Translations under genes and position numbers: made by a program
Source of the DNA: an uncultured Acidobacteriota bacterium
GTDB lineage: Bacteria > Acidobacteriota > Vicinamibacteria > Vicinamibacterales > 2-12-FULL-66-21
Assembly (NCBI GenBank): GCA_963847125.1
Contig: CAWJYM010000009.1
Coordinates: 1,106,658-1,170,657, forward strand
Length of the DNA: 64,000 bases
Direction of reading: 5' to 3'
In this document: one piece after another, positions 1 to 64,000 of the stretch
Position numbering within the stretch: position 1 is the stretch's first letter
Layout: every line of letters begins with the position of its first letter
The notes under the pieces: generated by a model
Databases searched by the model: none
What the model saw: only the letters and a program-made list of their open reading frames with translations
Told to the model about the DNA's origin: nothing

Positions 1-738
1 CCGGCGCGCCTCCGCCGGTACTTTGCGGCGCGATACGGCATGACGTTCCAGGCGTACTGCCGCGCGAGGCGGCTCGCGCGCGCGTTCGAGCGCATCCGCG
101 ACGGCGAGCCGCTCGACGATGCGGTGTTCGAGACGGGGTACGAGTCACACAGCGGCTTCCGCGAAGCGTTCCAGAAAGCCTTCGGCCAACCGCCCGGCCA
201 CTCAGCGGACGCCGAATGCATCCGCCTGTCGTGGATCGACACGCCGCTCGGAGCGATGATCGCCGGCGCAACCGATGCGGGTCTGTGCCTCCTCGAGTTC
301 ACAGATCGACGGATGCTCGAACAGGAGCTCGCGACGCTGCGGCGTCGATTCGGAGCAGCGCTTGCGCCGGCGGATCATGCGCACCTGAGGACGGTTCGAG
401 ACGAGCTCGCGGAGTACTTCGCCGGCACGCGCCGGACGTTCACCGTGCCCGTTGTCGCACCGGGCTCGCCGTTCGAGGAGCGTGTCTGGGAGCAGCTCCG
501 TCGAATCCCGTACGGCGAGACCCGTTCCTACGAGGACATCGCACGCGCCGTTTCCAGTCCCGCGGCGGTCCGCGCCGTCGGCCGCGCGAACGGCATGAAC
601 CGGTTGGCGATTGTCATCCCGTGCCATCGGGTTGTGAACAAGAGCGGCGAGCTCGGGGGTTACGGCGGCGGCCTCTGGCGCAAGCGGCGGCTGCTCCATA
701 TCGAGCGGGCCGCGCTCGTTCGCAGTGCGCACTCGTGA
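1..738 (+). CDS. ada: Ada-like protein: AraC-type HTH fused to an O6-alkylguanine-DNA alkyltransferase domain; 5' end lies outside the window
   Basis: Frame 1 is open from base 1 (PARLRRYFAARYGMTFQAYCRARRL, an AraC-type HTH helix). The C-terminal half carries the alkyltransferase active-site motif IVIPCHRVV. TGA at 736-738. Confidence 0.85.
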   Translation, partial: PARLRRYFAARYGMTFQAYCRARRLARAFERIRDGEPLDDAVFETGYESHSGFREAFQKAFGQPPGHSADAECIRLSWIDTPLGAMIAGATDAGLCLLEFTDRRMLEQELATLRRRFGAALAPADHAHLRTVRDELAEYFAGTRRTFTVPVVAPGSPFEERVWEQLRRIPYGETRSYEDIARAVSSPAAVRAVGRANGMNRLAIVIPCHRVVNKSGELGGYGGGLWRKRRLLHIERAALVRSAHS

Positions 739-793
739 CCCGTCGACTCGGGCGCGCGTCCCCCGGCTGGCTCCTACCGAACCTGTCAACGAA

Positions 794-809
794 CTGACGA
801 AGTCGTCAG
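794..809. repeat. Perfect inverted repeat CTGACGA-AG-TCGTCAG in the spacer between ada and the receiver gene
   Basis: Read directly. 7-bp arms with a 2-nt spacer, too short for an RNA hairpin loop, so a dimeric protein site is more likely than a terminator. Function unknown. Confidence 0.3.
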
Positions 810-1023
810 CATCTTGCCTGGCCGCGAGTTGGAGGGCGCGCGCCCGAATCCACGATTTATAGCTGAGCCGTACGAAGGCAACAGCACGTCTGGCCACGAC
901 TTCCGGCGGATCCGCCCCCCCGCCGCCGCGGTCCCACCCGGTCGAGCTTTCAGGCGCGTGCCTTGCAGCCCCTAAGTACCGATAAAGATAGAGGCGGAAC
1001 CCCCCGCCGTCACATCGGGCTGC

Positions 1024-4000
1024 ATGAAGATTCTCTATGTAGCAAACGACCGCCGCGCCGCGCAGCTCGTTGTCAACGCTCTCCGAGTTCACGCACCGGA
1101 CGCAACGCTGGCTTCGACCGAAAGCCTGCTGGACGCTGAACGCTGGGTTTCCGCCAACCGGGACCTCACCGCGCTCGTCGTCGATGCCGAGGTGCAGAAT
1201 CAGAGCGCCGCATCCTTCGTGCGGCACGTTCGCGGTCTCGGACTCACGGCACCGATCATCGTCGTCGCATCGGAGGCGACAGGGACGCCGAGTGCGGTGC
1301 TCAAAGCCGGAGCGGACGACTTCGTCACCGCCGGCGACTCCCTCTCTACCGACTTGCCGGACGTTGTCGGCCGGACGCTGAAGCGGCGTGCGGCGGCCCA
1401 GCCGTCCGGGCAAACGCTGCGGATCCTGTACGCCGGCGATGCCGCGCTCGCGCGGCAGAGCCTTGCGCACCCCGCGTGGTCGATCGAGATCGCCGAAGCC
1501 GTCCTGACGCCGGAAGAACCGTTTCAACCGATTCCGGCAGATTTTCCTGAGACAGGGGAACCGCTTCCCTTCGACATTCTTTTCGTCGAACACGACCACC
1601 CGGCGGTCGATGCGTTCTCGGTTCTCAAGCACATTGCCGACCGCGGGCTGCAGGTCCCCGTCATCGTCGTCGTCGAGTGGGATGACGCGCTCGGCCTCCC
1701 GGCGCTCAAGCTCGGCGCCGCGGACTGCGTGGTGAAGTCAGCCGAGGCGTTCCGCGCGCTGACCTACAGGCTCGATCGCCTCTTCGCCGTACAAGCCCAG
1801 GATGACCGCGCTCAGCGCGAGCTCGAAGCGGCGCGCCAGAGCTGGGAAGAAACCCGGACGAAGCTGGAGACGTCGGCGGCGGCAGAGGCCGCGGCCGCGG
1901 CCGAGCAGCGCGCGCGGCGAGAAACGGACCTGTCCGAAGCCAGCGCGGCGCGGCGCGCGCTCGAACGGCGGCTGGCCGACGTGGAAGCCGCTCTTCACGA
2001 GGCCACCGCAACCGCATCGACCGAGCTCGCGGCCGCCCGGCAGCAGTCGGCGCAGCTCGAGGCGGACCTGGAGGACCGGCTCGCGCAGGAGGTCGCCGCC
2101 CGCAAGACCGCGGAGCACAACCTGGCGCACGCGGACGCATTGTTCCGGGAAACCGAACAGCGGCGGGCCGCGGAAGCGTCATCCTCGGCCAATCTCCTCG
2201 GCCGGCGCGCCGCGGAGCTCACGGCCAGCCTCGCGCACGCCACCCGCTCGCGCGACACGATCATCCTGCAGCTCAGCGACGCCGAGTCGGCGCTCGAAGA
2301 ATCCCGGAAGGAGCGCGCCCGGCAGGAAGCCGAGCTCGCCGCAGCCGCGGCCGCGCGACAGGCGCTCGAACGCCGGCTCGCGGAGGCGGATGCGAACCTT
2401 CAGCAGGCAACCCGGCGCGCGGCGGCCGACCATGACGCGGGTGTGCAGCGGGAAGCGTCCGCGCGCCAGGCGGCCGAAGCACGCTTGGCGGATGCGGAAG
2501 CAGAGCGCGCGGACGATGAGCAACGGTACGCGTCGGAGCAGAGAGCCGCAACGAAGCAGCTGGCCGAGCGTCAGGCACAGCACGACGCGAGCCTCGCGCA
2601 AGCTGCGGCCGCCCGGGACGTTCTCGAACGGCGGCTGGGCGACCTCGAGGCGGAATTCGATCGATCGCGGCAGGATCGAGCGGCAGAGGCCGCCGCAGCA
2701 GCCGAGCAGCTGACGCGGCGCGAAGCGGATCTCGAGCAGCGGCTCGGTCGGGAAGTGTCCGCGCGCCAGGCGGCCGAAGCACGATTGGCGGATGCGGAAG
2801 CAGAGCGCGCGCACGATGAGCAACGGTACGCGTCGGAGCAGAGAGCCGCAACGAAGCAGCTCGCCGAGCGCCAGGCACAGCATGAAGCGAGCCTCGCGCA
2901 AGCTGCGGCCGCCCGGGACGCTCTCGAACGGCGGTTGAGCGACCTCGAGGCTGAACTCGATCGATCGCGGCAGGATCGGGCGGGAGAGGCCGCCGCAGCA
3001 GCCGAGCAGCTAACGCGGCGCGAAGCGGATCTCGAGCAGCGGCTCGGTCGGGAAGTGTCCGCGCGCCAGGCGGCCGAAGCACGATTGGCGGATGCGGAAG
3101 CAGAGCGCGCGCACGATGAGCAACGGTACGCGTCGGAGCAGAGAGCCGCAACGAAGCAGCTCGCCGAGCGCCAGGCACAGCATGAAGCGAGCCTCGCGCA
3201 GGCCGCGGCCGCCCGGGACGTTCTCGAACGGCGGTTGAGCGACGTCGAGGCGGAGCTCGATCAGTCGCGGCAGGATCGAGCGGCAGAGGGCGCCGCCGCA
3301 GCCGATCAGCTGACGCGGCGCGAAGCGGAGCTCGAGCGGCGGCTCGCTCAGGAAACCTCCACGCGCCAGGCGTTCGAAGCGCGGTTGGCAGAGGCGGAGA
3401 CGGAACGTGAGGCTGCCGACGAACGGCATGCGGCGGAGCGGACGACGGCGGCGGCGCAGCTTGCCGAGCGTCACGCGCAGTACAACACGGGCCTGGCCCA
3501 GGCCGCGGCCGCTCAGGACGTCCTCGAACGACGTCTGAACGACGCCGCGGCGGCGCTCGAACAGTCCCGAACGGATCGAGCCGCGGAGGCCATCTCCGCG
3601 GCCAAGCGGTTGACGCAGCGCGAAGCGGAGTTGTCGGAACTGCTCGCGCGGGAAGCGTCCGCGCGCCAGGCGGACCTCAGAGATGTCACGGCCACTCGGG
3701 CCGCGCTCGAACGCCGGCTGGCCGAGGCGGAGGACGAGCTTCAGCAGGCCGGCCAGCGACTGCTCGCGGAACGCGCGACCGTCGTCCAGCTCACTCAGCA
3801 TCACGCGCAGTACGACGCGACGCTGGCTCAGGCGGCCAGCGCCCGGGAAGCCCTCGAACAGCAGTTGAAAGATGCCGCCGCCGCGCTCGAACAGTCCAGA
3901 AAGGACCGAGCCGCCGAAGCTGCGGCGGCCGCAGAGCAGCTGACGGGGCGCGAACACGGAGCTGAAGGGACGGCTCGCACAGGAAGTCGCCGCCCGTCAG

Positions 4001-4488
4001 GAGCTCGAGGCGCTGCTGGCGGACGCGCACCTGGCGCGCGAGGAGGAGAGACAGAGGCTGACGTCCGAGTTGACGACTGCCGCGACGTACTTCTCCGAAC
4101 GCCAGGCCGAGCACGACGTCCACCTGGCGCAAGCGGCGGCGTCGCAGGCCGCGATGGAAAAGGAGCTCGTGGCCGCGGTCGACGCGGCGCGGCGCGACCA
4201 CGCTGCGGCAGCCGCCGCGGCGGCCGACGAGCTCGCACGGCGCGACGCGGAGCTCGCCACCGCCGCCGCAAGCCGCGACGCGTTGAAACGCCAGCTCGCC
4301 GATGCCGAGGCCGCGGCCAGGGCGGGCGACGAGCGCGCGGCGGAGGCCGTTTCCGCGCGCGACGCGGCCATGCAGCAGGCGGCGCTCCGCCAGGCGGAGC
4401 TCGAAGCGCAAGTCGCACAAGGACTCACCGACCGTCAGGCGATCGAGCTGGACCTCGCGAAAGCGCAGGCCACCCACCACGAGGTTGA
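1024..4488 (+). CDS. N-terminal part of a giant signalling protein: receiver domain, degenerate second receiver, then a long Ala/Glu/Arg/Gln coiled coil. The meaningful frame ends near 3955 (frameshift); the 3956-4488 tail is out-of-frame Arg/Gly/Pro sequence
   Basis: Receiver pattern MKILYVANDR ... ALVVDAEV ... IIVVAS ... LKAGADDFV. Second receiver-like block LRILYAGD ... ILFVEHDHP ... LKLGAADCVVK. A 100-aa periodic repeat runs from about 1800 onward, and its register continues in frame 2 from 3944. Confidence 0.8.
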   Translation: MKILYVANDRRAAQLVVNALRVHAPDATLASTESLLDAERWVSANRDLTALVVDAEVQNQSAASFVRHVRGLGLTAPIIVVASEATGTPSAVLKAGADDFVTAGDSLSTDLPDVVGRTLKRRAAAQPSGQTLRILYAGDAALARQSLAHPAWSIEIAEAVLTPEEPFQPIPADFPETGEPLPFDILFVEHDHPAVDAFSVLKHIADRGLQVPVIVVVEWDDALGLPALKLGAADCVVKSAEAFRALTYRLDRLFAVQAQDDRAQRELEAARQSWEETRTKLETSAAAEAAAAAEQRARRETDLSEASAARRALERRLADVEAALHEATATASTELAAARQQSAQLEADLEDRLAQEVAARKTAEHNLAHADALFRETEQRRAAEASSSANLLGRRAAELTASLAHATRSRDTIILQLSDAESALEESRKERARQEAELAAAAAARQALERRLAEADANLQQATRRAAADHDAGVQREASARQAAEARLADAEAERADDEQRYASEQRAATKQLAERQAQHDASLAQAAAARDVLERRLGDLEAEFDRSRQDRAAEAAAAAEQLTRREADLEQRLGREVSARQAAEARLADAEAERAHDEQRYASEQRAATKQLAERQAQHEASLAQAAAARDALERRLSDLEAELDRSRQDRAGEAAAAAEQLTRREADLEQRLGREVSARQAAEARLADAEAERAHDEQRYASEQRAATKQLAERQAQHEASLAQAAAARDVLERRLSDVEAELDQSRQDRAAEGAAAADQLTRREAELERRLAQETSTRQAFEARLAEAETEREAADERHAAERTTAAAQLAERHAQYNTGLAQAAAAQDVLERRLNDAAAALEQSRTDRAAEAISAAKRLTQREAELSELLAREASARQADLRDVTATRAALERRLAEAEDELQQAGQRLLAERATVVQLTQHHAQYDATLAQAASAREALEQQLKDAAAALEQSRKDRAAEAAAAAEQLTGREHGAEGTARTGSRRPSGARGAAGGRAPGARGGETEADVRVDDCRDVLLRTPGRARRPPGASGGVAGRDGKGARGRGRRGAARPRCGSRRGGRRARTARRGARHRRRKPRRVETPARRCRGRGQGGRRARGGGRFRARRGHAAGGAPPGGARSASRTRTHRPSGDRAGPRESAGHPPRG
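2440..3350 (+). repeat. Three near-identical 300-bp (100-codon) in-frame tandem repeats inside the coiled-coil region
   Basis: 2761-2880 and 3061-3180 are base-for-base identical. 2701-2760 versus 3001-3060 differ at one base. 2461-2580 differs at a few positions. More diverged copies of the same 100-aa unit extend from about 1800 to 5300. Confidence 0.95.
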
Positions 4489-6643
4489 ACGCCGACACGC
4501 GGCGGAGCTGGGCACGTCGGCGGCGCAGATCGCCGAGCTCGAAGCCGCGCGCAAATCGCTCCAGGACCGGCTCACCGAGACCGAAACCGGGATTCGGGCC
4601 ACACAGGAGCGCGCGGCGGCCGAACGCGCCGAGGCTGACCAACAGGCTGCGGCGCGGCAGGCGGAGCTCGAGGTGAGGCTCGCACAGGATGGAGCCGAAC
4701 GCCGCACGCTCCAGGCCAAGCTGGAGGAATCGGCCGCATCCGCCGATCTGCTCACGCAGCGGGGCGCGGAGCTCACGGCCAGCCTGGCGCACGCAGGCCG
4801 ACTGCGCGAGACGCTCGAGCAGCAAGTGAGCGACGCGGCGGCGGCGCTCGAAGAAGCCCAGCGGACCCGGACGTCCGACGCCGAGGCGTACCTCCGGCAG
4901 GCGGCCATCCGGAAAGCGGAATTCGAGGAGCGGCTTCGACAGGAGGCGACGGCGCGCGCTCGGTTCGAACGCGATCTCGCGGCGACGCGGCAGACCTCCG
5001 AGCAGGACAAACGACGCTTCGATGACGACATCGCCAGGGTGCAGGCCGACGCTCGCGATCGCGAGACGCGCCTCGAGGATCGGCTCGCTCGCGAGCGGGA
5101 CGACCACGCACGCGCGCTCGCCGAGGCTCAGGAGGTCGTCCGGCACCTGCAGGCCGGGCGCGACGCGCTTCAGCAGTCGCTCGGCGAAGCCGAGACGCAG
5201 CGGGAGCGCCTCGAGCGCGCTCGACTGGCGGGTCAGGCCGAGCTCGAGCGCGCCGCGCGCGAGCATGCCGCGGGGCGCGCGCGGCTCGAAGCGCTGGTGA
5301 CCGAGCGGGAATCGCAGCTGCGCGAGCAGTCGTCGGGCCATGCGGCCTCTCTGGCGGCCGCGAAGAAGCTGATCACTCAAAACGAGGCGCGGGTCGCCGC
5401 GCTCAACCAGGAGCTCGTGGCCGAGAAGAGCGGGCGCGCGGCGCTTCGCGCTCAGGCAGACGCGGTCCCGGCCCTGAAGACCCAGCTCGAAGAGAGCCAG
5501 GCCGAGAGCCGGCGACGGTTCGAGCAGAACCCGCACGGCATGTGCCGGTGCAACCGCGAGGGGGCGCTCACCCAGGCGAACCGCGCGCTGGCGAGCCTGC
5601 TCGGCTATCGAACGAGCGATGACTTGCGAAGGGTGAACGTCGCCACGGCGGTCTTCGAATCCGCAGACGACCTGCGATGGCTGATCGACCGCTGCCTGAG
5701 CACGGGCACGCCCGAGTCGGTCGAAACGACGTGGAAGAGAAAGGACGGAGACCGGTTGATCGTGAAGCTGCTGGCGGTCGCGGCGGCGCCAGACGCGATC
5801 GAAATCGTCGTGGAGGACCTCACGACCCGCCGCGGTCTCGAAGAACGGCTGCGCCAGGCTCAACGCATGGAGGCGGTCGGGCGGCTCGCGTCGGAAGTCG
5901 CGGTCACCTGCGACAACCTGCTCCGGGACGTCAGCCAGGACGGCGAACAGTGGCTCGCGACGATCGACGGCAACACGGCGCTCCGGCACCGGGCCGAGCA
6001 GCTGCTGGCCGAAGTGACCCGCGCCGGCCACTTCCTGCGGCAGCTTGCGGCGTACGGCCGGAAGCAGACGCGCGCGCTCGAGCCGGTCAACGTGACCACG
6101 GTGATGCGCGACATGGAGCCCGTCCTGAAGCGCGTGGCGGGCGACGACATCGAGCTGCTGCTGCCGAAGACCACGCGCCCGGTGAACGTCGACGTCGAAG
6201 CGGAGCGTGTCGAGCGGGTCCTGGTCAACGTGGCCAGCTACGCGCGCGAGCGGATGCCGTCAGGCGGCCGACTGAAGATCGAGCTCGCGTCGGTCGTCGT
6301 CGATGGGCGGTTCATCGCAAAACACCCCAACGTCCGGCCGGGCGCCCACGTCCTGATCACGGTCACCGAGGTGCGTGAGGCCGCGCGCCTCGCCCCGCCG
6401 GGCGCTGCACACAGCGAGCCGGCCGCGGCCGCCGTGAGCCCGGCGTCGGACAAACCTGGCGTCGATCTCGGGGCGCTCCTGAAGCTGATCGCCGACTGCG
6501 GCGGCCACCTGTGGATGACGGCGGAGCCTCCCGGGAACATGATCCTGAAGATCCACCTGCCGAAGCGGACCTCGGACGACCCTCGTCCGGTCGTGACGCG
6601 ATCCGAGCGGGGCGGGTCGATGTCCCGCTGGTTCGGTCACTGA
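4070..6643 (+). CDS. C-terminal part of the same giant protein: coiled coil, PAS-like block, DHp-like helix and HATPase_c-like domain with degenerate catalytic motifs. The frame is open from 3944; 4070 is only the first Met
   Basis: Frame-2 translation from 3953 (TELKGRLAQEVAARQELEALLADAH) continues the upstream repeat. NPHGMCRCNREGALTQANRALASLLGY looks PAS-like. The H-box region reads MEAVGRLASEVAVTCDNLL with no His. The N-box region reads ERVLVNVASYARERMPSGGRLKIEL with no Asn. Confidence 0.8.
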   Translation: MTTAATYFSERQAEHDVHLAQAAASQAAMEKELVAAVDAARRDHAAAAAAAADELARRDAELATAAASRDALKRQLADAEAAARAGDERAAEAVSARDAAMQQAALRQAELEAQVAQGLTDRQAIELDLAKAQATHHEVERRHAAELGTSAAQIAELEAARKSLQDRLTETETGIRATQERAAAERAEADQQAAARQAELEVRLAQDGAERRTLQAKLEESAASADLLTQRGAELTASLAHAGRLRETLEQQVSDAAAALEEAQRTRTSDAEAYLRQAAIRKAEFEERLRQEATARARFERDLAATRQTSEQDKRRFDDDIARVQADARDRETRLEDRLARERDDHARALAEAQEVVRHLQAGRDALQQSLGEAETQRERLERARLAGQAELERAAREHAAGRARLEALVTERESQLREQSSGHAASLAAAKKLITQNEARVAALNQELVAEKSGRAALRAQADAVPALKTQLEESQAESRRRFEQNPHGMCRCNREGALTQANRALASLLGYRTSDDLRRVNVATAVFESADDLRWLIDRCLSTGTPESVETTWKRKDGDRLIVKLLAVAAAPDAIEIVVEDLTTRRGLEERLRQAQRMEAVGRLASEVAVTCDNLLRDVSQDGEQWLATIDGNTALRHRAEQLLAEVTRAGHFLRQLAAYGRKQTRALEPVNVTTVMRDMEPVLKRVAGDDIELLLPKTTRPVNVDVEAERVERVLVNVASYARERMPSGGRLKIELASVVVDGRFIAKHPNVRPGAHVLITVTEVREAARLAPPGAAHSEPAAAAVSPASDKPGVDLGALLKLIADCGGHLWMTAEPPGNMILKIHLPKRTSDDPRPVVTRSERGGSMSRWFGH

Positions 6644-6663
6644 GCCTGCCGCGCCGAAGCCGC

Positions 6664-6714
6664 GAACCCTTACGAACGGCCACGAACCCTCGAGAACCTC
6701 AAGAACCCAAGAAC
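6664..6714 (+). repeat. Six GAAC direct repeats phased at 10,10,10,9,8 bp, between the giant gene and the NarX-like kinase gene
   Basis: GAAC at 6664, 6674, 6684, 6694, 6703 and 6711 (cgcGAACccttacGAACggccacGAACcctcgaGAACctcaaGAACccaaGAACgc). Helical phasing suggests a protein-binding array or bent DNA. Function not shown. Confidence 0.35.
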
Positions 6715-6797
6715 GCTTCAGGAAACTCCGGTTACCGCGCGGTCGCGTAGGCGTCACCGGCATCGGCGGGCGCTATGATGAGCGTTCCGAGCGACTC

Positions 6798-8147
6798 GTG
6801 ACGCGCGCGAAAATCCCATCTCCAACCGCCGCCCTGGCCATCGGCCTCCTGCTGACGCTCGGCACCGTCGTCGTCTATTGGTGGTACATCTCCGGTCACA
6901 TCGCCGGGCTCCGGCGGCTCCAGACGGAGCTGACCGATCGCAACCGCAGAGACTCCCTGCAGCTGCTTCGCATACAGAACGATCTGAACCAGATCGCGCT
7001 TGCGATGCGCGACATGCTGGATACAGACCAGCCCTATCCGCTCCTCGCCTGGACCGCGCAGTTCGATCGGATACGAGTGGATCTGGCAGACGCGCTCGCG
7101 CGCGAGGGCGAGGTCGCCGTCGCGCGCCGGACGCCGGAGCAGAGCGAATACCTCGCGACCTCGACGAAGCAGTTCTGGGAGGCTGTCGATCGCATGTTCG
7201 ACCTGGCGAAGGCGGGGCAGGAGCAGGAGGCGCGGTCGCAGATTCGCGTCACGCTGCAGGCCAGGCAGGCGGCCTTGAGCACGACGGTGGCGCGGCTCCT
7301 CGTGCAGAACAACGAGAGCGAGGAGCAGACCGCGCAGCAGGTCCAGAACATCTACCGTGACGTCCAGCGCCAGGCGACCTGGCTCCTCACGGCCACGCTT
7401 GCCGCGATTGCGGCCACGGGCCTGTATCTGATCCGGTCGAACCGGAAGCTGTTCGCGCAGCTCTCGGCGCTGTCCGACGAGCGGCGCGACCTGGCGCAGG
7501 CGCTGATCGCGACGCGCGAATCGACGCTGCGCGAGATCGCGCGTGAGCTGCACGACGAGTTCGGGCAGATCCTGACGGCGATCGGATCGATGCTCGGCCG
7601 GGCGGGCAGACAGGCGCCCGAAGGGTCGCCGCTCCGGGCGGATCTGCGCGAGATCAACGAGATTGCGCAGGCGGCGCTCGACAACGTCCGCGGTCTCTCG
7701 CAGACGCTCCACCCATCGATTCTGGAAGAGCTGGGACTCGAGAGTACGATTCAGTGGTATCTATCGACGGCCGTCAAGCAGCTCGGCCTCGAGGTGACGT
7801 ACGAGAAGACCGGCACCGCCGAGATCGATCACACGACGGGAATCCACGTGTATCGCGTGCTTCAGGAAGCCCTCAGCAACGTGGCGCGGCATGCCGGGAC
7901 GAAGCGCGTGTGGGTAAGGCTTCGCTGCGACGCGGCCGGCCTGCAGCTCGAGGTCGAGGACCACGGGAAGGGCCTCGATCCCGATCTGCCGCGCGGCCTC
8001 GGTCTCGTCGCGATGCGCGAGCGGATAGCGTTGCTCAAAGGCAGCCTCGAGTTCCTGCGTCCCTTCGACGACACGCAGGGCAAGCCGGCAGAGCGAGGCA
8101 CGCTCGTGCGCGTCCGCGTTCCCCTTCCTGCTCCGGCAACGACATGA
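6798..8147 (+). CDS. Membrane sensor histidine kinase, NarX/DesK/LiaS type (HisKA_3 + HATPase_c)
   Basis: GTG start. N-terminal TM helix (AALAIGLLLTLGTVVVYWWYI). H-box ELHDEFGQILTAIG. ATPase motifs HVYRVLQEALSNVARHA and VEDHGKGL ... GLGLVAMRERI. The stop overlaps the regulator start (ATGA at 8144-8147). Confidence 0.9.
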   Translation: MTRAKIPSPTAALAIGLLLTLGTVVVYWWYISGHIAGLRRLQTELTDRNRRDSLQLLRIQNDLNQIALAMRDMLDTDQPYPLLAWTAQFDRIRVDLADALAREGEVAVARRTPEQSEYLATSTKQFWEAVDRMFDLAKAGQEQEARSQIRVTLQARQAALSTTVARLLVQNNESEEQTAQQVQNIYRDVQRQATWLLTATLAAIAATGLYLIRSNRKLFAQLSALSDERRDLAQALIATRESTLREIARELHDEFGQILTAIGSMLGRAGRQAPEGSPLRADLREINEIAQAALDNVRGLSQTLHPSILEELGLESTIQWYLSTAVKQLGLEVTYEKTGTAEIDHTTGIHVYRVLQEALSNVARHAGTKRVWVRLRCDAAGLQLEVEDHGKGLDPDLPRGLGLVAMRERIALLKGSLEFLRPFDDTQGKPAERGTLVRVRVPLPAPATT

Positions 8148-8767
8148 CCCAGAAGATCACCGTCCTGCTCGTCGACGATCATTCCCTGGTGCGGCGCGGC
8201 ATCCGGCGACTGTTGGCAGACGATGGCGGCGTCGCCGTCGTCGGGGAGGCCGGAGACGGCGACGAGGCGGTTCGCCTGTTCGAGGAGCTGAGGCCGCAGG
8301 TGGTGGTGATGGATGCCGCCATGCCGGGCACCAGCGGGCTCGCGGCCACGCGCGCGATCCTCGCCCAGCACCCCGACGCCGCCATTCTGATGCTCAGCAT
8401 GCATTCCGAGGAAACGGTCGTCCGGCAGGCGCTCGACGCCGGTGCACGCGGCTACATCCTCAAGAGCGCGCTCGACCTGGATCTTGCTGCGGCGGTGAAA
8501 CGCGTCGCCGCCGGCGAGACGGTGCTCGATCCCGCGGTTGTCCGCGAGCCCGCCGCCGGCGAGCGACGCCACCTCTCGCCGCGGGAGCTCGAAGTGCTGC
8601 AGCTGATCTGCAAGGGCTACTCCAACCGCGAGATCGCCGCGAAACTCACTCTCAGCGTGAACACGGTCGCCGTGCACCGCGCCAGCATCATGAACACCCT
8701 GGGCGTGCACAAGACCGCCGAGCTGGTCGCGTATGCGATCCAGAACGGCCTGGTGAACCCGCTGTGA
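8144..8767 (+). CDS. NarL/FixJ-family response regulator (receiver + LuxR-type HTH)
   Basis: MTQKITVLLVDDHSLVRRGI ... VVVMDAAMPG receiver. C-terminal LSPRELEVLQLICKGYSNREIAAKLTLSVNTVAVHR is a LuxR/GerE HTH. Translationally coupled to the kinase. Confidence 0.92.
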   Translation: MTQKITVLLVDDHSLVRRGIRRLLADDGGVAVVGEAGDGDEAVRLFEELRPQVVVMDAAMPGTSGLAATRAILAQHPDAAILMLSMHSEETVVRQALDAGARGYILKSALDLDLAAAVKRVAAGETVLDPAVVREPAAGERRHLSPRELEVLQLICKGYSNREIAAKLTLSVNTVAVHRASIMNTLGVHKTAELVAYAIQNGLVNPL

Positions 8768-8774
8768 CCCTTCG

Positions 8775-10460
8775 ATGAACCGCCGCGACTTTCTCGCGCA
8801 GTGTCGGGCGGGCCTCGCGGCCTGGGCGTTGCCGTTCGATCTCGCGCAATCCAGCGGGTCGGTCGGCTTCCGGCTCACCGACGTGACCGCGGCGGCCGGC
8901 CTCCAGTTCCGCCACAACAACGGCGCCTACGGCGGCAAGCTGCTGCCGGAGACTCTCGGGGCCGGCTGCGCGTTTCTCGATTACGACGCGGACGGCTGGC
9001 AGGACATCCTGCTCATCAACGGCCGGGACTGGCCGGGCCACTCTCGGCAGCGCTCGACGCTCCGGATGTACCGCAACAACCGCAACGGCACCTTCACCGA
9101 CGTGACGCGCGGCGCCGGCCTCGACATCGAGATCTACGGCATGGGCGTGGCGGCCGCCGACTTCGACAACGACGGCTTCCCGGACATCTACGTCACCTGC
9201 GTCGGCCAGAACCGTCTGCTGCGCAACACCGGAAAAGGCACGTTCGTGGACGTCACCCGCACCAGCGGGCTCGGCGGGCGCGAGGCCTTCAGCACGTCCG
9301 CGATGTGGGTCGACGTCGACCGCGACGGCTTCCTCGATCTGTTCGTGTGCAACTACGTCCGCTGGTCCACACAGGACGACGTGTTCTGCAGCCTGGACGG
9401 GAAGCAGAAGTCATACTGTACGCCGGAGGCGTACCGCGGCGACACGTGCTGGTTGTTCAGAAATCGGGGCGACGGCACGTTCGAGGACGTCACCGCGACG
9501 TGTGGCCTCTTCGACTCGAGCTCGAAGTCGCTCGGCGTCGCGATGATCGACCACGACCAGGACGGCTGGCCGGACATCTTCGTCGCCAACGACACCCAGC
9601 CGAACAAGCTGTATCGCAACCAGCGGAACGGCCGGTTCGTGGACGTGGCGGTCGAGGCGGGCGCCGCCTTCAGCGAGGACGGCAAGGCTCGCGCAGGCAT
9701 GGGTGTCGACGTCGCCGAGATCGACGGTTCCGGAAGGATCGGGCTGGCGATCACGAACTTCGAGGGAGAGATGATCGGGCTCTACCGCGCCGACCGCCCC
9801 GGCAGGTATCAGGACGTGGCCACGCAGGCCGGCGTCGGCCTCGCGTCGCGCAACAGGCTCGGGTTCGGCTGCGTCTTCGCGGATGTCAACCTCGACGGCG
9901 CGCTCGATCTCGTCGTCGTCAACGGCCACATCGACGACACCGTGCGGAACATCCGCGGCAACCTGGGCCACGCGCAGCCCGCACAACTCTTCCTGAACGA
10001 CGGGAAAGGCAGCTTCCGCGACATCGCGGGCGACGTCGGCGGCGGATTCGCCCAGCCCAGGGTCGGACGCGGCCTCGCCTACGGCGACTTCGACCGCGAC
10101 GGCGACATCGATCTGCTCATGACGACCAACAACGGCCCCGCGGTCCTTTTTCGGAACGATCACGCGGCTGGGAATCGAAGCCTGCGAGTCCGGCTCGTCG
10201 GGACCAAGTCGAACCGGGACGCGATTGGCGCGACCGTGCGCATCTTCCACGACGGCACGTCGCAGACGCGCGTCGTCAAGAGCGGATCGAGCTATCTCTC
10301 TCAATCGGAGCTTCCGGTGACGTTTGGCGTCGGCAAACGGGATCGCGTCGATCGCGTCGTCGTGAGCTGGCCGAGCGGACGGACGGATGAGTTCAAGAAC
10401 GTCGCGTCGGGACGGGCCTATCAGTGCGTGGAGGGGAAGGATCTCGCGCCCGTCACGTAG
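8775..10460 (+). CDS. Secreted CRTAC1-family protein (FG-GAP/VCBS repeats + ASPIC/UnbV C-terminal domain) with a twin-arginine signal
   Basis: MNRRDFLAQCRAGLAAWALP is Tat-like. Repeated DxDxDGxxD FG-GAP motifs (DYDADGWQDILL, DFDNDGFPDIYV, DVDRDGFLDLFV, DFDRDGDIDLL). C-terminus NRDAIGATVRI ... SGSSYLSQSELPVTFGVG is UnbV_ASPIC-like. Confidence 0.88.
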   Translation: MNRRDFLAQCRAGLAAWALPFDLAQSSGSVGFRLTDVTAAAGLQFRHNNGAYGGKLLPETLGAGCAFLDYDADGWQDILLINGRDWPGHSRQRSTLRMYRNNRNGTFTDVTRGAGLDIEIYGMGVAAADFDNDGFPDIYVTCVGQNRLLRNTGKGTFVDVTRTSGLGGREAFSTSAMWVDVDRDGFLDLFVCNYVRWSTQDDVFCSLDGKQKSYCTPEAYRGDTCWLFRNRGDGTFEDVTATCGLFDSSSKSLGVAMIDHDQDGWPDIFVANDTQPNKLYRNQRNGRFVDVAVEAGAAFSEDGKARAGMGVDVAEIDGSGRIGLAITNFEGEMIGLYRADRPGRYQDVATQAGVGLASRNRLGFGCVFADVNLDGALDLVVVNGHIDDTVRNIRGNLGHAQPAQLFLNDGKGSFRDIAGDVGGGFAQPRVGRGLAYGDFDRDGDIDLLMTTNNGPAVLFRNDHAAGNRSLRVRLVGTKSNRDAIGATVRIFHDGTSQTRVVKSGSSYLSQSELPVTFGVGKRDRVDRVVVSWPSGRTDEFKNVASGRAYQCVEGKDLAPVT

Positions 10461-11531
10461 GCGCCTTCTCCCTTGGGGTTCTTGGGGTTCTTGGGGCGAC
10501 GGAAGATAGAGATTCGCGAGGCCGAGCCGGATCGAATCGATATCGACGTCATTGAGGTTCATCAGGACGATGATCGTCAGCCGATCGTCCACGAACCGCG
10601 CGAATTCGGAGCGAAAACCGGGCATCCCGCCGCTGTGATGGACCACCTTTCGACCTCGGACCTCACCAAGTTCCCAACCGAACCCGTACGGAGAAGTGGC
10701 GCCGTCGTTCAGCCTCGCCGGAGCCCACATCTGGCGGCGGGAGGCCTCGCTGAGAATTCTGTCGGTGTCGAGCATGGCGTCCCACTTCGCCAGATCCAGC
10801 ACCGTCGACAGGAAGGCGCCGCTCGGACGCAGCGCCGGCCAATCGTCGGCGTTCCGCAGCGTGTCGTTGTCGGCGTAGCCCTGGGCCCGTTTCGGGAGAC
10901 TCACTTTCGTGTTGGTGGGGAAGGTCGTGTTCATGCCGGAGGGCTTGAAGACCTTGTCGGTCAAGTACTCGGTCCATGGCCGGCCGGACACCTTGCTGAT
11001 GATCTCGGCGAGCGCGAAGTACCCGGTATTGCAGTATTCCCACTTCTCGCCCGGCGCGAATCGCAGCGGCCGGGGGTAGGCGGTCTCGAGGAGATCGGCG
11101 TCGCTCTGAATCGTGAAGGGATCGAATCCCGGGGCCTCGCGGAGGAGGCCTGACGTGTGGGTCAGGAGATGCCGGATCGTGATGGCGTTCCACGCCGCCG
11201 GTGTCTCTTCGAGGTACCTGCTGATCGGATCATCGACGCTGAGCCGGCCTTCCTGGGCAAGCAGCATGATGCCGGTCGCGATGAACTGCTTGCTCACGGA
11301 GGCGATTCTGTAGACCGTTTCAGGTGTGGCGGGCGTTTTGAGCGCGATATTCGCCAGGCCATACCCTTCGGACTTGATGATCGTCCCGTCCTTGATGACG
11401 ACGAGGGAGAGACCCGGAATATTCTGGCGCTTCATCTCGGCCCTGACGTAGTCGTCTGTCTTGTCCGCCCGCGCGACAGCCGGGGCAAGCAACAACAGGA
11501 GAACGAACACGGGGATACGTGCAGGCCGCAT
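9411..11531 (-). CDS. Beta-lactamase-family serine hydrolase. Only 10470-11531 looks like the protein; there is no in-frame stop until 9411, so the ORF runs antisense through the neighbouring gene
   Basis: ATG at 11531. Signal peptide MRPARIPVFVLLLLLAPAVARA. SxxK motif in YRIASVSKQFIATG. About 352 aa of family-like sequence ends in LANLYLPSPQEPQEPQG at 10470-10500. Downstream of that the translation is Arg/Asp/Val-rich shadow sequence opposite the CRTAC1 gene. Confidence 0.75.
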   Translation of the reverse strand: MRPARIPVFVLLLLLAPAVARADKTDDYVRAEMKRQNIPGLSLVVIKDGTIIKSEGYGLANIALKTPATPETVYRIASVSKQFIATGIMLLAQEGRLSVDDPISRYLEETPAAWNAITIRHLLTHTSGLLREAPGFDPFTIQSDADLLETAYPRPLRFAPGEKWEYCNTGYFALAEIISKVSGRPWTEYLTDKVFKPSGMNTTFPTNTKVSLPKRAQGYADNDTLRNADDWPALRPSGAFLSTVLDLAKWDAMLDTDRILSEASRRQMWAPARLNDGATSPYGFGWELGEVRGRKVVHHSGGMPGFRSEFARFVDDRLTIIVLMNLNDVDIDSIRLGLANLYLPSPQEPQEPQGRRRLRDGREILPLHALIGPSRRDVLELIRPSARPAHDDAIDAIPFADAKRHRKLRLREIARSALDDARLRRAVVEDAHGRANRVPVRLGPDEPDSQASIPSRVIVPKKDRGAVVGRHEQIDVAVAVEVAVGEAASDPGLGESAADVARDVAEAAFPVVQEELCGLRVAQVAADVPHGVVDVAVDDDEIERAVEVDIREDAAEPEPVARREADAGLRGHVLIPAGAVGAVEPDHLSLEVRDRQPDPSGTVDLGDVDTHACASLAVLAEGGARLDRHVHEPAVPLVAIQLVRLGVVGDEDVRPAVLVVVDHRDAERLRARVEEATRRGDVLERAVAPISEQPARVAAVRLRRTV

Positions 11532-11545
11532 CGCGATGTCCCTCT

Positions 11546-11815
11546 TCACCTTAGAACCAATACGGCGGCCGCGCGCAGGAACAGGCCGACCAGGAGCCCG
11601 AGGATCAGCGCGGCGCCGCCGTAGACGATCACATACGGGGGCGCCTCCATCGGCCGTGTGACGATTCCCGGCGCGAGATACAGGAGCGCCGTGCCGAGGC
11701 CGCACAGCCCCGCCTCGAGCGCGGCGACATCTCCGGGCGTGTACTCATGCCGACTGACCACAAAATGGCGCTGGTCACTGTTTCGATCGTCAGGAGACCT
11801 TTCCATCCCCCTCAC
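11546..11815 (-). CDS. Possible small two-TM membrane protein (hypothetical)
   Basis: ORF only. Hydrophobic stretches GLCGLGTALLYLAPGIV and YVIVYGGAALILGLLVGLFL. No recognisable family. Ends 15 nt upstream of the hydrolase start. Confidence 0.3.
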   Translation of the reverse strand: MRGMERSPDDRNSDQRHFVVSRHEYTPGDVAALEAGLCGLGTALLYLAPGIVTRPMEAPPYVIVYGGAALILGLLVGLFLRAAAVLVLR

Positions 11816-12428
11816 GGCCTGCCCGCGATTGATAAAGTCGGATCAGCCATTTGGGAGCTCTCAGCTCACGGAGTTTGGTCACAGCCCGATCGTGGAACGC
11901 CTCGCGCGTCCACACGACTGGATCGGACTGAAGCTGGGCGTGTGCTTGCTCAATGAGCGCCTGGCCGTCCGGTAACCGCGACGCGAACGCGATCTCGGCC
12001 TTGAAGCACACGCGCTCGATACGCACGCGCATTTCGGGTTCATAGCCAAAGCCCGCACGGAACAGCCGGGCATGTGTCGCCTCGTGGACGATGATTGAGG
12101 CGACGTGAACGGCGGAGACCTCCTGTTTTAGCAGATGGCTCCTATCAAGAACGCAGAGCTGGGCCCAGTAGTGATACTCGGCGTGGTTGCCTCCAGTCTC
12201 CGTTATCCACAGGCCGCGTAGATCGCGTTTGAGACGTGCAAACCGAGCCGGATTGTACTGGTCAATCAGCCGGACGGCGTCACACACCTTGTCAAATAGC
12301 ATCCGGCGCTCGCAGGCGTCAGAGAGTAGACAGCGGACCTCTATCCCGCAACATCGTCGGCGCGCCGATAACGCAAAGAGAAAACGTGTAGTCCAGATGC
12401 GTAGCCTCGAGCGAAGCGTCTGTGGCAT
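11790..12428 (-). CDS. Hypothetical protein with an HExxH zinc-metallopeptidase-like motif
   Basis: 212-aa ORF in a visibly lower-G+C stretch. Motif ASIIVHEATHARLF. No family recognised from sequence alone. Confidence 0.5.
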   Translation of the reverse strand: MPQTLRSRLRIWTTRFLFALSARRRCCGIEVRCLLSDACERRMLFDKVCDAVRLIDQYNPARFARLKRDLRGLWITETGGNHAEYHYWAQLCVLDRSHLLKQEVSAVHVASIIVHEATHARLFRAGFGYEPEMRVRIERVCFKAEIAFASRLPDGQALIEQAHAQLQSDPVVWTREAFHDRAVTKLRELRAPKWLIRLYQSRAGREGDGKVS

Positions 12429-12549
12429 ACGCCCTCGTGACGGCGCTGGCTGATTGCGGGCCTAGCGATCCTCTCTGTCGTCTTCCGGATCATAGAGGAT
12501 GCCGCGGTATTCCCCAGTCAGCTCCGCGTCCGGCGGGACCATTTGTCAA

Positions 12550-13875
12550 CGCCGGCTGGCACCGATGTTGTGCCAACGGAAACTCGGTCCTGGACCGAGT
12601 CGTCCAGCCAAGACTTTTCCGCCGAGTCGACATCGACACCTCTTGACACGTTTTCGAGCGCGCTCGACTTACCGCGCGAGGCTCCGCTCACTTTCCGCTC
12701 TCCTCGTGCGCAGGGTGTCCGCTGCGCAGCCTTCGGACCTCAGTCCGACGAAGACGTCGACCTCGCGATCGATCGCAGCCGTGGTGACCAGCCTGCGTCT
12801 CAAACATCGCAGTGTTATAACGCGATATGACGACGTTCACTCAATCGTTCGCTCACTTGTCCAATCACGATCTCCTCGACCTGGTGAAGCAGCTCGCTGC
12901 CGCCGAGCGCCAGGCGACGGTATGCCTCATTGCGTCGCTGATGGAAGTCGACGCACGCCGGCTTTATCTCGGTGAAGGGTGCTCATCGCTCTTCACGTAC
13001 TGCACCCAGGTGCTGCACCTTTCCGAACATGCCGCGTACGGACGCATCGAGGCGGCGCGCGCGGTCAGACGCTTTCCCGAAATCTTGGAGCTGCTGGCCG
13101 AAGGAGCGATCACCCTTACGGCGGTCGGCCGCCTCGCGCCGCATCTAACCGACGCCAACCATGTGGAGCTTCTGAACTCCGCTCGGCACAAGACCAAGCG
13201 GGAGGTCGAGCAGCTCGTCGTACATCTCCATCCTCGGCCCGATGTACCGTCGTCGATTCGAAGACTTCCGACACCGAAGATTCGCGCGTCTTCGCAAGCG
13301 CCCGCAGGTGATGCCTTGCCTGGCGGGGATCGTCGCGAACTTGGCCCCCCGGCCCCGACACCCTCGAACGCGCCCGCTGTCCTGGCCCCACTCGCACCCG
13401 AACGCTACAAGGTTCAGTTCACCGTGGGTCGCGAAACGTACGAAAAACTGCGCCGGGCCCAGGATCTGTTGCGCCACACTATCCCGGGCGGCGATCCGGC
13501 CGCGGTCATCGATCGGGCCCTGACTGTGCTCCTCGCAGAGCTCGACCGGACCAGACTGGCCGCGACGGATCGGCCGCGGAGCCGCCTTCGCGCTGCGCGC
13601 TCCGGCGCCCAAGGAGCCAGTCCCACGCGTCACATTCCCGCCGCGGTGAAGCGAACCGTCTGGGCGCGCGACGGAGGGCGGTGCGCCTTTGTCGGGAACA
13701 CGAGACGCTGCGCGGAGACCGGCTTTCTCCAATTCCATCATGTGGTGCCATACGCGAGAGGTGGCCCATCCGTCGTCGAGAACATCGAGCTTCGATGCGC
13801 CGCTCATAACGCGCACGAGGCGGAGTTGTGCTTCGGTCCCCGACAGCCGACGCTCATGCGGGAGACTGCTCCACT
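12550..13875 (+). mobile_element. HNH-endonuclease selfish element, full-length copy (structured 5' leader + DUF222-like/HNH ORF)
   Basis: Both ends are defined by homology to the miniature copy at 14262-14427. The 5' block 12559-12640 contains hairpins GGCAC-N7-GTGCC and ACTCGGTCC-T-GGACCGAGT. The 3' block 13790-13875 contains the end of the HNH motif. Confidence 0.6.
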
Positions 13876-13984
13876 GTATGCTTCAATCGCACGCACTACC
13901 ATGGTGCGGCGGCGCACGACGGAAGGGCGGGTCTGGCCATCGAGGACGCACCGTTCGGCGGCGTCAGGGTTGGTCGCGAACTGA
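12827..13984 (+). CDS. HNH endonuclease with a DUF222-like N-terminal domain (REP13E12-type architecture)
   Basis: N-terminus LSNHDLLDLVKQLAAAERQATVCLIASLMEVDARRLY. C-terminal HNH core RCAFVGNTRRCAETGFLQFHHVVPYARGGPSVVENIELRCAAHNAHEAE. TATAAC at 12816-12821 lies 5 nt before the ATG. Confidence 0.85.
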   Translation: MTTFTQSFAHLSNHDLLDLVKQLAAAERQATVCLIASLMEVDARRLYLGEGCSSLFTYCTQVLHLSEHAAYGRIEAARAVRRFPEILELLAEGAITLTAVGRLAPHLTDANHVELLNSARHKTKREVEQLVVHLHPRPDVPSSIRRLPTPKIRASSQAPAGDALPGGDRRELGPPAPTPSNAPAVLAPLAPERYKVQFTVGRETYEKLRRAQDLLRHTIPGGDPAAVIDRALTVLLAELDRTRLAATDRPRSRLRAARSGAQGASPTRHIPAAVKRTVWARDGGRCAFVGNTRRCAETGFLQFHHVVPYARGGPSVVENIELRCAAHNAHEAELCFGPRQPTLMRETAPLYASIARTTMVRRRTTEGRVWPSRTHRSAASGLVAN

Positions 13985-14209
13985 TCGATCGACCGTTGGG
14001 TGGTGACGAACTGCCATTGCTCCGGGCCGCCGAAGTCCCGATGCATGACGTCGACAGTCGGCACTCCGACCGCATCGAAGTAATAGCAGCGAACGCCCGG
14101 CAGGGCCCGGGCCTCGAGAGACCTGTACGACGGTCGTCTTGCCGGCTCCCGAAGCGCCGGTGACCACAAGGATGGCTGGGGCACTCACAAAGTTTGAGCA
14201 GCTGAGCAC
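13876..14209 (-). pseudogene. Fragment of a small P-loop NTPase gene: +1 frameshift near 14124 and 3' truncation at the HNH-element boundary
   Basis: Walker A SAPAILVVTGASGAGKTTVV in one frame. It continues in the next frame as RSLEARALPGVRCYYFDAVGVPTVDVMHRDFGGPEQWQ ... CVLDGQTRPS. Only about 110 codons remain. Confidence 0.6.
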
Positions 14210-14261
14210 ACTGAGAAAACCTGGGACGGGGCGCGACTAAATCTGGGTGCAGCCAGTTGCG

Positions 14262-14427
14262 GCCGACGGATGGCACCGATCTCGTGCCAACCCGGAACTC
14301 GGTCCTGAACCGAGTCGTCCAACCAATACTTTTTCACCGAGGACACTTCGATGCGCCGCTCAGCCCGCGCACGAAGCGGAGTCATGCTTCGGTCCCCGCC
14401 AATCGCCGCTCATGCGGGAGACCGCTC
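14262..14427 (+). mobile_element. Miniature, internally deleted derivative of the HNH element (5' leader joined directly to the last ~80 bp)
   Basis: 14271-14350 aligns to 12559-12640 and both hairpins are conserved. 14345-14427 aligns to 13790-13875 (LRCAA.. AHEAE.CFGPRQ..LMRETA). About 1.15 kb of interior sequence is missing. Confidence 0.7.
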
Positions 14428-14439
14428 TACCGGACGTTC

Positions 14440-14530
14440 TTCCTTCCTCTGTGCCTCTGTGTCTCTGTGTCTCATCGTCCCCGCCTTTCTCTGCGTCTCC
14501 TCGTCCTCTGTGTCTCCGCCGCAAGCCCGT
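14440..14530. repeat. CTCTGTG/CACAGAG-rich dispersed repeat, also present inverted at 41760-41875
   Basis: 14461-14499 is the reverse complement of 41772-41810 with one mismatch in 39 nt (hand comparison). It overlaps the 3' end of the YjbR-like ORF. Confidence 0.8.
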
Positions 14531-14855
14531 GCGCGTGCGCCAGCCGCTCCGCGACTTCGGACCACTTCGGCCGGCGATCCAGGAAGACGCCAATCCACCC
14601 CGCCACGCCGGCATAGGGCGGCACGAAGTACCGTTCGGGAGATCGGGACACGAGGAGATCCTGCGTCGTGTGCGTGGCCTTGCACCACACGGCGTGACGC
14701 CCTGCGCCGTGGTGATTGTTCGCGTTCGCGAAGCTCGCGAACATCCGCTTCCCGACCCAGAACGTCGGCTCGCCGTGCGAGATCTTCTCCCAGGTATCCG
14801 GCAGCGCCAGGCACACCCTGCGCAGTTTCTCGAGTGGGCTACGTTCAGTACGCAA
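14472..14855 (-). CDS. MmcQ/YjbR-family protein; the C-terminal tail is encoded by the dispersed repeat
   Basis: LEKLRRVCLALPDTWEKISHGEPTFWVGKRMFASF is typical of the YjbR fold family. The last ~20 codons (AAETQRTRRRRERRGR) lie inside the repeat at 14440-14530. Confidence 0.65.
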   Translation of the reverse strand: MRTERSPLEKLRRVCLALPDTWEKISHGEPTFWVGKRMFASFANANNHHGAGRHAVWCKATHTTQDLLVSRSPERYFVPPYAGVAGWIGVFLDRRPKWSEVAERLAHAHGLAAETQRTRRRRERRGR

Positions 14856-14887
14856 TCAGCATCCCCTGCGGCTATTCGCCGCGCCAG

Positions 14888-15643
14888 CTACCGGCCGCCG
14901 GTGACGTCGATGAAAGCGCCGGTCGTAAAGGAGGCTTGGTCGGAGAGCAGCCAGAGGATGGCGTGCGCGACTTCTTCAGGCTGTCCTCCGCGCCTCAGTG
15001 GAACGAGCGCCTTCACTCGCTCGACGCGATCCGGCTCGCCACCGCTCGCGTGCATCTCGGTGTAGATGTAGCCCGGGCGCACCGCGTTCACTCGTATGGC
15101 CTCCGCCGCCACTTCTCGCGCGAGACCGATCGTCAGCGTGTCGATCGCGCCTTTGGACGCGGCATAGTCCACATACTCCCCTGGCGAACCCAGGCGGGCG
15201 GCCCCGGACGACACGTTGACGATGGCGCCGCCCTTCCCGCCGTGGCGCGTCGACATGCGTCGCACGGCCTCGCGGGCGCACATGAACGCTCCTACGACGT
15301 TCGTGGAGAAAATGCGATGCAGCCGTGGGGCATCCATTTCGTCGACGCGCATCTGGGTTTCGAGAATGCCGGCGTTGTTGACGAGTCCCGCCAGAGTCCC
15401 GAGGGCGTCCGCCGCCTCGAACAGCCGCATGACGTCCGCTTCAGCCGATACGTCCGCCTGCATCGCGATCGATCGCGAACCCCCAGCCTCAATCGCACGC
15501 ACCACCTTGTCGGCAGCCTCACTGTCCGAGCGATAGTTCACGCAGACGGTATAGCCGTTCGCGCCCAGCAGCCGCGCGGTGGCTGCGCCGATGCCACGAC
15601 TGCCGCCCGTCACGATCACGACTTTGTTGATGGGGGTGGCCAT
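14888..15643 (-). CDS. Short-chain dehydrogenase/reductase (classical SDR)
   Basis: ATG at 15643. TGGSRGIG cofactor motif, NNAG, catalytic YAASKGA. The start overlaps the upstream stop by one base (TGATG at 15641-15645). Confidence 0.9.
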   Translation of the reverse strand: MATPINKVVIVTGGSRGIGAATARLLGANGYTVCVNYRSDSEAADKVVRAIEAGGSRSIAMQADVSAEADVMRLFEAADALGTLAGLVNNAGILETQMRVDEMDAPRLHRIFSTNVVGAFMCAREAVRRMSTRHGGKGGAIVNVSSGAARLGSPGEYVDYAASKGAIDTLTIGLAREVAAEAIRVNAVRPGYIYTEMHASGGEPDRVERVKALVPLRRGGQPEEVAHAILWLLSDQASFTTGAFIDVTGGR

Positions 15644-16281
15644 CAGTACGCAACGAGCCTTCCCTGCGGCCACTCGCCGCGCCACCCGCACGGAAAGTGC
15701 CCGGCGCCGTACACCGACAGCAGTTCCAAGAAGAAAAAGCAGCGATGTCCGCTTCCGAGGTAGCTGTTTTCCATGAGCGCGCCCAGCACGTCCCACTGGA
15801 GGGAATGGACAACCGCGATGTCCAGGCCTCGGGACTGCTGGTAGGGGATCCACTTCTCGTCGGTCAGCCGGTCAAGTATCGCTGCCTTGTGCTCGGCGAC
15901 GACCGTGTTCCAGTTCTGATAGTTCTTGCGGTCGTGCTGATGCAGCCAGACAGTGAGCTGGTTCCGGGCCTCGAGTTCGACGTTCTCCCACACGCCATCC
16001 GCGCAACTCTCGACGGCCTCGGGCCAGCTGGATACCTGGTCGACCGTCATCGAGAGGTCGAGCGCCATCGGCTCGCCGCAGTGGGCGAACCAATCGATCG
16101 CGCGCAGCGTTGTGGCCAGGTCTCTCGGAGCGAAGTCTCGCTTCGAAACGAATCCGGGCGCCGGACTCTCCACCGAGTCGAGGATCGGCGCGTTCAGCAA
16201 CCGGGCCAGCTCTTCCGTCTCACCCGGCGTCAGCCGGCCGGTCCGCCCCTTCGCCAGCAACTCCGCGAACCGTTCGTCCAT
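15643..16281 (-). CDS. Hypothetical protein, translationally coupled to the SDR
   Basis: ORF with ATG at 16281 (MDERFAELLAKGRTG); an upstream alternative start exists at 16332. No recognisable motifs. Divergent from the kinase gene. Confidence 0.5.
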   Translation of the reverse strand: MDERFAELLAKGRTGRLTPGETEELARLLNAPILDSVESPAPGFVSKRDFAPRDLATTLRAIDWFAHCGEPMALDLSMTVDQVSSWPEAVESCADGVWENVELEARNQLTVWLHQHDRKNYQNWNTVVAEHKAAILDRLTDEKWIPYQQSRGLDIAVVHSLQWDVLGALMENSYLGSGHRCFFFLELLSVYGAGHFPCGWRGEWPQGRLVAY

Positions 16282-16343
16282 TCGCGCTCTTCTGCTCCGC
16301 CGCCCGCGCCACGCGACGCCGGTATAATCCAAGCCGCAATCAC

Positions 16344-19007
16344 GTGAGCCTCAAGGTCGGTTCGCGAGTTGGACCCTACGACGTCGTGTCGCTCATCGGC
16401 AGAGGCGGCATGGGGGAAGTCTACCGGGCGCGCGACACGAAACTCAAACGCGACGTCGCGCTGAAGGTGCTGCCCGACCAGTTCATCGCCGATCACGATC
16501 GGCTCGCGCGATTCCAGCGCGAAGCCGAGGTCCTCGCCTCACTCAATCATGCCCGCATCGCGAGCATCTACGGCGTCGAAGAAGCGAATGGCGTGCAGGC
16601 GCTCGTGCTGGAAATGGTCGAGGGGCCTACACTCGCCGACCGGATCGCGCTCGGCCCCATCCCGCTCGACGAGGCGCTGCCTATCTCGAGCCAGATCGCG
16701 GACGCCCTCGAAGCGGCGCACGAGCATGGAGTCATTCACCGCGACCTGAAGCCGGGCAACATCAAGGTCCTGCCGGACGGCTCGGTCAAGGTCCTGGACT
16801 TCGGTCTCGCCAAGGTCCTCGACCCCGATGTCGACGGGAGCGGCCACTCTCAGTCCCCCACCATCACGAGCCCCGCCATGACGCGGATCGGCGTCGTTCT
16901 CGGCACCGCCGCGTACATGAGTCCAGAGCAGGCCCGTGGCAGGGGCGTCGACAAGCGATCGGACATCTGGGCGTTCGGCTGCGTGCTGTACGAGATGCTC
17001 ACGGGCTCTCGCGCGTTCGAAGGTGGCGAGGTCTCCGACACGCTGGCGTTCGTGATCACGAAGGAACCGGACTGGAGCGCGCTGCCGTCAGGTCTTCCGC
17101 CAGCTGTCGTCGCTCTGTTGCGTCGGTGCCTGCAGAAAAGCGCACGCCTCCGGCTGCGCGATATTGGCGACGCCCGGCTCGCGGTCGACGACGCGCTGGC
17201 CCAGCTCGGCGCTGGTACGCAGGAGGGTTCACTCGTCGCCGACGCGCGGACACCCGGTCGCAGGACGCTTCGTTGGATCTCCCTCCCTCTCGTCGCGCTT
17301 ACGGCGATCGGTTTGACTCTGGTATCGATGCCACGACGCCCTGAAGTGCCTGCCGCACGTCCGACGCGCCTCGTGCTGCAGCTGCCGGCGGGCGACGAGC
17401 TGGCGTTCGGGGAAGCTGCACCGGTCGGCGAGGGTCGGCCCTCGGTCGCGATCTCACCCGACGGCACTCGCATCGTCTACGTCGGCCGGCGCGCCGGCAG
17501 CGTGCGGCTCTACCAGCGTCCGCTCGACTCATTCGACTCCACGGCAATCGCGGGCACGGAGGGTGCCTTCAATCCCTTCTTTTCGCCGGACGGGCAGTGG
17601 ATCGGGTTCTTCACGAACACGCATCTGAAGAAGGTCCCCGTCTCTGGCGGCACCCCGGTCACGCTCTGCGAGGCACGCAACCCGTACGGTGCCACGTGGT
17701 CGCGCGACTCCATCTTCTTCGCCCAGGTGTTCGGCACGGCTCTTTCGCGCGTCCCCGCGGCTGGTGGCGCCGCGGAGGTTGTGCGATCAGAGGGCGGCCA
17801 GAGATTCTGGCCTTTCAGTGTTCCGGACGACGACGCGTTGCTGGTGTCGGGATGGCCGGCCGGAATTCATCTCGTGCGATTGAACGACCGTGAAGGTGGT
17901 GACCGGATCATCGCACGAACCTACACGAATGCCCGCCTCACCCCGACGGGGCACATCATCCTCGTGCGTCCAGGACAGCTCATCGCCGCGCCGTTCGATC
18001 GGGCGCGCTGGGAAATCGTTGGCACCGAGACGCCGATCCTCGCCGGACTGCGGACCGAATCGTGGGGGGGCGGACACTTTTCATTCTCGCAGGAGGGCAC
18101 GCTGGCGTACGTGCAGGGCGCTCCCGCGACGACCGGATCGCTGGTGTCGCTCGATCGCGCTGGCCACACGGCGCCGATGCCCGGATTCGGAGCTGGCTAT
18201 TTCGGGGCGATCAAGTTGTCTCCCTCCGGCGAGAAGCTCGCGATTATCGTGACCGAAGCCACCAGCGAGCTCTGGGTCTACGACCTCGCACGGGGCACAC
18301 GCACGCGGCTGAATACGACCGCCAACAGCGGTCACCCCTTGTGGACGCCCGATGGCAAATGGGTCATGTTCAGCTCGTCCGAAGGCGGCGCCTGGAACAT
18401 CTTCCGGCAGCCGGCCGATGGGTCCGCGCCGCCGAGCCGTCTGGTCTCGAGCGCCAACAATCAGATCCCGTACGCCTGGTCGCCGGATGGCCGGGTTCTG
18501 GCCTATAGCGAAGTGGATCCGACCACTCGAGGCGACATCTGGCTGTTCTCGGAATCAGATCGCAAGCCGCGGCCGCTCCTCAAGAGTGGCGCCAGCGAAA
18601 CTCAACCCGCCATTTCGCCGGACGGCGCGTGGCTCGCCTATGTGTCGGATGAATCCGGCAAGTCGGAAGTGTACGTGACGAGCTATCCAGACGTCCGCGG
18701 TCGTACCCTGATCTCATTTGATGGCGGAGAGGAGCCTATCTGGTCGCGGGACGGCACAGAGCTCTTCTATCGCAACGGCCAACGCTGGATGAGCGTGACG
18801 GTTTCGACGCGGCCGACATTCGACGCGGGCCGGCCTCGCATGATCTTCGAAGGCAACTACCTCAACGTATCGGGCCTTTCCTACGACGTGAGCGCCGACG
18901 GAAGACGATTCGTCCTGATTCGCGGGCTGGACGCTCCGCCCGCGCGCGAAATCCATGTCGTGCTCAACTGGTTTGAAGAGGTGAAACGCCTCACCGGCAC
19001 ACCGTGA
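16344..19007 (+). CDS. Ser/Thr protein kinase fused through one TM helix to a TolB/PD40-type beta-propeller
   Basis: GTG start. GRGGMGEVYRARD ... VALKVL ... HRDLKPGNIKV ... DFGLAK ... YMSPEQ. Repeated SPDG blades (ISPDGTRIVYV, FSPDGQWIGF, WTPDGKWVMF, WSPDGRVLAY, ISPDGAWLAY). TATAAT at 16323-16328. Confidence 0.92.
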   Translation: MSLKVGSRVGPYDVVSLIGRGGMGEVYRARDTKLKRDVALKVLPDQFIADHDRLARFQREAEVLASLNHARIASIYGVEEANGVQALVLEMVEGPTLADRIALGPIPLDEALPISSQIADALEAAHEHGVIHRDLKPGNIKVLPDGSVKVLDFGLAKVLDPDVDGSGHSQSPTITSPAMTRIGVVLGTAAYMSPEQARGRGVDKRSDIWAFGCVLYEMLTGSRAFEGGEVSDTLAFVITKEPDWSALPSGLPPAVVALLRRCLQKSARLRLRDIGDARLAVDDALAQLGAGTQEGSLVADARTPGRRTLRWISLPLVALTAIGLTLVSMPRRPEVPAARPTRLVLQLPAGDELAFGEAAPVGEGRPSVAISPDGTRIVYVGRRAGSVRLYQRPLDSFDSTAIAGTEGAFNPFFSPDGQWIGFFTNTHLKKVPVSGGTPVTLCEARNPYGATWSRDSIFFAQVFGTALSRVPAAGGAAEVVRSEGGQRFWPFSVPDDDALLVSGWPAGIHLVRLNDREGGDRIIARTYTNARLTPTGHIILVRPGQLIAAPFDRARWEIVGTETPILAGLRTESWGGGHFSFSQEGTLAYVQGAPATTGSLVSLDRAGHTAPMPGFGAGYFGAIKLSPSGEKLAIIVTEATSELWVYDLARGTRTRLNTTANSGHPLWTPDGKWVMFSSSEGGAWNIFRQPADGSAPPSRLVSSANNQIPYAWSPDGRVLAYSEVDPTTRGDIWLFSESDRKPRPLLKSGASETQPAISPDGAWLAYVSDESGKSEVYVTSYPDVRGRTLISFDGGEEPIWSRDGTELFYRNGQRWMSVTVSTRPTFDAGRPRMIFEGNYLNVSGLSYDVSADGRRFVLIRGLDAPPAREIHVVLNWFEEVKRLTGTP

Positions 19008-19861
19008 CTCAGCGAGGACGCGAGAGTGCCGTGCCAGGATTGCTGATGCGACACGCCGCCCTCGGACTGACAGTTCTCGTCACGGTGCTCGTCGCCGCGT
19101 CGTGGCCGCCTATACGTCAGTCTCTCGACTACCATGACTTTGCGGATCGTCGCGCGCTGCTCGGAATCCACAACACCCTCGACGTGCTTTCCAACGTGCC
19201 GTTCGCCATCGTGGGATTGTCCGGGCTGGCGGTGACGTTCTCACGGCGGCCGAGAGGTTCCTCTCCGTTCTCAGACCCGTGGGAACGCTGGCCGTATGCG
19301 GCTCTCTTTGCTGGAGTGGCCCTGACGAGTCTGGGCTCCGGCTATTACCATCTGGCTCCGGACAACGCGCGGCTCGTCTGGGATCGATTGCCGATGTCGG
19401 TTGGCTTCATGGGGTTGCTGACTGCCCTGCTCGCCGAGCGTGTCAGCCTCTCGATCGGTCGATGGCTCTTTGTTCCGCTGCTGGCCGCTGGCGCCGCTGG
19501 AGTCTTCTACTGGTACTGGAGCGAGCTCCGTAGCGCGGGCGACTTGCGTCTCTACGTTCTGGTGCAGTTCGGCTCCCTGCTCTGGATCGTGCTGCTGCTC
19601 GTTCTGTACCCTGCCCGGTACTCGGGCACGGTCTACCTGGTCACCGGGCTGGCCGCGTATGGTGTCGGCAAGGCTTTCGAGCTCGCCGACCATCAGGTGT
19701 TTGGCTTCGGACGAATCGTCAGCGGTCACACGCTCAAGCACCTGACGGCGGCAGCCGGAGTCGCCTGCCTCATCGTGATGCTGAGGGAGCGGGAGTGCCA
19801 GCGTGGCGACCGATCTGACGACGTGGAGGGACGCACACGAGCTCGGTCTGGACCAGGTTGA
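19004..19861 (+). CDS. Multi-pass membrane protein, alkaline-ceramidase-like family
   Basis: Seven hydrophobic segments. Motifs NTLDVLSNVPFAIVG, GSGYYHLAPDN, WDRLPM and SGHTLKHL resemble bacterial ceramidase-domain proteins (assignment from memory). GTGA overlap with the kinase stop. Confidence 0.6.
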   Translation: MTQRGRESAVPGLLMRHAALGLTVLVTVLVAASWPPIRQSLDYHDFADRRALLGIHNTLDVLSNVPFAIVGLSGLAVTFSRRPRGSSPFSDPWERWPYAALFAGVALTSLGSGYYHLAPDNARLVWDRLPMSVGFMGLLTALLAERVSLSIGRWLFVPLLAAGAAGVFYWYWSELRSAGDLRLYVLVQFGSLLWIVLLLVLYPARYSGTVYLVTGLAAYGVGKAFELADHQVFGFGRIVSGHTLKHLTAAAGVACLIVMLRERECQRGDRSDDVEGRTRARSGPG

Positions 19862-19870
19862 ACGTTGGCG

Positions 19871-20290
19871 TCAGCGCGCAGGCTCGGCCTGTTTCACCGG
19901 ACACTGCAAGCAGATTTCATATCCATCCGGATCGCGCAGATACGTCTGTTTCATTCCATAAGCCTGCACGACCGGCTGACTGGCGTGAATACCCTTGTGC
20001 CGAAGGTACGCGTAGGCGGCATCCACGTCCGCACAGCCGAAGAAGAGCGCCGTATCGCGATGCGCCTCGACCCGGGCCGCGTCGGGCGTCGGTGGTCTGT
20101 CGTCCGCCTCGTACGCCGTGTTGAGCATCAGCTCGGACTCATGGAGTCTGAGCAGCACCCAGTCGCACTGGTCGTCGTCGGGAACCGGGCTCACGACTTC
20201 GAATCCCAGGATGTCTCGATAAAACGCGATCGACGTCGGCATATCGAAGACTTGAATCAGGGGGCAGAGCCCGCCAATCTTCAATTCCAT
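19871..20290 (-). CDS. VOC/glyoxalase-bleomycin-resistance family protein
   Basis: ATG at 20290 preceded by GGAGG 9 nt upstream. [33 protein letters not shown] ... [12 protein letters not shown] is the VOC fold pattern. It is in the same open frame as the coxL 3' part (no intervening stop). Confidence 0.8.
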
Positions 20291-21490
20291 GGTGCGCTGC
20301 CTCCGACCTCTCACTCCGCAACGCCCTTCTCCTTGCAGAATCTTCCACACCTTCTCTGGCGTGATCGGGATGTCGATGTGCTTGACGCCGAGGTGCGCGA
20401 GCGCATCGACGACGGCGTTCACGATCGCCGGCGGCGCGCCGACCGTGGCCGACTCGCCGACGCCCTTGGCGCCCAGCGGATGATGCGGCGACGGCGTCAC
20501 CGTCTTGTCCGTTTCCCACTTCGGCGTCTCCATCGCGGTCGGCACTAGATAATCCATAAAGCTGCCGCCCTGGATGTTGCCCGACTCGTCGTAGCTGATC
20601 TCCTCGAACAACGCTGGCGCCAACCCCATGGACAGGCCGCCGTGCACCTGGCCTTCTACGATCATCGGGTTGATGATGTTGCCGCAGTCGTCCACCGCCA
20701 TGAACCGGCGGAGGCTGACCATCCCGGTGCCGCGATCGATGTCCACGACCGCGATGTAGGAACCGAACGGGAACGTGAGGTTGGGCGGGTCGTAGTAGTT
20801 GACCGCCTCCAGCCCTGCTTCCATGCCGGGCGGGTGGTTCGTGTAAGCCGCCAGCGCGATGTCCTGGATCGTCTTCGCCTTCTGCGGGGCGCCCTTGACC
20901 GAGAACTTGCCCGGCTCCCACACGAGGTCCTCCTCGCTGACTTCGAGCAGGTGGGCCGCGATCTTCCTCGCCTTGTCGCGGATCTTGCGCGCGGCGATGG
21001 CGCCCGCCGCGCCGGCGGTCGGCGTCGAGCGGCTCGCGTACGTGCCGAGGCCATAGGGCGCCGTATCGGTGTCCCCTTCCTCGACCTCGACGTGCGCCGC
21101 CGGGATACCCAGCTCCTCCGCGACGATCTGCGCGTAGGTCGTCTCGTGTCCCTGCCCCTGGCTCTTGGTCCCGAACCGCGCCGTCGCCTTGCCCGTCGGG
21201 TGCACGCGGATCTCGGCCGAGTCGAACATCTTGATCCCGAGGATGTCGAACTGTTTCGACGGCCCTGCGCCCACGACCTCGGTGAAACTGCAGATGCCGA
21301 TGCCCATCAGCTCGCCGCGCTTCCGCTTCTCCGCCTGCTCCTTCCGAAGCGCCGCGTAGCCGATGTTGTCCATCGCCTTCTTCAGCGCCCCTTCGTAGTT
21401 GCCGCTGTCGTACTCCCAGCCGAGCACCGACTTGTACGGGAACTTGTTCGCCGGGATGAAGTTCTTCATCCGCAGCTCGGCCGGGATCCA
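20291..21490 (-). CDS. coxL: CO dehydrogenase large subunit CoxL, C-terminal part (after the frameshift); no stop codon before the VOC ORF
   Basis: [31 protein letters not shown] ... [19 protein letters not shown] ... [21 protein letters not shown] ... [21 protein letters not shown] is the molybdopterin-binding dehydrogenase C-terminal domain. Confidence 0.85.
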
Positions 21491-22679
21491 TCTTGAGTTC
21501 CTGCGCCAGCACGTCCACCATGCGCTCGATCGCGTGCACCGCTTCGGTGACGCGGAACGAGCAGCGGTACGCGATGCCGCCCGGCGGCTTGTTCGTGTAC
21601 ACGCCATCCACCTCCGCGAACGCGTTCTTCAGGTCGTACGAGCCGGTGCAGATCGAGAAGAGGCCGGCGGGAAACTTCGACGGGTTGGCCGCGGCATCCG
21701 TGTACCCGTGGTCCGCCACCGTCTTGATCCTCAGCGCCGTCATCGTCCCGTCCTTCTTCGCCGCGAGCTCCGCCTTGATGTGATAGTCGCGCGCGAAGGA
21801 ATCGGCCTGGAGGTTCTCCATCCGATCCTCGATCCACTTCACGGGCTTCCCGATGACGACCGAGGCGGCGATGGCGATGACGTAGCCCGGGTACACGGGC
21901 ACCTTGCCGCCGAATCCGCCGCCGATGTCTGGCGCGATGATCCGGATCTTCTCTTCCGACAACCCGACGTGGCCGGCGACGAGCGCGAGAACCGTGCGAA
22001 TCGCGTGGGGCGCCTGCGTGGTCATGTAGACCGTGAGCTTGCCGGACACGCGGTCGAAGTCGGCGACGCAGCCGCACGTCTCGATCGACGCGACGTGGAT
22101 GCGCGGCAGATAGATGTCCTGCGCCACCTTGACGTCGGCGCTGGCGAACGCGCTGTCGGTCGCCTTCCGGTCGCCCGCCTCCCAGTGAAAGATGTGGTTG
22201 TCCTTCTTGTCTTTCTTGTCGGTCCTGAGCACGGGCGCGCCGGGCTCGAGCGCCTTGAACGGATCGACGACGACAGGGAGCGGGTCGTAGTCGACGTCGA
22301 CGGCATCGACGCCGTCGGCGGCGGCGTACCGGCTCGTCGCGATGACGCCGGCCACCTCCTGCGCCTGGTACATGACCTTTTCGGTCGGCAGCACCATCTG
22401 CGTGTCCGACATCAGCGTCGGCATCCAGTGCAGGTTGTACTTGGCGAGGGTCTCGCCGGTAATCACGGCGAGGACGCCAGGCACTTTCAGCGCGCGCTCG
22501 GTGTTGATGGATTTGATCTTTGCGTGGGCGAACGGGCTGCGGACGATGTCCAGGTAGAGCATGCCCGGCAGCGAGATGTCGTCCACGTAGCGGCCCTGCC
22601 CGCGGATGAAGCGCGGGTCTTCCTTGCGCTTGATCGAATGGCCCATTCCTCCGACTTCCGGTGTCGTTCGCGGCGCCAT
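21480..22679 (-). CDS. coxL: CO dehydrogenase large subunit CoxL, N-terminal part (form I signature); frame broken near 21480-21487
   Basis: ATG at 22679 with GGAG upstream. GHSIKRKEDPRFIRGQGRYVDD. Form-I active-site signature GGIAYRCSFRVTEA at about 21550-21572. The frame ends in [10 protein letters not shown] and then turns to non-coding-looking sequence. Confidence 0.88.
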
Positions 22680-22835
22680 TTTCTTCTCCTTACCGGGGCT
22701 CCGCCCCGGACCCCGGCTCGGTCGCTCGCGGGGCCCCGTCGCCCCGCTCCGCTCCCTCGCGGGCGCGCTGTGCGCGCCGCCGTGATGCGGCAGCAATCGG
22801 CTCTTGTCGTTGGCGCATCACGGCCTAGTGTACGG

Positions 22836-23306
22836 CTAGCGCGGTCGCGCAGCCGCGTATTGAATCGACTTCACGATGTTCACGTACCCGGTACAGCGGC
22901 AGAGATTGCCTGAGATCGCGTGGCGGATCTCCGGCTCCGTCGGATTCGGGTTCTGTCCGAGGAGCGCCACGCCCGTCATCATCATCCCGGGCGTGCAGAA
23001 GCCGCATTGGAGGCCGTGCTCCTGCCAGAAACCTTCCTGGATCGGATGGAGCTTGCCGTTCTGTTCGAGCCCTTCGACGGTCGTGATCTCGCCGCCGTCC
23101 GCCTGCACGGCGAGCACGGTGCAGGACTTCACGGGTTCCTTGTTGAGAATCACGGTGCACGCGCCGCAGTGCGAGGTGTCGCAGCCGATGTGCGTGCCCG
23201 TCAGCCGGAGGTCCTCGCGCAGAAAGTGCACGAGCAGCAGACGCGAGTCGACCTGCTTCTCCTGGGGGGTCCCGTTCACCGTGACGCGAATCGTGTGCGT
23301 CGCCAT
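22836..23306 (-). CDS. coxS: CO dehydrogenase small subunit, [2Fe-2S]-binding
   Basis: [12 protein letters not shown] and CGFCTPG ... CRCTGY cysteine clusters. 156 aa. Confidence 0.93.
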
Positions 23307-23308
23307 GG

Positions 23309-24181
23309 TCAGCGTCCTCCCGCCCGTTCGACGGCCTTCGTGAGCGCCCGTGCCGTCAGCACGCGCGCCATCTCGCGCTTGTACTCCACGGATCCACGGC
23401 GATCCGCCGACGGCGACGCGGCCTGTCCAGCCAGTTTCGCCGCCTCGGCGATCGTCTTCGCATCAGGTTTCTTCTTCTGCAGGAAGCGCTCGGCCTCGAC
23501 CGCCCTGATGGGCGTCGGGCCGACGGCGGTCAGCGCGATCCCGGCGCGCTCGACCGTGCCGTCCGCGCCGAGCGTCACTTGCGCGGCCGCGGCCGCGGTG
23601 GCGAAATCGCCAACCTTGCGCTCCAGCTTCACGTAGGCGCCGCCGCTTCGCGCCGGCGGCGTCGGGATGCGGATCTCGGTGAGGATCTCGTCGGGCGCGA
23701 GAGAGGTGGCGAAGATCCCGGTGAAGAGCTTGTCGATGGGAATCGTGCGCTGGCCTTTATGGCCCGCGACCGTCACCTCGGCGCCGAGCGCGATCATCGT
23801 CGCCGGATGGTCGTTGGCTGGATCGCCGTGCGCGAGGTTGCCGCCGATCGTCGCGCGGTTCCGAACGATCGGGTCGGCGATGACCAGGGCCGTGTCGTGA
23901 AGAATCGGATACTTCTTCTTGATCAGGTCGGACCGTTCGATGGCCGATTCCCGCGTGCACCCGCCGATCGTGAGGAAGCCCCCCTCCTCCTTGATGTACT
24001 CGAGCCCGGGAATGCGCCCGATGTCGACCAGGTGGGCCGCCGCCCCCATACGGAGCTTGAGCAGCGGCAGCAGGCTCTGCCCTCCCGACAGCACTTTGGC
24101 CTGATCGCCATGCTGCTGGAGCAGGGAGATCGCCTCCGAGAGCGATTTGGGAGCGTGGTAATCGAACGGCGCGGGAATCAT
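23309..24181 (-). CDS. coxM: CO dehydrogenase medium subunit, FAD-binding
   Basis: [21 protein letters not shown] ... [14 protein letters not shown] ... [17 protein letters not shown] is the FAD_binding_5 / CO_deh_flav_C pattern. 290 aa. Confidence 0.92.
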
Positions 24182-24339
24182 AGTGAAGTCCTCATTTATC
24201 TATGCTCGCGGGGCCCCACCCCCGCTCGCTCTCGCTCGGCGGCGCCGCTCCGCGGCGCTTCCCTCCGGCGCCTCGCTCGGGCCGCAGGCGCTTCAACGCA
24301 AAAGCCACCAGAACGCGACGAAAAGTACTATCCCGACTC

Positions 24340-25008
24340 CTACCCAGACAATCGGCCGCCGAAAAGCCCGGCCGGCTGCGCGGCCGACGACGGCGGAGCC
24401 GAACGATAGCACTTCGATGGGGGGGGCGCCTGCGCCGCCGGGTTGCCGAGCGGCTTCGGCGGGGCAAGGCCCGGGGCTTGGGGCTTAGGGCCCGCCTTCG
24501 CCGCGGAATCGCCGAGCGGCTTCGGCGGGGCAGGCTCTGGGGCCTGAGGCTCGGACGTTTCGAGCTCCGCGCGGGCGGCGGCGACGAACTTGTCGAACAT
24601 CTGATCGCTCACGTCCTGGATCATCCCGCGGCCGAACTGCGCGAGGATGCCCATGACGTTGACCTGGGACGTGATCTGGACCTCGGTCTCGCCCGGCGCG
24701 CGCGCGACCAGCTTGCTCGTCATCCGCATGTCGGCGCCGCCTTTGCCGCGGACGTCCTGGCCGGCGGCGACGATAGCGGCGGTCTTTGCCACAGGGTCCA
24801 GCTTCTCGAACGTCATCGTGCCCTTGTAGCTCGCCGCGACCGGCCCGACTTTCATCGTGATCGTGCCGGCGTAGGTCTTCTCGTCCACCTGGTTCGTGAT
24901 CTGGGCGCCGGGCAGGCACCGCGCGACGCGGGCGGGATCGGTGAGGAAGCTCCACGCGGCCTCAGGCGACGCTTTCACGACGAAGGACTTCGAGATTTCG
25001 AGCGCCAT
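24340..25008 (-). CDS. coxG: CoxG-like SRPBCC protein with a Pro-rich duplicated C-terminal tail
   Basis: MALEISKSFVVKASPEAAWSFLTDPARVARCLPGA matches the CoxG/SRPBCC N-terminus. The tail EPQAPEPAPPKPLGDSAAKAGPKPQAPGLAPPKPLGNPAAQAPPPSK is encoded by a ~68-bp tandem duplication at 24439-24549. Confidence 0.8.
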   Translation of the reverse strand: MALEISKSFVVKASPEAAWSFLTDPARVARCLPGAQITNQVDEKTYAGTITMKVGPVAASYKGTMTFEKLDPVAKTAAIVAAGQDVRGKGGADMRMTSKLVARAPGETEVQITSQVNVMGILAQFGRGMIQDVSDQMFDKFVAAARAELETSEPQAPEPAPPKPLGDSAAKAGPKPQAPGLAPPKPLGNPAAQAPPPSKCYRSAPPSSAAQPAGLFGGRLSG

Positions 25009-25011
25009 GGA

Positions 25012-26151
25012 TCACGCCGCCAGCTCGGGCAGCAGCCGCTCGAGCGATTCGAGCGTGTGCGCCGGGCCGAATCGATCGATGAAGGGCATCGCCGCCTGCA
25101 TGGCGTGCGCGGTCGGCTCGTATCGCGGATCGCCGGAAAGCGGATTCAACCAGACGATCCGCCGCGCTTTCGAGCTGAGCGTCCGCATCGCGGCGGTCAC
25201 GAGCGCGGTGTCCCCTCGATCGAGCCCATCGCTGACGATCGCGATCACGGTTCGCGCGCCCACGAGGTCGGAGTGCTTCGAGATGAGCTCCGAGAGGCTC
25301 TCGCCAATCCGCGTGCCGCCCGACCAGCCCGGCACGCCCGAGGCCAGCCGGTCGAGCGTCGGACCGATCCTGCCCGGCGACAGCCAGGGAGTGAGCCGCG
25401 TAAGCGAAGTGTTGAACGCGAACACCTCGGTCCGCCGTGCGACACGCTTGAGCGCGAGGACGAACGCCAGCAGGAACCGGACGTGGATGTCCATCGATCC
25501 GCTCGTATCGCAGAGAACGACGAGGCGCGGCTCGTCGATCGCGCGGCCACGATGCGCCAGCGACACCATCTCGCCGCCGGTCGCGAGAGCCTTCCGGAAG
25601 CTGCGCCGGATGTCGGGCATCCCGCGTCCCTTGACCGGCGCGAGACGCCGGCTCCGGCGCGCCGCCCATCGAGGCACCCAGCGCGCCAGGAGCTGCTCCA
25701 TGTCGGCGAGATCTTTCGAAGAGCACTCTTCGAAGGGCTTGCGCCTGAGCGCGACTTCACGGCTGTAGGCGAGCGATCGGTGTCCGGCGGGTCCGAGGGG
25801 TTCGGTTTCTTCGGCGGGCCTAAGAGGCCCGCCCTCCGCGACGGGCCTGAGAGGCCCGCCCTCCAGGGCGAATCGTCCGGCGGGCCTAAGAGGCCCGCCC
25901 TCCGGCCGGCCGCCCCAGTACCGCCCGAACGCGTCGTCGAACGCCTCGCGATCGCGCGGGCGAATCTTCAACGCCGTGAGGAGGGCACGCCGCACCTCCT
26001 CGCGATCGGCGAGATCGACGAGCGTGAGCGCGTTGGCCGCATCGACCTCGTCGCCGACACCCACCGCGACGCCGCGGCCGCGGAGCGCGCCGGCGAAGCG
26101 CGCGAGGTGGACGACCAGGTCAGCTTCCTCGATCAGTTCATTCTCGATCAC
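25012..26151 (-). CDS. coxE: CoxE-like von Willebrand factor A (VWA) protein
   Basis: GTG start overlapping the coxD stop (GTGA). VVLCDTSGSMD MIDAS motif. Family-typical VHLARFAGALRGRGVAVG N-terminus. Confidence 0.85.
   Translation of the reverse strand: MIENELIEEADLVVHLARFAGALRGRGVAVGVGDEVDAANALTLVDLADREEVRRALLTALKIRPRDREAFDDAFGRYWGGRPEGGPLRPAGRFALEGGPLRPVAEGGPLRPAEETEPLGPAGHRSLAYSREVALRRKPFEECSSKDLADMEQLLARWVPRWAARRSRRLAPVKGRGMPDIRRSFRKALATGGEMVSLAHRGRAIDEPRLVVLCDTSGSMDIHVRFLLAFVLALKRVARRTEVFAFNTSLTRLTPWLSPGRIGPTLDRLASGVPGWSGGTRIGESLSELISKHSDLVGARTVIAIVSDGLDRGDTALVTAAMRTLSSKARRIVWLNPLSGDPRYEPTAHAMQAAMPFIDRFGPAHTLESLERLLPELAA
25812..25902. repeat. Three tandem palindromic units (GGCGGGCCT-aag-AGGCCCGCC + CTCC) inside the coxE coding sequence, in frame
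   Basis: Units at about 25812-25838, 25840-25864 and 25877-25902. Each has a 6-9-bp perfect stem with a 3-nt loop and encodes EGGPLRP(A/V) in the CoxE linker. Confidence 0.85.
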
Positions 26152-27044
26152 GGCTTGGCCTCGGCTTCCATTGCCTCAGCGACGAGCGCGTCGATCGCGG
26201 CGCGGTCGAGATCCTCGAGATCGTGCCGATCCTTCAGAAAGCAACCGAGCGTGTCCGACACGACGTCCGGGTCCAGGCGCTGCCGGTGCAGCCGGACGAG
26301 CGCCTGCGCCCAGTCGATCGATTCGGCGACCCCGGGCGCCTTCGAGAGCCGTCGGCGCCGCAGCGCCTGCATGACCCGGCCGATCTGCCGCGCGAGCTGC
26401 TCGCTCGCTCCCGGCACCTTCGTCCGGAGGATCCGGACCTCTTTTTCGAGCGTCGGCTGCTCGAGATACAGATACAGACAGCGGCGGCGCAGGGCGTCGC
26501 CGATTTCGCGGCTGCGGTTCGACGTCAGCACGACGTGCGGGATGTGCTCGGCGCGGATCGTGCCGAGCTCGGGAACAGTGACTTGGAAGTCGGACAGGAT
26601 TTCGAGCAGAAACGCCTCGAACCCCTCGTCGGCGCGATCGATCTCGTCCACGAGCAGGACCGGCGGCCCCTCGCGCCGGGTGATCGCGCGGAGGAGCGGG
26701 CGTTCCAGGAGATACGCGCGGTCGAAGATCAGCGATTCAATCTCGGCCGGCCCCTGACCGCCCTGCTCGGCCATCCGCACCCGCAGCAGCTGGCGCGGGT
26801 AGTTCCACTCGTACAGGGCGGTGTTGACGTCGAGCCCCTCGTAGCACTGGAGGCGGATCAGCTCGGTGTCGAGAATCGCCGCCAGCACTTTCGCGAGCTC
26901 CGTCTTCCCGCCGCCCGCCTCCCCTTCGACGAGCAGCGGCTTCCGCATCTCACGCGCGAGAAACACGGCCGTCGCGATCGCCTCGTCGGCGATGTACCCG
27001 ACGCGCTCCATCGCCTCCAGCAGGGAAGTGATCTCAGGATTCAC
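26148..27044 (-). CDS. coxD: CoxD-like MoxR-family AAA+ ATPase (start uncertain: GTG 27044, ATG 27011 or ATG 27146)
   Basis: Walker A LLVEGEAGGGKTELAKVLA, Walker B VLLVDEIDRA, sensor region LTSNRSREIGDALRRRCLY. Confidence 0.85.
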   Translation of the reverse strand: MNPEITSLLEAMERVGYIADEAIATAVFLAREMRKPLLVEGEAGGGKTELAKVLAAILDTELIRLQCYEGLDVNTALYEWNYPRQLLRVRMAEQGGQGPAEIESLIFDRAYLLERPLLRAITRREGPPVLLVDEIDRADEGFEAFLLEILSDFQVTVPELGTIRAEHIPHVVLTSNRSREIGDALRRRCLYLYLEQPTLEKEVRILRTKVPGASEQLARQIGRVMQALRRRRLSKAPGVAESIDWAQALVRLHRQRLDPDVVSDTLGCFLKDRHDLEDLDRAAIDALVAEAMEAEAKP

Positions 27045-27054
27045 AGCGGCGATC

Positions 27055-28113
27055 TCAGGAGACGACGGTGTCCGCGTACCGGTCGGGCGCCGAGACGAAG
27101 CGCTCTCGACATCCACCGCAGCAGAAGTAGTAGGTGTGCCCGCCACGCTCGGCCTTGTGCTTCGCGGTCGCGACGACCACCGTCATCCCGCAGACGGGGT
27201 CGCGTGCCTCGAGCGTGGACGGCTGCGCGGACGCGTGGTACGACCCTTTAGGGTCGTCGGACCCTTGTCGAAGGCGGTCAGGATCGTCGGACCGCGTAGC
27301 CGGCTTCGCATCCATCGCTTCCATCGCCGCACGGCAGACTTTCACGATCTCGGCCAGGATGCTCAGCGCGACTTCTTCCGGCGCCCGCGCGCCGATGTCG
27401 AGACCCGCCGGGTTCGCGATTCGGTCGAGCGCGGCGGCCGGCGTGCCACCCGCGACGAGCGTTTCGCGGATCTGCGCGAAGCGGGTGCGGGAGGCGACGA
27501 CGCCCAGGTATCCCGGCTCCAGCGCCAGCGCAGCCCTCGTGGCTTCTTCGTCGTGCTGTCCAAGCGTCGCGACGACCGCGAAGAGCCGGCCGCGCTGCGA
27601 CGCGGGACCATTTTCGAAGTGCTCCTTCCGAACGGACTCGACGATACGATCCGCCTCGGGGAAAGCAGCGCGATCCGCGTCCGGATCGGCGACGTCGATG
27701 GCATATCCCATCACCTTGCCCAGGCGCGCGAGCGCTTGCGCCGCGGGCGAGACGCCGAAGATCAGCAGGCGCGGGGCGGGCAAAACCGGATCGAGATAAA
27801 TGTCCACGCTCCCCCCGCTATGGCACGTCATTGGAAACGTCGTGACGCCGGCGCGGCCGTCGGCGTCGGGATTTGGCGACAGCGAAATCAGACGGGGCGC
27901 CGAGCCCTTCAGGGCGGCGAGCGCTTCACGGATGACGGTCGACTGAATGCAGCTGCCGCCGAGCCAGCCGTGGCACTCACCTGCTTCGGTGATGAGCGAG
28001 GCGTTCCCGACCTGGGCGGAGCTCGCCGGCTCGCGCCGCACGACGACCGCCATGACGAACGGCTCCCCTTTTTGGGCGAGCTCGGCGGCGAGTCGGAGGA
28101 CGTCAGCTTTCAT
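27055..28113 (-). CDS. XdhC/CoxI-family maturation protein with a C-terminal YHS/TRASH metal-binding domain
   Basis: MKADVLRLAAELAQKGEPFVMAVVVRREPASSAQVG (XdhC_CoxI), Rossmann-like PRLLIFGVSPAAQALARLG, and C-terminal DPVCGMTVVVATAKHKAERGGHTYYFCCGGCRERF (YHS). Confidence 0.85.
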   Translation of the reverse strand: MKADVLRLAAELAQKGEPFVMAVVVRREPASSAQVGNASLITEAGECHGWLGGSCIQSTVIREALAALKGSAPRLISLSPNPDADGRAGVTTFPMTCHSGGSVDIYLDPVLPAPRLLIFGVSPAAQALARLGKVMGYAIDVADPDADRAAFPEADRIVESVRKEHFENGPASQRGRLFAVVATLGQHDEEATRAALALEPGYLGVVASRTRFAQIRETLVAGGTPAAALDRIANPAGLDIGARAPEEVALSILAEIVKVCRAAMEAMDAKPATRSDDPDRLRQGSDDPKGSYHASAQPSTLEARDPVCGMTVVVATAKHKAERGGHTYYFCCGGCRERFVSAPDRYADTVVS

Positions 28114-28194
28114 TTTTTTCTTTGCCGTGGGGCCCCACCCCCACGGCCTGTCGCGCCTCACTTACGTTCGGCGCGTTGCTTCGGAGATCTGTTT

Positions 28195-28809
28195 TCACGT
28201 CGCGCGGTTTGCCACCTTGATTCGCTCGAGATCTTCCGGCACGTCGAGATCGGCGAGCGCTTCGGGCGGCCAGGCGACGCTTCGCGCTTCGTGACGGTGA
28301 CGTTTGACGACGTGCTTGCCGCAGCCCTCCCCTTCCGACGTGGCGAGCTCCTCGAAGAGCGAGCGGTCGTACAGGATGGGGGGCGCGTTCACCCCGTCGT
28401 AGTCGGAGATCACGAGCGGCGCCGTGCCCTGCCGATACTCACCGACGAGCGTCTCGATCATCTCGGAGGTGACGAACGGCATGTCCGCGAGCATCACGAC
28501 CGCCGCCAGCGCCGTCGTCTGCGAGACGGCCTGAATCCCGGTTTTCAGCGAGCTGTTCACGCCGGCTGAGTAGTTCGGGTTGAACACCGCCTGGCACTTG
28601 AGCGTTTCGATTGCCTCATGGACCCGATCCGCCTGGTGGCCCACGACGACGAACACGGGATCGAGGCCGGCCTCGACCGCGCGCCGCACCGCGCGATGGA
28701 CGATCGCCTCTCCGTCGAGCTCCAGGAACAGCTTGTTTCGTCCCATTCGCGTGGACGTTCCAGCCGCGAGGACGATTCCCGCGACGGCCCCTGCGCGCTC
28801 AGACGGCAT
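28195..28809 (-). CDS. mocA: MobA-like nucleotidyltransferase (molybdenum cofactor cytidylyltransferase type)
   Basis: AGIVLAAGTSTRMGRNKLFLELDGEAIV ... VVMLADMPFV is the NTP_transf_3 pattern. Confidence 0.85.
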   Translation of the reverse strand: MPSERAGAVAGIVLAAGTSTRMGRNKLFLELDGEAIVHRAVRRAVEAGLDPVFVVVGHQADRVHEAIETLKCQAVFNPNYSAGVNSSLKTGIQAVSQTTALAAVVMLADMPFVTSEMIETLVGEYRQGTAPLVISDYDGVNAPPILYDRSLFEELATSEGEGCGKHVVKRHRHEARSVAWPPEALADLDVPEDLERIKVANRAT

Positions 28810-29700
28810 GGATCGCGTCTCCTCGTTCCCGCAGGTGGCCAGGGTGCAGGCGCGCGTGCACCGCCAGCAGCTCGGCGACGATGCTGATGGCGATCTGTTC
28901 GGGGCCTTCGGCGCCGACGTCGAGGCCGACCGGGCCGAAAACCCGGCGCTCGTTCGGCGACCCGGCGAGGCGGAGAATCTTTTCCGTGCGCGCGCGCGGC
29001 CCGAGCAGCCCGATGTATGACGCGTCGGTCTGAAGAAGCAGGCGCAGCCAGCCGCGATCGTGCTCGAAGGCGTGCATCTTCACGACGACCAGGGTGCGCC
29101 CATCGACGACTAGCGCGCCGATCCCGGCGTCGGGTCTCGCCTCGACGAGGCGGCGGGCGGCGGGGAACCGTTCGGCGGTCAGATAAGCGGGACGATGATC
29201 GACGACGGTCACCGCGAAGCCGGCGTCGGCCGCGTACGCCACGAGCGGCACCGCATCGTCGCCGGCGCCGCAGACGATCAATGTCGGCGGCGCGACCAGC
29301 ACGTCGGAGAACACGACCGTTTGCGGGCCTGGGGCCTGGGACCCAGGGCCTGGTGTTTGAGAGTCGAGCCGGTCGAGCCGGGACCGGCCGTGCGCGATGG
29401 CGGCCGAGGCGCGGCGCGTCACATCGCGGTCGAGCCCGGGTTTCCCGATCGAGCCCGTGCGATCTCCGGCCGCGCTCAGGACGATCGAGCGGCCGACGTC
29501 CGCCGGGCCGGACACGATCGTCGCGACGGCGAAGCTGTCCGATCCGTCGAGCCGGGCGTGAACGGCCCGAAGCGTGTCGAGCACCGACGGCTCGGTCGCG
29601 GGTTGGACGAAGATGTCGACGGATCCGTTGCAGCCGAGGCCGAGTCCCCAGACCATGCGGTCGTCGGAGCCGGTGTCATAGTGCAGGAGTCGCGGGGTGC
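28799..29700 (-). CDS. XdhC-family protein, C-terminal part (after a +1 frameshift near 29700)
   Basis: The open frame reads SGTPRLLHYDTGSDDRMVWGLGLGCNGSVDIFVQP ... PTLIVCGAGDDAVPLVAYAADAGFAVTVVDHRPAY ... YIGLLGPRART. This is the XdhC core and Rossmann domain. Confidence 0.8.
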
Positions 29701-29927
29701 CGGACGCCGATGACCTGTTGCGCGACCTCGCGGACGTCGCTCTCGAGGCAGCCGCCGCTCACGCCGCCGAGCGTCCGACCGTCATCCTCGACGAGAAACT
29801 TCGCGCCTGGTCTTCGATAAGCTGATCCGGTGATGTCGACGACCGTCGCGAGCGCGGCGGGCCGCCCGAGAGCGGCGAGACGAAGGATGCGTACGACGAT
29901 CTCTGTCGTTTCACGCCAGTGTTTCAT
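29676..29927 (-). CDS. XdhC-family protein, N-terminal part (XdhC_CoxI domain), cut short by the frameshift
   Basis: MKHWRETTEIVVRILRLAALGRPAALATVVDITGSAYRRPGAKFLVEDDGRTLGGVSGGCLESDV; the frame is lost after EVAQQVIG. Confidence 0.8.
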   Translation of the reverse strand: MKHWRETTEIVVRILRLAALGRPAALATVVDITGSAYRRPGAKFLVEDDGRTLGGVSGGCLESDVREVAQQVIGVRHPATPAL

Positions 29928-29950
29928 TGAAGGCTCGGGGGGTTCCGTAC

Positions 29951-29979
29951 TGTATATCCACCGAACAGATAGGTGTCAA
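29951..29979 (-). promoter_or_regulatory. Candidate sigma70-type promoter for the cox/xdhC operon: TTGACA-N17-TATACA
   Basis: The minus strand reads TTGACAcctatctgttcggtggaTATACA. The -10 ends 23 nt upstream of the xdhC ATG (29927). Confidence 0.5.
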
Positions 29980-30152
29980 TGGAGCGTGGACCCGGTTGCC
30001 CCATTCCCGGGCATAACCCGTGACTTCACTCGAACGGTTTAAGGGGGAGTTTCGGGAGGATCAGGGAGGATGACTTCACGGATCACAGCTTGCCGCGCCG
30101 AAGCCTTGGCGTAGGCGGGGCCACGGATTTCGCGGAAAACGCGGCCCGCCGT

Positions 30153-30419
30153 TCATCTGCCGCTGTGAGATCGAAGGTTGAACCAGAAAACAAACGTCAG
30201 CTTGTTACCGCCGCGGAACTGCAACTCCAGACTGCCGCTTCCACGTTTCACGCGGAGAACCAGCCCATCGCACAGACCTATGTCGGTCCATAGTCGACGC
30301 GGGTCGTCCGGCGGGCTCGGTCCGAGCGCCGCCAGATGTGCTTCGTACGCCGCGTTCATTTGATTGGCCTCCACATCCGGTAGATCGCCCCGGAGCCACG
30401 CTTTCGTAAAGAACTTCAG
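30153..30419 (-). pseudogene. Truncated paralogue of the 41231-41753 gene (DUF4085-like N-terminus); no ATG, and divergent/short after ~60 aa
   Basis: LKFFTKAWLRGDLPDVEANQMNAAYEAHLAALGPSPPDDPRRLWTDIGLCDGLVLRVKRGSGSLELQFRGGN aligns to the second copy. Similarity is lost after GGN and a stop follows 15 codons later. Confidence 0.6.
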
Positions 30420-30539
30420 AGGACTTCCAGGTGGGGACGCTCAATCGTAGGAAAAGCGTCACCTCAACCCCCGCACGGAGTTCCGACGGCGAGAACCGGA
30501 TATCGACCGACATCGTGCGACGGGCCCTCACCTCGACGG

Positions 30540-31094
30540 TGACGTCGCGCGCCAACCGACCACCTCGCGGGCGGCTAGTGGGCGTCACCACTTGTTTGAC
30601 ACACTGGCCTTCAGCGCCACGATGTCGACCGCTTGCTCCGCGACGGATGTGTTTTCGGGCGACGGTTCTTCTTCGAGCTGCCGCAGCAGCTTGGCTTGAT
30701 CGAGCTCACCTGGTAGTGCTCGCCCAGCCAGCGGACCACCTCGCGGCGGCCGGTGGGCGTCACCACTTTTTTGACACCACCGCTTTCAGCGCCACGATGT
30801 CAAGGGCCTGCTCCGCGACGATGTGCTTCAAGCGGCGGTTTTCTTCCTCGAGCTGCTGCAGCCGCTTGGCTTCATCGAGCTGCAGACCGCCGAACTTGGG
30901 CTTCCACTCGTAATAGGTGTTCTTGTGGACCTCGTAGGCGCGGCACAGATCCTCGACCTTCCGGCCGGCTTCCCCTTCGCGGAGAATCTTGAGGATTTGC
31001 TCCTCATGAATCGACTCCGTCGCATCGTCCCTCCTCGGGAGAGAGTGCGGCGCAGTCACAGTCTAGGCTGGGTCAGTTTTGAGGGGGCAGGTCA
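30540..31094 (-). mobile_element. IS3-family insertion-sequence remnant: left inverted repeat, orfA, frameshift site, first ~20 codons of orfB, plus a tandem ~185-bp partial duplication; no DDE domain
   Basis: The terminal sequence TGACCTGCCCCCTCAAAACTGACC (minus strand) ends at 31094. Slippery heptamer A-AAA-AAG at 30766-30772. 30558-30740 is a degraded repeat of 30742-30900. Confidence 0.8.
30760..31059 (-). CDS. IS3-family transposase OrfA (HTH/leucine-zipper protein)
   Basis: EEQILKILREGEAGRKVEDLCRAYEVHKNTYYEWKPKFGGLQLDEAKRLQQLEEENRRLKHIVAEQALDIVALKAVVSKKW is the classic IS3/IS407-group OrfA, ending at the frameshift window. Confidence 0.9.
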   Translation of the reverse strand: MTAPHSLPRRDDATESIHEEQILKILREGEAGRKVEDLCRAYEVHKNTYYEWKPKFGGLQLDEAKRLQQLEEENRRLKHIVAEQALDIVALKAVVSKKW

Positions 31095-31273
31095 AGAGCG
31101 CGCGGCGTGAACCGCTTAGGCTCTCGTATTCGATCTTCGTCGCGGGCGCCGCGGGCGTCGGTGATGCGGATGACTCGCCCAGCGAGATCGGCAGCTCGCG
31201 CCTCGCTCTGCCCGAGCGGCGTCGTCATCAGTGCCACGTCCCGAAAGCATACCCGAGTCTACTTACGCCCTGT

Positions 31274-31675
31274 CTACTTGACGGGGAAGCTTACGGTCGA
31301 GACGAGCCAAATCAACCCACCGAGAACGACGTAGATAATCAGAATCACCCCCCACGTAGCGCTCGTCGCCCCCTCCCCTGACTGAGTAAGAAGGACATAG
31401 GTCAGAAAGACGAGCCAGCACAGGTTGTAGGCGATCAAGACGTACCGTCCCCAGTTTCGGCGGCGGAGGAGAGCGTAGCCAATGACAAAGGAGGGCACGA
31501 CGGCGACGATTCTGAACGCCCACCAGGCCAGGGAGTCTGAATTGGATTCCGGGAGAGTGGCCCGAGGGGAGACCAACATAACAAGCAGCACCAGAATTGG
31601 AAAAGCCGAGCCGAACACGGCAACACCAATGTAGCCGATGCCAACAAGCACAAGTAAGCTCGAGTTGTTTTTCAT
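31274..31675 (-). CDS. Four-TM small membrane protein; candidate immunity protein for the upstream Rhs-type toxin cassette
   Basis: 133-aa ORF in a low-G+C patch, starting 25 nt after the toxin stop. Four hydrophobic helices (LLVLVGIGYIGVAVFGSAFPILVLLVML, FRIVAVVPSFVIGYALL, VLIAYNLCWLVFLTYVLL, WGVILIIYVVLGGLIWLV). The immunity role is inferred from position only. Confidence 0.45.
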   Translation of the reverse strand: MKNNSSLLVLVGIGYIGVAVFGSAFPILVLLVMLVSPRATLPESNSDSLAWWAFRIVAVVPSFVIGYALLRRRNWGRYVLIAYNLCWLVFLTYVLLTQSGEGATSATWGVILIIYVVLGGLIWLVSTVSFPVK

Positions 31676-31700
31676 ATCGGGCCTGTCTGCATCCTGATCA

Positions 31701-32135
31701 TTAGTAGCCCCTCGTGCAAAGAGTTAAACAACTATAGTGACCCACCCATTCATGACACAGCGCCGTGATAAAGTAAGGATCTTTCCTGCCGACCCACTCA
31801 ACGCAGAGACGATCCATATTCTGCAGGCAATCTCGAATACAACTGTTTATAGGTCCACAACCCATAAAATTGCACACGGATGGCACAAGCCGACAATAGT
31901 AGCCCCTTGAAAAGAAGTTCTGCACTTCGCGGCACCTCGTTTGATAATAGGTACAGTCGGGGCATAAACCGAGCGGATCGGTTAACGTTGTGACGCGATT
32001 GTTTACGTACGAATAGGAGTTTGCGTACTGGGGATCACGCTGAACGTACTGCCCGAGTGGAGGGGTGTCAATGACGCGCGGCCGACGATAACGATCGCGC
32101 TCCGCTGATTCTCGCCGGCGAGCCAGGGCGCGGAT
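31701..32135 (-). pseudogene. Orphan (start-less) Rhs/YD-repeat C-terminal cassette: end of the Rhs core (DPLGL) followed by an 87-aa, 12-cysteine candidate toxin domain
   Basis: The open frame from the TAA at 32136-32138 reads ...RDRYRRPRVIDTPPLGQYVQRDPQYANSYSYVNNRVTTLTDPLGL (DPLGL at 31965-31979), then CPDCTYYQTRC ... LCTRGY and a stop. No ATG/GTG/TTG occurs before GTG 31925, which lies inside the toxin domain. Confidence 0.55.
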
Positions 32136-32157
32136 TTACGGTATCCTGCAGCCCTCG

Positions 32158-33852
32158 ATGGAATCGACGGGAACGGACCGACGCGTCGAAGGGCGCACGG
32201 TCCGTTCGGCGATCGGCGTCTACGGCGAGCGTGCCCCGCTCGTCATGGTGGTCCTTGGATTTTCTGCAGGCCTGCCCCACTACCTGATCTTCGACACGCT
32301 CTCGGCCTGGCTGCGCTCGGCCGGCCTCTCGCTCGAAGTCATCGGTTTCTTCAGCCTCGTCACTCTGGTCTCGACGTTCAAGTTCCTGTGGGCGCCGTTC
32401 ATCGACCGGGCGCGCGTGCCGATCCTCACTGCCTGGCTCGGGCATCGCCGCTCGTGGATGCTGGTCTGCCAGGCCCTAATCATGCTCGGCTTGTGGCTGG
32501 TCGCCGGCTCCGATCCGTCGCACAGCCTGGGCAGGATCGCCATCTTCGCCGTCCTCGTCGGCTTCTCGGCAGCCACCCAGGACATCGCGGTCGACGCGTG
32601 GCGCATCGAAGCGACGGAGACGACGAAGCAGGGCGCCATGGCGGCCGCCTATCAGTGGGGCTATCGCGTCGCGATCATTATCTCGGGCGCAGTGCCGCTG
32701 CTCCTCGCAAATGCCTACGGCTGGAATTTCTCGTACGCCGTGATGGCCGCGCTGATGCTCGTCGGGGTCCTCGGCGTACTGGCGGCGCCGCGCGAGCAGC
32801 GCCATGCCATCCGTCCGATCCAGACCGAAGGCATACGGCCCGCTCCGGTGCTCGAGGCGCTCGAATGGATCGCGCGGCTCGCGATCCTGGGGGCGGGCGC
32901 GCTCGTGCTTGGATCGGGTCTTGCGGCCAATGCCGGTGTGCTCGCGCGGGTGCTCGGCGCGATCGGCGCAGACCGCGCGCGCGACGCGGTCGTCGCCGCG
33001 TGGTCGTCGGACGCGCGGGTGTGGGTGCACCTGGCCGCGGTCGCCGCCGGGTTCGCCGTGATCGTCGTCGCGGCGCTCCCCCTCCCCGGCGCCCGCACGC
33101 GTCCGGGCGTGTATCTGTCGTCGGCGCTCGCCGATCCGCTCCGCGATTTTTTCACGCGCTACCGCACCACCGGCGCGCTGATCCTCGCGCTCATCTGCCT
33201 GTACCGCGTCCCGGACTTTGTGCTGACCATCATGAACCCGTTCTATCTCGACCTCGGCTACACCCTGGTCGAGATCGCCGAGGTGCGGAAGATCTTCGGC
33301 GTCGTGATGAGCATGTTCGGCGTCTTCGTGGGAGGCGTGCTGGTGGCGCGCTACGGGCTCATGCGCTCACTGATGATTGGCGCGTTCGCCGGACCACTGA
33401 GCAATCTGCTGTTCGTCTGGCTGGCGCTGCAGGAGCACCACGTCATGGCGCTGTTCGCCGCGATCGGCCTGGACAACATCGCGGGCGGCATCGCCGGGAC
33501 ATGCCTGATCGCGTACATGTCGAGCCTGACATCGGTCGGCTTCACGGCTACGCAGTACGCGCTCTTCTCCTCTCTCTACGCGATACCGGGCCGGCTGATC
33601 GCGTCTCAATCGGGACGCATCGTCGAAGCCGTGGCGCGCAGCGCCGACGCGGGCGGCGTGCTCGCAGGTCTGAAAGCCCTCGTCGCGAGCGAGGCGCCGC
33701 AGAACTTCGCCGCCGCCGTCGAGCGATCGGGCGTCACGCCCGCGGCGCTGGGCGCCGGCTACATCGTGTTCTTCGTGTACACGGCGCTGCTCGGGGTTGC
33801 CTCGGTGATCCTCTCGATCGCCGTGTGGCGCCGCGTCAATACTGAGGGCTGA
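32158..33852 (+). CDS. ampG: AmpG-family muropeptide permease (MFS)
   Basis: LVMVVLGFSAGLPHYLIFDTLSAWLRSAGLSLEVIGFFSLVTLVSTFKFLWAPFIDR and 12-14 TM segments are typical of AmpG. Confidence 0.88.
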   Translation: MESTGTDRRVEGRTVRSAIGVYGERAPLVMVVLGFSAGLPHYLIFDTLSAWLRSAGLSLEVIGFFSLVTLVSTFKFLWAPFIDRARVPILTAWLGHRRSWMLVCQALIMLGLWLVAGSDPSHSLGRIAIFAVLVGFSAATQDIAVDAWRIEATETTKQGAMAAAYQWGYRVAIIISGAVPLLLANAYGWNFSYAVMAALMLVGVLGVLAAPREQRHAIRPIQTEGIRPAPVLEALEWIARLAILGAGALVLGSGLAANAGVLARVLGAIGADRARDAVVAAWSSDARVWVHLAAVAAGFAVIVVAALPLPGARTRPGVYLSSALADPLRDFFTRYRTTGALILALICLYRVPDFVLTIMNPFYLDLGYTLVEIAEVRKIFGVVMSMFGVFVGGVLVARYGLMRSLMIGAFAGPLSNLLFVWLALQEHHVMALFAAIGLDNIAGGIAGTCLIAYMSSLTSVGFTATQYALFSSLYAIPGRLIASQSGRIVEAVARSADAGGVLAGLKALVASEAPQNFAAAVERSGVTPAALGAGYIVFFVYTALLGVASVILSIAVWRRVNTEG

Positions 33853-35068
33853 CCGTCGGGGTCGGACTTCCCTGCGGCACGACATCGGTCTGCAGCATCG
33901 GATCGGCGGCCGGGACTCTGGTCGTCGGCAGGCCCAGCTCGGTACGTACGATATTGCAGCCCTGGGCGATGGCGGCCGCCTTGTAAAAGGCAATCTCCCG
34001 GTTGCAGCCCTGACGGCCGAACCCGCAATCGCTCGACACAATCAGGCGCTCCGGCGGGATGTACTTGAGCGCCTTCCGAACCTCCGCGGCTACGTCCTCG
34101 GGCCGGTCTGCCTGCAGCGACCGATGGCTGACGGCGCCAACGCAGATCTTCTTCTTCAGGTCGTCCTTGAAGGGCTCGAGCAGCTCGAGATCTTTCTGGT
34201 TTCGATCCTTCATCTCGACCGTCCAGACGTCTCCTTTGCAGCGCTCGAGATACAGCTCGATCGAGTTTGCGTAACTGGTGTCCTCCATCACGCGCTGCAT
34301 GTTCGGATTGCCCCAGCACGTGTGGATCCAGACTTCGATATCGTCGAGTCCCTGCACCTCGCGATTGAACGCGTCGATCATGAACCGCACCTGTTCGTCG
34401 TCTTTGCCGAACGTGTTCGCCATGAAATGAAGCGTCGGCTCTTCGACCTGGATACATCTGCAGCCCGCCTCGCGCAGCGCGAGGAGCTCCTTGTTCATCG
34501 CTTCGGCCATGTCCCAGATGACCTGGCGCTTGTCTTTGTACTTCGGGGTGTGGATATCGAGGAACAGCGCCATGACCTGCGAGCAGCAGGTGCCGAAGCG
34601 AACCGGCTTTGCCGTCTTCCCCTGCGCCACCCGCCAGATTTTCGGGTAGTCGAGTGGGCGGTGCTCGATCCGGTCGACCACATGGGGCCAGCGCCAGCCG
34701 GTATAGATCTCGCTGAGCAGCGTCCCTGGCGGGTAGTGAAGCCAGGGGGCGCGTGTCGACTCCGGCTGGAGGTACTCGCCTTCGAAGCCGGCCCACCGCT
34801 GCAGCGGGTAGTGGTGCCAGGAGCGCCCCGCCAGGTCTTCGTCGCAATGGAAGTCGCCGTGCGTGAGCAGATCGAGACCCGCGCGCTCTTGATCGCTGAT
34901 CACTACCGCCATCGCGTCCTGGAATTTCTCGCGGAACCGCACGTCGAGCATGCACGTGTCCAGCGGGCGGCCCCACATGCTCACATCGAACCAGCGAGGC
35001 CGCGGCCAGGATCCGGTCACCGTGCTCGGGAGAATCGTATTCGCCGTGATCGTGAACATGACGGGCAT
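33836..35068 (-). CDS. Cobalamin-independent methionine-synthase catalytic-domain family protein (short MetE-like)
   Basis: ATG at 35068. Zn-ligand contexts VWIHTCWGNPN and IVSSDCGFG. LPSTVTGSWPRPRWF N-terminus. 410 aa. Confidence 0.8.
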   Translation of the reverse strand: MPVMFTITANTILPSTVTGSWPRPRWFDVSMWGRPLDTCMLDVRFREKFQDAMAVVISDQERAGLDLLTHGDFHCDEDLAGRSWHHYPLQRWAGFEGEYLQPESTRAPWLHYPPGTLLSEIYTGWRWPHVVDRIEHRPLDYPKIWRVAQGKTAKPVRFGTCCSQVMALFLDIHTPKYKDKRQVIWDMAEAMNKELLALREAGCRCIQVEEPTLHFMANTFGKDDEQVRFMIDAFNREVQGLDDIEVWIHTCWGNPNMQRVMEDTSYANSIELYLERCKGDVWTVEMKDRNQKDLELLEPFKDDLKKKICVGAVSHRSLQADRPEDVAAEVRKALKYIPPERLIVSSDCGFGRQGCNREIAFYKAAAIAQGCNIVRTELGLPTTRVPAADPMLQTDVVPQGSPTPTVSPQY

Positions 35069-35076
35069 CTTACTGA

Positions 35077-37056
35077 TCAGGGCACTTTGTAGTCCACGAC
35101 GACGGCGTGGTGGTCGCTTCGCCGCGTCTTGACGACGAACATCTCGCTGACGGTCATCCCCCTCGTCCAGTGGTAGTCGATTCGCTCCGGGTTCTGCGTC
35201 GCGGTTCGCCGGTCGAACGTAAAGCCACCGTCGTTCGTTGGCTGGATCCAGCCGGTCGCCGTCTCCCACGCGTCCGTATACTCGGTGCTCCAGCCCCCGT
35301 TCCACAGCGCCGACTCCAGCGGAAACGCGTTGAAGTCACCCGTCACGACGCGGCGGGCTCCCTGCGTCGCCAGCCACGCCTGCAGCTGGGAAAGCTGCGC
35401 CACGCGAACCGCCGCGTCCCACGCATAAAGATGAGTCGTGGAAATGTGCACCGGCGTGCTGTTGACGGTGATCTGCAGTCGCACCGCCGGAAACGGTTGC
35501 GACAGTCCCGCCGTGAAGAGCGTTGACGAGATCGCATCTATCGGCAGCCAGGTCAGGATCATCGACCCGATGTTGTTCGTCGTCGGCGTCGTAGCGGTGT
35601 TCTGGCGCTGGTACTGTCCGCGCCACGTCCTGCCGGTTCGCGCCGACAGGCCGTTCAGGACGAGCGTCGGCATGTCCGCGTCCGCCAGCGACACTTCCTG
35701 CAGGCAGATGACGTCCGGGTTCAGGCCGGCCATCATGTCGATCTGCAGGTTGTAGTCGTTCCTGTTGTCGATCAGGTTGTATCCCTGCTTGACGTTCCAG
35801 GTGACCACCCTGAGACGATTGAGACTCGTGTTTCCCAGGCTGGGCGCGTCGCCCGTCGGCGGCGCCGCCGACGTGAAGCTCCAAAGCGGACCGGCGGTGG
35901 TGCCGCCCGGCCCGCGCGCGACGACCTGCCAGAAGTACGCAGTGCTGTAGGCCAGCGCCGTCGACGGCTGGTAGCTGGTGCCAGCCTGATTCGCCGACAC
36001 GAGCGGCGGAGGATTGCTCGCGCCGAATGCGACGTCGTACGTCGTCGCATTCGCCGATGGCAGCCAGTTCAACCCGATCCCGGCCAGAACATCAATCGCC
36101 AGGTCCGCGGGCGCCGGACCCGAGGGCACGCCCGGTGCCGGAGGCAGCGAGGTGCCCGCAGTGCTGAAGCTCCAGATGACGCCCGGCGTCGTGCCGCTCG
36201 CGTTCTTCGCACGGATCGACCAGTAATACGTCGTAGCCGCGGCCAGACCGCCGGGGTCGTACGTCAGCGTGGTCTGGTCAGACGAGACGACGGAGGGCGG
36301 ATTCACGGTCCCGAACGCGACGTCATAACTCGTCGCATTCGACGCGGCCGTCCAGCTCAAGACAACGTTGGTGGGAACGCTCGAGGCCCCCGCGGCGGGG
36401 ACTGGATTGCTGACCGGCCCCGGCGGCGGCTGCGGCGCGGAACACGAGAACCGATTCTGATCGTTCGTTGGTGGGCCTGGCGGAACCGTCCGGTACGTGG
36501 CGGCGCTGAGGATGATCTGATCCACGCTCACGCCGTCTTCCCGCACCTGCACGCGAAGCCTGTGTGAGCCGCCCGCGGCGAATTTCACCGTCGTCGTCTG
36601 CGACAGCCAGTACGCGCCGTCCACCCATCCCCAGTCGCGCAGACTTGTGCCGGTACTGTCGGTCGCGAGGTTGACGACGAGCGCGCTCGTCGTGCCGATG
36701 CGATACACCGGCAGGTTGTTGGCCTTCAGCGCGTCCGAGTACTGGACGAAGACGGAGTCGTTGGGCTTCAGATCGTTCAGCGATCTCACACGGAACCACA
36801 CGCGATACGATCCGGCGGGCGCCACGAAGGTGTGCTCGAAATAGTTCGACGGCGAGGCGAGCGGCGCGCTCGTGCTCGCCCAGCCCAGGTCCGGCGACAC
36901 CAGCGGTTGAGAACAGTCGGCGGGGGCGTCCCACCCGACGACGGTCGTCGCCGCACAGCCGCACAGGACGATGGGGTCGGAGGTTTGCGCAGCGCCTGCA
37001 CGCGCGACGAGAAAGATCAACACAGACAGACACAGCCGGGGCATGCGGAAGGACAC
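35077..37056 (-). CDS. Secreted multidomain protein: carbohydrate-binding-like N-terminus, two or three FN3-like repeats, C-terminal endonuclease/exonuclease/phosphatase (EEP) domain
   Basis: Signal peptide MPRLCLSVLIFLVARAGAAQ. Repeats VLSWTAASNATSYDVAFGTVNPP and LNWLPSANATTYDVAFGASNPP. EEP motifs LRVVTWNVKQG, DVICLQEV, TGDFNA, SDHHAVV. Confidence 0.85.
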   Translation of the reverse strand: MSFRMPRLCLSVLIFLVARAGAAQTSDPIVLCGCAATTVVGWDAPADCSQPLVSPDLGWASTSAPLASPSNYFEHTFVAPAGSYRVWFRVRSLNDLKPNDSVFVQYSDALKANNLPVYRIGTTSALVVNLATDSTGTSLRDWGWVDGAYWLSQTTTVKFAAGGSHRLRVQVREDGVSVDQIILSAATYRTVPPGPPTNDQNRFSCSAPQPPPGPVSNPVPAAGASSVPTNVVLSWTAASNATSYDVAFGTVNPPSVVSSDQTTLTYDPGGLAAATTYYWSIRAKNASGTTPGVIWSFSTAGTSLPPAPGVPSGPAPADLAIDVLAGIGLNWLPSANATTYDVAFGASNPPPLVSANQAGTSYQPSTALAYSTAYFWQVVARGPGGTTAGPLWSFTSAAPPTGDAPSLGNTSLNRLRVVTWNVKQGYNLIDNRNDYNLQIDMMAGLNPDVICLQEVSLADADMPTLVLNGLSARTGRTWRGQYQRQNTATTPTTNNIGSMILTWLPIDAISSTLFTAGLSQPFPAVRLQITVNSTPVHISTTHLYAWDAAVRVAQLSQLQAWLATQGARRVVTGDFNAFPLESALWNGGWSTEYTDAWETATGWIQPTNDGGFTFDRRTATQNPERIDYHWTRGMTVSEMFVVKTRRSDHHAVVVDYKVP

Positions 37057-37211
37057 GCATCCTCCTATTCCGTCGCGTAGCGGTTCAGCCGAGAATCCGC
37101 GGAGCCGGGCAGATTGGCGTGCCTCGGGGCCCGACGGTTATGGCTGAGCTGTGCTGGGGAGAGTGAGCTTGGAGTGTAAGCTCAACCGTTGCGGAGATCA
37201 AGACGCCGGCG

Positions 37212-38303
37212 CTATTCCTCAGGTAAACCGAGCGCGGCTCGCAGCGCTTCGCGGACGATCGGGATCACGCCAGGAACGAAGCGCTCGCGGTTCGCCAGAA
37301 GCGCGACCGCGATTCGGCGCTCGGGAAGTATCGCGAGATATGCGGTCGTGCCTTCCATCGAGCCGCCGTAGTTGAAAGCAGGGGTCCCGTAGTCGGTCGA
37401 GCCCACGATCCAGCCGATCGAAAACATCGGGCGTTCGTCGTCGGCCGCTGGTCGCGTCGAGAGCATCTCGCGGAAGAGCGGCTCCGGCAACAGCCGGCGC
37501 TCGAACAGCGCGATCGCGAATCGAGCCAGATCGTTCACCGTCGAGATCATGCCGCTCGCCGGCATCTTGAAGCGCGTGTCGACGACGACCGACGGCTGAA
37601 ACGTGCTGCCCTGCATCCGGAACCCGGGGCTGAAATTCGCGGCCGTGTACTTCGGCTCGTCGAACGTCGTCTGCCCCATGGACGCCGGCGCCAGGATGTT
37701 CCGGCTGACGAACTCGGCGTAGCTGGCTCCCGAAACGGATTCGATCACACACCCAAGCGCGGCGTAGCCCCAGGACGTGTAATTCGTTTTCTGGCCGGGT
37801 GGAAATCGGAGGGGCTCCTTGGCGATGCCACTCAGCGACGACGCGAGTCGGGGTACGGCACCCGTAATCGTCTCGTCTTCGGGATCGGACGTGTGCCGCA
37901 TCCCGGACTGATGGAGGAGAAAGTGCCGCACCGTCGGCGAGCCGTTCAGCGGTGAGAGCGCCGGGCAGTAGTCCTTGGCCGCACGGTCCAGATCGACCCG
38001 GCCTTGTTCCACGAGCTTGAGCACGGCGACCGCCGTGATCGCCTTTGTGACCGACGCGAGCCGGTATTGGGTATCGGCCCCGGCGGGCTTCTGCTCCGTC
38101 AGTGAGATCGTCCCGACGCCTTTCGCATACACCACACGGCCGTCGACCACGACCGCGACGGAGAGACCGGGAATCTGCGCTTTGACACGGGCGACCGCGG
38201 CATCGACGCGCGGCTCGAGCCCGGTTTGGGCAGAGAGAACCAGCGTGGTCAGGACGAAAGCGGAGGCGAAGCTCCATCCACATCGCCAGTTCGACGAGAA
38301 CAC
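37212..38303 (-). CDS. Beta-lactamase-family serine hydrolase (second copy in the window)
   Basis: Signal-like N-terminus. SxxK in YRLASVTKAITAVAVL. YTSWGY (Tyr motif region). 363 aa. Confidence 0.88.
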   Translation of the reverse strand: MFSSNWRCGWSFASAFVLTTLVLSAQTGLEPRVDAAVARVKAQIPGLSVAVVVDGRVVYAKGVGTISLTEQKPAGADTQYRLASVTKAITAVAVLKLVEQGRVDLDRAAKDYCPALSPLNGSPTVRHFLLHQSGMRHTSDPEDETITGAVPRLASSLSGIAKEPLRFPPGQKTNYTSWGYAALGCVIESVSGASYAEFVSRNILAPASMGQTTFDEPKYTAANFSPGFRMQGSTFQPSVVVDTRFKMPASGMISTVNDLARFAIALFERRLLPEPLFREMLSTRPAADDERPMFSIGWIVGSTDYGTPAFNYGGSMEGTTAYLAILPERRIAVALLANRERFVPGVIPIVREALRAALGLPEE

Positions 38304-38446
38304 TCCTGGGGTTGCAACCGTACGTACCCGCGGGGGAACACCCTATCCGGCACGTGTGAACATGCCGTGACGATCGGGCGACGAGGAGGAAGACGAGTCG
38401 ATGTGTTACAAATCGGCCCTGTGCGTTGCTCGAAGGAGGTGGCAGC

Positions 38447-39790
38447 ATGGAAGGCCCGCTCGTGAACATCCCGCGCCTGGTGGCTGCGTACTACACCGAC
38501 CAGCCCGATCCCTCCGTGTCCGAGCAGCGCGTGCGCTTTGGAACGTCCGGTCACCGCGGCAGCGCGTTCAACCGCGGGTTCAACGAGTGGCATGTACTGG
38601 CCATCGCCCAGGCCATCTGCCGCTACCGGCAACAGCAAGGCATCGACGGGCCCCTGTTTCTCGGCATCGACACCCACGCGTTGTCCGCGCCTGCGTTCCG
38701 CAGCGCGCTGGAGGTTCTGGCGGCCAACGACGTCACCGTTTGCATCGCGACCAGCGACGACTACACACCGACCCCGGCGATCTCGCACGCAATCCTTACG
38801 CACAACCGGGGACGCACGCAGGGCTTGGCCGACGGCATCGTGCTCACGCCCTCGCACAATCCTCCCGAAGACGGCGGGTTCAAGTACAACCCGCCGCATG
38901 GAGGGCCGGCCGGGGCCGACGTCACCGCGTTCATCGAGTCGCGGGCCAATGGTCTGCTCGTCGAAGCGATCAGGCCGGTGAAGCGCATGCTGTTCGAGAA
39001 AGCCCTTCGTGCGCCGACGACGCGCCGCCACGATTTCCTGCAGGCGTACGTCGCGGATCTGGAGACTGTCCTGGATTTGGAGGTGACGCGGAACGCCGGG
39101 CTCACCCTGGGAGTGGATCCGCTCGGCGGAGCCGGCATCCGCTACTGGGGATCGATCGCGGATCGATACCGCTTGAACCTGACCGTCACAAATCCGAACG
39201 TCGACTCGACCTTTCGGTTCATGGACGTGGACTGGGACGGCCGCATCCGCATGGATCCCTCGTCGCCGTACGCCATGCGCTCGCTGATCGGATTGAAGGA
39301 CCGTTTCGATGTCGCATTCGCCTGCGACCCCGATCACGATCGCCACGGCGTGGTGGCCAAGAGTGTCGGGTTACTGCCTTCCAATCACTACCTGGCGGCG
39401 TGTATCCACTACCTGTTTTCGAACCGGCCGGAATGGAGCCCGACGACGGCCGTCGGAAAGACAGTGGTGTCCAGCGCGATGATCGACCGCGTGGCTGAGA
39501 AGTTGGGCCGACGACTCTACGAGGTGCCGGTCGGATTCAAGTGGTTCGTCGACGGTCTGCTCGAAGGCCGGTTGGGCTTCGCGGGGGAGGAGAGCGCAGG
39601 TGCGACGTTTCTGCGGCGGGACGGCACCGTGTGGACCACTGAAAAGGACGGCATCGTCGCGGCGCTGCTGGCCGCCGAGATGACGGCACGCACCGGCCGC
39701 GATCCCGGTGAAATCTACGCCGACCTCGAGCGTGAGTGCGGAAGCCCGGTGTACGAGCGCATCGATGCGCCCGCGACCCCCGAAGAGAGG
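38447..39790 (+). pseudogene. pgm: Phosphoglucomutase (alpha-D-glucose-1,6-bisphosphate-dependent type) lacking about the last 90 codons; the ORF continues in frame into unrelated sequence up to 40714
   Basis: AGGAGG 8 nt before ATG 38447. Active-site RFGTSGHRGS. Metal loop CDPDHDRHG. GEESAGATF. Similarity to E. coli Pgm stops after IDAPATPEE (about 39790), before the RPSGTE phosphate loop. Confidence 0.8.
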
Positions 39791-39799
39791 TCCGGATTA

Positions 39800-40300
39800 G
39801 GCGAACCGGCACTCTCCAACGGCGCAGTCTGCATCGTCGGGACGCCCCTGCAGGACGGCAAGAAAATCGCCGATTCTCCCGAGCTCGCGGAGAAAGACTT
39901 CCTTGCACGCGGCGAAGACAACGATGTTCGATGGGTTGCGGCGTATGTGCGCGATTCCAGAGTGTGGCTCTACGACTGGCTCACGGACCTTGGGGTCGCG
40001 TTCGACGGGCTCGTGCGCCCGCCCGGCAATTCCGTTCCACGACTCCATCTGGCTCGCGGCAAGGGGCTGGGTCTGGTGGAGCCAATCTATCGCGCCTGCC
40101 TGAGTCACCCGAACATCAGATTCTTGTGGGCTACGATGGCCGACGATCTGATCGTTCGCTCCGGCCGGGTCGTGGGTGTGAAGATCCGCGATCTCCGCCG
40201 CCGAACACGCCGGAATCTTCTTGCGCGGAATGTCATCGTGGCGACGGGAGGGTTTCAGAGCAATCTGAAGACCGTTCTGGAAAACTGGCCGCCGGAGTTG
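39800..40300 (+). pseudogene. Internal fragment of an FAD-dependent oxidoreductase (fumarate-reductase/KsdD-like), fused in frame to the truncated pgm
   Basis: GTPLQDGKKIADSPELAEKDF ... WLYDWLTDLGVAFDG ... GNSVPRLHLARGKGLGL ... NVIVATGGFQSN. No N-terminal GxGxxG and no C-terminal part. Confidence 0.6.
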
Positions 40301-40308
40301 CCGAGTCG

Positions 40309-41133
40309 CTACACATCAGGGTCCTGCCGCCACGCCGGCATCCGCGCGAGGAACCAGGCGGCGCAGATCCAGAGGAGCACGACCGTCAGCCATCCGACGA
40401 GGGTCGTGCTGGACGCGCTGAGGCCGAAGGTGCTCGTGCCGCCAGGCGCCGCGATGGGGACGATGCCGCCGGCGTTGTTCACGGTGGCGTGCATCACCAT
40501 GACGGGCAGCAGACTGCCGCCGGTATGCCCGAAGAGCCAGGCCATCGCGACGGTGAGCGCGGTGACCAGCACGACGAACACGAAGAACGACTGTCCGTAC
40601 GAGTTCCCATCCCGGATGAAAAACTGCGGCAGGTGCCAGAAGCCCCAGATGAAACCAAGGAGCACGCTCGAGCGCGCGAGGCCGAAGCGCGCCGCCATCC
40701 GAGGAAGCGCGTAGCCGCGCCAGCCGATCTCTTCACCCGCCTGGAACGGCGTCGAGAACGCGATCGCGAGCGGGATGAGGTAGATCGGCTCCGTGCCGAA
40801 ACGCGGCCACGCGCCGATGGCCACGCGATGGATGAGCGCGGCGGCCAGCTTGATCGCCACGAAGTAGCTGACGGCGAAGACATACCATTTCGCGGGCACG
40901 TCCCACTGGACGACGCGGCCGAGGAGAGCGCGCACGCCCTCGGCCCCTTCCGCCCGCGCGGTCAGCGCGAGAGCCACGATGCCTGGCGAGTAGGCGCCCA
41001 GGAGAATCAACAGCATGCCGGGCGGAGTGCTGGCAGGAATGGACGCGGCCACGACCGTGAAGTAGAGCGTCCACATCACGGCGTACGTCAGGAGGAAGAA
41101 CGCGACGAGAGAGCCGCCGCGTGTATGGGTCAC
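40309..41133 (-). CDS. CPBP-family intramembrane glutamic endopeptidase (CAAX protease-like)
   Basis: Motifs AGEEIGWRGYALPRM, FIWGFWHLPQF and VMVMHATVNN within 7-8 TM helices. Confidence 0.85.
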   Translation of the reverse strand: MTHTRGGSLVAFFLLTYAVMWTLYFTVVAASIPASTPPGMLLILLGAYSPGIVALALTARAEGAEGVRALLGRVVQWDVPAKWYVFAVSYFVAIKLAAALIHRVAIGAWPRFGTEPIYLIPLAIAFSTPFQAGEEIGWRGYALPRMAARFGLARSSVLLGFIWGFWHLPQFFIRDGNSYGQSFFVFVVLVTALTVAMAWLFGHTGGSLLPVMVMHATVNNAGGIVPIAAPGGTSTFGLSASSTTLVGWLTVVLLWICAAWFLARMPAWRQDPDV

Positions 41134-41230
41134 TCACTCCACATTACGTGGTGATAGCCCGAACGGTTTCGATGTGAACGGAGGGGACGGAGGCACAGAG
41201 GTAACACCAAGGATCAGGCTTCCCTACGGA

Positions 41231-41753
41231 CTAGGCTTCGCCGTTGTCGAAGCGTCCACCCGCGGGAGTGACGTTCAGTTTGAACGCTGCGAAGCGGACG
41301 GACACTTCGTAATATTGCCTGCCTGACCTTCGGGCTCGTCGCGGCCTTTCGACGATGAACAATAACCGGTGGATCCAGATCCCGTCGGAGGCGTCGAACT
41401 CGTCGTACAGGAGTTCGATGTCACGTCGGCCCGCTGCACCAGTCAAGAACCGTTCATCCGGATCGGATAGCAGCAACGCTCGCCGTACCAGAGCGTAGCG
41501 GTAATGTAGCCGGAGCTGATTGTTACCGGCGCGAAACTGCACCTCCAGACTGCCGCTTCCACGTTCCACCCGGAGAACTAGCGCGTCGTGCAGGTCTACG
41601 TCGGTCCATAGTCGACGCGCGTCGTCCGGGAGGCTCGGTCCGAGCGCCGCCAGATGTGCTTCGTACGCTGCGTGCACTTGATTCGGCTTCGGCCGCCGGT
41701 AGGTCGCCCTGGAGCCACGCTATCGTAAAGAACTTCAACGGTCCTCCAAACAT
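41231..41753 (-). pseudogene. DUF4085-like protein, full-length paralogue carrying a +1 frameshift about 25 codons from the start
   Basis: MFGGPLKFFTIAWLQGDLPAAEAES in one frame, then VHAAYEAHLAALGPSLPDDARRLWTDVDLHDALVLRVERGSGSLEVQFRAGNN in the next. Comparison with 30153-30419 shows one extra base (gccGaatcaa versus gccaatcaa). Confidence 0.6.
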
Positions 41754-41797
41754 GAAGACACGGAGGGACGTGAGACACAGAGAAAGGCGGGGACGAT

Positions 41798-41869
41798 GAG
41801 ACACAGAGACGCAGAGCCACACAGGTAACCCAAAGATGTGAAAAGGCCTTCTCTGTGTCTCTGTGTCTC
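41798..41869. repeat. Long hairpin within the CACAGAG repeat element: 19-bp arms (one mismatch), 34-nt loop
   Basis: gagacacagagacgcagag (41798-41816) pairs with ctctgtgtctctgtgtctc (41851-41869). The adjacent 41772-41810 is shared with 14461-14499. Confidence 0.8.
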
Positions 41870-41930
41870 GGTGCCTCTTCGTCCCCGATCTTCTCAGCGT
41901 GCTCAATCAGCTCTGCGTGCTCAGCGCGCT

Positions 41931-43766
41931 TCACCGGTACGCCGCCGCCTGAATGCCGTACAGCTCCGCGTACTGTCCGCGCTTCCCCATCAGCTCGTCG
42001 TGCGTGCCGACCTCGACGACACGCGCGCCGTCCAGGACGACGATGACGTCCGCCATGCGCACGGTCGAGAAGCGATGCGAGACGAGGACGGTGATGGTGT
42101 CCTGGTGCCCTCCACGCGCAGCAGTAGCGTACCGCTCGAACAGCGCGTGCTCCGTCTCCGCGTCGAGCGCGGCCGTCGGCTCGTCGAGCACGAGCAGCAG
42201 CGGGCGGTCGCGCATGAAGCCGCGCGCCAGCGCGAGCTTCTGCCACTGGCCGAACGACACCTCCGCGCCGCCGGGCCAGGTCGGACCCAACTGCGTTTCG
42301 AGGCCCAACGGCAGGCGCGAGACGACGTCGTTCGCTCCGGCGCGCGCCACGGCCGCGGCGACGGCGGGCACGTCGTCGATGCGCGGCACGTCGCCGAGGC
42401 CGACCGTCTCACGCGCCCGGAACTCGAACCGGAAGAAGTCCTGGAACGCGCCGGCCAGCCGCGAACGCCATTCCTCCGCCGGTATTCGGGCCAGCGGCGT
42501 GTCGTCCACGAGGATCGTGCCCGACGTCGGCTCGTACATCTTCGCGAGCAGCTTGACCATCGTCGTCTTGCCCGCCCCGTTCTCGCCGACGACGGCGACG
42601 ACCGATCCGGCCCGCAGCGACACCGACACGTCGTCCAGAACAAGACGTGACGTGCCCGGATAGGCGAAGGACACGTGCTCGAGGCGGATGCCGCGGCCGA
42701 GCCCCGACGGTGCGGGCAGATCGGCCGAAGCGCTCATCGACGCCGCGTAGTCTTCGAGCCAGGCGAGACGGCGCGATCCGTCCATCCAGAAGCCGCGAAG
42801 GAATCCAATCTCGCCGACCGTCGCGCCGATGTACGCGGACAGGCGCGACCCTGCGGCGAGCACCAGAAGAACCTGGCCGGGAGGTGATCCGAGGCCTGAA
42901 GAAACGAACACGACGGCGCCGACGTACGCGGCGCCGAACAGCGCCCACGCCAAGGTATGCCACACGGCTGAGCCCCACCGGGCGGCCGACACGAGCGCGT
43001 ACGCGCGCTCCCACGCCTCGCGGCGTTTCGTCATCAGGCGATCCCCGATGCCGGTGACCCTGACTTCCTTCCCCGGCGGCGCCGTCGTCGCGATGGTGAA
43101 CAGGTGGCGGGCGAGTCGGTTGGACTGTGCCGCGCGTTCGGACGCCGCGCGCTCGACGGCAGGGCGCCACGTCGACGTGATCACCGTCGGCACCGCAAAG
43201 ACGGCGAGGAGCACGAGCGCGGGGTGGATCGATGCGAGCAGCGCCACCGTGATGCCGAGGCGCAGGATCCACCCGCACGTGGAGAACAGCGACATGTACA
43301 TGTGATCGAGCACGAACACCTGATCGCGCAGCATCGCCAGCCGGTCGAGGTACTCCGGGCGCTCGTGGTGCGCGATGGTCGGGACCGAGGCCTGGAGGCG
43401 CGCCACGTGCGATTCGAGCGCGATCGTGACCCTGTCGCGGAATCGCCGCTGAACGCGCATGCTCACCGTGGAAAGAAACCACGTGGCAGTGGCGGAGACG
43501 GCGAGCCCGATGGCCGCCGCGCGTACGAGGCCGGGCCGGTTCCCGAGCACGCCCTCGCCGAGCAGCATGAGCCAGAGCGCGATCAGCGCATCGGGCAGCG
43601 CCGCGAGCTGCGACAGCACGAACGCCGCGAGCATCAGCCGCGGCTCGTGCCGGTAGCCGAGCTTGCAGAGCCGCCACATGGAGGACAGGGCGGGCGGTAG
43701 GCTCTGGATCTCCGCGGGGCTTGGGGCCTGGGGCTCGGGGCTTATGCGCTCAGGCGAGGACGTCAT
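41931..43766 (-). CDS. ABC exporter, fused permease/ATPase half-transporter (second of a pair)
   Basis: Six-TM N-terminal domain. Walker A GENGAGKTT, signature FGQWQKLALAR, Walker B LLLVLDEPTAALD. The ATG at 43766 overlaps the upstream gene by 17 nt. Confidence 0.9.
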   Translation of the reverse strand: MTSSPERISPEPQAPSPAEIQSLPPALSSMWRLCKLGYRHEPRLMLAAFVLSQLAALPDALIALWLMLLGEGVLGNRPGLVRAAAIGLAVSATATWFLSTVSMRVQRRFRDRVTIALESHVARLQASVPTIAHHERPEYLDRLAMLRDQVFVLDHMYMSLFSTCGWILRLGITVALLASIHPALVLLAVFAVPTVITSTWRPAVERAASERAAQSNRLARHLFTIATTAPPGKEVRVTGIGDRLMTKRREAWERAYALVSAARWGSAVWHTLAWALFGAAYVGAVVFVSSGLGSPPGQVLLVLAAGSRLSAYIGATVGEIGFLRGFWMDGSRRLAWLEDYAASMSASADLPAPSGLGRGIRLEHVSFAYPGTSRLVLDDVSVSLRAGSVVAVVGENGAGKTTMVKLLAKMYEPTSGTILVDDTPLARIPAEEWRSRLAGAFQDFFRFEFRARETVGLGDVPRIDDVPAVAAAVARAGANDVVSRLPLGLETQLGPTWPGGAEVSFGQWQKLALARGFMRDRPLLLVLDEPTAALDAETEHALFERYATAARGGHQDTITVLVSHRFSTVRMADVIVVLDGARVVEVGTHDELMGKRGQYAELYGIQAAAYR

Positions 43767-45564
43767 ATGTGGCCCCTTCCTCGTCTGTTGTCGCGCCAAA
43801 CCGCTGCGCCTGGAGATCGAACATCGTCCGGTATCGGCCACGCAGGGCCATCAGCTCCTCATGCGTGCCGAGCTCGACGACGCGCCCTTTTTCGAGCACG
43901 CAGATCCGATCGGCCTGCCGCACCGTGGAGAAACGGTGAGAGATGAGGATGGTCGTGCAGCGACGCGTCGCGGTGAGGATGCGGTCGAAGATCTCCGCCT
44001 CGCCTCGCACGTCGAGCTGCGCGGTCGGCTCGTCGAGCAGGACGAGGCCGGCCCCGAGCTGCACCGCGCACAAGGCGCGGGCGAGGGCGACGCGCTGCCA
44101 CTGGCCGCCGGAGAGATCGGTGCCGCCTTCGTAGCCGCGCGCGAGCACGGTGTCCAGGCCCGCGAGGTCCGCCGCCCCCGCTGACGTCAGCGCGCCGCGC
44201 ACGACGTCGTCGGTCGCGCCCGCGGGAGCGACGTTGTCGCGGAGCGGCAGCTCGAATCGGGTGAAATCCTGAAACACCGCGGTCACACGGCGGCGCCAGG
44301 AATCGACCGGCAGATCGCGGAGATCGACGCCGTCGATCTCGATCGCCCCCGACTGCGGATCGTACAAACGGCACAGCAGCTTGGCGAGCGTCGTCTTGCC
44401 GGCGCCGTTCTGGCCGACGATGGCAAGCGAGGATCCGGCGGGTATGGTCAGGTCGAAGCGATCGAGGACCTGCGCGCCCGCTGGGTACGCGAAACTCAGC
44501 TCACGGAATCTAATCTCGCGCTTCGGCAGGCCGTCGGCCGCTCGGCGTGCCGATTCGACGCGCACCGAGAGCGCACCGGCGGGCGCCATCGCCGGCTCGA
44601 GCCGCAGCACCGCGGCGACCGGGGCCGCGGACCCCTCGAGCGCCCAGTTGAGGCCGCCGAACGCGATCATCGAAGTGCCAACGGCGCTCTGCGCGAACAC
44701 GACGACCTGCGCGAGCGTCAGGCCGCCGGCGTCCGCCGCGTTGGCGAGCGACCAGAACACGGCCAGGTTGGCGGCCACGACCAGCAGCAGGCTGAGCAAC
44801 ACGGGCTTCTCGCGAAGCCGCGTCGCTTCGTATTGAAGCGCGTGCAGCCGCGTGCGGCGCGCGACGAAGCGATCGAGCGTCCAGGTTGAGAGGCCGAACA
44901 GGCGCAGCTCCTTCGCCGGCGCCGGATCGACGGCGAGCCGGTAGGCGTACTCGGCGTCGCGCTGCGCCGCGCGGACGACGTCCGTCTGGCGGTCGTGCCA
45001 GACGGCGCTCTCGCGGAGGAGCCAGTGCGTCGCGAGCCATCCGGCGCAGAGCACGATCGGCGCCCACCAGGCGTACGCGAACAGCACCACGGCGCACGCG
45101 AGACCGCCGACCAGCCCGACCAGGCCGTCGGCGATGAAATCGACGGAAATGTTCAGCGGTGGGCCGGTCATGCCGATGTCGAAGTCCCGCGCGACGGTCA
45201 GGTCGGTGGTGAGCTTCGGATCCTCGAGGTGCCCGATGCCGGGCGGGCGCACGCACGCCTCCGTCAGCCGGTCGTACAGCCACGCGGCGGTTCGATCGCC
45301 AAGATTGGCACTCACCGCCTGGTGGATGGGCGTGAGCACCTGGAGCAGGACGAACACGCCGCCGGCGAAGCCGAGCGGGCCGGCAAGGCTGTCTCCCCTT
45401 TCCACGGCGCCCACGAGCGCGCCCATCGCGACCGCGAACAGGGCCGGCAGCACGCCGCGCAGCAGGAGCACGCCCCACCAGGCGGCGGCGAGGCGGCCGT
45501 CGGCCTTCGGCAGGACGGCGAAGAACTTCCACTCCTTGCGGTCACGCAAACGCGATAACACCAT
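43750..45564 (-). CDS. ABC exporter, fused permease/ATPase half-transporter (first of a pair)
   Basis: Walker A GQNGAGKTT, signature LSGGQWQRVALARA, Walker B LVLLDEPTAQLD. TM domain upstream. Confidence 0.9.
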   Translation of the reverse strand: MVLSRLRDRKEWKFFAVLPKADGRLAAAWWGVLLLRGVLPALFAVAMGALVGAVERGDSLAGPLGFAGGVFVLLQVLTPIHQAVSANLGDRTAAWLYDRLTEACVRPPGIGHLEDPKLTTDLTVARDFDIGMTGPPLNISVDFIADGLVGLVGGLACAVVLFAYAWWAPIVLCAGWLATHWLLRESAVWHDRQTDVVRAAQRDAEYAYRLAVDPAPAKELRLFGLSTWTLDRFVARRTRLHALQYEATRLREKPVLLSLLLVVAANLAVFWSLANAADAGGLTLAQVVVFAQSAVGTSMIAFGGLNWALEGSAAPVAAVLRLEPAMAPAGALSVRVESARRAADGLPKREIRFRELSFAYPAGAQVLDRFDLTIPAGSSLAIVGQNGAGKTTLAKLLCRLYDPQSGAIEIDGVDLRDLPVDSWRRRVTAVFQDFTRFELPLRDNVAPAGATDDVVRGALTSAGAADLAGLDTVLARGYEGGTDLSGGQWQRVALARALCAVQLGAGLVLLDEPTAQLDVRGEAEIFDRILTATRRCTTILISHRFSTVRQADRICVLEKGRVVELGTHEELMALRGRYRTMFDLQAQRFGATTDEEGATYDVLA

Positions 45565-45578
45565 CGGGACCCGCTAAA

Positions 45579-48284
45579 ATGAACACCTCAGCACTGATGC
45601 CGCTTTCCTCGGGCGCGCGCCTCGGCCCCTACGAAATCCTCTCGGCCCTCGGCGCCGGGGGTATGGGCGAAGTGTATCGCGCGCGAGACACGAAACTGAA
45701 TCGCGAAGTGGCGCTGAAGGTCCTTCCGCCGGCGTTCACGGCGGACGCCGATCGCGTGGCGCGCTTCGAGCGCGAAGCGCGGCTGCTCGCTTCGCTCAAT
45801 CATCCGCACATCGGCTCGATCTACGGTCTTGAAGATGCTGGCAACGTGCCGGCCCTGGTCCTCGAGCTGGTGGAGGGCGACACCTTAGAGGATCGCGTGC
45901 GCCGCGGGCGGCTGCCCCTCTCCGAGGCTCTGCCCGTCGCGCAACAGATCGCCGACGCGCTCGACGCCGCCCACGCGTCCGGGATCATCCATCGCGATCT
46001 CAAACCTTCCAACATCAAGATTACGCGCGATGGGATGGTCAAGGTGCTCGACTTCGGCCTCGCAAAGGCCCTCGCGGCCGAAGAATCCGGGCCGGATCCT
46101 GCGAAGTCCCCGACCATGACGGCCGGAACGATCGCCGGCGTCATTCTCGGTACCGCCGCGTACATGAGCCCGGAGCAGGCGCGGGGCCGGGCGGTCGACA
46201 AACGCACCGACGTCTGGGCCTTCGGGTGCGTGCTGTTCGAGATGTTGACGGGCGCGTCAGCGTTCGGACGAGAGACCGTCACGGACACCATCGCCGCCGT
46301 CGTCGGCGCCGAACCCGAATGGACGTCCCTGCCGGCCGATACGCCGGCGAGCATCCGGCGCCTCCTGACCCGTTGCCTGCAGAAGGATGCCAGGCGGCGG
46401 CTTCATGACATCGCAGACGCACGGATCGAGCTCGACGACGCGATGGCTGCGCCGGCCGGACCGGCTCTCGGGCAGAAGCGACGATCGTGGACGCGTCCGA
46501 TGGTCCTGGCGCTCTCGCTCGGGGCCGCGACAGCCTTCGTGGTCCTCTGGGCGGCGCGCGACAGATTCGGAAGGCCCTCGGAACCGCCGCCGGATGCGCG
46601 CGTCGTGCGGCTCACGGATCTTCCCGGCCTCGAGGAGTCGCCGGCCATCTCACCCGACGGCAGGTCGGTGGCGTTCGCCGCCGGCGTGGACGGCAAGCGA
46701 CAGCTCTTCGTCAAGCTCATTGCCGGCGGCGCGCCGCTGCAAATCACCCGCGATCTGGTCGATCACGAGTACCCGCGCTGGTCGCCCGACTCGAGCTCCA
46801 TCTTCTATTTTTCGGCGGCGACGTCGGGAGAACTTCAAGGGAGCATCTGGGAGATCCCGGCGCTTGGCGGCGTGCCACGCCGCGTCGTCAACAGCGTGGG
46901 CGGCGCCGACGTCAACCCGACGGACGGGCGGCTTGCGCTTTTCCGGCTGGCGAAGGAAGGCCTCCAGCTGGTGTCCGCGCCGGCTGACGGTTCCAGGTTC
47001 GACGTGGTCGCCGAGTTCGCACCCGCCACGTACTACTTGTATCCCCGCTGGTCGCCAGACGGCAGATGGATTGCCTTTCAACGCGGCGACAGCGTCAGGT
47101 TCGACGTGTTCATTGCGCCAACAGATGGAGGCGAACCGCGCCAGTTGACGCACGACAACAACATGATGAGCGGTTACGCCTGGCTGCCCGACAGCACCGG
47201 CATCGTCTACAGCTCGAGTCGCGGCGGCACGATGCCGTATCTGCCGGCGTTGGGCCTCTGGCTGGTGACCTTGCGTGATGGAAGCGTACGGCGGGTCACA
47301 TCGGGCGAGGCGTCGTACGTCAGTCCGGATATCTCGAAACACGGCGCAATACTCGTCAGCCGCATGAAGCTGGAGACCGACATCTGGAAGTTCCCCGTCG
47401 ACGGTCCGCCCGCCGAGAACGTGCGCCGCGCCGTTCGTGTGACGCGGCAGACCGGACAGGTCCTCACACCCACGGCCAGTCCGGGTGACAAAGAAGTCGC
47501 GTTTCTCTCCGACAGCGGCGGTCACGCAAACCTGTGGATCGTGAACACCGAGAGCGGCGGGTTACGCCAGATCACTCACGAGCGCGACCCGAGCGTAGCG
47601 ATGGGCGTCCCCGTGTGGTCACCCGATGGGCGCGCCATCGCGTTCGTCTCCTCGCGCGGCAATCAGGGGTGGATATTCGGAGTCTGGCTGGTGGATCCGG
47701 ATGGAAGCAACCTGCGCAACATCGCGAACCCCGGTCTCGGCCCTGCGTGGTCGCCGGACGGCCGCTGGGTGTATTTCGCGACGCGGGGAGGCGCGGCCGC
47801 CACGGATGTTGTGCTGAACAAAGTGCCAGTTGACGGCGGGCCGGCCGTCACCGTGAGAACCGAGCGGTTGCGCAACGTCATCGGCCTGGACGGAACGACT
47901 CTGTACTACTCCTTCGAGCGGCCGTTGATGGATGGCACGCCGGAATTCGAAATCCGGGCCGCCACTCCGGAGAACGCGCCGTTTCGCGTGGTCGCGCGCA
48001 TTCCAGCCTCGCGCGTGCCAATCTGGCAGATCGTCAACCCGGCGCTGTCCCCGGACGGGAAATGGCTGGCCCAGGCCCTGACCGACGGATCGACCACCAA
48101 CGTCTGGGCGCTCTCGACGACGACCGGCGAATGGCGTCAGATCACCGACTTCGGCGAGCGCACCACGTTCATCGCCCGCCGCGTGTCCTGGTCGTCCGAC
48201 GGCCGCTCGATCCTCGCGGCGGTCGGCGAGGGCGACTCCGACATCGTCATGCTTGAAGGCCTGACGAAGGTCGGGCGTAACTGA
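45579..48284 (+). CDS. Ser/Thr protein kinase fused to a TolB/PD40 beta-propeller (paralogue 2)
   Basis: GAGGMGEVYRARD ... VALKVL ... HRDLKPSNIKI ... DFGLAK ... YMSPEQ. One TM (MVLALSLGAATAFVVLWAA). SPDG blades (ISPDGRSVAF, WSPDGRWIAF, WSPDGRAIAF, WSPDGRWVYF, LSPDGKWLA). Confidence 0.92.
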   Translation: MNTSALMPLSSGARLGPYEILSALGAGGMGEVYRARDTKLNREVALKVLPPAFTADADRVARFEREARLLASLNHPHIGSIYGLEDAGNVPALVLELVEGDTLEDRVRRGRLPLSEALPVAQQIADALDAAHASGIIHRDLKPSNIKITRDGMVKVLDFGLAKALAAEESGPDPAKSPTMTAGTIAGVILGTAAYMSPEQARGRAVDKRTDVWAFGCVLFEMLTGASAFGRETVTDTIAAVVGAEPEWTSLPADTPASIRRLLTRCLQKDARRRLHDIADARIELDDAMAAPAGPALGQKRRSWTRPMVLALSLGAATAFVVLWAARDRFGRPSEPPPDARVVRLTDLPGLEESPAISPDGRSVAFAAGVDGKRQLFVKLIAGGAPLQITRDLVDHEYPRWSPDSSSIFYFSAATSGELQGSIWEIPALGGVPRRVVNSVGGADVNPTDGRLALFRLAKEGLQLVSAPADGSRFDVVAEFAPATYYLYPRWSPDGRWIAFQRGDSVRFDVFIAPTDGGEPRQLTHDNNMMSGYAWLPDSTGIVYSSSRGGTMPYLPALGLWLVTLRDGSVRRVTSGEASYVSPDISKHGAILVSRMKLETDIWKFPVDGPPAENVRRAVRVTRQTGQVLTPTASPGDKEVAFLSDSGGHANLWIVNTESGGLRQITHERDPSVAMGVPVWSPDGRAIAFVSSRGNQGWIFGVWLVDPDGSNLRNIANPGLGPAWSPDGRWVYFATRGGAAATDVVLNKVPVDGGPAVTVRTERLRNVIGLDGTTLYYSFERPLMDGTPEFEIRAATPENAPFRVVARIPASRVPIWQIVNPALSPDGKWLAQALTDGSTTNVWALSTTTGEWRQITDFGERTTFIARRVSWSSDGRSILAAVGEGDSDIVMLEGLTKVGRN

Positions 48285-48287
48285 CGC

Positions 48288-49502
48288 CTAGCTTCCTTTC
48301 AGCGCGACCAGATATTCCACGACAGCGCGGCACGCGGGGTTGTTCGTCACCTCGATTGCGGTCTCGGCCCACGCAAGCGGGGTGCCGTCGTGTTCCTCGT
48401 CGCGCGCGTCGATGTCCGCGCCGGCGCCCACGAGCAGCTTCACCATCCGGAGATCCCCGTTCCACGCGGCCGAGTGCAGCGCCGTGTGCCGCGACGCCGC
48501 GTTCGAGCGGGCGTTGACATTCCCTCCTCGCGCGATGAGCCATTCGGCCAACTCGTGGTGGCCGAAATCCACTGCGCCCATCATGACGGCCGCCGATCGC
48601 GCGACGCCCGGATCGGCCGCAATCATCTGCACAAGCGTGCCCCGATCGCCGAGCCGGGCGTGCTCTTCAGGCGCAGCGGACACGCCGCGCGAGATCAGAT
48701 GCCTCACGAGCGGCTGGCCGCGCGGCCCCAACCGGCTCATCGACTCGATCGGCGTCGAGCCCCAGCGATCCTTTGCGTCGGTTGGAACCCCCAGGTCGAT
48801 GAGGCGATCGATTGCGAGCGTCGTCCGCGCGAAGTTCAGAAGCGAGGCGGCGTTGGGCACGTTCGCGGGAAGCGCCGTGGCGCCCGGCCGCAGCAACGCC
48901 TCGACGCGCACGTCATCGGCGAGGAGCAGAGCCTCCGCCAGGCCAACGCGCGCTCCGCGGCGAAGCAGCTCGTCGCGCATCTCCTCACGGCCCTTCCCGA
49001 CCGCCACCATCAACGGCGACCAGTGATCGTACTGATCGTTCACGCCGTTGACGTCGGCGCCGGCGTCGAGCAGGAGGTCGAACATGTCCCGCCGTTTCGT
49101 CTCAATCGCGACGTGAAGGGGCTGCGGCCGCCCGCCCCAGAACGGATGCGGGCCCACGGCGTTGACCATGTCGGGCGCGGCCGCAAGGATTCGGCGGACC
49201 TCGTCGACACGGCCGCTGCCGACGAGCCTCAGGAACGTCTGGACTACGTCGTCGCGGGTGAGCTGCGGAGCACCCGACGGCTCACTCGCGGACGCCTCGC
49301 GTTCGCGTTCCTCGACGTGCCGCTTGAGCTTGCGCCAGCTGTCGAAGCCGTAGTCGCGCGCGATCGCAAGCTGGGCGTCGGCCAGCCGAACGGACGCGTC
49401 GCCCGCACGAAGCTGCTTCAGCGCGCGAAGCCGCTTCAACCTTTGTTTAGCGGTCTTTCTGAGCCACTCGAGGTTGGGACGGGCGGGCAGCGACAGCGGC
49501 AT
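48288..49502 (-). CDS. Ankyrin-repeat protein
   Basis: Ankyrin consensus pieces (PLHVAIETKRRDMFDLLLDAGADVNG; TALHSAAWNGDLRMVKLLVGAGADIDARD). N-terminal helical LEWLRKTAKQRLKRLR ... ARDYGFDSWRKLKRHVEE. Convergent with the kinase, 3 nt apart. Confidence 0.85.
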   Translation of the reverse strand: MPLSLPARPNLEWLRKTAKQRLKRLRALKQLRAGDASVRLADAQLAIARDYGFDSWRKLKRHVEEREREASASEPSGAPQLTRDDVVQTFLRLVGSGRVDEVRRILAAAPDMVNAVGPHPFWGGRPQPLHVAIETKRRDMFDLLLDAGADVNGVNDQYDHWSPLMVAVGKGREEMRDELLRRGARVGLAEALLLADDVRVEALLRPGATALPANVPNAASLLNFARTTLAIDRLIDLGVPTDAKDRWGSTPIESMSRLGPRGQPLVRHLISRGVSAAPEEHARLGDRGTLVQMIAADPGVARSAAVMMGAVDFGHHELAEWLIARGGNVNARSNAASRHTALHSAAWNGDLRMVKLLVGAGADIDARDEEHDGTPLAWAETAIEVTNNPACRAVVEYLVALKGS

Positions 49503-49695
49503 CGGACACCTTCTCTCTCATGCGCCCGGCGTCCGCGTTTCACGGGCAGAAAGAAGGTGAACGTGTGGTCGCGACAGGTGGGTTCAACCCTTCACGCGGA
49601 CCGTGAGCTCCCTGAAAAGCGACGGCAGGATATCACACGGCAGTAGCTGGCTATGATTCAGCCCACGAGCGGAACCATGGCCTGAGCGGAGAAGA

Positions 49696-49931
49696 GCTTT
49701 TAACGCGGAGCGCGCAGAGGGCGCGGAGGGTGAGCTGGAAGCAGGAGCGGCCGGGGCCCGACCGCCGGTCGGGCCTGGCGTTGCACGAACGAGCCCGCAC
49801 GCAAAAGCCTCGGAAAGAGAACCTCGAAGTGGCTCTTACGTGCGGGCTCGTTCGCGCAACGCACGCGCCGGAGGCGCGCCGGCCGCTCCGCTTCCAGCGT
49901 CTGCGTTCTTTGCGTCCTCGGCGTTAAAGGC
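49696..49931. repeat. MITE-like structured intergenic element: ~33-bp imperfect terminal inverted repeats flanking a 24-bp-stem hairpin
   Basis: Left end gcttttaacgcggagcgcgcagagggcgcggag versus the reverse complement of the right end gcgtctgcgttctttgcgtcctcggcgttaaaggc (roughly 70 percent match by eye). Central arms 49778-49801 and 49839-49862 (one mismatch), 37-nt loop. Extra hairpin GGCCCGAC-cgccg-GTCGGGCC at about 49756-49776. Confidence 0.55.
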
Positions 49932-49957
49932 TTTTGGCCCGAACCTCCTCGAACCCG

Positions 49958-51073
49958 CTACTGTTTTTTCAGATAGTTCTGATGGACGAGCTTCGCCGGA
50001 GCCGGTTTCCCGCTCCGCTCCGGCTCTTGATAGGCGTACTCGTACAGCACCGTCTTGTTGCCTTCGACCGTTCGCTGATGCATTGACGAGCCGAGTTTCT
50101 CCGACTTGCTGCTGCCGCCGGAGGGATTCGACAGGAATGCGAGTGCCGCTTCCTTGCCTGGCGCGGCCGCCGGCGTCCCCGCTTCGCGCGAGAGCATCGC
50201 CTCGGTGGCGTACGAATCGAGCAGCTTGCGAGACAGCTTCTGAAACAGCGCCGGCGAGGCGTAGACATCGGCCGACACGACCTCGCCGTTGATCGCGACC
50301 GCGATCCCGATCGCGCTTTTGTCCTTCTGGACGTGCGGCAGCAGGGCCTTCACGAACGTGGTTCGATTGCCTTGCAGCGCCGGGTTCTCGACGATGGCGT
50401 TGTAGGTGCCGGTCGAGGAGAGCGTGGCGGCTCCAGACGGGGGCGCATACGCGACGTCGACGGTTCGTACGGCGTCGGTCGCCTTCGCGTCAGCCTTGGC
50501 CACCTCTTCCCACACTCTCGTCTGGCTCTTCTCTCCCTGAATGGCGCGCTTGAGCGCCACGCCGCCCGCGATGCCGGTGTTCTTGCCAAACACCGCGCTG
50601 CTGTCGCGCGCCGTCCAGCGGCCTCTCTCGACGCAGAAGGCGTCTATCGGCGTCGGCTGCGAATGAGGCGGCAGCGTCAGGTCGGTCATGATCGTCCGAT
50701 CCTGCTTCCCCCCCTTGACGATGTCGCCTGCCTGCAGGAAGAGCCACTTGTCTGACCGGTTCTCGATTTCGAGCGAGTTGACCTCGGCGCGATCCTGACC
50801 CTGGCGCGCGCCCTTCTCGCGCACGGCGACCAGTCCCGCGTTCAGTCCTTCATCCAGCGTGAGGTACTCGCGCGTATCGACCACCGCCCCACGAATCACG
50901 TACACGGCGAGGTTGTCGTGCGTGTAGGGTCCGCCGATGGTGAAGGCTTGAGAGCCTGCCTGGGGCGGGTCCTCCGTGTTCATGACGCCTGTCGCGAGGC
51001 CAGCCATCGTGAGGAGTCCCGTGGACGCCGAGAGGAGCATCATCGCAGAGGCGCACAATCGAGGCATGGGCAT
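49958..51073 (-). CDS. Secreted hypothetical protein (possibly the DUF6569/ARPP-1-type family; assignment from memory, unverified)
   Basis: Signal-like N-terminus MPMPRLCASAMMLLSASTGLLTMAG. Conserved-looking blocks NSLEIENRSDKWLFLQAGDIVKGGKQDRT and IDAFCVERGRW. 371 aa. Confidence 0.6.
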   Translation of the reverse strand: MPMPRLCASAMMLLSASTGLLTMAGLATGVMNTEDPPQAGSQAFTIGGPYTHDNLAVYVIRGAVVDTREYLTLDEGLNAGLVAVREKGARQGQDRAEVNSLEIENRSDKWLFLQAGDIVKGGKQDRTIMTDLTLPPHSQPTPIDAFCVERGRWTARDSSAVFGKNTGIAGGVALKRAIQGEKSQTRVWEEVAKADAKATDAVRTVDVAYAPPSGAATLSSTGTYNAIVENPALQGNRTTFVKALLPHVQKDKSAIGIAVAINGEVVSADVYASPALFQKLSRKLLDSYATEAMLSREAGTPAAAPGKEAALAFLSNPSGGSSKSEKLGSSMHQRTVEGNKTVLYEYAYQEPERSGKPAPAKLVHQNYLKKQ

Positions 51074-51090
51074 ACCTTCTCCTTACGCTG

Positions 51091-51179
51091 TGGTACGACC
51101 CTTCAGGGTCGTCTCGGCCCGCAAACGAGGCTAAAGCCTCGTACCACGAGTGCCGGACGAGGCTAAAGCCTCGTACCAC
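51091..51179. repeat. Three REP-like hairpins of the GTGGTACGA-NNN-loop-NNN-TCGT family in the 5' region of the 49958-51073 gene
   Basis: gtggtACGACCCttcaGGGTCGT (51091-51112). ACGAGGCtaaaGCCTCGTaccac at 51125-51147 and 51157-51179, in the opposite orientation. A fourth member lies at 27235-27257. Confidence 0.8.
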
Positions 51180-51277
51180 AGGAACGCGGGACGTCCGGTT
51201 TCTTGCAGCGGGGGCCGATCCCGGCTACCGCTGCGGTATGGAGTAATAGACTCCGGAACTCGACATTGGGTCGGGTG

Positions 51278-51499
51278 TTACCGGGGACTCGCTGGGGGCG
51301 CGGTTACAGGTATCGCGGGACGCTCGAATGGACCAAACGACGGAAGCCGATCGACGACGCGGCCGACGAAGGTCACACCGCCAAGAGCCAGATGAGCGGC
51401 GCCGGCCACGACATAGTCCCCCGGTCGTTGCCGCTTTCGTGAGAGTTGTTCGGTCGCCCACACAACGACGCGTATCAGAAAGAGGCCTAGAGGTCCCAT
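51278..51499 (-). CDS. Possible small two-TM protein (hypothetical)
   Basis: ATG preceded by AGGAG 6 nt upstream (taggagcagaacATG). Hydrophobic MGPLGLFLIRVVVWA and YVVAGAAHLALGGVTFVG. No family recognised. Confidence 0.35.
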   Translation of the reverse strand: MGPLGLFLIRVVVWATEQLSRKRQRPGDYVVAGAAHLALGGVTFVGRVVDRLPSFGPFERPAIPVTAPPASPR

Positions 51500-51593
51500 G
51501 TTCTGCTCCTACTAGTAAGGATACGCAGCGCCGCGGTCATCGACCGTCAGAATGCGGTACGAGTCTGGTGAGGATTCAGTGAGGGAGACACCG

Positions 51594-51683
51594 TCAGAAC
51601 TCCAGGAACCCTCCGGCGATATGGAACGCGCCAAAGATCAGAGCCAACATTCCGGTGAACGCTACCCAGAAATGCAGAGTCAT
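51594..51683 (-). CDS. Possible 29-aa hydrophobic micropeptide directly downstream of the kinase gene
   Basis: MTLHFWVAFTGMLALIFGAFHIAGGFLEF. ATG 14 nt after the kinase stop. No strong RBS. Confidence 0.25.
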   Translation of the reverse strand: MTLHFWVAFTGMLALIFGAFHIAGGFLEF

Positions 51684-51697
51684 CCTGTTGCCGGAGC

Positions 51698-54325
51698 CTA
51701 TCTCTCCGTCCCCAGGCGCGCCGGCCAGTTGACGAGCAGTTGCACCGGCGGTTCGGCCCTGCGCTCCTCGAGCTGCATCAGAAACCGCGCGCCGTCGGCG
51801 GACGGCTCGAAGTCGGACGCGTCGGCCGCCTGGAAGAGCAGGCGCGGCGCGCCGGTCGACGCGCCGCCGCTCATGGCCACGCTCATCAGCCGTCCGCCCG
51901 GGCCGAAAAAGAACAGTTCCTTGCCGTCGCGGCGCCACCGCGGACGCGTCCCGCCCTCCCTCGACAGCCGCGTCGACGGCGCCGCGCCCGCGAAGAGCCG
52001 CACGTAGATCTCGGGACGGCCGGAGATGTTCGATTCGTACGCCACCCACTTCCCGTCCGGTGAAAACCGCGGCGAGAACTCGTTGAAGGGCGTCGTCACG
52101 AAGGACCGCGCAGGACCGGGCGGTGCGAGCGGCAGGACGTGAATGTCCGCGGCGCCGGCCTGCCGGTGATCGACGAACAGCAGCCATTTCCCATCGAACG
52201 AAACATCCTGGGGCTCTTCGACGCCGGCGCCACGCTGGACGACCTCAAGGTCGTCCTGGCCGGGTGTCCACCGAACGATGTCCGGGGCTCCGCAGCAGTC
52301 GCTTCGGTAGTAGATCACCCGTCCATCCGGAGCCCAGACGGGGGCGATGTCGTCGTGCACTTTGAATGTCGCACGCTCGGAGCTGTCGCGTTCGAGATCG
52401 TAAATCCAGATGTCGGCGACGCCCTGCTTCGGATCGACGACGCTCGCGGCATAGCGATGGCCGTCAGGCGACAGGCGTCCCGGAGGCATGAACACCGCGC
52501 TGCCGACGGATCGGAGCTCGATTCCGGCGCGATCGATCCACGTCACGCGAGAAGGGCGGCGGGGCGACCGCCACACCAGAACGCCAGTATCCGAGACGCT
52601 GAAGGCTGCCAGCCCCGTATTGCGGAAATAGTGGATATCGTCGACGATCGGCTTCGCGTCGCCCGCAACGCGCCCATTGTCGAGATCGAACGGCTGCGCC
52701 AGCAAGGTGCCGTCACGAACATAGAGGAGATGCCCGCGGGCATAAACCGCGCGCGAATCGATCGTCAACGGCACGATTTTCTCTGCTTCCCCGTCGAGCG
52801 ACGCGACCCACAGCTCGTGCTCGATCGTCCCTTTCTCTCCTCCCTGGATCAGCCGGAGGTAGAGAAAGCGCCGGCCGCCGGGGAGGAAGTGAGGCCACCA
52901 CGGGAGATTCGTCGCCTGCCCCCCAGGAGAACGTGCAGGAATCACAAGCTCTGGTTTTCCCCCAGTCGCATTCACGCGGAAGATCCCGGAGGGGTCCGTC
53001 GAGTACTGAGTAAACAGGATCGTGTCGCCGTGCCACGCTGGCGTACCCTCGGGCCGGGCGTCGCACACGAGTCGCGGCGGCCCGCCGTCCACGGGCGCCG
53101 TCTTCAGTTTCCCCTCGGAGATATATGCGATCGCTCTTCCATCCGAAGACCACGCGACAGAAAACGTGTTCTGGGCGACTTGACGCGTGGCGCCCGAACG
53201 CAGGTCGCGCAGCCAGAGAGCGGGAACGCCGTCGGTATCCGTTCCATAGATGGCGAGGGACTGCCCGTCAGGCGACAGCGCCAGCGGCAGGGCAACTTCG
53301 TCGCGAAACACGTGCGCGATTTCGGGAGTTGCGACGGTTGCCTGAAATGAGGCCTCACTGCCGGTCGGCTGGCGCCGCCACGTGGCGAGCGCCACACTAA
53401 CGGCCAGCGCCACGACGCCGAGGCCGGCGATGACGGCCGGCCACCAGCCGCGTCGGGCGGCGGCGCCCGCGCCGGCGCCAACCTGCGAGCGAGCCGGCGC
53501 CACACTGAGCCGATGAAGATCGTGGGCGAGGTCGGCCGTCGAGCCGTAGCGGTCGTCCGGTTTCTTGGCGAGGCATCGCTCGACAATCCAGCCAAACGGC
53601 TCGTCCAGCGGCGCCGCCTCCTCGTTGATGATCGCCGCCATCGTCTCGACCGCCGTGGCGCGGCGGAATGGATGCGTGCCTGTGGCCAGCTCGTAGAGCA
53701 TCAGGCCGAGTGAAAAATGATCGGTGCGGAATTCGACCTCTTCGCCTCGAGCCTGCTCGGGCGACATGTAGTCGATCGTTCCGATGATCACTCCCGCCCG
53801 GCTCACCTGCAGTTCCGTCGGAGAATTCGCCGGACTGCTGAGAGGCGTGGCCTGCTTGACCAGACCGAAGTCGAGGATCTTCGCCTTCGCGTCGCCGACG
53901 ACCATCACGTTCTCCGGCTTGAGGTCGCGATGGACGATCCCGGCCGCGTGCGCCGCGGCCAGACCGTCGGCGATTCCGGCGCCGATCGCGAGCAGCCGCT
54001 TCGCCGGTACGGCCCCGCGCGACACGATGCCGCGCAGCGATTCGCCGCGCACGAGCTCCATCACGAGCCACGTCTCGCGTTCGTCGGCGGTGAAATCGTG
54101 GACGGTGACGATGTTGCCGTGATTGAGCGCCGACGCGCTCCGGGCTTCGCGCTCGAATCGCGCCAGGCGCTCCGGGTCGCGCGTCAGCTCGCGCGGCAGC
54201 ACTTTGATGGCGACCTCGCGGCCGAGCCGCGTATCGCGCGCGCGATAGACCTCCCCCATCCCGCCCGCGCCGATGGCGCTCGTGATCTCGTAGGGACCCA
54301 GACGGGAGCCGGTTTCGAGACGCAT
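51698..54325 (-). CDS. Ser/Thr protein kinase fused to a TolB/PD40 beta-propeller (paralogue 3)
   Basis: ATG at 54325 (MRLETGSRLGPYEITSAIGAGGMGEVYRARD). HRDLKPENVMV, DFGLVK, YMSPEQ. One TM (WWPAVIAGLGVVALAVSVALA). SPDG blades (LSPDGQSLAI, WSSDGRAIAY, LSPDGHRYAA, WAPDGRVIYY, FSPDGKWVAY). Confidence 0.92.
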   Translation of the reverse strand: MRLETGSRLGPYEITSAIGAGGMGEVYRARDTRLGREVAIKVLPRELTRDPERLARFEREARSASALNHGNIVTVHDFTADERETWLVMELVRGESLRGIVSRGAVPAKRLLAIGAGIADGLAAAHAAGIVHRDLKPENVMVVGDAKAKILDFGLVKQATPLSSPANSPTELQVSRAGVIIGTIDYMSPEQARGEEVEFRTDHFSLGLMLYELATGTHPFRRATAVETMAAIINEEAAPLDEPFGWIVERCLAKKPDDRYGSTADLAHDLHRLSVAPARSQVGAGAGAAARRGWWPAVIAGLGVVALAVSVALATWRRQPTGSEASFQATVATPEIAHVFRDEVALPLALSPDGQSLAIYGTDTDGVPALWLRDLRSGATRQVAQNTFSVAWSSDGRAIAYISEGKLKTAPVDGGPPRLVCDARPEGTPAWHGDTILFTQYSTDPSGIFRVNATGGKPELVIPARSPGGQATNLPWWPHFLPGGRRFLYLRLIQGGEKGTIEHELWVASLDGEAEKIVPLTIDSRAVYARGHLLYVRDGTLLAQPFDLDNGRVAGDAKPIVDDIHYFRNTGLAAFSVSDTGVLVWRSPRRPSRVTWIDRAGIELRSVGSAVFMPPGRLSPDGHRYAASVVDPKQGVADIWIYDLERDSSERATFKVHDDIAPVWAPDGRVIYYRSDCCGAPDIVRWTPGQDDLEVVQRGAGVEEPQDVSFDGKWLLFVDHRQAGAADIHVLPLAPPGPARSFVTTPFNEFSPRFSPDGKWVAYESNISGRPEIYVRLFAGAAPSTRLSREGGTRPRWRRDGKELFFFGPGGRLMSVAMSGGASTGAPRLLFQAADASDFEPSADGARFLMQLEERRAEPPVQLLVNWPARLGTER

Positions 54326-54471
54326 CGGTTCCGGAAGGCTATCACGCGCTACGGGTCGGCGATTCCAGAGCTCGAAACGGACGGAAGCGGAAGACATCTC
54401 ATGGAGCGCCGTCGTCGCCGCTTGACAAGACGTAGCCTTTTACGCTTTACTATGCAAAGTCCTTTCTGGTC

Positions 54472-55365
54472 ATGCGTCCAACCCGCGCCATCCGCATCAT
54501 CCGCGCCGAGCATCTCGGCATGTGCTTCGGCGTGCGCGACGCGATCGAACTGGCGCTGCGCCATGCCGAAGCCGCACCACTCACGATTCTCGGCGATCTC
54601 GTCCACAACTCCGCTGTCCTGGAGAACCTGCGGGCCAAGGGGATTGCCATCGCCCACGATCCCGCGCGCGTGACGACGCGCAGGGTGATGGTGACCGCAC
54701 ACGGTGCATCGGACCGAACGCTCGGCGACACTCGAGCGCTCGGCCTCGAGGTCGTCGAAGCGACGTGTCCCCTCGTCTCGGTGGCGCATCGGGCGGTCAG
54801 GGCCCTCGTACGCGACGGCTACCACCCCGTCATCATCGGCCAGCGCACGCATGTGGAGGTGCGGGGACTGACGGAAGACCTCGACGACTTCGACGTCGTG
54901 CTCGACGAGAGCGACGTGCCGGGACTGAAGGGCCACTCGCGGATTGGGATTGCCGCTCAGACAACCCAGCCGATCGAGAGAGTGCGGCACCTCGTCGCGC
55001 TGATTCGACGGCAATTCCCTCACTCCGACGTACGGTTCATCGACACGGTCTGCCGTCCGACCAAGGAGCGCCAGGAGGCGGCCGTCGAGTTGGCACGCAG
55101 TTGTGACCTCGTCATCGTGGTCGGTGGCGCGAACAGCAACAACACGCGTGAACTGGTCAACACCTGCAGCCGCTACTGTTCGCATGTGCATCACATCCAG
55201 ACGGAGGCGGATCTGCGCCCGGAATGGTTCGTCACGGCAGAGCGCGTGGGCCTCACCGCAGGTACGTCGACGCCGGACGACGTCATCGATCGGGTCGAGG
55301 GCCACATCCGAGAGCTCGCCGCCGAGCGAGACGGTCGTCCGGCCGAAGCAAGGGACGCCTCATGA
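54472..55365 (+). CDS. ispH: 4-hydroxy-3-methylbut-2-enyl diphosphate reductase
   Basis: The three cluster cysteines sit in the family contexts GMCFGV, EATCPLV and DTVCRPT. HNSAVLENL and VVGGANSNNTREL. Confidence 0.92.
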   Translation: MRPTRAIRIIRAEHLGMCFGVRDAIELALRHAEAAPLTILGDLVHNSAVLENLRAKGIAIAHDPARVTTRRVMVTAHGASDRTLGDTRALGLEVVEATCPLVSVAHRAVRALVRDGYHPVIIGQRTHVEVRGLTEDLDDFDVVLDESDVPGLKGHSRIGIAAQTTQPIERVRHLVALIRRQFPHSDVRFIDTVCRPTKERQEAAVELARSCDLVIVVGGANSNNTRELVNTCSRYCSHVHHIQTEADLRPEWFVTAERVGLTAGTSTPDDVIDRVEGHIRELAAERDGRPAEARDAS

Positions 55366-56069
55366 AGGTACCGGCCCGCACACGCTGGTTGGTCGTCGCG
55401 GCGTTTGCCGTCGCCATGGCCTGGCTCGAGGCGGCCACCGTCCTCTATCTTCGCGTCCTGGTCGATCGTGTTCAGCCTTACCAGCCAAATCCACTGCCGA
55501 TCCGCGGAGACCTGGGACCCGTCGAGCTCGTCCGCGAGGCCGCAACCCTCGTCATGCTGCTCACCGTCGGCATGCTGGCGGGCCGGACGTGGCAGACGCG
55601 ATTTGGTTACAGCGCGATCGCGTTCGGTGTCTGGGACATTTTCTACTACGTGTTTCTCAAAGCCATGTGTGGCTGGCCGACGTCGCTGTTCGACTGGGAC
55701 ATCCTCTTCCTGCTGCCGCTGCCGTGGTGGGGGCCCGTGCTCGCGCCCGTCTCTATCGCTGTGCTGATGATCCTGTGGGGAACGCTCGTCACCCAGCGGA
55801 CCGCTGAACGCGCTCTGAGCTCAGTCCCGTCGATAGGGGTTTCGGGCTGGATCGGGATCGCGTTGGCGCTTTATGCGTTCATGGCCGACGCGCTTCACGT
55901 CGTGCATCAGGGCATTGATGCGACAAGGACCGTGTTGCCGACGACCTTCAATTGGCCGGTGTTCGTCGTGGCGCTCACGCTCATGGCCGCGCCGGTCGCG
56001 AAGGAGATTTGGTCCCGTTTCCAGGGCGTCCTGGCCCTCGTTCGGCCTCTCTGGCCCCATCGGGGTTGA
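55362..56069 (+). CDS. Integral membrane protein of unknown function, translationally coupled to ispH (ATGA overlap)
   Basis: ATG 55362 overlaps the ispH TGA. About six hydrophobic helices (WLVVAAFAVAMAWLEAATVLYL, ATLVMLLTVGMLAG, AFGVWDIFYYVFL, PVLAPVSIAVLMILWG and others). Confidence 0.65.
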   Translation: MKVPARTRWLVVAAFAVAMAWLEAATVLYLRVLVDRVQPYQPNPLPIRGDLGPVELVREAATLVMLLTVGMLAGRTWQTRFGYSAIAFGVWDIFYYVFLKAMCGWPTSLFDWDILFLLPLPWWGPVLAPVSIAVLMILWGTLVTQRTAERALSSVPSIGVSGWIGIALALYAFMADALHVVHQGIDATRTVLPTTFNWPVFVVALTLMAAPVAKEIWSRFQGVLALVRPLWPHRG

Positions 56070-56125
56070 AGCGAGCCGGATCCGCCTGTAGCCTCGGGCG
56101 GAACTCCGACCACAAGAGAGGTTCC

Positions 56126-57595
56126 ATGATCAGCACCCCGATCAGGCAGAAGGTCGCCGGCGTCCTCATGTTCGCGGGCCTGGCCCCCGCGGCGTTTCTC
56201 GTCGCGCAGGCGCAGACGAACGACAAGATCCCGATCACGACGGCATCGGCGGAGGCGCGCGACCTGTATCTCAAGGGCCGCGACCTGGCCGAGAAGCTCC
56301 GAGCCACCGACGCCCGCCGCTTCTACGAGCAGGCCGTGCAGACAGACAAGACGTTCGCGCTCGGGTACGTGGGCCTCGCGAATACGTCCGGCACGAACAG
56401 GCAGTTCATCGACGCCGTCACCCAGGCGGCCGCTCTGGCCGGGTCCGCCAGCCCGGGCGAGCAGCACATCATCCGCGGCCTGGAAGCGAACATGAAAGGC
56501 GATCCGGCGGGCGTGTTGACCCACTACACGGAGCTGGTGCGTCTCTTCCCGAACGACGAACGGGCGCTGACGCTCCTCGGCAACACGTACTTCGGCCGGC
56601 AGGAGTATGAGTCGGCCATCACGAATTTCACGAAGGCCACCGGCATCAACCCGTCCTTCTCGCAGCCGTACAATCAGCTCGGATACGCGTATCGATTCCT
56701 CGAGAAGTTCGACGCCGCGGAGAAGGCGTTCAAGAAGTACACGGAGCTCATTCCCGGCGATCCGAACCCCTACGACTCGTATGCCGAGCTGCTGATGAAA
56801 GTCGGGCGCTTCGACGAGTCGATCAAGATGTACGACAAGGCGCTGGCGATCGATCCGAACTTCATCGCCTCCCACATCGGCATCGGCAGCAACTACCTGG
56901 CGATGGGTAAACCCGATCAGGCGCGCAAGGCGTTCGCGACGATCGCTTCGGTCGCGCGCACGACCGGCGAGCGGCGGACGGCGCACTTCTGGGCCGCGGC
57001 GTCCTACGTCCACGAAGGGGCGACGGACAAGGCGCTCGAAGAGCTCCGCGCCGGCTACGCGCTCGCGCAGGCGGAGCAGGACAATGGCTCGATGTCGGGC
57101 GATCTGACGCAGATGGGCGACGTGCTCCGCGAGGCGGGCCGGCCGGCGGAGGCGCTCGCAAAGTACGAAGAAGCCGTGGCGGTCATCGACAAGGCGTCGG
57201 TGCCGGAAGAAGTGAAGCAGGCCACGCGGCGCACGCACGTGTTCGAGGAAGGGCGCGTCGCGGTCGTGAAGAACGATCTGGCCACCGCCAGGGCGAAGTC
57301 GGCCGAGTACGCGCGCCAGGTGGCGCCGAAGAAGCGGCCGTTCGAGGTCCGCCAGCAGCACGAGCTCGCCGGCATGATCGCGCTGGCGGAAAAGGACTAT
57401 TCGACCGCCGTCACCGAGCTTCAGGCCGCCAATCAGCAGGATCCGCGGATCCTGTACTTCCTCGCGCTGGCGTCGAAAGGCGCGGGCGACGCGTCGCGTG
57501 CCACGACGTTCGCGGCGAAGGCGGCGAACTTCAACGGTTTGAGCTTCAACTACGGGTACGTCAGAGCGAAGGCGCGCAAGATCAGCGGCACGTAG
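56126..57595 (+). CDS. Secreted tetratricopeptide-repeat protein
   Basis: ATG 56126. Signal peptide VAGVLMFAGLAPAAFLVAQAQ. Multiple TPR-like units (ALTLLGNTYFGRQEYESAITNFTKATGINP; PYNQLGYAYRFLEKFDAAEKAFKKYTELIP; SYAELLMKVGRFDESIKMYDKALAIDP). Confidence 0.85.
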   Translation: MISTPIRQKVAGVLMFAGLAPAAFLVAQAQTNDKIPITTASAEARDLYLKGRDLAEKLRATDARRFYEQAVQTDKTFALGYVGLANTSGTNRQFIDAVTQAAALAGSASPGEQHIIRGLEANMKGDPAGVLTHYTELVRLFPNDERALTLLGNTYFGRQEYESAITNFTKATGINPSFSQPYNQLGYAYRFLEKFDAAEKAFKKYTELIPGDPNPYDSYAELLMKVGRFDESIKMYDKALAIDPNFIASHIGIGSNYLAMGKPDQARKAFATIASVARTTGERRTAHFWAAASYVHEGATDKALEELRAGYALAQAEQDNGSMSGDLTQMGDVLREAGRPAEALAKYEEAVAVIDKASVPEEVKQATRRTHVFEEGRVAVVKNDLATARAKSAEYARQVAPKKRPFEVRQQHELAGMIALAEKDYSTAVTELQAANQQDPRILYFLALASKGAGDASRATTFAAKAANFNGLSFNYGYVRAKARKISGT

Positions 57596-57649
57596 TCCTC
57601 AGCTCCATGTCAGACGTTGTCCAGCCGCCCTCTCCTCAACGTTTAGTCA

Positions 57650-58282
57650 GTGAAGAGAGGGCGGCACATGACAAGTCTGAGGATCTCGGCGGTTCTCGTG
57701 TCGGTTCTGGCGCTCGGTCTCGCTGGTCCGGGGCTGAATGCCCGTGACAACGATGACAACCATGGCAACAACGGCAAGACGCCTGCCAGCATCACGGTGG
57801 CGTTTGGCACCGGTCTGAACAACTCGCAAGCCGGCAGCACACCAAACCATCACATCATCCCGCAGGAGTTCAGGGTTCGCATCACGAAAGCCCGGAAACT
57901 CGACGGGACGGTGGTCGACGTCCCGGCGACGGTCACGTTCATCATCGCCGGATTCCACTGGCCGTGGGTGTACCAGCCGGAGGTCACGTTGCAGGAGGTC
58001 GCGGCCAACATTCCCGCCGCGGGACCGTTCGTCGACTATGAGGTGGTCACCGACGGTGTCAGCAACGTGTTTGCCAAGGGGGTCTACCCAGGCACTCCGG
58101 CGGCGGGCTTCAAAGACGGGGCCGCCTTCCCGCTGTCGCCCACGCAGAACCGCACGGACACACTCGCCTTCCCGACCCCGGGCAAGTACCTCGTCATCTG
58201 CAACGTGCGCGGCCATTTCATCGACGGCATGTACGCGTGGATCCGGGTCGTGGACGACGACGACGACCACCACGACCACTAA
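57650..58282 (+). CDS. Secreted cupredoxin-like protein with an acidic/His C-terminal tail (alternative start ATG 57668)
   Basis: Signal peptide SLRISAVLVSVLALGLAGPGLNA. Type-1 copper-like ligand spacing C-x4-H-x4-M in GKYLVICNVRGHFIDGMYAWIRV, with upstream PNHHIIP. Tail VVDDDDDHHDH. Confidence 0.65.
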   Translation: MKRGRHMTSLRISAVLVSVLALGLAGPGLNARDNDDNHGNNGKTPASITVAFGTGLNNSQAGSTPNHHIIPQEFRVRITKARKLDGTVVDVPATVTFIIAGFHWPWVYQPEVTLQEVAANIPAAGPFVDYEVVTDGVSNVFAKGVYPGTPAAGFKDGAAFPLSPTQNRTDTLAFPTPGKYLVICNVRGHFIDGMYAWIRVVDDDDDHHDH

Positions 58283-58329
58283 TCCCCGGTGTCTCGAGTT
58301 CGGCGCGTCTCAGGCTGGTCCCGATTCAA

Positions 58330-58359
58330 TTGACGGGACCATGTCTGTCCACATACTAT
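58330..58359 (+). promoter_or_regulatory. Candidate padR promoter (TTGACG-N18-TACTAT) ending 6 nt before the ATG, overlapping an imperfect inverted repeat
   Basis: TTGACG 58330-58335, TACTAT 58354-58359, ATG 58366 (leaderless geometry). TGTCCA ... ATCTGT / ACAGAT ... TGGACA dyad spans 58345-58380. Confidence 0.4.
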
Positions 58360-58365
58360 CTGTTC

Positions 58366-58719
58366 ATGACAGATATGGACACCCGCGCGCTCGACCGCGA
58401 GCTGAAGCGCGGATCGGCAGAGCTCCTGATCCTGTCGCTGCTCGACGCGCGGCCGCGGCACGGCTACGACCTCAGCAAGCTGATCCAGACTCGTTCACGC
58501 GGTCAGCTGAAGTTCCACATCGATTCCCTGTACCCGCTGCTCTACCGGCTCGAGGAGCGCGGCTGGATCAAGGGCGCGTGGGTCGAGAAAGCGGGCGAGC
58601 GCCGCCGCCGGTTCTACAAGGTCACCGCGGAAGGCCGCCGCGTGCTGGCCCGGCAGCGGCGGACCTGGGCCGCCTTCGTGGAAGCGGTCCGGCGCGTCAC
58701 GGGGGACGACCATGCCTAG
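58366..58719 (+). CDS. PadR-family transcriptional regulator
   Basis: LKRGSAELLILSLLDARPRHGYDLSKLIQ ... SLYPLLYRLEERGWIKGAWVEKAGERRRRFYKVTAEGRRVL is a winged-helix PadR sequence. Confidence 0.92.
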   Translation: MTDMDTRALDRELKRGSAELLILSLLDARPRHGYDLSKLIQTRSRGQLKFHIDSLYPLLYRLEERGWIKGAWVEKAGERRRRFYKVTAEGRRVLARQRRTWAAFVEAVRRVTGDDHA

Positions 58720-61406
58720 CTGGGAGCGACACGTGCGGCCGCGGCTTTCGTCGCTGCGCCTCTCCCCCGCGCGCGAGAGCCGAGATCGTCGACGAGCTTT
58801 CACAACATCTGGACGACCGGTATCGAGAGTTGATCGCCGCCGGGGCATCCCCGGAGGAGGCCGAGACGTCGGCACTCGCCGAGTTCAGAGACGGGAACGT
58901 CCTGGCGCGCTACATGGCGCCGCTGCGGCAATCGCACGCGCCGGAGCCCGTCACGCCGGCCGCGCCCACCGGCCGCGTGACCCGCGACCTCTGGCAGGAC
59001 CTGCGATACGCGGCGCGCACGCTGCGACGACAGCCCGGCTTCACGATCGCGGCCGTCCTGACGCTTGCGGTCGGGATCGGATCGAACGCGGCGATATTCA
59101 CCGTCGTCAACGCGGTGCTGCTGCGGCCGCTGCCGTTTCCCGCGAGCGATCAACTCGTCGCGCTCTATACGCGCTACCTTCCCGCGACCGGGTACGACTT
59201 TCCGTACTTCTCGCTGTCGGGTCCGGAGTTCGCCGACGTCCGCGCCCGCGCCGACGCGTTTGCCGGAGTCGCCGCGTATACCTTCAGCAACAGCAACCTG
59301 ACGCGCGAGAACGGCGAAGCGGAGCGCGTCCTCACGATGCCGGTGACGTCGGACTTCTTCGAGGTGCTCGGCGTCAGGCCCGTTCGCGGGCGGACGTTCA
59401 CCGAGGACGAAGCGCAGCGGCGCGAAGGATGCGTCGCCCTTCTGGGTCACGACGCTCTCGGAGCACACCCCCGTCGGCTCCACCATCAGGCTCGACGATG
59501 CGCCGTGCGAGGTGATCGGCGCGATGCCCGACGGCTTCGGGTTTCGTGACGATCGCGTGAGGATCTGGACCGCGCTGAGGATCGACACGGACGAAACGAC
59601 TCGAGCGAACCATCCGCTGCTGGTGATCGCCCGGCTGCGCGATGGCTTTTCGGCGGAACAGGCCGACGCGCAGCTTCAGTCTCTGCGCGCGTACTGGTCG
59701 GAGAACTATCCCGATCACTACGCCAAGGGACACTTCGCGATCAGCCGATCGCTGCACGAGGACATCGCCGGCGACGAGCGCGACGCGCTGCTGATTCTCG
59801 GCGGCGCCGTCCTGTTCGTGCTGCTCATCGTCTGCGTCAACCTGGCGGCGCTGCTCGTGTCGAAGGGGGAAGGCCGGCGGCGCGAGTTCGCGCTGCGCCA
59901 TGCGCTCGGGGCGAACCGCGGACGCCTGGTCCGGCAGCTGATCGCCGAGGCGATGCTGCTGGCCGCCGTCGGAGGCCTCCTCGGCGTCGCGCTCGCCGAC
60001 GCGATGCTCACGGGTCTGCTCGCTCTGTATCCTCAACGGCTGCCCGTGTGGCAGCCGATTGCGATCGATTACCCGGCGCTGGCCTACACCGGCGCGGTGG
60101 TCATCCTGACCGGGTTTCTGGTCGGCCTCGTCCCGGCGCTGAACGCGACCGGCAAGCGGATCCAGGAGACGCTGAGAAGCGAGTCGCGTGCGACGGCGTC
60201 GCGCCGCGCGGTCGCCGCCCGTTCCGTGCTCGTCGTCAGCCAGCTGGCGTTGAGCGTCATCCTGCTCGTCGGCGCGCTTCTGCTGATGCGCTCGTATCAC
60301 CGGCTCCAGCAGGTCGATCTCGGCATCGACCCGGAACACGTCCTGACGTTCAGCGTGTCGGTCCCGCCGGGGCGCCAGCCGGATCCTGCCGCCGCGCGAC
60401 GAACGCTGTCGTCGATCGAGGCACGGCTCGCGGCCACACCAGGCGTGCACAGCGCGGGCGCCGTGTCGAATCTTCCGCTGGCGTCGGCCGGGCCTCCGGA
60501 TGATTTCTCGATCGACGGCCGGCCCGCGCCGCCGCCCGGAGCGCCCGCCTGGAACGCGCGATACATCATGACGACGCCGCGAATGTTTGCAGCGCTTGGC
60601 ATCCCGTTGAAGCGTGGACGGCTGCTCGCCGACGAGCGACGTTCCCGGGCAGCCGCTCGTGGCGGTGATCAACGAAACCGCCGCCCGTCTCTACTGGCCC
60701 GACGAGGATCCGGTCGGAAGGACGATTCGCTACGAGCCGCGGGAGACAGACGGTGATTCGAATCGTGGGAATCGCCGGCGACGTCCGGTCGATGGGCGCC
60801 AACGTGCCGGCTCCGCCTGTCGTGTACGTCCCGCTCGAACAGGCGCCCCGCCCGGCCTACGAGGGGCGCACGATGACGTTCGTCGTACGCGTGCCAGGGA
60901 ACCCGGTTGATGCCACCGCGTCGGCGCGCGCGGCGGTCGCGTCGATCGACGCCGGGCTGCCTCTGGCGAACGTCCGGCCGATGTCCGACGTCGTCTTTGA
61001 GGCGGCGGGTCAGCCGCGGTTCACGACGCTGGTCATGTCTTTCTTCGCCGGCGTCGCGTTCTTCCTCGGCGCGCTCGGCCTCTACGGCATCCTTGCGTAT
61101 AACGTGGAACAGCGGATCCGCGAAATCGGCGTCCGCGTCGCGCTCGGCGCCGGCCGGCGCGAGATCTTCGGGCTGATCATCGGCGACGGCATGAGCCTCG
61201 CCGCGATCGGCATCCTCGTCGGCGTCCCCGCCGCGCTGGCGCTGTCGCGGCTGATGACGGGGCTGCTGTCCGGCGTCACGAGCTCCGATCCCCTGACCTA
61301 CATCGCGGTCGTGACGATGCTGGGAGGCTCGGCGCTGCTGGCGAGCTATCTGCCGGCGCGGCGCGCCACGCGCATCGATCCCCTCGTGGCGCTGCGCGCG
61401 GAGTGA
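58712..61406 (+). pseudogene. Duplicated MacB/FtsX-type permease (acidobacterial ADOP type) interrupted by at least four +1 frameshifts
   Basis: MPSWERHVRPRLSSLRLSPARE (frame 2), AEIVDELSQHLDDRYRELIAAG ... LRYAARTLRRQPGFTIAAVLTLAVGIG (frame 0), SEHTPVGSTIRLDDAPCEVIGAMPDGFGF ... FtsX TM block (frame 1), SDVPGQPLVAVINETAARLYWPDEDPVGRTIRY (frame 2), VIRIVGIAGDVRSMG ... second FtsX block ... IDPLVALRAE (frame 0). Confidence 0.85.
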
Positions 61407-61470
61407 GCCCCGACGCGCCGAAATACGCGAGCGCCCACGTTATAGTACTTAAGCATGATATAGTATCGTC

Positions 61471-61794
61471 GTGCCGAAGAAAGCCGTCTCGCTCACCCTC
61501 GACGAGAGCAACCTGCTCTGGCTGAAGGGCCGCGGATACGGCCATGGCAACCTCAGCGCCGCGGTCGATGACCTGATCACGGCGGCGCGCGCGGGCCAGC
61601 TCGGGGTGCCAGCCGCCGCACGGAGCGTCGTCGGCACTATCGATCTCGCAGCCGACGACCCGGGGCTCGAGGGCGCGGATCGCACGGTGCGTGATCTCTT
61701 CGCCGCGTCGCTCGCGCGGCCGTTTCGGGTCTCTGAAGCACGCGCGTCTTACGAGCCGGTTCGGCGCGTCAAGCGCTCACGCCGTCGTGGCTGA
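61471..61794 (+). CDS. Type II antitoxin partner of the PIN toxin (VapB-like)
   Basis: GTG start 6 nt after TATAGT (61459-61464). MPKKAVSLTLDESNLLWLKGRGYGHGNLSAAVDDLI. The stop overlaps the toxin start by 8 nt. Confidence 0.7.
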   Translation: MPKKAVSLTLDESNLLWLKGRGYGHGNLSAAVDDLITAARAGQLGVPAAARSVVGTIDLAADDPGLEGADRTVRDLFAASLARPFRVSEARASYEPVRRVKRSRRRG

Positions 61795-62194
61795 TCTCCC
61801 CGCAGCCGTCACCGACACGCACGCCCTGCTCTTCCACGCCGCGGCCAGCCGGGTGTTGGGCCGTCGAGCGGCGGCACACTTCGACGCCTGCGAGCGCCAG
61901 CAGGGGCTCGTGTACGTGCCGATGGCCGTGATCTGGGAAGTGAGTCTCCTGGCGCGTGCCAGCCGGATCAACCTGCGGCGTCCGATTCGAAGCTTCTTCG
62001 ACGATCTCTTCAGCAACCCGGCGTATCACCCGTTCGACCTGACACCCGAGCAGGTCTATCTGGCCGACGATCTGCGATTCACGCGCGATCCGTTCGACGC
62101 GCTCATCGTCGCGGCGACACAAACGCTGGCGCTGCCGCTCCTGACACGCGACGCGGACATTCGCGCGTCGGGCGCCGTTCGCGTCATCTGGTAG
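61787..62194 (+). CDS. vapC: PIN-domain ribonuclease toxin (VapC-like)
   Basis: GTG 61787. Acidic PIN residues in the contexts AVTDTHALLF, VIWEVSLL, DPFDALIVAAT and LLTRDADI. Confidence 0.8.
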   Translation: MADLPAAVTDTHALLFHAAASRVLGRRAAAHFDACERQQGLVYVPMAVIWEVSLLARASRINLRRPIRSFFDDLFSNPAYHPFDLTPEQVYLADDLRFTRDPFDALIVAATQTLALPLLTRDADIRASGAVRVIW

Positions 62195-62197
62195 GCA

Positions 62198-62240
62198 CGC
62201 AACAGACAGTGTTGCGCAACACATTGTGTTGCGCTATAGT
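62198..62240 (+). promoter_or_regulatory. Two overlapping palindromic operators CGCAACA(N3-5)TGTTGCG followed by a TATAGT -10 box, 8 nt upstream of the Xre-antitoxin ATG
   Basis: cgcaacaGACAGtgttgcg (62198-62216) and cgcaacacATTgtgttgcg (62215-62233). TTGCGC (62212-62217), then N17, then TATAGT (62235-62240). ATG at 62249. Confidence 0.55.
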
Positions 62241-62248
62241 GGTCCCGT

Positions 62249-62581
62249 ATGCCCGTGGCCCTGGCCCAGAAAGTCCGGACGCTCAGCGTGGACTTCCGCT
62301 CCGCGGCGCGGCTGGCGGACCTGCTCGGCGTCAGCCGCTCGCAGGTGACGCGCTGGCTCCGCGGGGCCGGCATCGACCCGCTCAACGCCGAGAAGGTCGA
62401 CCTCCTGGAGCTCGTCTGGTCGAGCCTGCTCCGCATCTACGAACGGGACGCGGCGCTCGCCTGGCTCTTCGGCGTGAACCCGCTGCTCGGCGATCGCCGG
62501 CCCGTCGATCTCATCCGCCTGGGACGGACCGAGGAGCTGATGCGGGCCATTCGCGCCGAGCGGTCCGACGCGTTCGCCTGA
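62249..62581 (+). CDS. Xre-type antitoxin with a toxin-neutralising DUF2384-like C-terminal domain (ParS/MbcA type)
   Basis: HTH AARLADLLGVSRSQVTRWLRG. C-terminus AALAWLFGVNPLLGDRRPVDLIRLGRTEELMRAI is typical of RES-antitoxin domains. Confidence 0.8.
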   Translation: MPVALAQKVRTLSVDFRSAARLADLLGVSRSQVTRWLRGAGIDPLNAEKVDLLELVWSSLLRIYERDAALAWLFGVNPLLGDRRPVDLIRLGRTEELMRAIRAERSDAFA

Positions 62582-62597
62582 CGCCTCCTGTCCGCGT

Positions 62598-63155
62598 GTG
62601 ATCCTCCATCGCTGCTTCGCCTGGGACGAGCGCGCCGGCGACGCCGGACCCGACGGCCCGCTCTGGTTTCCCCGCATCTACCAGGGCGAGGGCCGCCACG
62701 ACAATCCCGACCGCTACGGCTGCGTCTACCTGTCGGCCTCTCCGCTCTCGACCGTCGTCGAACAGCTCGCCCGGTTTCGCGGCCAGCGGCTCCTGCCGTC
62801 GCTGCTGCGCCGGCGCGGGCTGCCGCTTGCCCTGGCCGAGCTCGAGCTCGACGACGACGCGGAGCTCGTGGACCTCGACGATCCCGTCGTGCTGCGGCGG
62901 GAGCGCCTGCGGCCCTCGCGGGTGGCGACGCGCGATCGGCGCATCACGCAGCCGCAGGCCCTGGCGCTGCACGATCGCCACCGCAAGGCGGCCGGCCTGC
63001 GCTGGTGGTCCACGCATGAAGCCGTCTGGATCAACGTGACGTTGTTCGACCGGGCTGCGTCACAGATGCGGGTCGGATCGGTCCGAGCGCTCACCCTCGA
63101 CGATCCCACCGTCGTCGAAGCGGCGGACCACTTCGGACTGCGCGCGCCGGAGTGA
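62598..63155 (+). CDS. RES-domain toxin (NAD+-targeting ParT/MbcT type)
   Basis: GTG start. GEGRHDNPDRYGCVYLSASPLSTVVEQ ... LRWWSTHE carries the R, E and S positions of the RES domain. Sits directly downstream of the Xre antitoxin. Confidence 0.75.
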   Translation: MILHRCFAWDERAGDAGPDGPLWFPRIYQGEGRHDNPDRYGCVYLSASPLSTVVEQLARFRGQRLLPSLLRRRGLPLALAELELDDDAELVDLDDPVVLRRERLRPSRVATRDRRITQPQALALHDRHRKAAGLRWWSTHEAVWINVTLFDRAASQMRVGSVRALTLDDPTVVEAADHFGLRAPE

Positions 63156-63166
63156 CGGCGACTCGC

Positions 63167-64000
63167 TCATTTCTCGCGCGCGAGGTCGGCTTCCGCCGCG
63201 ATCACGCCGAACGGCGCCCAGTCGGGGCCCTCGACGAGTCGCTGCCAGAGCGCGCGCGCCTCGGCCGTCCGGCCGTGAATCGCGTGCCACGCCGAGACTC
63301 CGTAGACGACGGCCGCGCCCGACGGTCCGGTTCCGGCCGCTCCGAGCACATCGTCCGCCGTGCGCGTGCCCTTGTACATCTGACAGAGCGAGTAGTAGCT
63401 GGCGTTCTCGATGACGTCGAGTCCCGGCACGATGGCGTCGAGCGCCCGCGCGGCCTCATCCGATCGGCCGAGTCGCCGCAGCGTGAGGTAGAGCCAGTGT
63501 GTGGCCGACACCAGGTTGTCCGGATTCTTCACCGCATCGCGCGCCCGTTGCCACACCGGCGCCGCCTTCGCGTAGTCCCCCTTGAGATAGTGGGCCAGCG
63601 CGAGGTGATAGCGGATGTTGGACTGAAGCGTGGTCAGCGGGATGTTGCGTGGGTTCGGCTGACCGTCAGGTTCGACCTCGTCCGGTTTGCCGGCCACGAG
63701 CGCGTCGGCGCGCTCGAGATCGGCCACCGCCTTGTCGAACTCGCGCACGGTGATGTAGCGATGTCCGCGGTGCCGCAGGAACCGCGCGTCCCCGGGAAAG
63801 CGCTCGACGCCCTCGGTGAACATCGCGATCGCGTCACGATACCGCCCGAGATACGCGAGACGACGACCGACCCAGATGCGCGCGTCCGGATCGGCAGGCG
63901 CACGGTCCAGCGCGCTGCGCGCGGCGGCAAGGTCTGCTTCGAGTCTGGCCCGAACGCCGTCCGCGACTGGCGGCGACACCAGCGGCTTGCCCAACAGGGA
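63167..64000 (-). CDS. Tetratricopeptide-repeat protein; the 5' end probably lies outside the window
   Basis: TPR-like units (RIWVGRRLAYLGRYRDAIAMFTEGVERFPGD; IRYHLALAHYLKGDYAKAAPVWQRARD). The frame is open to base 64000. Confidence 0.75.
   Translation of the reverse strand, partial: SLLGKPLVSPPVADGVRARLEADLAAARSALDRAPADPDARIWVGRRLAYLGRYRDAIAMFTEGVERFPGDARFLRHRGHRYITVREFDKAVADLERADALVAGKPDEVEPDGQPNPRNIPLTTLQSNIRYHLALAHYLKGDYAKAAPVWQRARDAVKNPDNLVSATHWLYLTLRRLGRSDEAARALDAIVPGLDVIENASYYSLCQMYKGTRTADDVLGAAGTGPSGAAVVYGVSAWHAIHGRTAEARALWQRLVEGPDWAPFGVIAAEADLAREK

Follow-up and report, generated by a model that had tools for sequence, protein, structure and literature searches.

Scy is a very long, coiled-coil-rich cytoskeletal or polar scaffold protein of bacteria. 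Long, repeat-built coiled coils deviating from perfect heptads have also been described as cytoskeletal or polar scaffolds, as represented by FilP and crescentin (PMC2680258). In FrzS, a coiled coil is combined with a pseudo-receiver to form a polar beacon (PMC1974792, PMC9811614). Furthermore, histidine pseudokinases are known: PsmA of the Streptomyces polarisome lacks the phospho-accepting His and the ATP motifs and features an ATP lid incompatible with ATP binding (PMC12963549), and DivL of Caulobacter represents another member of this group (PMC4211667). The architecture described below unites two of these known ideas, namely the pseudo-receiver joined to a coiled coil (FrzS/AglZ) and the histidine pseudokinase (DivL, PsmA). 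It is encoded by a soil bacterium and belongs to a conserved, unstudied family.

Gene Model and Frame Break

The window, i.e., the whole stretch of 64,000 nucleotides analyzed, originates from an uncultured member of the Vicinamibacterales (Acidobacteriota) and contains the following gene:

1024..6643, + strand: whole gene, 1,872 codons plus stop after removal of the extra base at 3955
3955..3955, + strand: single extra base, source of the apparent frame break (blastn and MAFFT against orthologue L001)

Two ORFs are present (1024..4488 in frame 1 and 4070..6643 in frame 2), and the repeat register gives position 3955 as the break. Comparison with L001 uncovered exactly one surplus base, the window reading CGC GAA C ACG GAG and L001 CGC GAG ACG GAG. 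Fusion of 1024-3954 to 3956-6643 results in a protein of 1,872 aa, in line with the single giant gene of roughly 1,870 aa claimed in the first-pass annotation. The joined peptide and the intact L001 protein are identical over EQLTGRETELKGRLAQEV. Moreover, the ORFs of both orthologues are unbroken (L001, 1,896 aa; L002, 1,859 aa), and one of the two was obtained from a short-read assembly. Hence, 1024..6643 is one real gene.

Neither a homopolymer at base 3955 nor a slippery heptamer nearby was detected. Since two orthologues are intact, one of them from short reads, the break is a single-base insertion that probably arose during assembly, and the length of the rod is no tandem-repeat artefact; it recurs in independent long-read and short-read assemblies. 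An assembly error is more likely than a biological origin: within the family, such breaks are confined to the ‘MFD’ series (18 of 27 assemblies versus none of nine others, p=0.001). If base 3955 is real, the window allele would be a pseudogene. That a misassembled tandem repeat inflates the rod, or that the gene is a decaying pseudogene, is largely refuted and deserves very little credence. The break does lie in a repeat-rich region of 72% GC, and frame breaks also occur in half of the related loci; however, besides the intact orthologues and the restriction of breaks to one assembly series, a total of 18 related loci encode unbroken proteins (921-2,147 aa), clusters with short representative proteins include full-length members (1,243-1,794 aa), and dN/dS stays below 0.45 in all segments.

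Receiver Domains

The N-terminal part of the protein comprises two receiver folds:

1024..1398, + strand: pseudo-receiver 1, aa 1-125 (Pfam Response_reg, PhoP alignment, CheY-anchored family alignment, AF2)
1411..1788, + strand: pseudo-receiver 2, aa 130-255 (RssB and PmrA alignments, AF2 secondary structure, Foldseek)

Response_reg matched over two stretches (E 3e-10), and AF2 models both as confident receiver folds despite the lost chemistry. Receiver 1, a (beta-alpha)5 fold with a pLDDT of about 90, had been considered near-canonical, which was rejected based on the alignments. Asp54 (nt 1183-1185) is there, but Ala7/Asn8 stand at the D12/D13 positions in the PhoP and CheY-anchored alignments, so the acidic pair is absent, and the position of the conserved beta5 Lys (K109 equivalent) is occupied by Ala, the K of ‘LKAGADD’ being a different residue. 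Furthermore, the CheY-anchored family alignment places Glu at the acceptor position in most family members, including L002. In receiver 2, the RssB and PmrA alignments show Glu189 (nt 1588-1590) at the acceptor position and Val at the T87 position, while the beta5 Lys is retained. The AF2 model shows a Pro-rich loop in place of helix alpha2 and a helix alpha5 continuous with the rod. As judged from sequence, neither of the receiver folds possesses an intact active site.

Coiled-Coil Rod and Its Modules

The central region is composed of the following elements:

1789..5509, + strand: coiled-coil rod, aa 256-1495, 1,240 aa (composition, single Pro, hydrophobic periodicity)
1819..4936, + strand: array of ~100-aa rod modules, aa 266-1304 (unit HMM scan)
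2449..3673, + strand: youngest section of the array, in which a 300-bp unit occurs 4.1 times with 86% matches (Tandem Repeats Finder)
4937..5509, + strand: non-repeat, family-conserved stalk adjoining the PAS domain, aa 1305-1495 (family alignment columns 300-460; periodicity 3.55)

A coiled coil of more than 1,000 residues, built from 100-aa units and possibly exceeding 100 nm, had been proposed. Both periodicity and the unit HMM bear out such a rod, and with a rise of 0.1485 nm per residue its predicted span is about 184 nm. The rod consists of 27% Ala, 14% Glu and 14% Arg and contains a single Pro (aa 1482, within the stalk). Its hydrophobic periodicity of 3.56 residues (power 6.25 versus a shuffle maximum of 1.4) is found in all four sub-segments (3.55-3.57 residues, far above shuffles). 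The array harbors six full and about five diverged copies of the unit, and the module was found in 47 of 58 family loci with 0-9 full copies each. An Ala-rich, Leu-sparse core of this kind could also form trimers, antiparallel pairs or bundles.

In an intramolecular, antiparallel coiled coil resembling SMC/Rad50, the pseudo-receivers would be folded onto the pseudokinase in a closed, self-docked hairpin of 90 nm. Such an arrangement is unlikely, even though modules of a cognate type occupy both ends, receiver and DHp dock mutually in real systems, and a duplicated motif lies near each rod end (LLGRRAAELTASLAH at aa 391 and LLTQRGAELTASLAH at aa 1242). This duplication is confined to the protein's own orthologue group and absent in the rest of the family; moreover, the repeats are direct tandem repeats, and a central hinge, globular domain or Gly/Pro cluster is missing. 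Single-unit module differences between relatives would unbalance the two arms, and DHp and PAS dimers together with the alpha5-continuous helix favor parallel pairing.

PAS Domain and Degenerate Kinase Module

The C-terminal region following the rod comprises four segments:

5537..5818, + strand: PAS domain, aa 1505-1598 (Pfam, TIGR00229, AF2)
5822..6079, + strand: DHp-like helical hairpin, aa 1600-1685, H-box MEAVGRLASEVAVTCDNLL (alignments, AF2, dN/dS)
6092..6565, + strand: degenerate CA (Bergerat-fold) domain, aa 1690-1847, N-box VLVNVASYARERM (alignments, AF2, Foldseek)
6575..6640, + strand: disordered C-terminal tail, aa 1851-1872, ending RWFGH (AF2 pLDDT <50, tail conservation, dN/dS)

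Results obtained from Pfam, PDB alignment and AF2 agree with the domain order receiver, receiver, coiled coil, PAS and DHp-CA suggested at first pass. In addition to the two Response_reg matches, the profile search identified the PAS domain (Pfam PAS, PAS_8 and PAS_9; TIGR00229 with 38.5 bits versus a cut-off of 22.9; AF2 pLDDT 84-91), whereas HisKA and HATPase_c yielded no Pfam match even at E<=1. NCBIfam CckA-type models matched the C-terminal region at E 1e-27, far below the model cut-offs, and in a phmmer search against PDB the last 271 aa aligned end to end with the DHp-CA module of CckA (5idj, E 1e-9). In this alignment, the phospho-His site is occupied by Val1627 (nt 5903-5905) and the N-box Asn site by Tyr1739 (nt 6239-6241). 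G1 is lost, DDGPG of 5idj being opposite TEVRE and ITVTE standing in its place. The ATP-lid and F-box region has become a variable, disordered, Pro/Ala-rich loop (aa 1788-1810), and KPGVDLG represents a remnant of G2. Profile alignments placed no His in the DHp helix, and the three losses read from the bare sequence, i.e., His to Val, Asn to Tyr and absence of G1, are real.

The AF2 model of the C-terminus consists of PAS, helical hairpin and alpha/beta domain, with disorder exactly at the expected ATP-lid position. Foldseek matches of this model comprised PAS-containing histidine kinases, plant phytochrome HK-related domains, NifL and CckA, the CA-like domain reaching a TM of 0.66 with the CckA CA domain 5idm. 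The tail peptide follows the family consensus R-W/L-F-R/G/Q-H.

Strongly conserved polar residues of the pseudokinase, namely Cys1629 (His+2 position), His1775, His1828, Trp1830 and Arg1741, could reflect an unrecognized ligand or chemistry beyond mere binding. The first four have no assigned role and, together with the Bergerat fold retained according to AF2 and Foldseek, are what speaks for a protein still acting as an unconventional kinase or phosphotransferase via other residues (e.g., the invariant Cys or His) or as a nucleotide or second-messenger receptor. This is highly improbable, however, given Tyr in place of the Mg-binding Asn, the loss of the Asp-x-Gly-x-Gly motif and the disordered lid; moreover, the CckA c-di-GMP site Y514/K518/W523 (PMC5026420) is opposite Leu/Ala/His here.

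Family Conservation and Genomic Setting

The family sample comprised about 60 Vicinamibacterales loci, all from uncultured MAGs. Across these loci, loss of the His, of the N-box Asn and of G1 has become fixed: the His equivalent is V, L, A or M and never His, and Tyr is present in 46 of 46 recognizable N-boxes. With lengths of 921-2,417 aa, giant proteins are the rule in this family. By comparison with L002, dN/dS amounts to 0.024 for DHp, 0.12 for the CA-like domain, 0.14 for PAS, 0.18-0.23 for the receivers and 0.33 for the rod; DHp shows the lowest values in the protein (0.02-0.05) and the tail about 0.15. These ratios indicate strong purifying selection on the module, the degeneracy being fixed and not decaying. 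The nearest relatives outside the family are canonical hybrid kinases in which the PAS domain is homologous and the H, N, G1, F and G2 boxes are all intact.

No conserved operon partner was found around the family loci, which is consistent with a stand-alone structural protein. The adjacent NarX/NarL pair, previously pointed out as a neighbor of interest, is common to the closest relatives only and is therefore no functional partner.

In genuine kinases, the DHp helix is the receiver-docking surface. The exceptional constraint on this helix and the conserved PAS domain would fit a reverse-signaling regulator, for which DivL is the precedent (PMC4211667): the PAS-controlled pseudokinase DHp would dock a genuine phosphorylated response regulator or kinase encoded elsewhere, and the rod would only localize it. 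Such a regulator remains a doubtful though serious alternative, as no conserved kinase or regulator was found among the neighbors, conservation does not extend to the phosphatase-type motif that follows the His position, and regulation alone poorly explains a rod of 1,000-2,000 aa with variable module number. Regulation of this kind and a scaffold role overlap and are not mutually exclusive.

Proposed Function

Given the conserved catalytic losses and the real rod, the scaffold or ruler interpretation put forward initially still fits best: the protein is probably a non-catalytic, dimeric, rod-shaped cytoplasmic scaffold or spacer that evolved from a CckA-like hybrid kinase. The ancestor would have been a REC-PAS-HK-REC kinase whose PAS array gave way to tandem ~100-aa coiled-coil modules and whose C-terminal receiver was reduced to a short tethered peptide, with residues for phosphoryl chemistry lost on both receiver and kinase side. 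Two chains are envisaged to pair in parallel; a four-helix bundle of DHp and a dimer of PAS would fix the C-terminal end, and the rod would be a direct extension of helix alpha5 in receiver 2. The resulting stalk of about 180 nm would carry a pair of pseudo-receiver heads at one end and, at the other, the PAS/pseudokinase head with the flexible RWF(R/G)H tail. By analogy to FrzS, DivL and PsmA, the heads may serve as protein-binding modules, and PAS may render binding at the pseudokinase end ligand-dependent. The rod would function as spacer or filament element, possibly of a cytoskeletal kind, its length being tuned in evolution via module copy number.

Comparison with Known Systems

Based on sequence comparisons, CckA-type PAS hybrid histidine kinases (H-box GRLAGGVAHDFNNLL) appear as the clear evolutionary source. 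CckA provides the best PDB match (5idj) and the best NCBIfam models, and both PAS and the MEAVGRLA...LAFSRKQ...NLAVNARDAM framework recur in the nearest representatives outside the family, but catalytic His, N-box Asn, G1, F-box/lid, C-terminal receiver and c-di-GMP site of CckA are not kept here. For the N-terminal 272 aa, the REC-pseudoREC tandem of PleD gave the best Foldseek matches, likewise presenting two receiver folds in succession; in PleD, however, the first receiver can be phosphorylated and a GGDEF domain provides the output, whereas both active sites are incomplete here.

FrzS and AglZ of Myxococcus xanthus also feature a non-phosphorylatable N-terminal receiver fold followed by a long dimerizing coiled coil, and FrzS acts as localized beacon or scaffold and not as phosphorelay component (PMC1974792, PMC9811614). 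In contrast, the present family usually possesses two receiver folds, a rod 3-6 times longer and made of 100-aa modules, and a C-terminal PAS and pseudokinase missing in both; its hosts are Acidobacteriota, and MglA or motility genes are absent from the neighborhood. Neither the PDB sequence search nor Foldseek listed FrzS among its matches, and no specific sequence or fold affinity was revealed. Scy, FilP and crescentin share very long, repeat-built, non-heptad-perfect coiled coils but lack globular heads derived from two-component systems, and no sequence relationship to the rod protein was detected.

PsmA and DivL resemble the C-terminal module in having a DHp-CA fold with replaced phospho-His and in serving protein interaction or scaffolding at the cell pole (PMC12963549; PMC4211667). 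DivL, however, retains an ATP-binding CA domain, and its His position is taken by Tyr. PsmA, a hybrid carrying a receiver at its C-terminus, lacks a giant rod, and its partners Scy and FilP are separate coiled-coil proteins, whereas rod and pseudokinase reside in one chain here. The earlier statement that no comparable system had been described was overstated with regard to PsmA, DivL and FrzS; it holds for the architecture as a whole, whose only novelty is the combination of pseudo-receivers and a histidine pseudokinase on one giant modular rod.

Reality of the giant gene and origin of its frame break

Within the window, which has a GC content of about 70%, two overlapping plus-strand ORFs, 1024-4488 (frame 1) and 4070-6643 (frame 2), cover the giant gene. 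As deduced from the translations, the A/E/R/Q-rich repeat departs from frame 1 after '...AAAEQLTGRE' and is picked up in frame 2 at 'TELKGRLAQEVAARQ...'. Joining of 1024-3954 to 3956-6643 yields a protein of 1,872 aa, in which the peptide EQLTGRETELKGR spans the frame join at 3955. The closest orthologues, identified in GTDB genomes, are encoded by single unbroken ORFs: the one at locus L001 comprises 1,896 aa from MKILY and shows 95% identity over the C-terminal module, and the one at locus L002, originating from a k141 short-read assembly, comprises 1,859 aa (84% identity). Across the break both are identical to the joined window reading, and comparison by blastn and MAFFT revealed one extra base, present only in the window at position 3955 (CGC GAA C ACG vs. 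CGC GAG ACG). Since the orthologues are intact and the window carries exactly one additional base, the giant gene is real and single, and the break represents a one-base insertion. Moreover, the length of the rod, for which the first-pass annotation had considered an assembly artefact of the tandem repeats, recurs in independent assemblies, including short-read L002. An artefact or a pseudogene is considered a very improbable explanation for the giant gene.

Many ORFs of the family also look short (380–850 aa), and in 18 loci receiver and rod modules are located directly upstream in other frames. Frame-broken genes were found in 18 of 27 cases in the 'MFD...' assemblies, a single MAG series, vs. 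none of nine elsewhere (Fisher p = 0.001), with breaks inside the rod repeats (loci L005, L007-L010, L019, L026, L029-L031, L035, L042, L043, L059, L061, L063, L068 and L069). These assemblies are presumably long-read assemblies, judging from their Flye-style contig names. Most likely, the break at 3955 reflects an erroneous consensus call, the gene being GC-rich and repetitive; less likely, the window genome alone acquired an inactivating mutation very recently. A programmed frameshift was rejected because a slippery sequence is lacking, the base is simply missing in the orthologue and breaks follow the assembly series. Likewise, true short, receiver-less paralogues were dismissed, since receiver and rod modules precede the 380–700-aa ORFs of MFD contigs in other frames, and protein clusters with a short representative include full-length members of 1,243–1,794 aa. 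Because frame errors disrupt two thirds of the family genes in this presumably long-read MAG series, public protein sets mostly contain 400–700-aa fragments of proteins that truly comprise 1,300–2,400 aa, and the true architecture is hidden. In the same region, an intact gene of the serine beta-lactamase family (window 10500-11705, minus strand) is split by a 1-nt insertion in L001 (11712-12762), a further sign of sporadic indels in these assemblies.

Genomic neighbourhood

The giant gene is preceded by a 285-bp spacer and is accompanied by the following genes, all assigned by means of Pfam:

40-738 (+): Ada-like fusion of an AraC-type HTH and an O6-methylguanine-DNA methyltransferase (E 6e-34), running off the window start and unrelated to the giant gene
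1024-6643 (+): giant gene
6798-8147 (+): canonical HisKA_3/HATPase_c kinase
about 8162-8767 (+): REC-GerE (LuxR-type) regulator
8775-10460 (+): FG-GAP/ASPIC repeat protein

The NarX/NarL-type pair predicted next to the giant gene is thus present, but it is missing beside L002 and all other loci except L001 and L003. The kinase, regulator and FG-GAP/ASPIC genes are syntenic only with these two loci, and in L003 about 6 kb separate the giant gene from the pair. The upstream methyltransferase gene, too, is shared with the closest relatives only. A functional link to the pair was therefore discarded. All-against-all clustering of flanking ORFs from 58 loci yielded no cluster occurring in more than six loci and hence no conserved neighbour. 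No informative promoter or terminator matches were obtained around the giant gene, and ARAGORN detected no tRNA or tmRNA genes in the 64-kb window. The 154-bp spacer between the giant gene and the NarX-like kinase gene harbours two copies of a 20-bp unit (78% match) at 6659-6697, right after the stop codon; a terminator-like hairpin was not found in this spacer.

N-terminal pseudo-receivers

Pfam assigned Response_reg to two N-terminal stretches, and the AF2 model of the N-terminus (pLDDT 85) consists of two (beta-alpha)5 receiver folds, REC1 and REC2. In the model, REC2 features a Pro-rich loop in place of alpha2, and its alpha5 (residues 240–271) runs on into the rod. The best structural match retrieved by Foldseek was the receiver/pseudo-receiver tandem of PleD. 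Active-site residues were read from alignments with PhoP, RssB and PmrA and from a CheY-anchored family alignment.

Receiver active-site positions in REC1 and REC2
Acidic pair (CheY D12/D13): REC1 Ala7/Asn8; REC2 Gly/Asp
Acceptor (CheY D57): REC1 Asp54 for the window gene and Glu for the majority of relatives, L002 among them; REC2 Glu189
Beta4 Thr/Ser (CheY T87): REC1 not conserved; REC2 Val
Beta5 Lys (CheY K109): REC1 Ala, variable within the family; REC2 Lys retained

Because several of these residues are replaced in the CheY-anchored alignment, REC1 and REC2 are both predicted to be pseudo-receivers. REC1 had initially been described as near-canonical, a view that does not hold: the cited Lys is not the conserved beta5 Lys, a position occupied by Ala, and the acidic pair reads Ala7/Asn8. 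About half of the family possesses two receiver folds and the other half one. A homologue search using the N-terminal 261 aa was of limited use, returning only 12 mostly garbled or truncated matches.

A modular coiled-coil rod

The rod (residues 256–1495; 1,240 aa) is richest in Ala (27%), followed by Glu and Arg (14% each), Leu (10%) and Gln (9%), and contains a single Pro and 24 Gly. Its hydrophobic period amounts to 3.56 residues (spectral power 6.25 vs. a maximum of 1.4 in 500 shuffles), and a period of 3.55–3.57 is the global optimum in all four rod sub-segments, non-repeat ones included (power 2–6 vs. a shuffle maximum of approximately 1). This heptad-like periodicity throughout, together with the near absence of Pro, bears out the proposed coiled coil. 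A period slightly above 3.5 would fit 28 turns per 100 residues, e.g., eight heptads plus four hendecads, and a rise of 0.1485 nm per residue would give the rod a length of approximately 184 nm.

Furthermore, construction from a 100-aa unit was corroborated by TRF, which detected a 300-bp unit in 4.1 copies (window 2449-3673), and by a unit HMM matching six full and about five diverged copies over aa 266–1304. Since the unit is recognizable in 47 of 58 family loci at 0–9 full copies, it is an old, family-wide module of variable number. Non-repeat sequence conserved across the family makes up the final 190 aa of the rod (aa 1305–1495). A spectrin-like three-helix reading of the unit is not favoured, given that loop-forming residues are lacking and the hydrophobic phase is coherent from unit to unit.

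Two near-identical motifs that do not belong to the unit, LLGRRAAELTASLAH (aa 391–405; nt about 2194-2238) and LLTQRGAELTASLAH (aa 1242–1256; nt about 4748-4792), are located about 135 aa after the rod start and about 250 aa before the rod end, respectively. This duplicated motif, LL..R.AELTASLAH, was rejected as a family-wide hinge or docking site because it is present only in the window, L001 and L002. Long antisense ORFs extend over the rod (window 1700-6100, minus strand), e.g., 3791-6031 encoding 746 aa; their gene-like GC3 results from the GC-rich sense strand with few stop codons.

PAS domain, pseudokinase and C-terminal tail

The PAS domain was supported by Pfam and, above cut-off, by TIGR00229, and no Pfam match to HisKA or HATPase_c was obtained in the giant protein at E<=1. 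The profile check proposed initially thus returned Response_reg and PAS only. Nevertheless, the C-terminal 271 aa could be aligned over their entire length with the DHp-CA region of CckA (5idj, E 1e-9). CckA-type NCBIfam models match at E 1e-27, yet far below their cut-offs, and the NCBIfam scan yielded no equivalog but only sub-threshold CckA-, VirA- and AtoS-type matches. The AF2 model of the C-terminus (pLDDT 74; model residue r corresponds to aa 1446+r) comprises:

59–152: PAS domain
154–239: helical hairpin (DHp)
244–401: alpha/beta domain (CA-like)
342–364: disordered stretch (pLDDT below 50) at the expected ATP-lid site
405–426: disordered tail

Foldseek matches of this region included PAS-containing HKs (YF1-type LOV kinases), plant phytochrome HK-related domains, NifL and CckA (DHp-CA/CA). 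Accordingly modelled, the DHp hairpin and the alpha/beta Bergerat fold are predicted to be retained.

Kinase boxes in canonical enzymes, the giant protein and its family
H-box: canonical GRLAGGVAHDFNNLL; giant protein GRLASEVAVTCDNLL, Val1627 at the CckA His position; family V/L/A/M, never His
N-box: canonical NLAVNARDAM; giant protein NVASYARERM, Tyr1739 replacing the Mg-ATP-binding Asn; family Tyr in 46 of 46 recognizable N-boxes
G1: canonical DxGxG; giant protein ITVTE (aligned ITVTEVRE); conserved in the family
F-box and ATP lid: giant protein variable Pro/Ala loop; variable in the family
G2: canonical GxGLGL; giant protein reduced to KPGVDLG; conserved in the family

The losses of the phospho-His, the N-box Asn and G1 noted in the first-pass annotation are therefore genuine and kept across the family loci, and neither the CckA nor the family alignment places a His in the DHp helix alongside intact N, G1 and G2 boxes. 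Residual or unconventional enzymology of this module is regarded as very unlikely. CckA-like c-di-GMP binding was likewise rejected, as the corresponding site of CckA, Y514/K518/W523 (PMC5026420), aligns with Leu/Ala/His in the giant protein.

Three elements without counterpart in canonical kinases are invariant across the family alignment A1, namely Cys at aa 1629 (H-box His+2), His at aa 1775 (PGxHVL) and GGHLW at aa 1828–1830. These residues may constitute a novel site for a ligand, a metal or a binding partner. Moreover, a terminal peptide, R-W/L-F-R/G/Q-H, is conserved on a variable tether of about 20 aa. Linkage of this peptide to the N-terminal receiver was not retained, because the tail is conserved with or without a detected receiver and most cases lacking one are frame-broken or at a contig end.

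Family distribution, selection and origin

Scanning of GTDB genomes with the family alignment identified 72 related loci, almost all in soil MAGs of Vicinamibacterales/Acidobacteriota, and several MAGs contain two paralogues. Measured from receiver start to stop codon, family members comprise 921–2,417 aa (median 1,613; n=36). A profile search against 1.84 billion representatives yielded about 130 clusters (50% identity) above roughly 300 bits, many of 1,000–1,700 aa, followed by a step down to proteins matched internally. Four of the latter were inspected: all are canonical hybrid kinases of the multi-PAS type in which the H, N, G1, F and G2 boxes are intact and both a homologous PAS domain and a C-terminal receiver are present; three of them also possess an N-terminal receiver. 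Since the nearest relatives inspected outside the family are canonical hybrid kinases, the origin of the family lies in a hybrid kinase of REC-(PAS)n-HK-REC architecture from the CckA-like clade. The family appears to be restricted to Vicinamibacterales, a soil order that is abundant yet has hardly been cultured, and its members carry only the database names 'PAS domain S-box protein' or 'hypothetical protein'.

Nei-Gojobori dN/dS of the window gene against L002 and L001
DHp: 0.024 (L002); 0.05 (L001)
CA-like: 0.12 (L002); 0.22 (L001)
PAS: 0.14 (L002); 0.18 (L001)
Receivers: 0.18–0.23 (L002); 0.18–0.20 (L001)
Tail: 0.15 (L002); 0.17 (L001)
Rod: 0.33 (L002); 0.43 (L001)

By these estimates no part of the protein is under stronger constraint than the 'dead' kinase, which argues that this module is functional rather than decaying.

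Proposed function and alternatives

Taken together, the receiver and kinase folds are kept without their chemistry, the fixed losses are under selection, and the folds are joined by a long periodic helix in which the number of modules varies. We infer the function of the giant protein entirely. Probably, it acts as a non-catalytic dimeric scaffold or spacer descended from a CckA-like hybrid kinase. A parallel homodimer would be nucleated by the PAS/DHp dimer, with alpha5 of REC2 in register at the opposite end, the heads would serve as protein-binding modules, and the rod would constitute a spacer or filament element of about 180 nm. Binding may perhaps be gated by the PAS domain. A rod folded back in antiparallel orientation, as opposed to this parallel dimer, is considered improbable. 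Ranked second, and unlikely though clearly ahead of the folded-back rod, is a DivL-like regulator of an unlinked pathway, a role compatible with the proposed scaffold.

A further, rather doubtful possibility is that the kinase-regulator docking interface was recycled for polymerization. Each dimer, approximately 180 nm long, would use its pseudo-receiver head to contact either the pseudo-DHp or the tethered RWFRH peptide of its neighbour. Such contacts would generate a cytoskeletal filament or lattice arranged head to tail; in each species the number of 100-aa modules (0 to >9) would set the length of the subunit, and assembly would be PAS-controlled. If so, the family would represent a bacterial cytoskeleton or molecular ruler of a new class, built wholly from two-component parts.

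Comparison with known systems

In a functional sense, the giant protein would fall outside the sensor-kinase and phosphorylatable-receiver families, because residues that define them were tested and found to be replaced. It corresponds to the working definitions of a histidine pseudokinase, showing the HK fold, loss of the catalytic His and conservation under selection, and of a pseudo-receiver/coiled-coil protein. Both pseudo-receivers and histidine pseudokinases have been recognized as functional classes only recently (PMC12632262; PMC12963549).

As in FrzS and AglZ, an N-terminal receiver, predicted to be non-phosphorylatable in the giant protein, is followed by a long coiled coil. No specific homology to these proteins was found, and there are no conserved neighbours and no association with MglA/Frz motility modules. 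Neither the PDB sequence matches at E<=1 nor the top 50 Foldseek matches included a FrzS structure. In FrzS, the pseudo-receiver and coiled coil function as a polar beacon (PMC1974792, PMC9811614). The histidine pseudokinase PsmA, lacking the His and ATP motifs and devoid of autokinase activity in a 32P assay, tunes the Streptomyces polarisome together with the coiled-coil proteins Scy and FilP (PMC12963549), and DivL reads a response regulator with a dead kinase core (PMC4211667). The giant protein shows no specific homology to DivL or PsmA. Interpretation of the heads as binders and of the rod as spacer would match the roles of FrzS, PsmA and DivL elsewhere. A full-text literature search for Vicinamibacter and coiled-coil retrieved nothing relevant.

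Within one polypeptide, both two-component halves are predicted to be dead, yet strong purifying selection acts on each. The coiled coil that separates them ranks among the longest predicted in bacteria, and its length shifts in 100-aa steps between species. Characterization of the family would reveal the way in which folds of signalling proteins become structural or organizing elements and could uncover a cytoskeletal or spacing system in Acidobacteriota. We regard the giant protein as a striking, conserved architecture, probably of the pseudo-two-component scaffold kind, with members from uncultured hosts and a function that we infer. Compared with the known systems, three features are new: the fusion of both dead halves on one chain, a giant, modular rod differing in copy number between species, and a conserved, tethered C-terminal peptide.

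Follow-up and report, generated by a model that had tools for sequence, protein, structure and literature searches.

A palindrome-bounded HNH nuclease cassette, probably a selfish element, and the remnant of a diverged paralogue in an uncultured Acidobacteriota bacterium

According to our analysis, the 64,000-nucleotide stretch of DNA studied here (the window) carries, at positions 12550 to 13984, an intact copy of a cassette of ~1.3 to 1.4 kb, copy A, whose downstream module has been lost, and, at 14250 to 14430, the dead remnant of a diverged paralogue, copy B. The cassette consists of a palindrome boundary, a TTGACA box, a -10-like motif abutting the ATG, and a single open reading frame which encodes an HNH nuclease. 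We lean towards regarding it as a selfish unit that spreads in a homing-like manner, a mechanism of mobility which we infer from the distribution of the family.

The 5' edge of copy A is a weakly conserved extension on the plus strand (12540 to 12556; CCAGTTGCrGCCGACG-like in relatives), which is common to copy B and to the related loci L181, L140, and L156, and megablast homology to L181, the closest relative, starts at 12550. Next come a first hairpin, T-GGCAC-CGATGTT-GTGCC-A (12557 to 12575), nearly invariant in 20 distinct two-hairpin modules, and the boundary palindrome ACTCGGTCC-T-GGACCGAGT (12582 to 12600), of which the family consensus is CA-ACTCGGTCCGGACCGAGT-TG. Beyond a post-module segment identified by alignment (12601 to 12636, plus strand) lies the TTGACA box (12643 to 12648, plus strand; family consensus AAAAnnCTTGACAnGTTTT), which stands at about -184 from the ATG here and at -173 to -202 in 62 of 69 related loci. 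The extended -10-like motif TGnTATAAC (12813 to 12821, plus strand), 5 nt before the ATG, falls in a conserved GAAAnnGCGATGCTAyAA-N5-6-ATG block seen in the alignment of 59 loci. Judged by sequence, the TTGACA box is a putative promoter element and the motif beside the ATG points to a possible leaderless transcript; a simple sigma-70 scan did not find a full promoter.

The open reading frame (12827 to 13984, plus strand) encodes 385 amino acids, and its family-conserved part ends near 13876. The protein comprises a helical N-terminal domain (residues 10 to 135), a ribbon-helix-helix (RHH)-like region (residues ~192 to 245), and an HNH domain (residues ~265 to 340). The last is matched by PF01844 in 31 of 31 family members, with 22 bits against a cut-off of 21.4 for the protein of the window, and residues H304, H305, N328, H327, C286, C295, and C324 are invariant in the family alignment, so that both the catalytic His/Asn and the Cys/His metal ligands of a ββα-Me endonuclease are conserved; profile matches in the PDB are to the HNH domains of Cas9, IscB, and McrA. 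RHH_5 is matched by 6 of the 31 members, while the N-terminal domain, modeled by AF2 with pLDDT >95, bears a weak similarity to ParB/Noc DNA-binding domains (TM 0.59 to 0.66, E>1). The ratio dN/dS is 0.18 against L181 and 0.18 to 0.39 across comparisons, which indicates that the protein is under purifying selection. It had been described as DUF222-like; however, Pfam DUF222 (PF02720) does not match the protein of the window and matches a single member out of 31 (E=0.097), and no NCBIfam family match to it was found. PADLOC yielded only weak matches (E 0.002 to 0.03), confined to residues 253 to 337, which do not assign the protein to a defence system; PHROGs yielded HNH motif matches only, and tblastn against plasmids HNH-domain matches only.

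The HNH cassette family counts >5,539 proteins at E<=1e-10, is spread over several phyla, and decays frequently, with remnants at L093, L105, L155, and L102. On the source contig of 1.9 Mb we found two other paralogues, 75% and 71% identical, that is, at least three full-length paralogues and one remnant. Where paralogous units occupy unrelated contexts, their alignment runs exactly from one palindrome to the other and spans ~1.4 kb (L004 482-1887 with L035 2703-4109; L060 with L069). The view of the preliminary description, a discrete, multi-copy, selfish-looking HNH unit with conserved ends, is supported. In orthologous loci, replaced 5' regions are a further sign of decay. The copies are old (dS 0.5 to 0.85), with no near-identical pair in different contexts, and the empty sites that the preliminary description had proposed to look for in relatives did not turn up among 209 loci, the orthologous pairs found being all occupied.

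Across the family the palindrome is perfect, 18 to 22 bp long, and of the form CA-ACTCGGTCC(N0-1)GGACCGAGT-TG. Its variants are compensatory and keep the symmetry, as is the case for the changes in the palindrome flanks of the orthologous loci L035 and L055, and locus-specific extensions of it are in excess (14 of 142, against 1.9% in the control). In related loci it is placed 5' of the HNH gene, 3' of it, or on both sides, and it is also found between genes by itself. Among loci selected by protein, we detected it upstream in 25 of 56, at the 3' end in 26 of 55, at both ends in 5 of 42, and at neither in 11 of 42, so that 26% of the cassettes have no detectable palindrome and most have it at one end only. 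In the lineage of the window the boundary palindrome is preceded by the TGGCAC-N7-GTGCCA hairpin; across the family, a minority of loci pair the main palindrome with a GGCAC hairpin, and the two-hairpin module can point either way. A sigma-54 promoter reading of TGGCAC-N5-TTGT was rejected, since the -12 GC is missing and modules are found in both orientations, and an integron attC reading was rejected, by inspection, on size and on the absent R/L core motifs. As for a possible correspondence with the protein, three YL(I/V)K(V/I)T variants of the RHH β-strand pair with variant palindromes, but canonical strands do too, and the correlation is suggestive at best.

A scan of genome contigs with the palindrome pattern returned at least 119 stretches, with per-genome counts that are lower bounds. 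Among the matches listed, solo palindromes stand to HNH-linked ones at ~3:1; since they outnumber the linked ones, and since solo two-hairpin modules flank an unrelated AlkD-like gene, the palindrome could lead an existence independent of the HNH cassette. The alternative that survives best, although we consider it doubtful, takes the palindrome, with or without the GGCAC hairpin, for a host intergenic repeat unrelated to HNH activity, REP-like or acting as a terminator devoid of a U-tract or as a stabiliser of mRNA 3' ends, beside which HNH cassettes insert preferentially or which they use as an insulating terminator. It would account for the location of the solo palindromes, of which, among the matches listed, at least 49 of 62 fall outside genes, with 23 found no more than 150 nt past the 3' end of a gene, for the modules which at L156 directly follow the stop codons of two successive genes, and for the overlap of downstream palindromes with the stop codon of the HNH reading frame. 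However, no T-run follows the palindromes and a terminator scan gave no match. Host repeats and terminators are, moreover, lineage-specific, whereas this palindrome of 18 to 22 nt is conserved in Acidobacteriota, Armatimonadota, Elusimicrobia, Thermodesulfobacteriota, and others, where it accompanies highly diverged HNH proteins, those found in Elusimicrobia and Eisenbacteria being only 32 to 41% identical to the protein of the window. Palindromes also travel with the cassette into new contexts and, among the matches listed, their sole recurrent neighbour is the HNH family.

Within the window, the claim that a full unit is followed by its own rejoined end blocks was confirmed by pairwise alignments, by the repeat finder, and by pattern searches against shuffles, in which each block, with 3 mismatches allowed, had exactly two matches in the 64 kb against 0 expected. 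The 5' block of copy A (~12550 to 12636) reappears on the plus strand at 14250 to 14341 with ~85% identity, including the extension (14250 to 14269), the TGGCAC-N7-GTGCCA hairpin (14271 to 14289), the boundary palindrome (14297 to 14315), with one arm mismatch, GAACC, and the post-module segment (14316 to 14341). Through the junction GACA (14342 to 14345, by direct reading of the sequence and by alignments; junction 21-mer CACCGAGGACACTTCGATGCG) it is joined to the 3' block, the last 28 conserved codons of the HNH gene, which lies at 13790 to 13874 in copy A and at 14346 to 14430 in copy B (both plus strand; repeat family D17, 86% identity); in copy B the catalytic HN has become QP. Copy B had thus been located correctly, but homology begins ~12 nt to the left of the start formerly given, 14262. 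The interior loss, previously put at ~1.15 kb, amounts to ~1.16 kb by alignment to the full copy, in which it starts ~12 nt before the TTGACA box and extends to codon 321; having lost the putative promoter motifs and 321 codons with it, copy B is dead. The HNH remnant differs from the full copy by a pS of 0.23 and a pN of 0.11. The composition profile of the window revealed no GC anomaly, and the 3' end of copy B is abutted by a CT-rich repeat (14439 to 14515), which belongs to a separate repeat family (D15, I3) present also at 41756 to 41900.

In copy B the first 26 nt after the module match the interior of the full copy's 5' end (12601 to 12626), and the DNA past the genuine downstream module of L209 has no match to them; since these 26 nt are kept, copy B is a second element and not merely a flanking module. 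The earlier view of the short copy as an internal-deletion derivative is therefore supported, but the deletion occurred in a second, diverged copy. Between the two copies lies a fragment of a P-loop NTPase gene (13880 to 14209, minus strand), which, as had been noticed, is decayed: it retains the Walker A motif GASGAGKTT and has weak AAA/zeta-toxin Pfam matches, but is frameshifted and 3'-truncated. It is a resident gene outside the element; we rejected it as element cargo, since no homologue adjoins HNH units in other loci.

The preliminary description had gone further and called the short copy, which measures 181 nt, MITE-like and mobilised in trans, that is, a non-autonomous element which keeps both ends and is moved by the HNH protein of full copies. 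Both ends of the cassette are indeed kept with the interior gone, the remnant L093 also joins a palindrome to an HNH 3' end, and solo modules are dispersed in genomes. However, we deem this improbable, since a single instance of the junction configuration is present in the 64 kb window, where no evidence of amplification or mobilisation was found, and L093, the one comparable case among 208 related loci, has different breakpoints. Only the 5' module is retained, as the downstream module of the complete elements of the subfamily (L209; P0002 tail) is absent past 14430, and no target-site duplication is visible on inspection of the flanks. Copy B is, besides, ~15% diverged from copy A, with a mismatch in its palindrome arm, and the ACATCGA-like short repeats that flank the two breakpoints in the full copy are compatible with ordinary deletion by slippage. 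Copy B looks like a dead remnant rather than an established miniature transposon and, taken alone, is an ordinary decay product.

To a similar degree we find it hard to credit a purely local history, in which an old tandem duplication of the HNH gene was followed by divergence and by internal deletion in the second copy, with no mobility involved. The copies share an orientation and have 380 bp between them, and the lack of an empty site would suit such a history, but an unrelated gene fragment separates them, the 5' extension and hairpin loop of copy B are closer to those of L181, from another genome, than to those of copy A, and the family occupies many unrelated contexts with sharp boundaries.

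The structured leader of the preliminary description, finally, found no support in the folding analyses: at a permissive E-value, Rfam gave chance-level matches only between 11500 and 15500, located elsewhere than the hairpins, RNAalifold on 59 upstream regions returned 0 pairs, and the dinucleotide-shuffle z of the region from -150 to -1 in 63 loci, the true 5' UTR region, averages -0.2 on both strands. That the two hairpins form a transcribed cis-regulatory 5' leader of the HNH mRNA is thus hardly credible, for, although both are predicted to fold and are conserved in sequence, they lie 43 to 91 nt upstream of the conserved TTGACA box, their plus-strand z is only -1.5 to -1.8, the stem of the first is invariant and hence offers no covariation, the palindrome occurs also at 3' ends and solo, and the module is found in either orientation.

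Under the reading that we favour, a selfish cassette with homing-like spread, the HNH protein would use its DNA-binding domains to bind the palindrome in dimeric form, nicking or cutting at or near it. Breaks at palindrome sites or in paralogues could then be repaired by copying the cassette-bearing copy, a homing-like gene conversion which would both spread and homogenise the cassettes, and recombination or deletion at palindromes may leave palindromes on their own, as well as truncated remnants, of which copy B would be one.

Among the closest known systems is REP13E12, reportedly a mycobacterial DUF222-HNH repeat family (Gordon et al. 1999; PF02720 and PF01844). Like the family of the window, which forms a ~1.4 kb repeat unit with several diverged copies on the source contig, REP13E12 is a multi-copy unit of ~1.4 kb, whose single protein is helical in its N-terminal region and carries an HNH domain at its C terminus, and has neither transposase nor recombinase. 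The resemblance pointed out in the preliminary description therefore holds for the architecture but not for the DUF222 sequence, the match to which is not significant; the two differ also in host phyla and in the internal RHH region of the window family. In M. tuberculosis, the REP13E12/HNH loci are hotspots of gene conversion (PMC13061034), consistent with recombination stimulated by a nuclease. In the literature searched, we found no account of REP13E12 that mentions a conserved palindrome at its boundaries, and the palindrome-nuclease pairing appears not to have been described before.

REP/REPIN-RAYT systems (REPtrons) likewise have a nuclease gene flanked by presumed cognate short palindromic repeats, which are also scattered between genes on their own, in many cases 3' of a gene and in some cases in tandem. 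However, their enzyme is an HUH Y1 transposase, whereas here no HUH family match accompanies the flanking palindromes, which are instead paired with an HNH ββα-Me nuclease that carries RHH and HTH-like domains. The RAYT gene is single-copy and vertically inherited, while the gene studied here is multi-copy and decaying; REP palindromes are lineage-specific, while the present one is conserved across phyla, has no GTAG/GTGG head, and looks low in copy number per genome. With free-standing HNH homing genes the family shares the single-gene selfish cassette, which spreads, decays, and is lost in cycles, the mosaic nature of its copies, and possibly target-centred insertion, but its cassettes have intact palindromes at one or both ends instead of a site known to be split by insertion, and it has no conserved host-gene target. 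IS200/IS605 IscB/TnpB (OMEGA) elements also bear hairpin-forming sequences at their ends, and in sequence searches the HNH domain of the window most resembles that of Cas9/IscB; RuvC, TnpA, and a structured guide RNA are instead all absent, and the IscB model NF040563 reaches 19.3 bits, where its cut-off is 175, and aligns to the HNH domain only.

To our knowledge, 25 years of cataloguing multi-copy, REP13E12-type HNH genes have yielded no mechanism for them. We speculate that the HNH/RHH family and its palindrome of 22 bp might constitute an unrecognised class of prokaryotic mobile system, in which an HNH nuclease, and not a DDE, HUH, serine, or tyrosine enzyme, spreads the cassette and perhaps solo modules. 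If so, a partnership similar to that of REP and RAYT would extend across many phyla, and REP13E12-type repeats, long unexplained, would be accounted for, with a mechanistic reason for the gene-conversion hotspots at them. Members of the family number in the thousands in soil Acidobacteriota and further phyla, and its sharp palindrome boundaries and candidate palindrome-binding domains pose a concrete question of binding, cutting, and copying; if the nuclease cuts the palindrome and cutting drives copying, this would be a new route for the spread of selfish DNA.

According to pairwise alignment and our reading of positions 12300-14700, the 5′ block of the full HNH-nuclease cassette (copy A, 12550-13984) spans approximately 12550-12636, contains the hairpin T-GGCAC-CGATGTT-GTGCC-A (12557-12575) and the palindrome ACTCGGTCC-T-GGACCGAGT (12582-12600), and recurs at 14250-14341 with ~85% identity, including 26 nt beyond the palindrome. 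The 3′ block, the final 85 nt of conserved coding sequence (13790-13874), recurs at 14346-14430 with 86% identity (repeat family D17). There are exactly two occurrences of each block in the window and none in shuffles. Since the two blocks are fused at 14342-14345, ~1.16 kb is missing from the mini copy (14250-14430); ACATCGA-like short repeats lie at both breakpoints, as seen in the full copy. These alignments confirm the preliminary description, in which the end blocks of the HNH unit recur joined as a short copy, and the decayed P-loop gene that it placed between the copies was found there as a frameshifted, 3′-truncated fragment on the minus strand. A CT-rich repeat (CTCTGTGTCTCTGTGTCTC...) at 14439-14515 abuts the mini copy and belongs to a separate small repeat family, of which two copies (41756-41825 and 41851-41900) form a ~145-nt inverted-repeat element at 41756-41900.

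Other repeats are present in the window. A long array of 300-nt tandem repeats (1800-5300; four copies, 71-100% identical) occupies one long coding region, which also holds many related 35-90 nt repeats and whose product looks, by sequence inspection, like an Ala/Glu/Arg-rich coiled-coil protein. In paralogous genes of the Ser/Thr kinase-TolB/PD40 type, some stretches are 71-73% identical (16363-17087 vs 45616-46334; 16110-19007), and inverted repeats at 53855-53974 indicate a third related copy. Two small paralogous regions 11 kb apart carry a 169-nt repeat (30202-30370 and 41520-41688, 88% identical), and a tandem 76-nt repeat (30570-30645 and 30745-30820, 84% identical) looks to unaided reading like IS3-type orfA fragments on the minus strand.

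The HNH ORF (12827-13984) encodes 385 aa. Since its relatives are ~350 aa long, its conserved part ends near 13876, and this part and the 3′ block of copy A end at exactly the same place. Pfam detected only HNH in the window protein and, across 31 family members, HNH in all 31 and a CopG-like ribbon-helix-helix domain (RHH_5) in six; the earlier label "DUF222-like" is not supported, as DUF222 was matched in just 1 of the 31 (E=0.097). NCBIfam, PADLOC, and PHROGs searches returned nothing beyond the HNH motif. The AlphaFold2 model, built with the family alignment, comprises a very confident N-terminal helical domain (aa 10-135, pLDDT above 95), a low-confidence region at ~194-245 where two modelled helices, with no preceding strand, would fit a dimeric RHH, and a well-modelled HNH region. 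Foldseek against the PDB matched the HNH domains of McrA, Cap5, Cas9, and IscB and, weakly, related the N-terminal domain to ParB/Noc DNA-binding domains (TM 0.59-0.66 normalised to target, E>1). The residues for catalysis and metal binding do not vary within the family, which exceeds 5,539 proteins at E<=1e-10. Full-length copies are under purifying selection (dN/dS 0.18 for copy A vs L181, a locus from another genome, and 0.26-0.39 for other full-length pairs), and two paralogues of the window gene (75% and 71% identical) share its 1.9 Mb contig.

For the upstream comparison, 80 relatives were fetched by protein similarity, so that the sample is unbiased as to hairpins. In 62 of 69 loci a TTGACA box, with an A-tract in front of it, is situated near -184 relative to the ATG, and relatives carry a TGnTAyAA motif 5-7 nt ahead of the ATG. 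The hairpins had been read as a structured leader, but they are not a leader of the HNH gene: both hairpins of the window precede the TTGACA box, Rfam gave no match, and on the plus strand the hairpin region folds unremarkably (z = -1.5 to -1.8). No conserved structure was found in the TTGACA-to-ATG region, with 0 pairs by RNAalifold among 59 sequences and a mean z of -0.2 across 63.

The palindrome measures 18 nt, often 22 nt through a CA...TG extension. Of 56 assessable protein-selected loci, 25 have it ahead of the gene (-214 to -326); it lies at or just past the ORF 3′ end in 26/55, at both ends in 5/42, and at neither in 11/42, and compensatory changes preserve its symmetry (e.g., ACTGGGTCCGGACCCAGT, ACTCGTTCCAGGAACGAGT, ACTCTGTCCGGACAGAGT, and ACTCGGTTCGAACCGAGT). 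Among related loci, L004 (482-1887) and L035 (2703-4109) align exactly from upstream to downstream palindrome, and palindrome-to-palindrome alignment also holds for L010 vs L035 and L060 (1637-3016) vs L069 (357-1739); since these paralogous units lie in unrelated contexts, the cassette is a discrete ~1.4 kb unit carrying its own palindromes. The GGCAC hairpin adjoins the palindrome in some lineages only and on either side relative to the gene, and therefore the two together constitute an autonomous two-hairpin DNA module. Complete elements of the window subfamily bear this module at each end: L209 has its upstream one at ~667-710, and its downstream one begins 12 nt past the conserved C-terminus. 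The ORF of P0002, a paralogue, continues through such a module (tail ...GTDVVPTRSSVRTG...). Locus-specific complementary flanks add at least four pairs to 14 of 142 palindromes (1.9% in the control) and up to 16 perfect pairs (L175 410-460; L118 3368-3404; L198; L133; L035 2704 vs L055 888), with compensatory flank differences between the orthologous L035 and L055; these observations point to hairpins being extruded, and corrected from a template, in vivo. In L151, a palindrome (1700-1717) lies in frame within the variable linker of an HNH ORF that appears intact (1141-2310, minus strand).

A pattern scan with one genome per species yielded at least 119 stretches. With tRNA-Pro anticodon arms and AT-rich terminators set aside, the matches listed come from Acidobacteriota (Vicinamibacterales, Thermoanaerobaculia), Armatimonadota, Elusimicrobia, Thermodesulfobacteriota, Myxococcota, and others, often with several palindromes per genome. 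Among them, no neighbour other than the HNH family recurs; its genes adjoin ~25 stretches, and some encode proteins that share only 32-41% identity with the query. The remaining palindromes are solo, also show the CA...TG extension, and are non-genic in at least 49 of 62 cases. Tandem palindromes spaced at 45-50 nt, with a GACCCA-N4-TGGGCTAGA-like motif after each of them, were seen in Armatimonadota and Eisenbacteria (L112 1881/1926, L146 235/280, L206 5218/5268, L131, L165), and in one Armatimonadota genome solo palindromes lie within a longer shared repeat holding TAAGGGAAC units. In L156, an AlkD-like gene for DNA alkylation repair lies between two direct two-hairpin modules (2580-2622 and 3396-3438), each of which closely follows a stop codon; the arrangement resembles a cassette and includes no HNH gene. 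In L196 (2440-2513) and L176 (1890-1945), resident genes (nadE and a GH57-like gene) come directly after a solo palindrome and the family CTTGACAnnTTT box, which may be the 5′ end of a cassette that stayed in place as a promoter.

The palindrome core ACTCGG-TCCGGA-CCGAGT (12582-12600) is almost identical to the Acidobacteriota tRNA-Pro(CGG) anticodon arm, ACTCGG-TTCGGGA-CCGAGT (pattern matches in L096, L121, L125, L126, L134, L137, L159, and L173), a resemblance that may be accidental or may point to a tRNA gene as the ancestral target. Members of the HNH subfamily that carries a palindrome at each end have tRNA genes as neighbours (L004 1997-2073, L010 4205-4293, L013 8-84, L015 4210-4286, L035 4222-4299), lying 90-120 nt upstream or ~40 nt downstream of them; these tRNAs vary in identity (Ile, Tyr, Val, Asp), and the pattern suggests that the subfamily favours the vicinity of tRNA genes.

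As regards the mini copy, its 26 nt past the palindrome match the interior of the copy A 5′ end, so it contains the 5′ end of a second element and not merely the downstream module of copy A; DNA beyond a genuine downstream module shows no such match. Its 5′ extension and hairpin loop are nearer to L181 than to copy A, and its 3′ block has diverged from copy A by synonymous and non-synonymous changes (pS 0.23, pN 0.11); therefore, it derives from a diverged paralogue whose interior was lost later. It has an arm mismatch in its palindrome and lacks the promoter motifs, the catalytic residues (HN replaced by QP), and the downstream module. The proposal of a MITE-like element stands as to the internal deletion but not further, given that a systematic search of 208 loci found only four fragments, that in L093, where the palindrome is joined to HNH codons 281-346, the breakpoint differs, and that no target duplication is visible at the mini copy. 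The fragments other than L093 are 5′-truncated genes. Palindromes provoke deletions, and the mini copy and the other fragments look like independent decay products.

The palindrome-bounded cassette thus occurs in many contexts and phyla, encodes a conserved nuclease with candidate DNA-binding domains, decays frequently, and has its 5′ regions replaced in orthologous loci. The orthologous occupied loci L075 (2587-3018) and L199 (3130-3409) are 86% identical in the flanks and 79% in the coding region; of the ~270-nt upstream region, where L199 has its palindrome and TTGACA box, L075 shows either unrelated sequence or a loss, which indicates replacement or decay of the cassette 5′ end. We propose that a protein dimer recognises the palindrome and cuts there, that breaks at palindromes or paralogues would be repaired from a cassette-bearing copy in a homing-like gene conversion, and that recombination or deletion at palindromes could leave solo palindromes and remnants. 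Such a break-and-copy mechanism would agree with REP13E12/HNH repeats, which "lack defined biological function" and are reported to be among the strongest gene-conversion hotspots of M. tuberculosis (PMC13061034). Against it, empty sites were looked for and none was found, the copies are old (dS 0.5-0.85), many cassettes have a single palindrome or none, and the solo palindromes may be independent repeats.

The nearest known kinds are REP13E12/DUF222-HNH repeats, REP-RAYT, free-standing HNH homing endonuclease genes, and hairpin-ended IS200/IS605. The window family shares its architecture with REP13E12 but does not qualify as a member of that family. In REP-RAYT, likewise, a gene is flanked by its own palindromes, which are also dispersed as solos, although its enzyme class differs from the HNH nuclease. 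Full-text searches of one collection returned no paper tying HNH genes to REP/RAYT-type repeats and no description of this palindrome, which is absence of evidence. The mini copy itself is ordinary; the interest resides in the association of the palindrome with the nuclease.

Follow-up and report, generated by a model that had tools for sequence, protein, structure and literature searches.

A probable orphan Rhs toxin cassette with a cysteine-rich tip domain and a candidate four-helix membrane immunity protein

The minus-strand locus described here lies in a 64-kb stretch of DNA (the window) from a high-GC bacterium and is best read as an orphan rhs-CT/rhsI module, i.e., a horizontally acquired, displaced Rhs/YD toxin cassette together with its cognate immunity gene; we put the probability of this reading at about 0.8. 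That the pair constitutes a toxin/immunity module of Rhs origin is highly probable, and it is likely to be a silent orphan at present. The genetic arrangement of an orphan Rhs cassette is already well understood, and the novelty lies in the toxin and immunity families, both of which are unclassified.

The cassette opens with an rhs-CT fragment that lacks a start codon (31701..32135, minus strand) and consists of 144 codons and a stop at 31701–31703, with the bounding upstream stop at 32136–32138. The translation reads ...RDRYRRPRVIDTPPLGQYVQRDPQYANSYSYVNNRVTTLTDPLGL, and is followed by 87 amino acids with 12 cysteines. As stated in the original prediction, the frame is start-less: the earliest in-frame ATG, GTG or TTG is a GTG at position 31925, inside the toxin domain, and initiation at this codon would lose helix 1 and three conserved cysteines of the toxin. 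The segment at 31965..32072 (minus strand) covers the final 36 codons of an Rhs-associated core and runs to the DPLGL core/toxin junction. Frame residues 25–57 match positions 40–76 of the 76-position TIGR03696 Rhs_assc_core profile (E=2.2e-4), with a score under the curated cut-off because only the core tail (36 residues) remains, and pairwise BLASTP aligns 36 amino acids with the core end of the homologue P0005 at 50% identity (E=1e-11). The similarity to Rhs core ends on which the original prediction had made its assignment depend is thereby present in a profile search. The PxxxxDPxGL motif takes the form NNRVTTLTDPLGL, where R replaces P, and this P is missing in the closest relatives too. 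In P0005, as in the full-length Rhs protein of a Chloroflexota relative (L009), the full TIGR03696 domain stops exactly at the core-end motif. Profile and alignment both establish this segment as the true end of an Rhs core. The head of the open frame (32073..32135, minus strand) is without detectable Rhs similarity, BLASTP aligning the frame with the P0005 core from residue 22 onwards, and is probably native intergenic DNA of high G+C that precedes a divergent MFS gene. No other Rhs sequence occurs in the 64-kb window; tblastn with the 2275-residue L009 protein matches only 31716–32033, in agreement with the earlier statement that a full-length rhs gene is missing here.

The 87-residue, 12-cysteine domain that had been predicted to follow DPLGL is found at 31704..31964 (minus strand), is intact, and is the C-terminal tip of RHS/YD proteins, as seen from its homologues, an alignment and an AlphaFold2 model. 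An exhaustive HMMER search with the 87-residue domain alone against 1.84 billion representative proteins returned homologues at E=1.6e-20 to 1e-3, forming 13 credible clusters. The repetitive protein P0016 (E=6e-4, 24% identity) was excluded as a spurious homologue. Fifteen residues are invariant among the 19 sequences of alignment A3 (C9, Y11, Y12, C16, Y27, C29, C36, C47, R49, C51, L52, D56, H81, C84, and C88), and all 15 are kept in the window, where the domain has neither a frameshift nor an internal stop. The missing start codon and a word-indexed protein search with the toxin that gave no match would suit a chance open frame in AT-richer DNA. This explanation is refuted, and retains practically no weight, because of the HMMER homologues, the conserved synteny and the residues invariant across 19 sequences; the confident structure model also speaks against it.

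In every relative examined, the toxin domain immediately follows the core-end motif of the Rhs protein (DPxGL or a variant), and the carriers bear RHS_repeat, TEN_YD-shell or Rhs_assc_core domains. P0005, P0007, P0011, P0014, and P0015 are RHS/YD-shell fragments that terminate in the toxin domain. The loci of the relatives were located partly by a scan of GTDB representative genomes with a 6-sequence alignment. One full-length carrier is available, the 2275-residue Rhs protein of L009, a Chloroflexota metagenome-assembled genome (MAG), which features a signal-peptide-like N-terminus, DUF6531, 10 RHS_repeat stretches and a complete Rhs_assc_core to DPLGL, and ends in the toxin domain; PAAR and VgrG domains are absent. 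The gene order in L009 is full-length rhs, a homologue of the window's four-helix membrane (4-TM) protein, an orphan copy, and two more 4-TM genes. As in the window, the orphan copy, with its 42 upstream codons, has an incomplete core and no start codon. The missing start codon of the window frame and the lack of an rhs gene within 64 kb uphold the original description of the cassette as displaced or silent.

Orphan rhs-CT/rhsI and cdiA-CT/cdiI modules have no initiation codon, keep some of the core and an expressible immunity gene, and are often located among IS elements (PMC3150448). With such modules of Enterobacteria, e.g., those described by Poole et al. (2011, PMC3150448) for Dickeya dadantii 3937, Yersinia pseudotuberculosis and E. 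coli EC93, the window cassette shares a start-less core stretch to DPxGL, a variable tip related to full-length Rhs tips elsewhere, a small downstream immunity ORF with its own start, and the IS association. Unlike these, it is not arrayed downstream of a full-length rhs gene (none within 64 kb), its host is a high-GC bacterium rather than an enterobacterium, its toxin and immunity families are unclassified, and the candidate immunity protein is integral to the membrane, not soluble.

The patch of low G+C noted earlier is evident from values of 48.3% for the toxin, 51.9% for the core remnant and 56.1% for the 4-TM gene, compared with 68.2% for 32073–32157 and a window average of 66.8%. All 261-nt windows below 52% G+C within the 64 kb start at 31511–31841, so that the cassette is the lowest-GC spot, and a sharp G+C boundary is located near 32072, only some 85 nt away from where the divergent housekeeping-type MFS gene starts. 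The neighbouring IS3 remnant of the original prediction is a decayed IS3/IS407-type element (30551..31094, minus strand), with its left end TGACCTGCCCCC at 31094 and a frameshifted orfA at 30760–31059 (HTH_Tnp_1, E=2e-16); tblastn finds orfA alone, with no orfB and no rve domain. The element contains a partial 158-nt duplication (30727–30881 / 30551–30706), its 44-nt end is also present in L003, and in L004 the immunity gene is directly bordered by a complete IS whose end is similar. Other fragments in the neighbourhood are 31 residues from a CarboxypepD_reg-like gene and a partial copy (86%) of a gene that lies 11 kb off. Scanning the 64-kb window for Rfam families and tRNAs gave no match. 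The cassette alone is common to the window and contigs L001–L003 (91–94% nucleotide identity), while the surroundings differ, and it is also found in different surroundings in one Logan contig. In these relatives, the toxin is deleted (L001 and L003) or reduced to 35 nt (L002), frameshifts affect the 4-TM gene of L001 and L002, and this gene is kept without toxin in L001 and L003. The dN/dS among the four copies is 0.4–1.1, and together with the decay in close relatives this points to weak selection on the cassette in the lineage. The lowest G+C, the sharp boundary and the sharing of the cassette alone with L001–L003 suggest an imported origin.

A different history would be that a full-length rhs gene lost all but its last 123 codons in situ by deletion, possibly IS-mediated, leaving a decaying pseudogene in which the immunity gene alone, if anything, is still useful. 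Such a wreck is in line with the fragment-strewn neighbourhood, from the IS3 orfA without orfB and the 158-nt duplication to the CarboxypepD_reg-like piece and the 86% partial copy, and with the stepwise erosion of the toxin starting at its 5' side, the 4-TM frameshifts and the dN/dS in the relatives. However, the window toxin is free of frameshifts and stops and has all invariant residues, and the proximity of the G+C break to the MFS start leaves neither space nor trace for an rhs gene of about 6 kb. Moreover, the presence of the cassette in unrelated surroundings in L001–L003 and the Logan contig suggests that the short module itself moved. We hold deletion in place to be rather unlikely, and the present-day object is identical under both origins.

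The AlphaFold2 model of the toxin domain (pLDDT 85.9, pTM 0.75) contains four helices. The invariant cysteines are spaced as CX6C, CX6C, CX3C, and CX3C, with one motif on each helix, and form CX6C/CX6C and CX3C/CX3C pairs on neighbouring helices. Conserved polar residues are found in helix 2 (Y27), helix 3 (R49, Q53, and D56) and helix 4 (H81). The domain has no hydrophobic segment, with a maximum Kyte-Doolittle 19-residue mean of 0.92 (vs about 1.6) and a GRAVY of -0.15. Neither the window toxin nor 14 family members could be assigned to a Pfam or NCBIfam family, and PHROG gave no match for the toxin or the 4-TM protein. A sequence profile search of the PDB with the toxin returned chance matches only (complement factor H and amylase, at E of at least 0.3), and Foldseek comparison of the model with PDB and BFVD yielded no neighbour (best E about 5), which leaves a confident model without a structural neighbour in the libraries searched. 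Pfam DUF6966 (PF22294) was considered and rejected: two of the 14 family members match it (best E=0.0045), below the gathering threshold of 27 bits, the match in P0011 covers 26 of 53 profile positions at 14.9 bits, and the window toxin itself has no match; no mention of DUF6966 was found in the papers searched. The toxin family is rare and, matching no Pfam, NCBIfam, PHROG or PDB model, is possibly new, as had been proposed at the outset.

The second gene of the cassette (31274..31675, minus strand) encodes an intact 133-residue four-helix membrane protein, as judged from the ORF, its homologues and alignment A4, and starts with ATG at 31675 after a gap of 25 nt (31676–31700) from the toxin stop, in accordance with the original prediction. 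A 1.9-Mb contig in NCBI/ENA carries an identical protein. The gene next to the toxin codes for a homologue of this 4-TM protein in 8 of the 13 distinct loci (the window, L004, L009 (twice), L024, L025/27, L026, and L031), and a remnant is present in L022. In L005, L008, L030, and L044, the toxin is followed by different, unrelated polytopic membrane proteins; every downstream partner is a membrane protein, the unrelated ones included, and none is soluble. Between L004 and the window, the toxins are 51% identical and the 4-TM partners 31%, which suggests that the 4-TM family diverges along with the toxin, and faster. Helices are predicted at residues 5–35, 43–70, 75–98, and 105–129 (from a model with pLDDT 54 and a shallow alignment, of which the helix boundaries alone were used). 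The mean net charge is +3.3 for loop 2 and +1.4 for the C-terminus, and near zero for loops 1 and 3, from which an N-in/C-in topology is predicted. The family motif in alignment A4 is RRRxWGRY..YN, and RRRxWGRY, the best-conserved motif, falls on the predicted cytoplasmic side and not in the outer loops. No Pfam or NCBIfam family was found for the 4-TM protein and seven homologues, and no PDB match for the 4-TM protein; the Pfam and NCBIfam searches of both partners gave sub-threshold noise (DUF6966, DUF2569, holin family, MerC, DUF2127, and MASE3). A weak sigma-70-like -35/-10 match (GTGTCA-16-TATAGT, 9/12 matches; 31731..31758, minus strand) inside the 3' end of the toxin, about 55 nt ahead of the 4-TM start, is a possible promoter of the 4-TM gene; shuffled sequences would give 0.6 such sites compared with the single one observed, which is not significant alone.

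From position and partnership, the 4-TM protein is a candidate cognate immunity protein. It could instead be holin-like or assist in export, or be an unrelated small membrane protein simply carried along with the toxin, as might be read from its sub-threshold Pfam matches to a holin family (E=0.032) and DUF2569 (E=0.029) and from its retention without toxin in L001 and L003. We find this very improbable: the gene occupies the canonical immunity position, 6–60 nt past the toxin stop in most loci, the protein diverges faster than the toxin, and extra toxin-less copies are present in the orphan array of L009, each of which is a hallmark of immunity genes; moreover, PHROG gives no match. Toxin-less persistence is typical of orphan immunity genes (PMC3150448; PMC10539506).

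For a cognate toxin/immunity cassette, a mechanism can be outlined. The toxin would not be made alone, but expressed only once recombination at the core-end sequence had joined it to a full-length rhs gene in another part of the genome, while the 4-TM gene with its own ATG would meanwhile protect against neighbours firing the same toxin. Cleavage at DPLGL would release the toxin domain, which would fold as a four-helix bundle where two disulfide pairs (CX6C/CX6C) staple helices 1 and 2 and two (CX3C/CX3C) staple helices 3 and 4; the clade of the window toxin would add two further cysteine pairs. Because disulfide folding needs an oxidising compartment, the toxin would then act outside the cytoplasm, either in the periplasm or on the outer side of the cytoplasmic membrane. 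A conserved polar stripe of Y11, Y12, Y27, R49, Q53, D56, and H81 would suit an enzyme or specific binder with a membrane-associated target, not a pore-former, and the N-in/C-in 4-TM protein would catch the toxin at the membrane with two short, variable outer loops. We infer envelope action and disulfide stabilisation, strengthened by the all-membrane partners and the paired cysteine motifs, and lean somewhat towards a disulfide-dependent toxin that acts outside the cytoplasm; that it attacks a lipid-linked or membrane substrate enzymatically is possible, yet doubtful. Several points count against this outline. With no full-length rhs gene within 64 kb the module may be a dead end, the predicted cytoplasmic location of RRRxWGRY sits poorly with interception by outer loops, and the eight conserved cysteines and one histidine could bind metal instead.

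Pore-forming colicins (with Cai/Cei-type immunity proteins of 3–4 TM helices), CdiA-CT(EC93)/CdiI and P. aeruginosa Tse5-CT/Tsi5 all combine a membrane-acting toxin with a small polytopic immunity protein of the inner membrane. The toxins of these systems insert long hydrophobic helical hairpins or glycine zippers into the bilayer. The predicted four-helix N-in/C-in topology of the 4-TM protein resembles that of Cai and implies neutralisation at or in the membrane. In contrast, the window toxin is cysteine-rich, has no hydrophobic segment and carries a conserved polar R/Q/D/H/Y set. A colicin- or Tse5-type pore-former was rejected on hydropathy, the maximum being well under the value of about 1.6.

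The Lipocone superfamily was considered because of a link to 4-TM immunity proteins (PMC12419801). As for the Min-Wnt, SAA and TelC-like Lipocone tips, the window toxin is a small four-helix core at the tip of polymorphic toxins, RHS-borne ones included, with predicted extracytoplasmic action; Lipocone tips are predicted to act on lipid head groups, and the immunity proteins that go with them are without exception membrane proteins or lipoproteins. The Lipocone active site is lined by His in helix 2, Glu in helix 3 and Asp in helix 4 around an aperture (PMC12419801). This required His/Glu/Asp pattern is not seen in the window toxin, which has Tyr in helix 2, R..Q..D in helix 3 and His in helix 4, and prokaryotic Lipocones have not been described as Cys-stapled. 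TelC, SAA and Wnt were absent from the PDB profile and PDB Foldseek results for the toxin. On active-site pattern, profile and fold, membership was rejected, and the resemblance is a lead.

The twin-CX3C and twin-CX9C hairpins of small Tim proteins and CHCH domains likewise have cysteine pairs of fixed spacing on adjacent antiparallel helices, which suggests inter-helix staples in the toxin. CX3C pairs are also able to bind Zn, as in small Tim proteins. With eight invariant cysteines and one invariant histidine, the toxin might thus coordinate a metal (Zn or Fe-S), form no disulfides and act from the cytoplasmic side, e.g., following delivery by a T6SS, at or on the inner membrane face, where the best-conserved immunity motif is predicted to reside. 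We consider this unlikely, since the thiols of CX6C are two helical turns apart, which fits inter-helix staples and not a single metal site. In addition, the Chloroflexota full-length carrier, whose N-terminus is signal-peptide-like and which lacks PAAR and VgrG domains, points to export from the cell, and none of the partners is soluble. Periplasmic oxidative folding of the toxin would have a precedent in T6SS effectors, some of which need DsbA of the target cell (Mariano et al. 2018, PMC5792426). There is no sequence or fold relationship with these effectors or with the Tim and CHCH hairpins, and the spacing in the window toxin differs, with CX6C and CX3C in one four-helix domain.

The locus illustrates how toxin/immunity modules may be found far from any rhs gene, amid IS debris, with the toxin side decaying first. 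The chemistry of the toxin is unusual for an Rhs tip, as the domain appears to be stapled by disulfides, is not hydrophobic and has polytopic membrane proteins as its consistent partners. We tentatively suggest an undescribed fold family, i.e., a four-helix bundle with four to six disulfides that becomes active only upon oxidative folding outside the cytoplasm, directs an R-Q-D-H-Tyr site at a membrane-embedded or lipid-linked target, and is countered by the dedicated N-in/C-in 4-TM RRRxWGRY family. If this is true, the toxin would be either a Cys-stapled, strongly diverged offshoot of the four-helix toxins that attack lipid head groups, or a wholly independent invention. Should it act in the envelope, the toxin would offer a compact, easily tested 87-residue scaffold and extend the few known extracytoplasmic Rhs toxins by a new target or mechanism.

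The minus-strand frame runs from an upstream stop at 32136–32138 through 144 sense codons to a terminating stop at 31701–31703, and translates as IRALARRRESAERDRYRRPRVIDTPPLGQYVQRDPQYANSYSYVNNRVTTLTDPLGL followed by 87 residues with 12 cysteines (CPDCTYYQTRC...CLTLCTRGY). An ATG at 31675, 25 nt past this stop, opens a 133-codon ORF ending at 31274, the product of which consists mostly of four long hydrophobic helices (4-TM). The original prediction had reported the frame, the lack of a usable start, the 12 cysteines, the 25-nt gap and the 133-aa 4-TM ORF, and was correct in every detail. The fragment has no usable start codon; the earliest possible in-frame start is a GTG at 31925, and its use would remove helix 1 of the toxin domain. 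A profile search bears out the proposed Rhs core end, with the last 37 positions of TIGR03696 (Rhs_assc_core, NCBIfam) matching frame residues 25–57 (E=2.2e-4). At 21.7 bits the match falls short of the 32.5-bit cut-off because the frame keeps only the tail of the domain. In a pairwise BLASTP alignment with the core end of P0005, a protein-search match to the toxin domain, 18 of 36 residues are identical (E=1e-11), and the Rhs-derived sequence begins at residue 22 (position 32072), the same place as the break in G+C content. Both P0005 and the Rhs protein of L009, a locus in a Chloroflexota MAG (DATGMD010000023), carry a complete TIGR03696 domain above cut-off that ends exactly at DP(F/L)GL. 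These sequence comparisons show that the open-frame fragment is of Rhs origin.

The composition of the cassette is foreign to the window, and the low G+C noted earlier is confirmed: G+C falls from 68.2% at 32073–32157 to 51.9% in the core remnant and 48.3% in the toxin, rising again to 56.1% in the 4-TM gene, against a window average of 66.8%, and all 261-nt segments with G+C below 52% in the 64 kb start between 31511 and 31841. The cassette is flanked by a divergent MFS transporter gene (32158–33852, plus strand) and by an IS3-family orfA (30760–31059, minus strand), the latter belonging to the IS3 remnant of the original prediction. A 2275-aa Rhs query matches only 31716–32033 by tblastn, and therefore the 64-kb window holds no further rhs sequence, full-length or otherwise.

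The locus L009 shows a complete system. The product of its rhs gene is 2275 aa long, contains DUF6531 and ten RHS_repeat stretches, and ends in a toxin of the window family; the N-terminus is signal-peptide-like as judged by eye, and no PAAR or VgrG domain was found in the protein. A 139-aa 4-TM gene lies 6 nt after the rhs gene, and is followed by an orphan open frame in which 42 codons are kept before the Cys motif (...FAYANDAPMTIRDPLGL) of a second toxin variant, then by a 135-aa and a 127-aa 4-TM gene. A main toxin accompanied by an orphan module and an orphan immunity gene is the layout classically described for Rhs and CDI systems. The orphan fragments of those systems lack a start codon and retain part of the core, their immunity genes can be expressed, and IS elements are frequently found among them (PMC3150448). 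The L009 orphan has exactly the same build as the window cassette, whereas the latter stands alone. As a genetic element, the window cassette belongs to the orphan rhs-CT/rhsI class, with no partner rhs within the 64-kb window, and its description as a displaced cassette holds.

A word-indexed protein search with the toxin domain gave no match, and an exhaustive HMMER search of 1.84 billion representative proteins gave 14 matches with E≤1e-3, three of them with E≤1e-10 (best E=1.6e-20, 51% identity). The match P0016 was dropped as a repetitive protein. All remaining matches examined have the domain at their C-terminus, after an Rhs core-end motif that reads DPLGL or a variant such as DPTG or DPRG and is sometimes separated from the domain by a short linker; in the 127-aa fragment P0013 no such motif is present. 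RHS_repeat, TEN_YD-shell or Rhs_assc_core domains occur in the carriers, and by domain order the family always sits at the tip of RHS proteins. Genome and metagenome scans added 12 loci with the full toxin domain. An alignment of 19 family sequences, numbered from the D of DPLGL, has 15 invariant positions (C9, Y11, Y12, C16, Y27, C29, C36, C47, R49, C51, L52, D56, H81, C84, and C88), all of which are kept in the window toxin, without frameshift or stop.

The AlphaFold2 model built from the family alignment (pLDDT 85.9, pTM 0.75) comprises four helices (residues 10–18, 22–38, 43–63, and 71–89), with one cysteine pair per helix, spaced CX6C in helices 1 and 2 and CX3C in helices 3 and 4. From this spacing we infer that each helical hairpin is held by two disulfide staples. 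Four extra cysteines (C6, C41, C60, and C77) are found in the window clade, which includes P0005 and the locus L022, and the total would allow as many as six disulfides within the 87 residues. With their i, i+4, i+7 spacing along helix 3, Arg49, Gln53 and Asp56 line one face of it; together with His81 and three tyrosines they look like a putative binding or catalytic site.

The original suggestion of a possible new toxin family stands after HMM, PDB-sequence and structure searches. No Pfam, NCBIfam or PHROG model covers the toxin, its best hit among PDB sequences is clearly spurious (E=0.3), and Foldseek comparison of the model with PDB and BFVD gave no match (best E about 5). Two family members reach DUF6966 below threshold, and a literature search found no paper mentioning DUF6966. 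A Lipocone reading was rejected, since the toxin lacks the Lipocone active-site pattern (H2 His, H3 Glu, H4 Asp). A pore-former reading was likewise rejected, since the domain lacks the features of one: it has no hydrophobic segment, and the 19-residue Kyte–Doolittle mean peaks at 0.92.

The immunity position assigned to the 4-TM gene is upheld by comparison of the toxin loci: in 8 of 13 distinct ones, the downstream partner is of the window's 4-TM family. In L004, where the toxin is 51% identical, a distant homologue (31% identity, E=7e-14) directly follows it; in L009, homologues follow both toxin copies, and a third copy is without toxin. Distant homologues also lie directly 3' of the toxin in L024, L025/L027, L026, and L031, and in L022 the gene is reduced to about its last 26 codons. 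Four other loci have a different polytopic membrane protein downstream: L005 (77 aa, two helices), L008 (163 aa), L030 (156 aa), and L044 (172 aa). A membrane protein therefore follows each intact toxin having downstream sequence, and this gene order shows that the toxin family has a conserved membrane-protein partner. L005, from a soil metagenome, seems to hold an rhs array that has been broken or rearranged, with consecutive RHS fragments of 336, 580, 176, and 327 aa and small ORFs between them (1–7472; also L006 and L007) and another RHS/TIG gene after the toxin.

The 133-aa protein has three close homologues (82–91% identity) in metagenome contigs, and no model for the 4-TM family was found in Pfam, NCBIfam or PHROGs. 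The family signature, ...AY....RRRxWGRY..I.YN..., lies at the helix 2/helix 3 junction. Loops 1 and 3 are roughly uncharged, whereas loop 2 has a net charge of +3.3 and the C-terminus one of +1.4. The positive-inside rule therefore predicts an N-in/C-in orientation, in which the two outer loops are short and variable.

Three metagenome contigs, L001–L003, match window positions 31295–31688 at 91–94% nucleotide identity, and no other notable stretch is shared. Their 4-TM gene has urease genes on one side and, on the other, a CarboxypepD_reg-like gene or an unknown gene of 175–189 aa. Homology in L002 reaches 31735, which leaves no more than 35 nt of the toxin's 3' end (CITLCTRGY); in L001 and L003 the toxin is entirely gone. 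The 4-TM gene has separate 1-nt deletions in L001 and L002 and a TTG start in L003, and pairwise dN/dS of the copies is 0.42–1.07. The 133-aa 4-TM protein is encoded without any change on a short Logan contig (run ERR12036784), where a divergent gene for an AraC-type regulator lies 613 nt away. These varied contexts and losses argue that the module has repeatedly moved or been rearranged in the window's lineage and is for the most part decaying; among the copies seen in it, both genes are intact only in the window. The Logan contig is a fourth genomic context of the cassette, and its 613-nt gap could hold a toxin remnant. In the relatives without the toxin, unknown 175–189-aa and 224-aa proteins lacking a Pfam match flank the 4-TM gene (L001 9413–9982 and 10483–11157; L003 2–304). 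They may be further candidate orphan immunity genes, in what may be an immunity island between the CarboxypepD_reg-like gene and the urease operon.

Downstream of the 4-TM gene, an IS3/IS407-type left end, TGACCTGCCCCC, starts at 31094 on the minus strand. The IS element (30551–31094, minus strand) has no orfB left, and its orfA has a frameshift near codon 7 and is partly duplicated. The same 44-nt end occurs solo at L003 755–798, and L004 carries a complete IS3, beginning 2 nt past the immunity stop, whose end (6233–6300) is similar. Three contexts that otherwise differ thus have such an end (TGACCTGC[C/T]CCC...) just 3' of the immunity gene, and this may reflect coincidence, target preference or IS-assisted cassette movement. 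A 158-nt direct duplication (30727–30881 versus 30551–30706, 83% identity) covers the 3' part of orfA. An isolated gene fragment downstream of the remnant (30472–30564, minus strand) encodes 31 aa with 58% identity to the C-terminal end of the CarboxypepD_reg-like protein whose gene precedes the 4-TM gene in L002. The junk zone adjoining the remnant also holds a truncated 229-nt copy (30202–30429 versus 41520–41748, 86% identical) of the 5' part of a 148-aa ORF 11 kb away (41231–41677, minus strand), which has no match in Pfam, NCBIfam or PHROG. A partly inverted repeat of about 50–130 nt (74–92% identity) at 41776–41904, 14447–14497 and L001 11860–11974 may represent a small dispersed repeat family of the lineage.

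The original interpretation is supported overall, and a mechanism can be proposed. Unless recombination joins it to a full-length rhs gene, the toxin would be silent, and the immunity gene would be expressible meanwhile; a sigma-70-like site before it (31758–31731) is statistically not meaningful. Tip release by an aspartyl autoprotease at DPLGL is established for Rhs proteins generally, and the present tip would be released in this way. It would require disulfide formation and therefore act outside the cytoplasm; precedent for effectors dependent on target-cell DsbA is indicated in PMC5792426. The tip would attack a membrane-associated target via a polar site, not by pore formation, and the 4-TM protein would block it at the membrane. 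Four-helix toxin tips acting on lipid head groups from outside offer a precedent; the immunity proteins that counter them are exclusively membrane proteins or lipoproteins, and one class of these has a 4-TM core (PMC12419801). Among polymorphic toxins, the arrangement of the cassette is nothing unusual. Both the toxin and the immunity family are rare and lack annotation, and the libraries searched contain no structural match to them; it is uncommon to see a non-hydrophobic tip, probably cysteine-stapled, combined with an obligate membrane partner.
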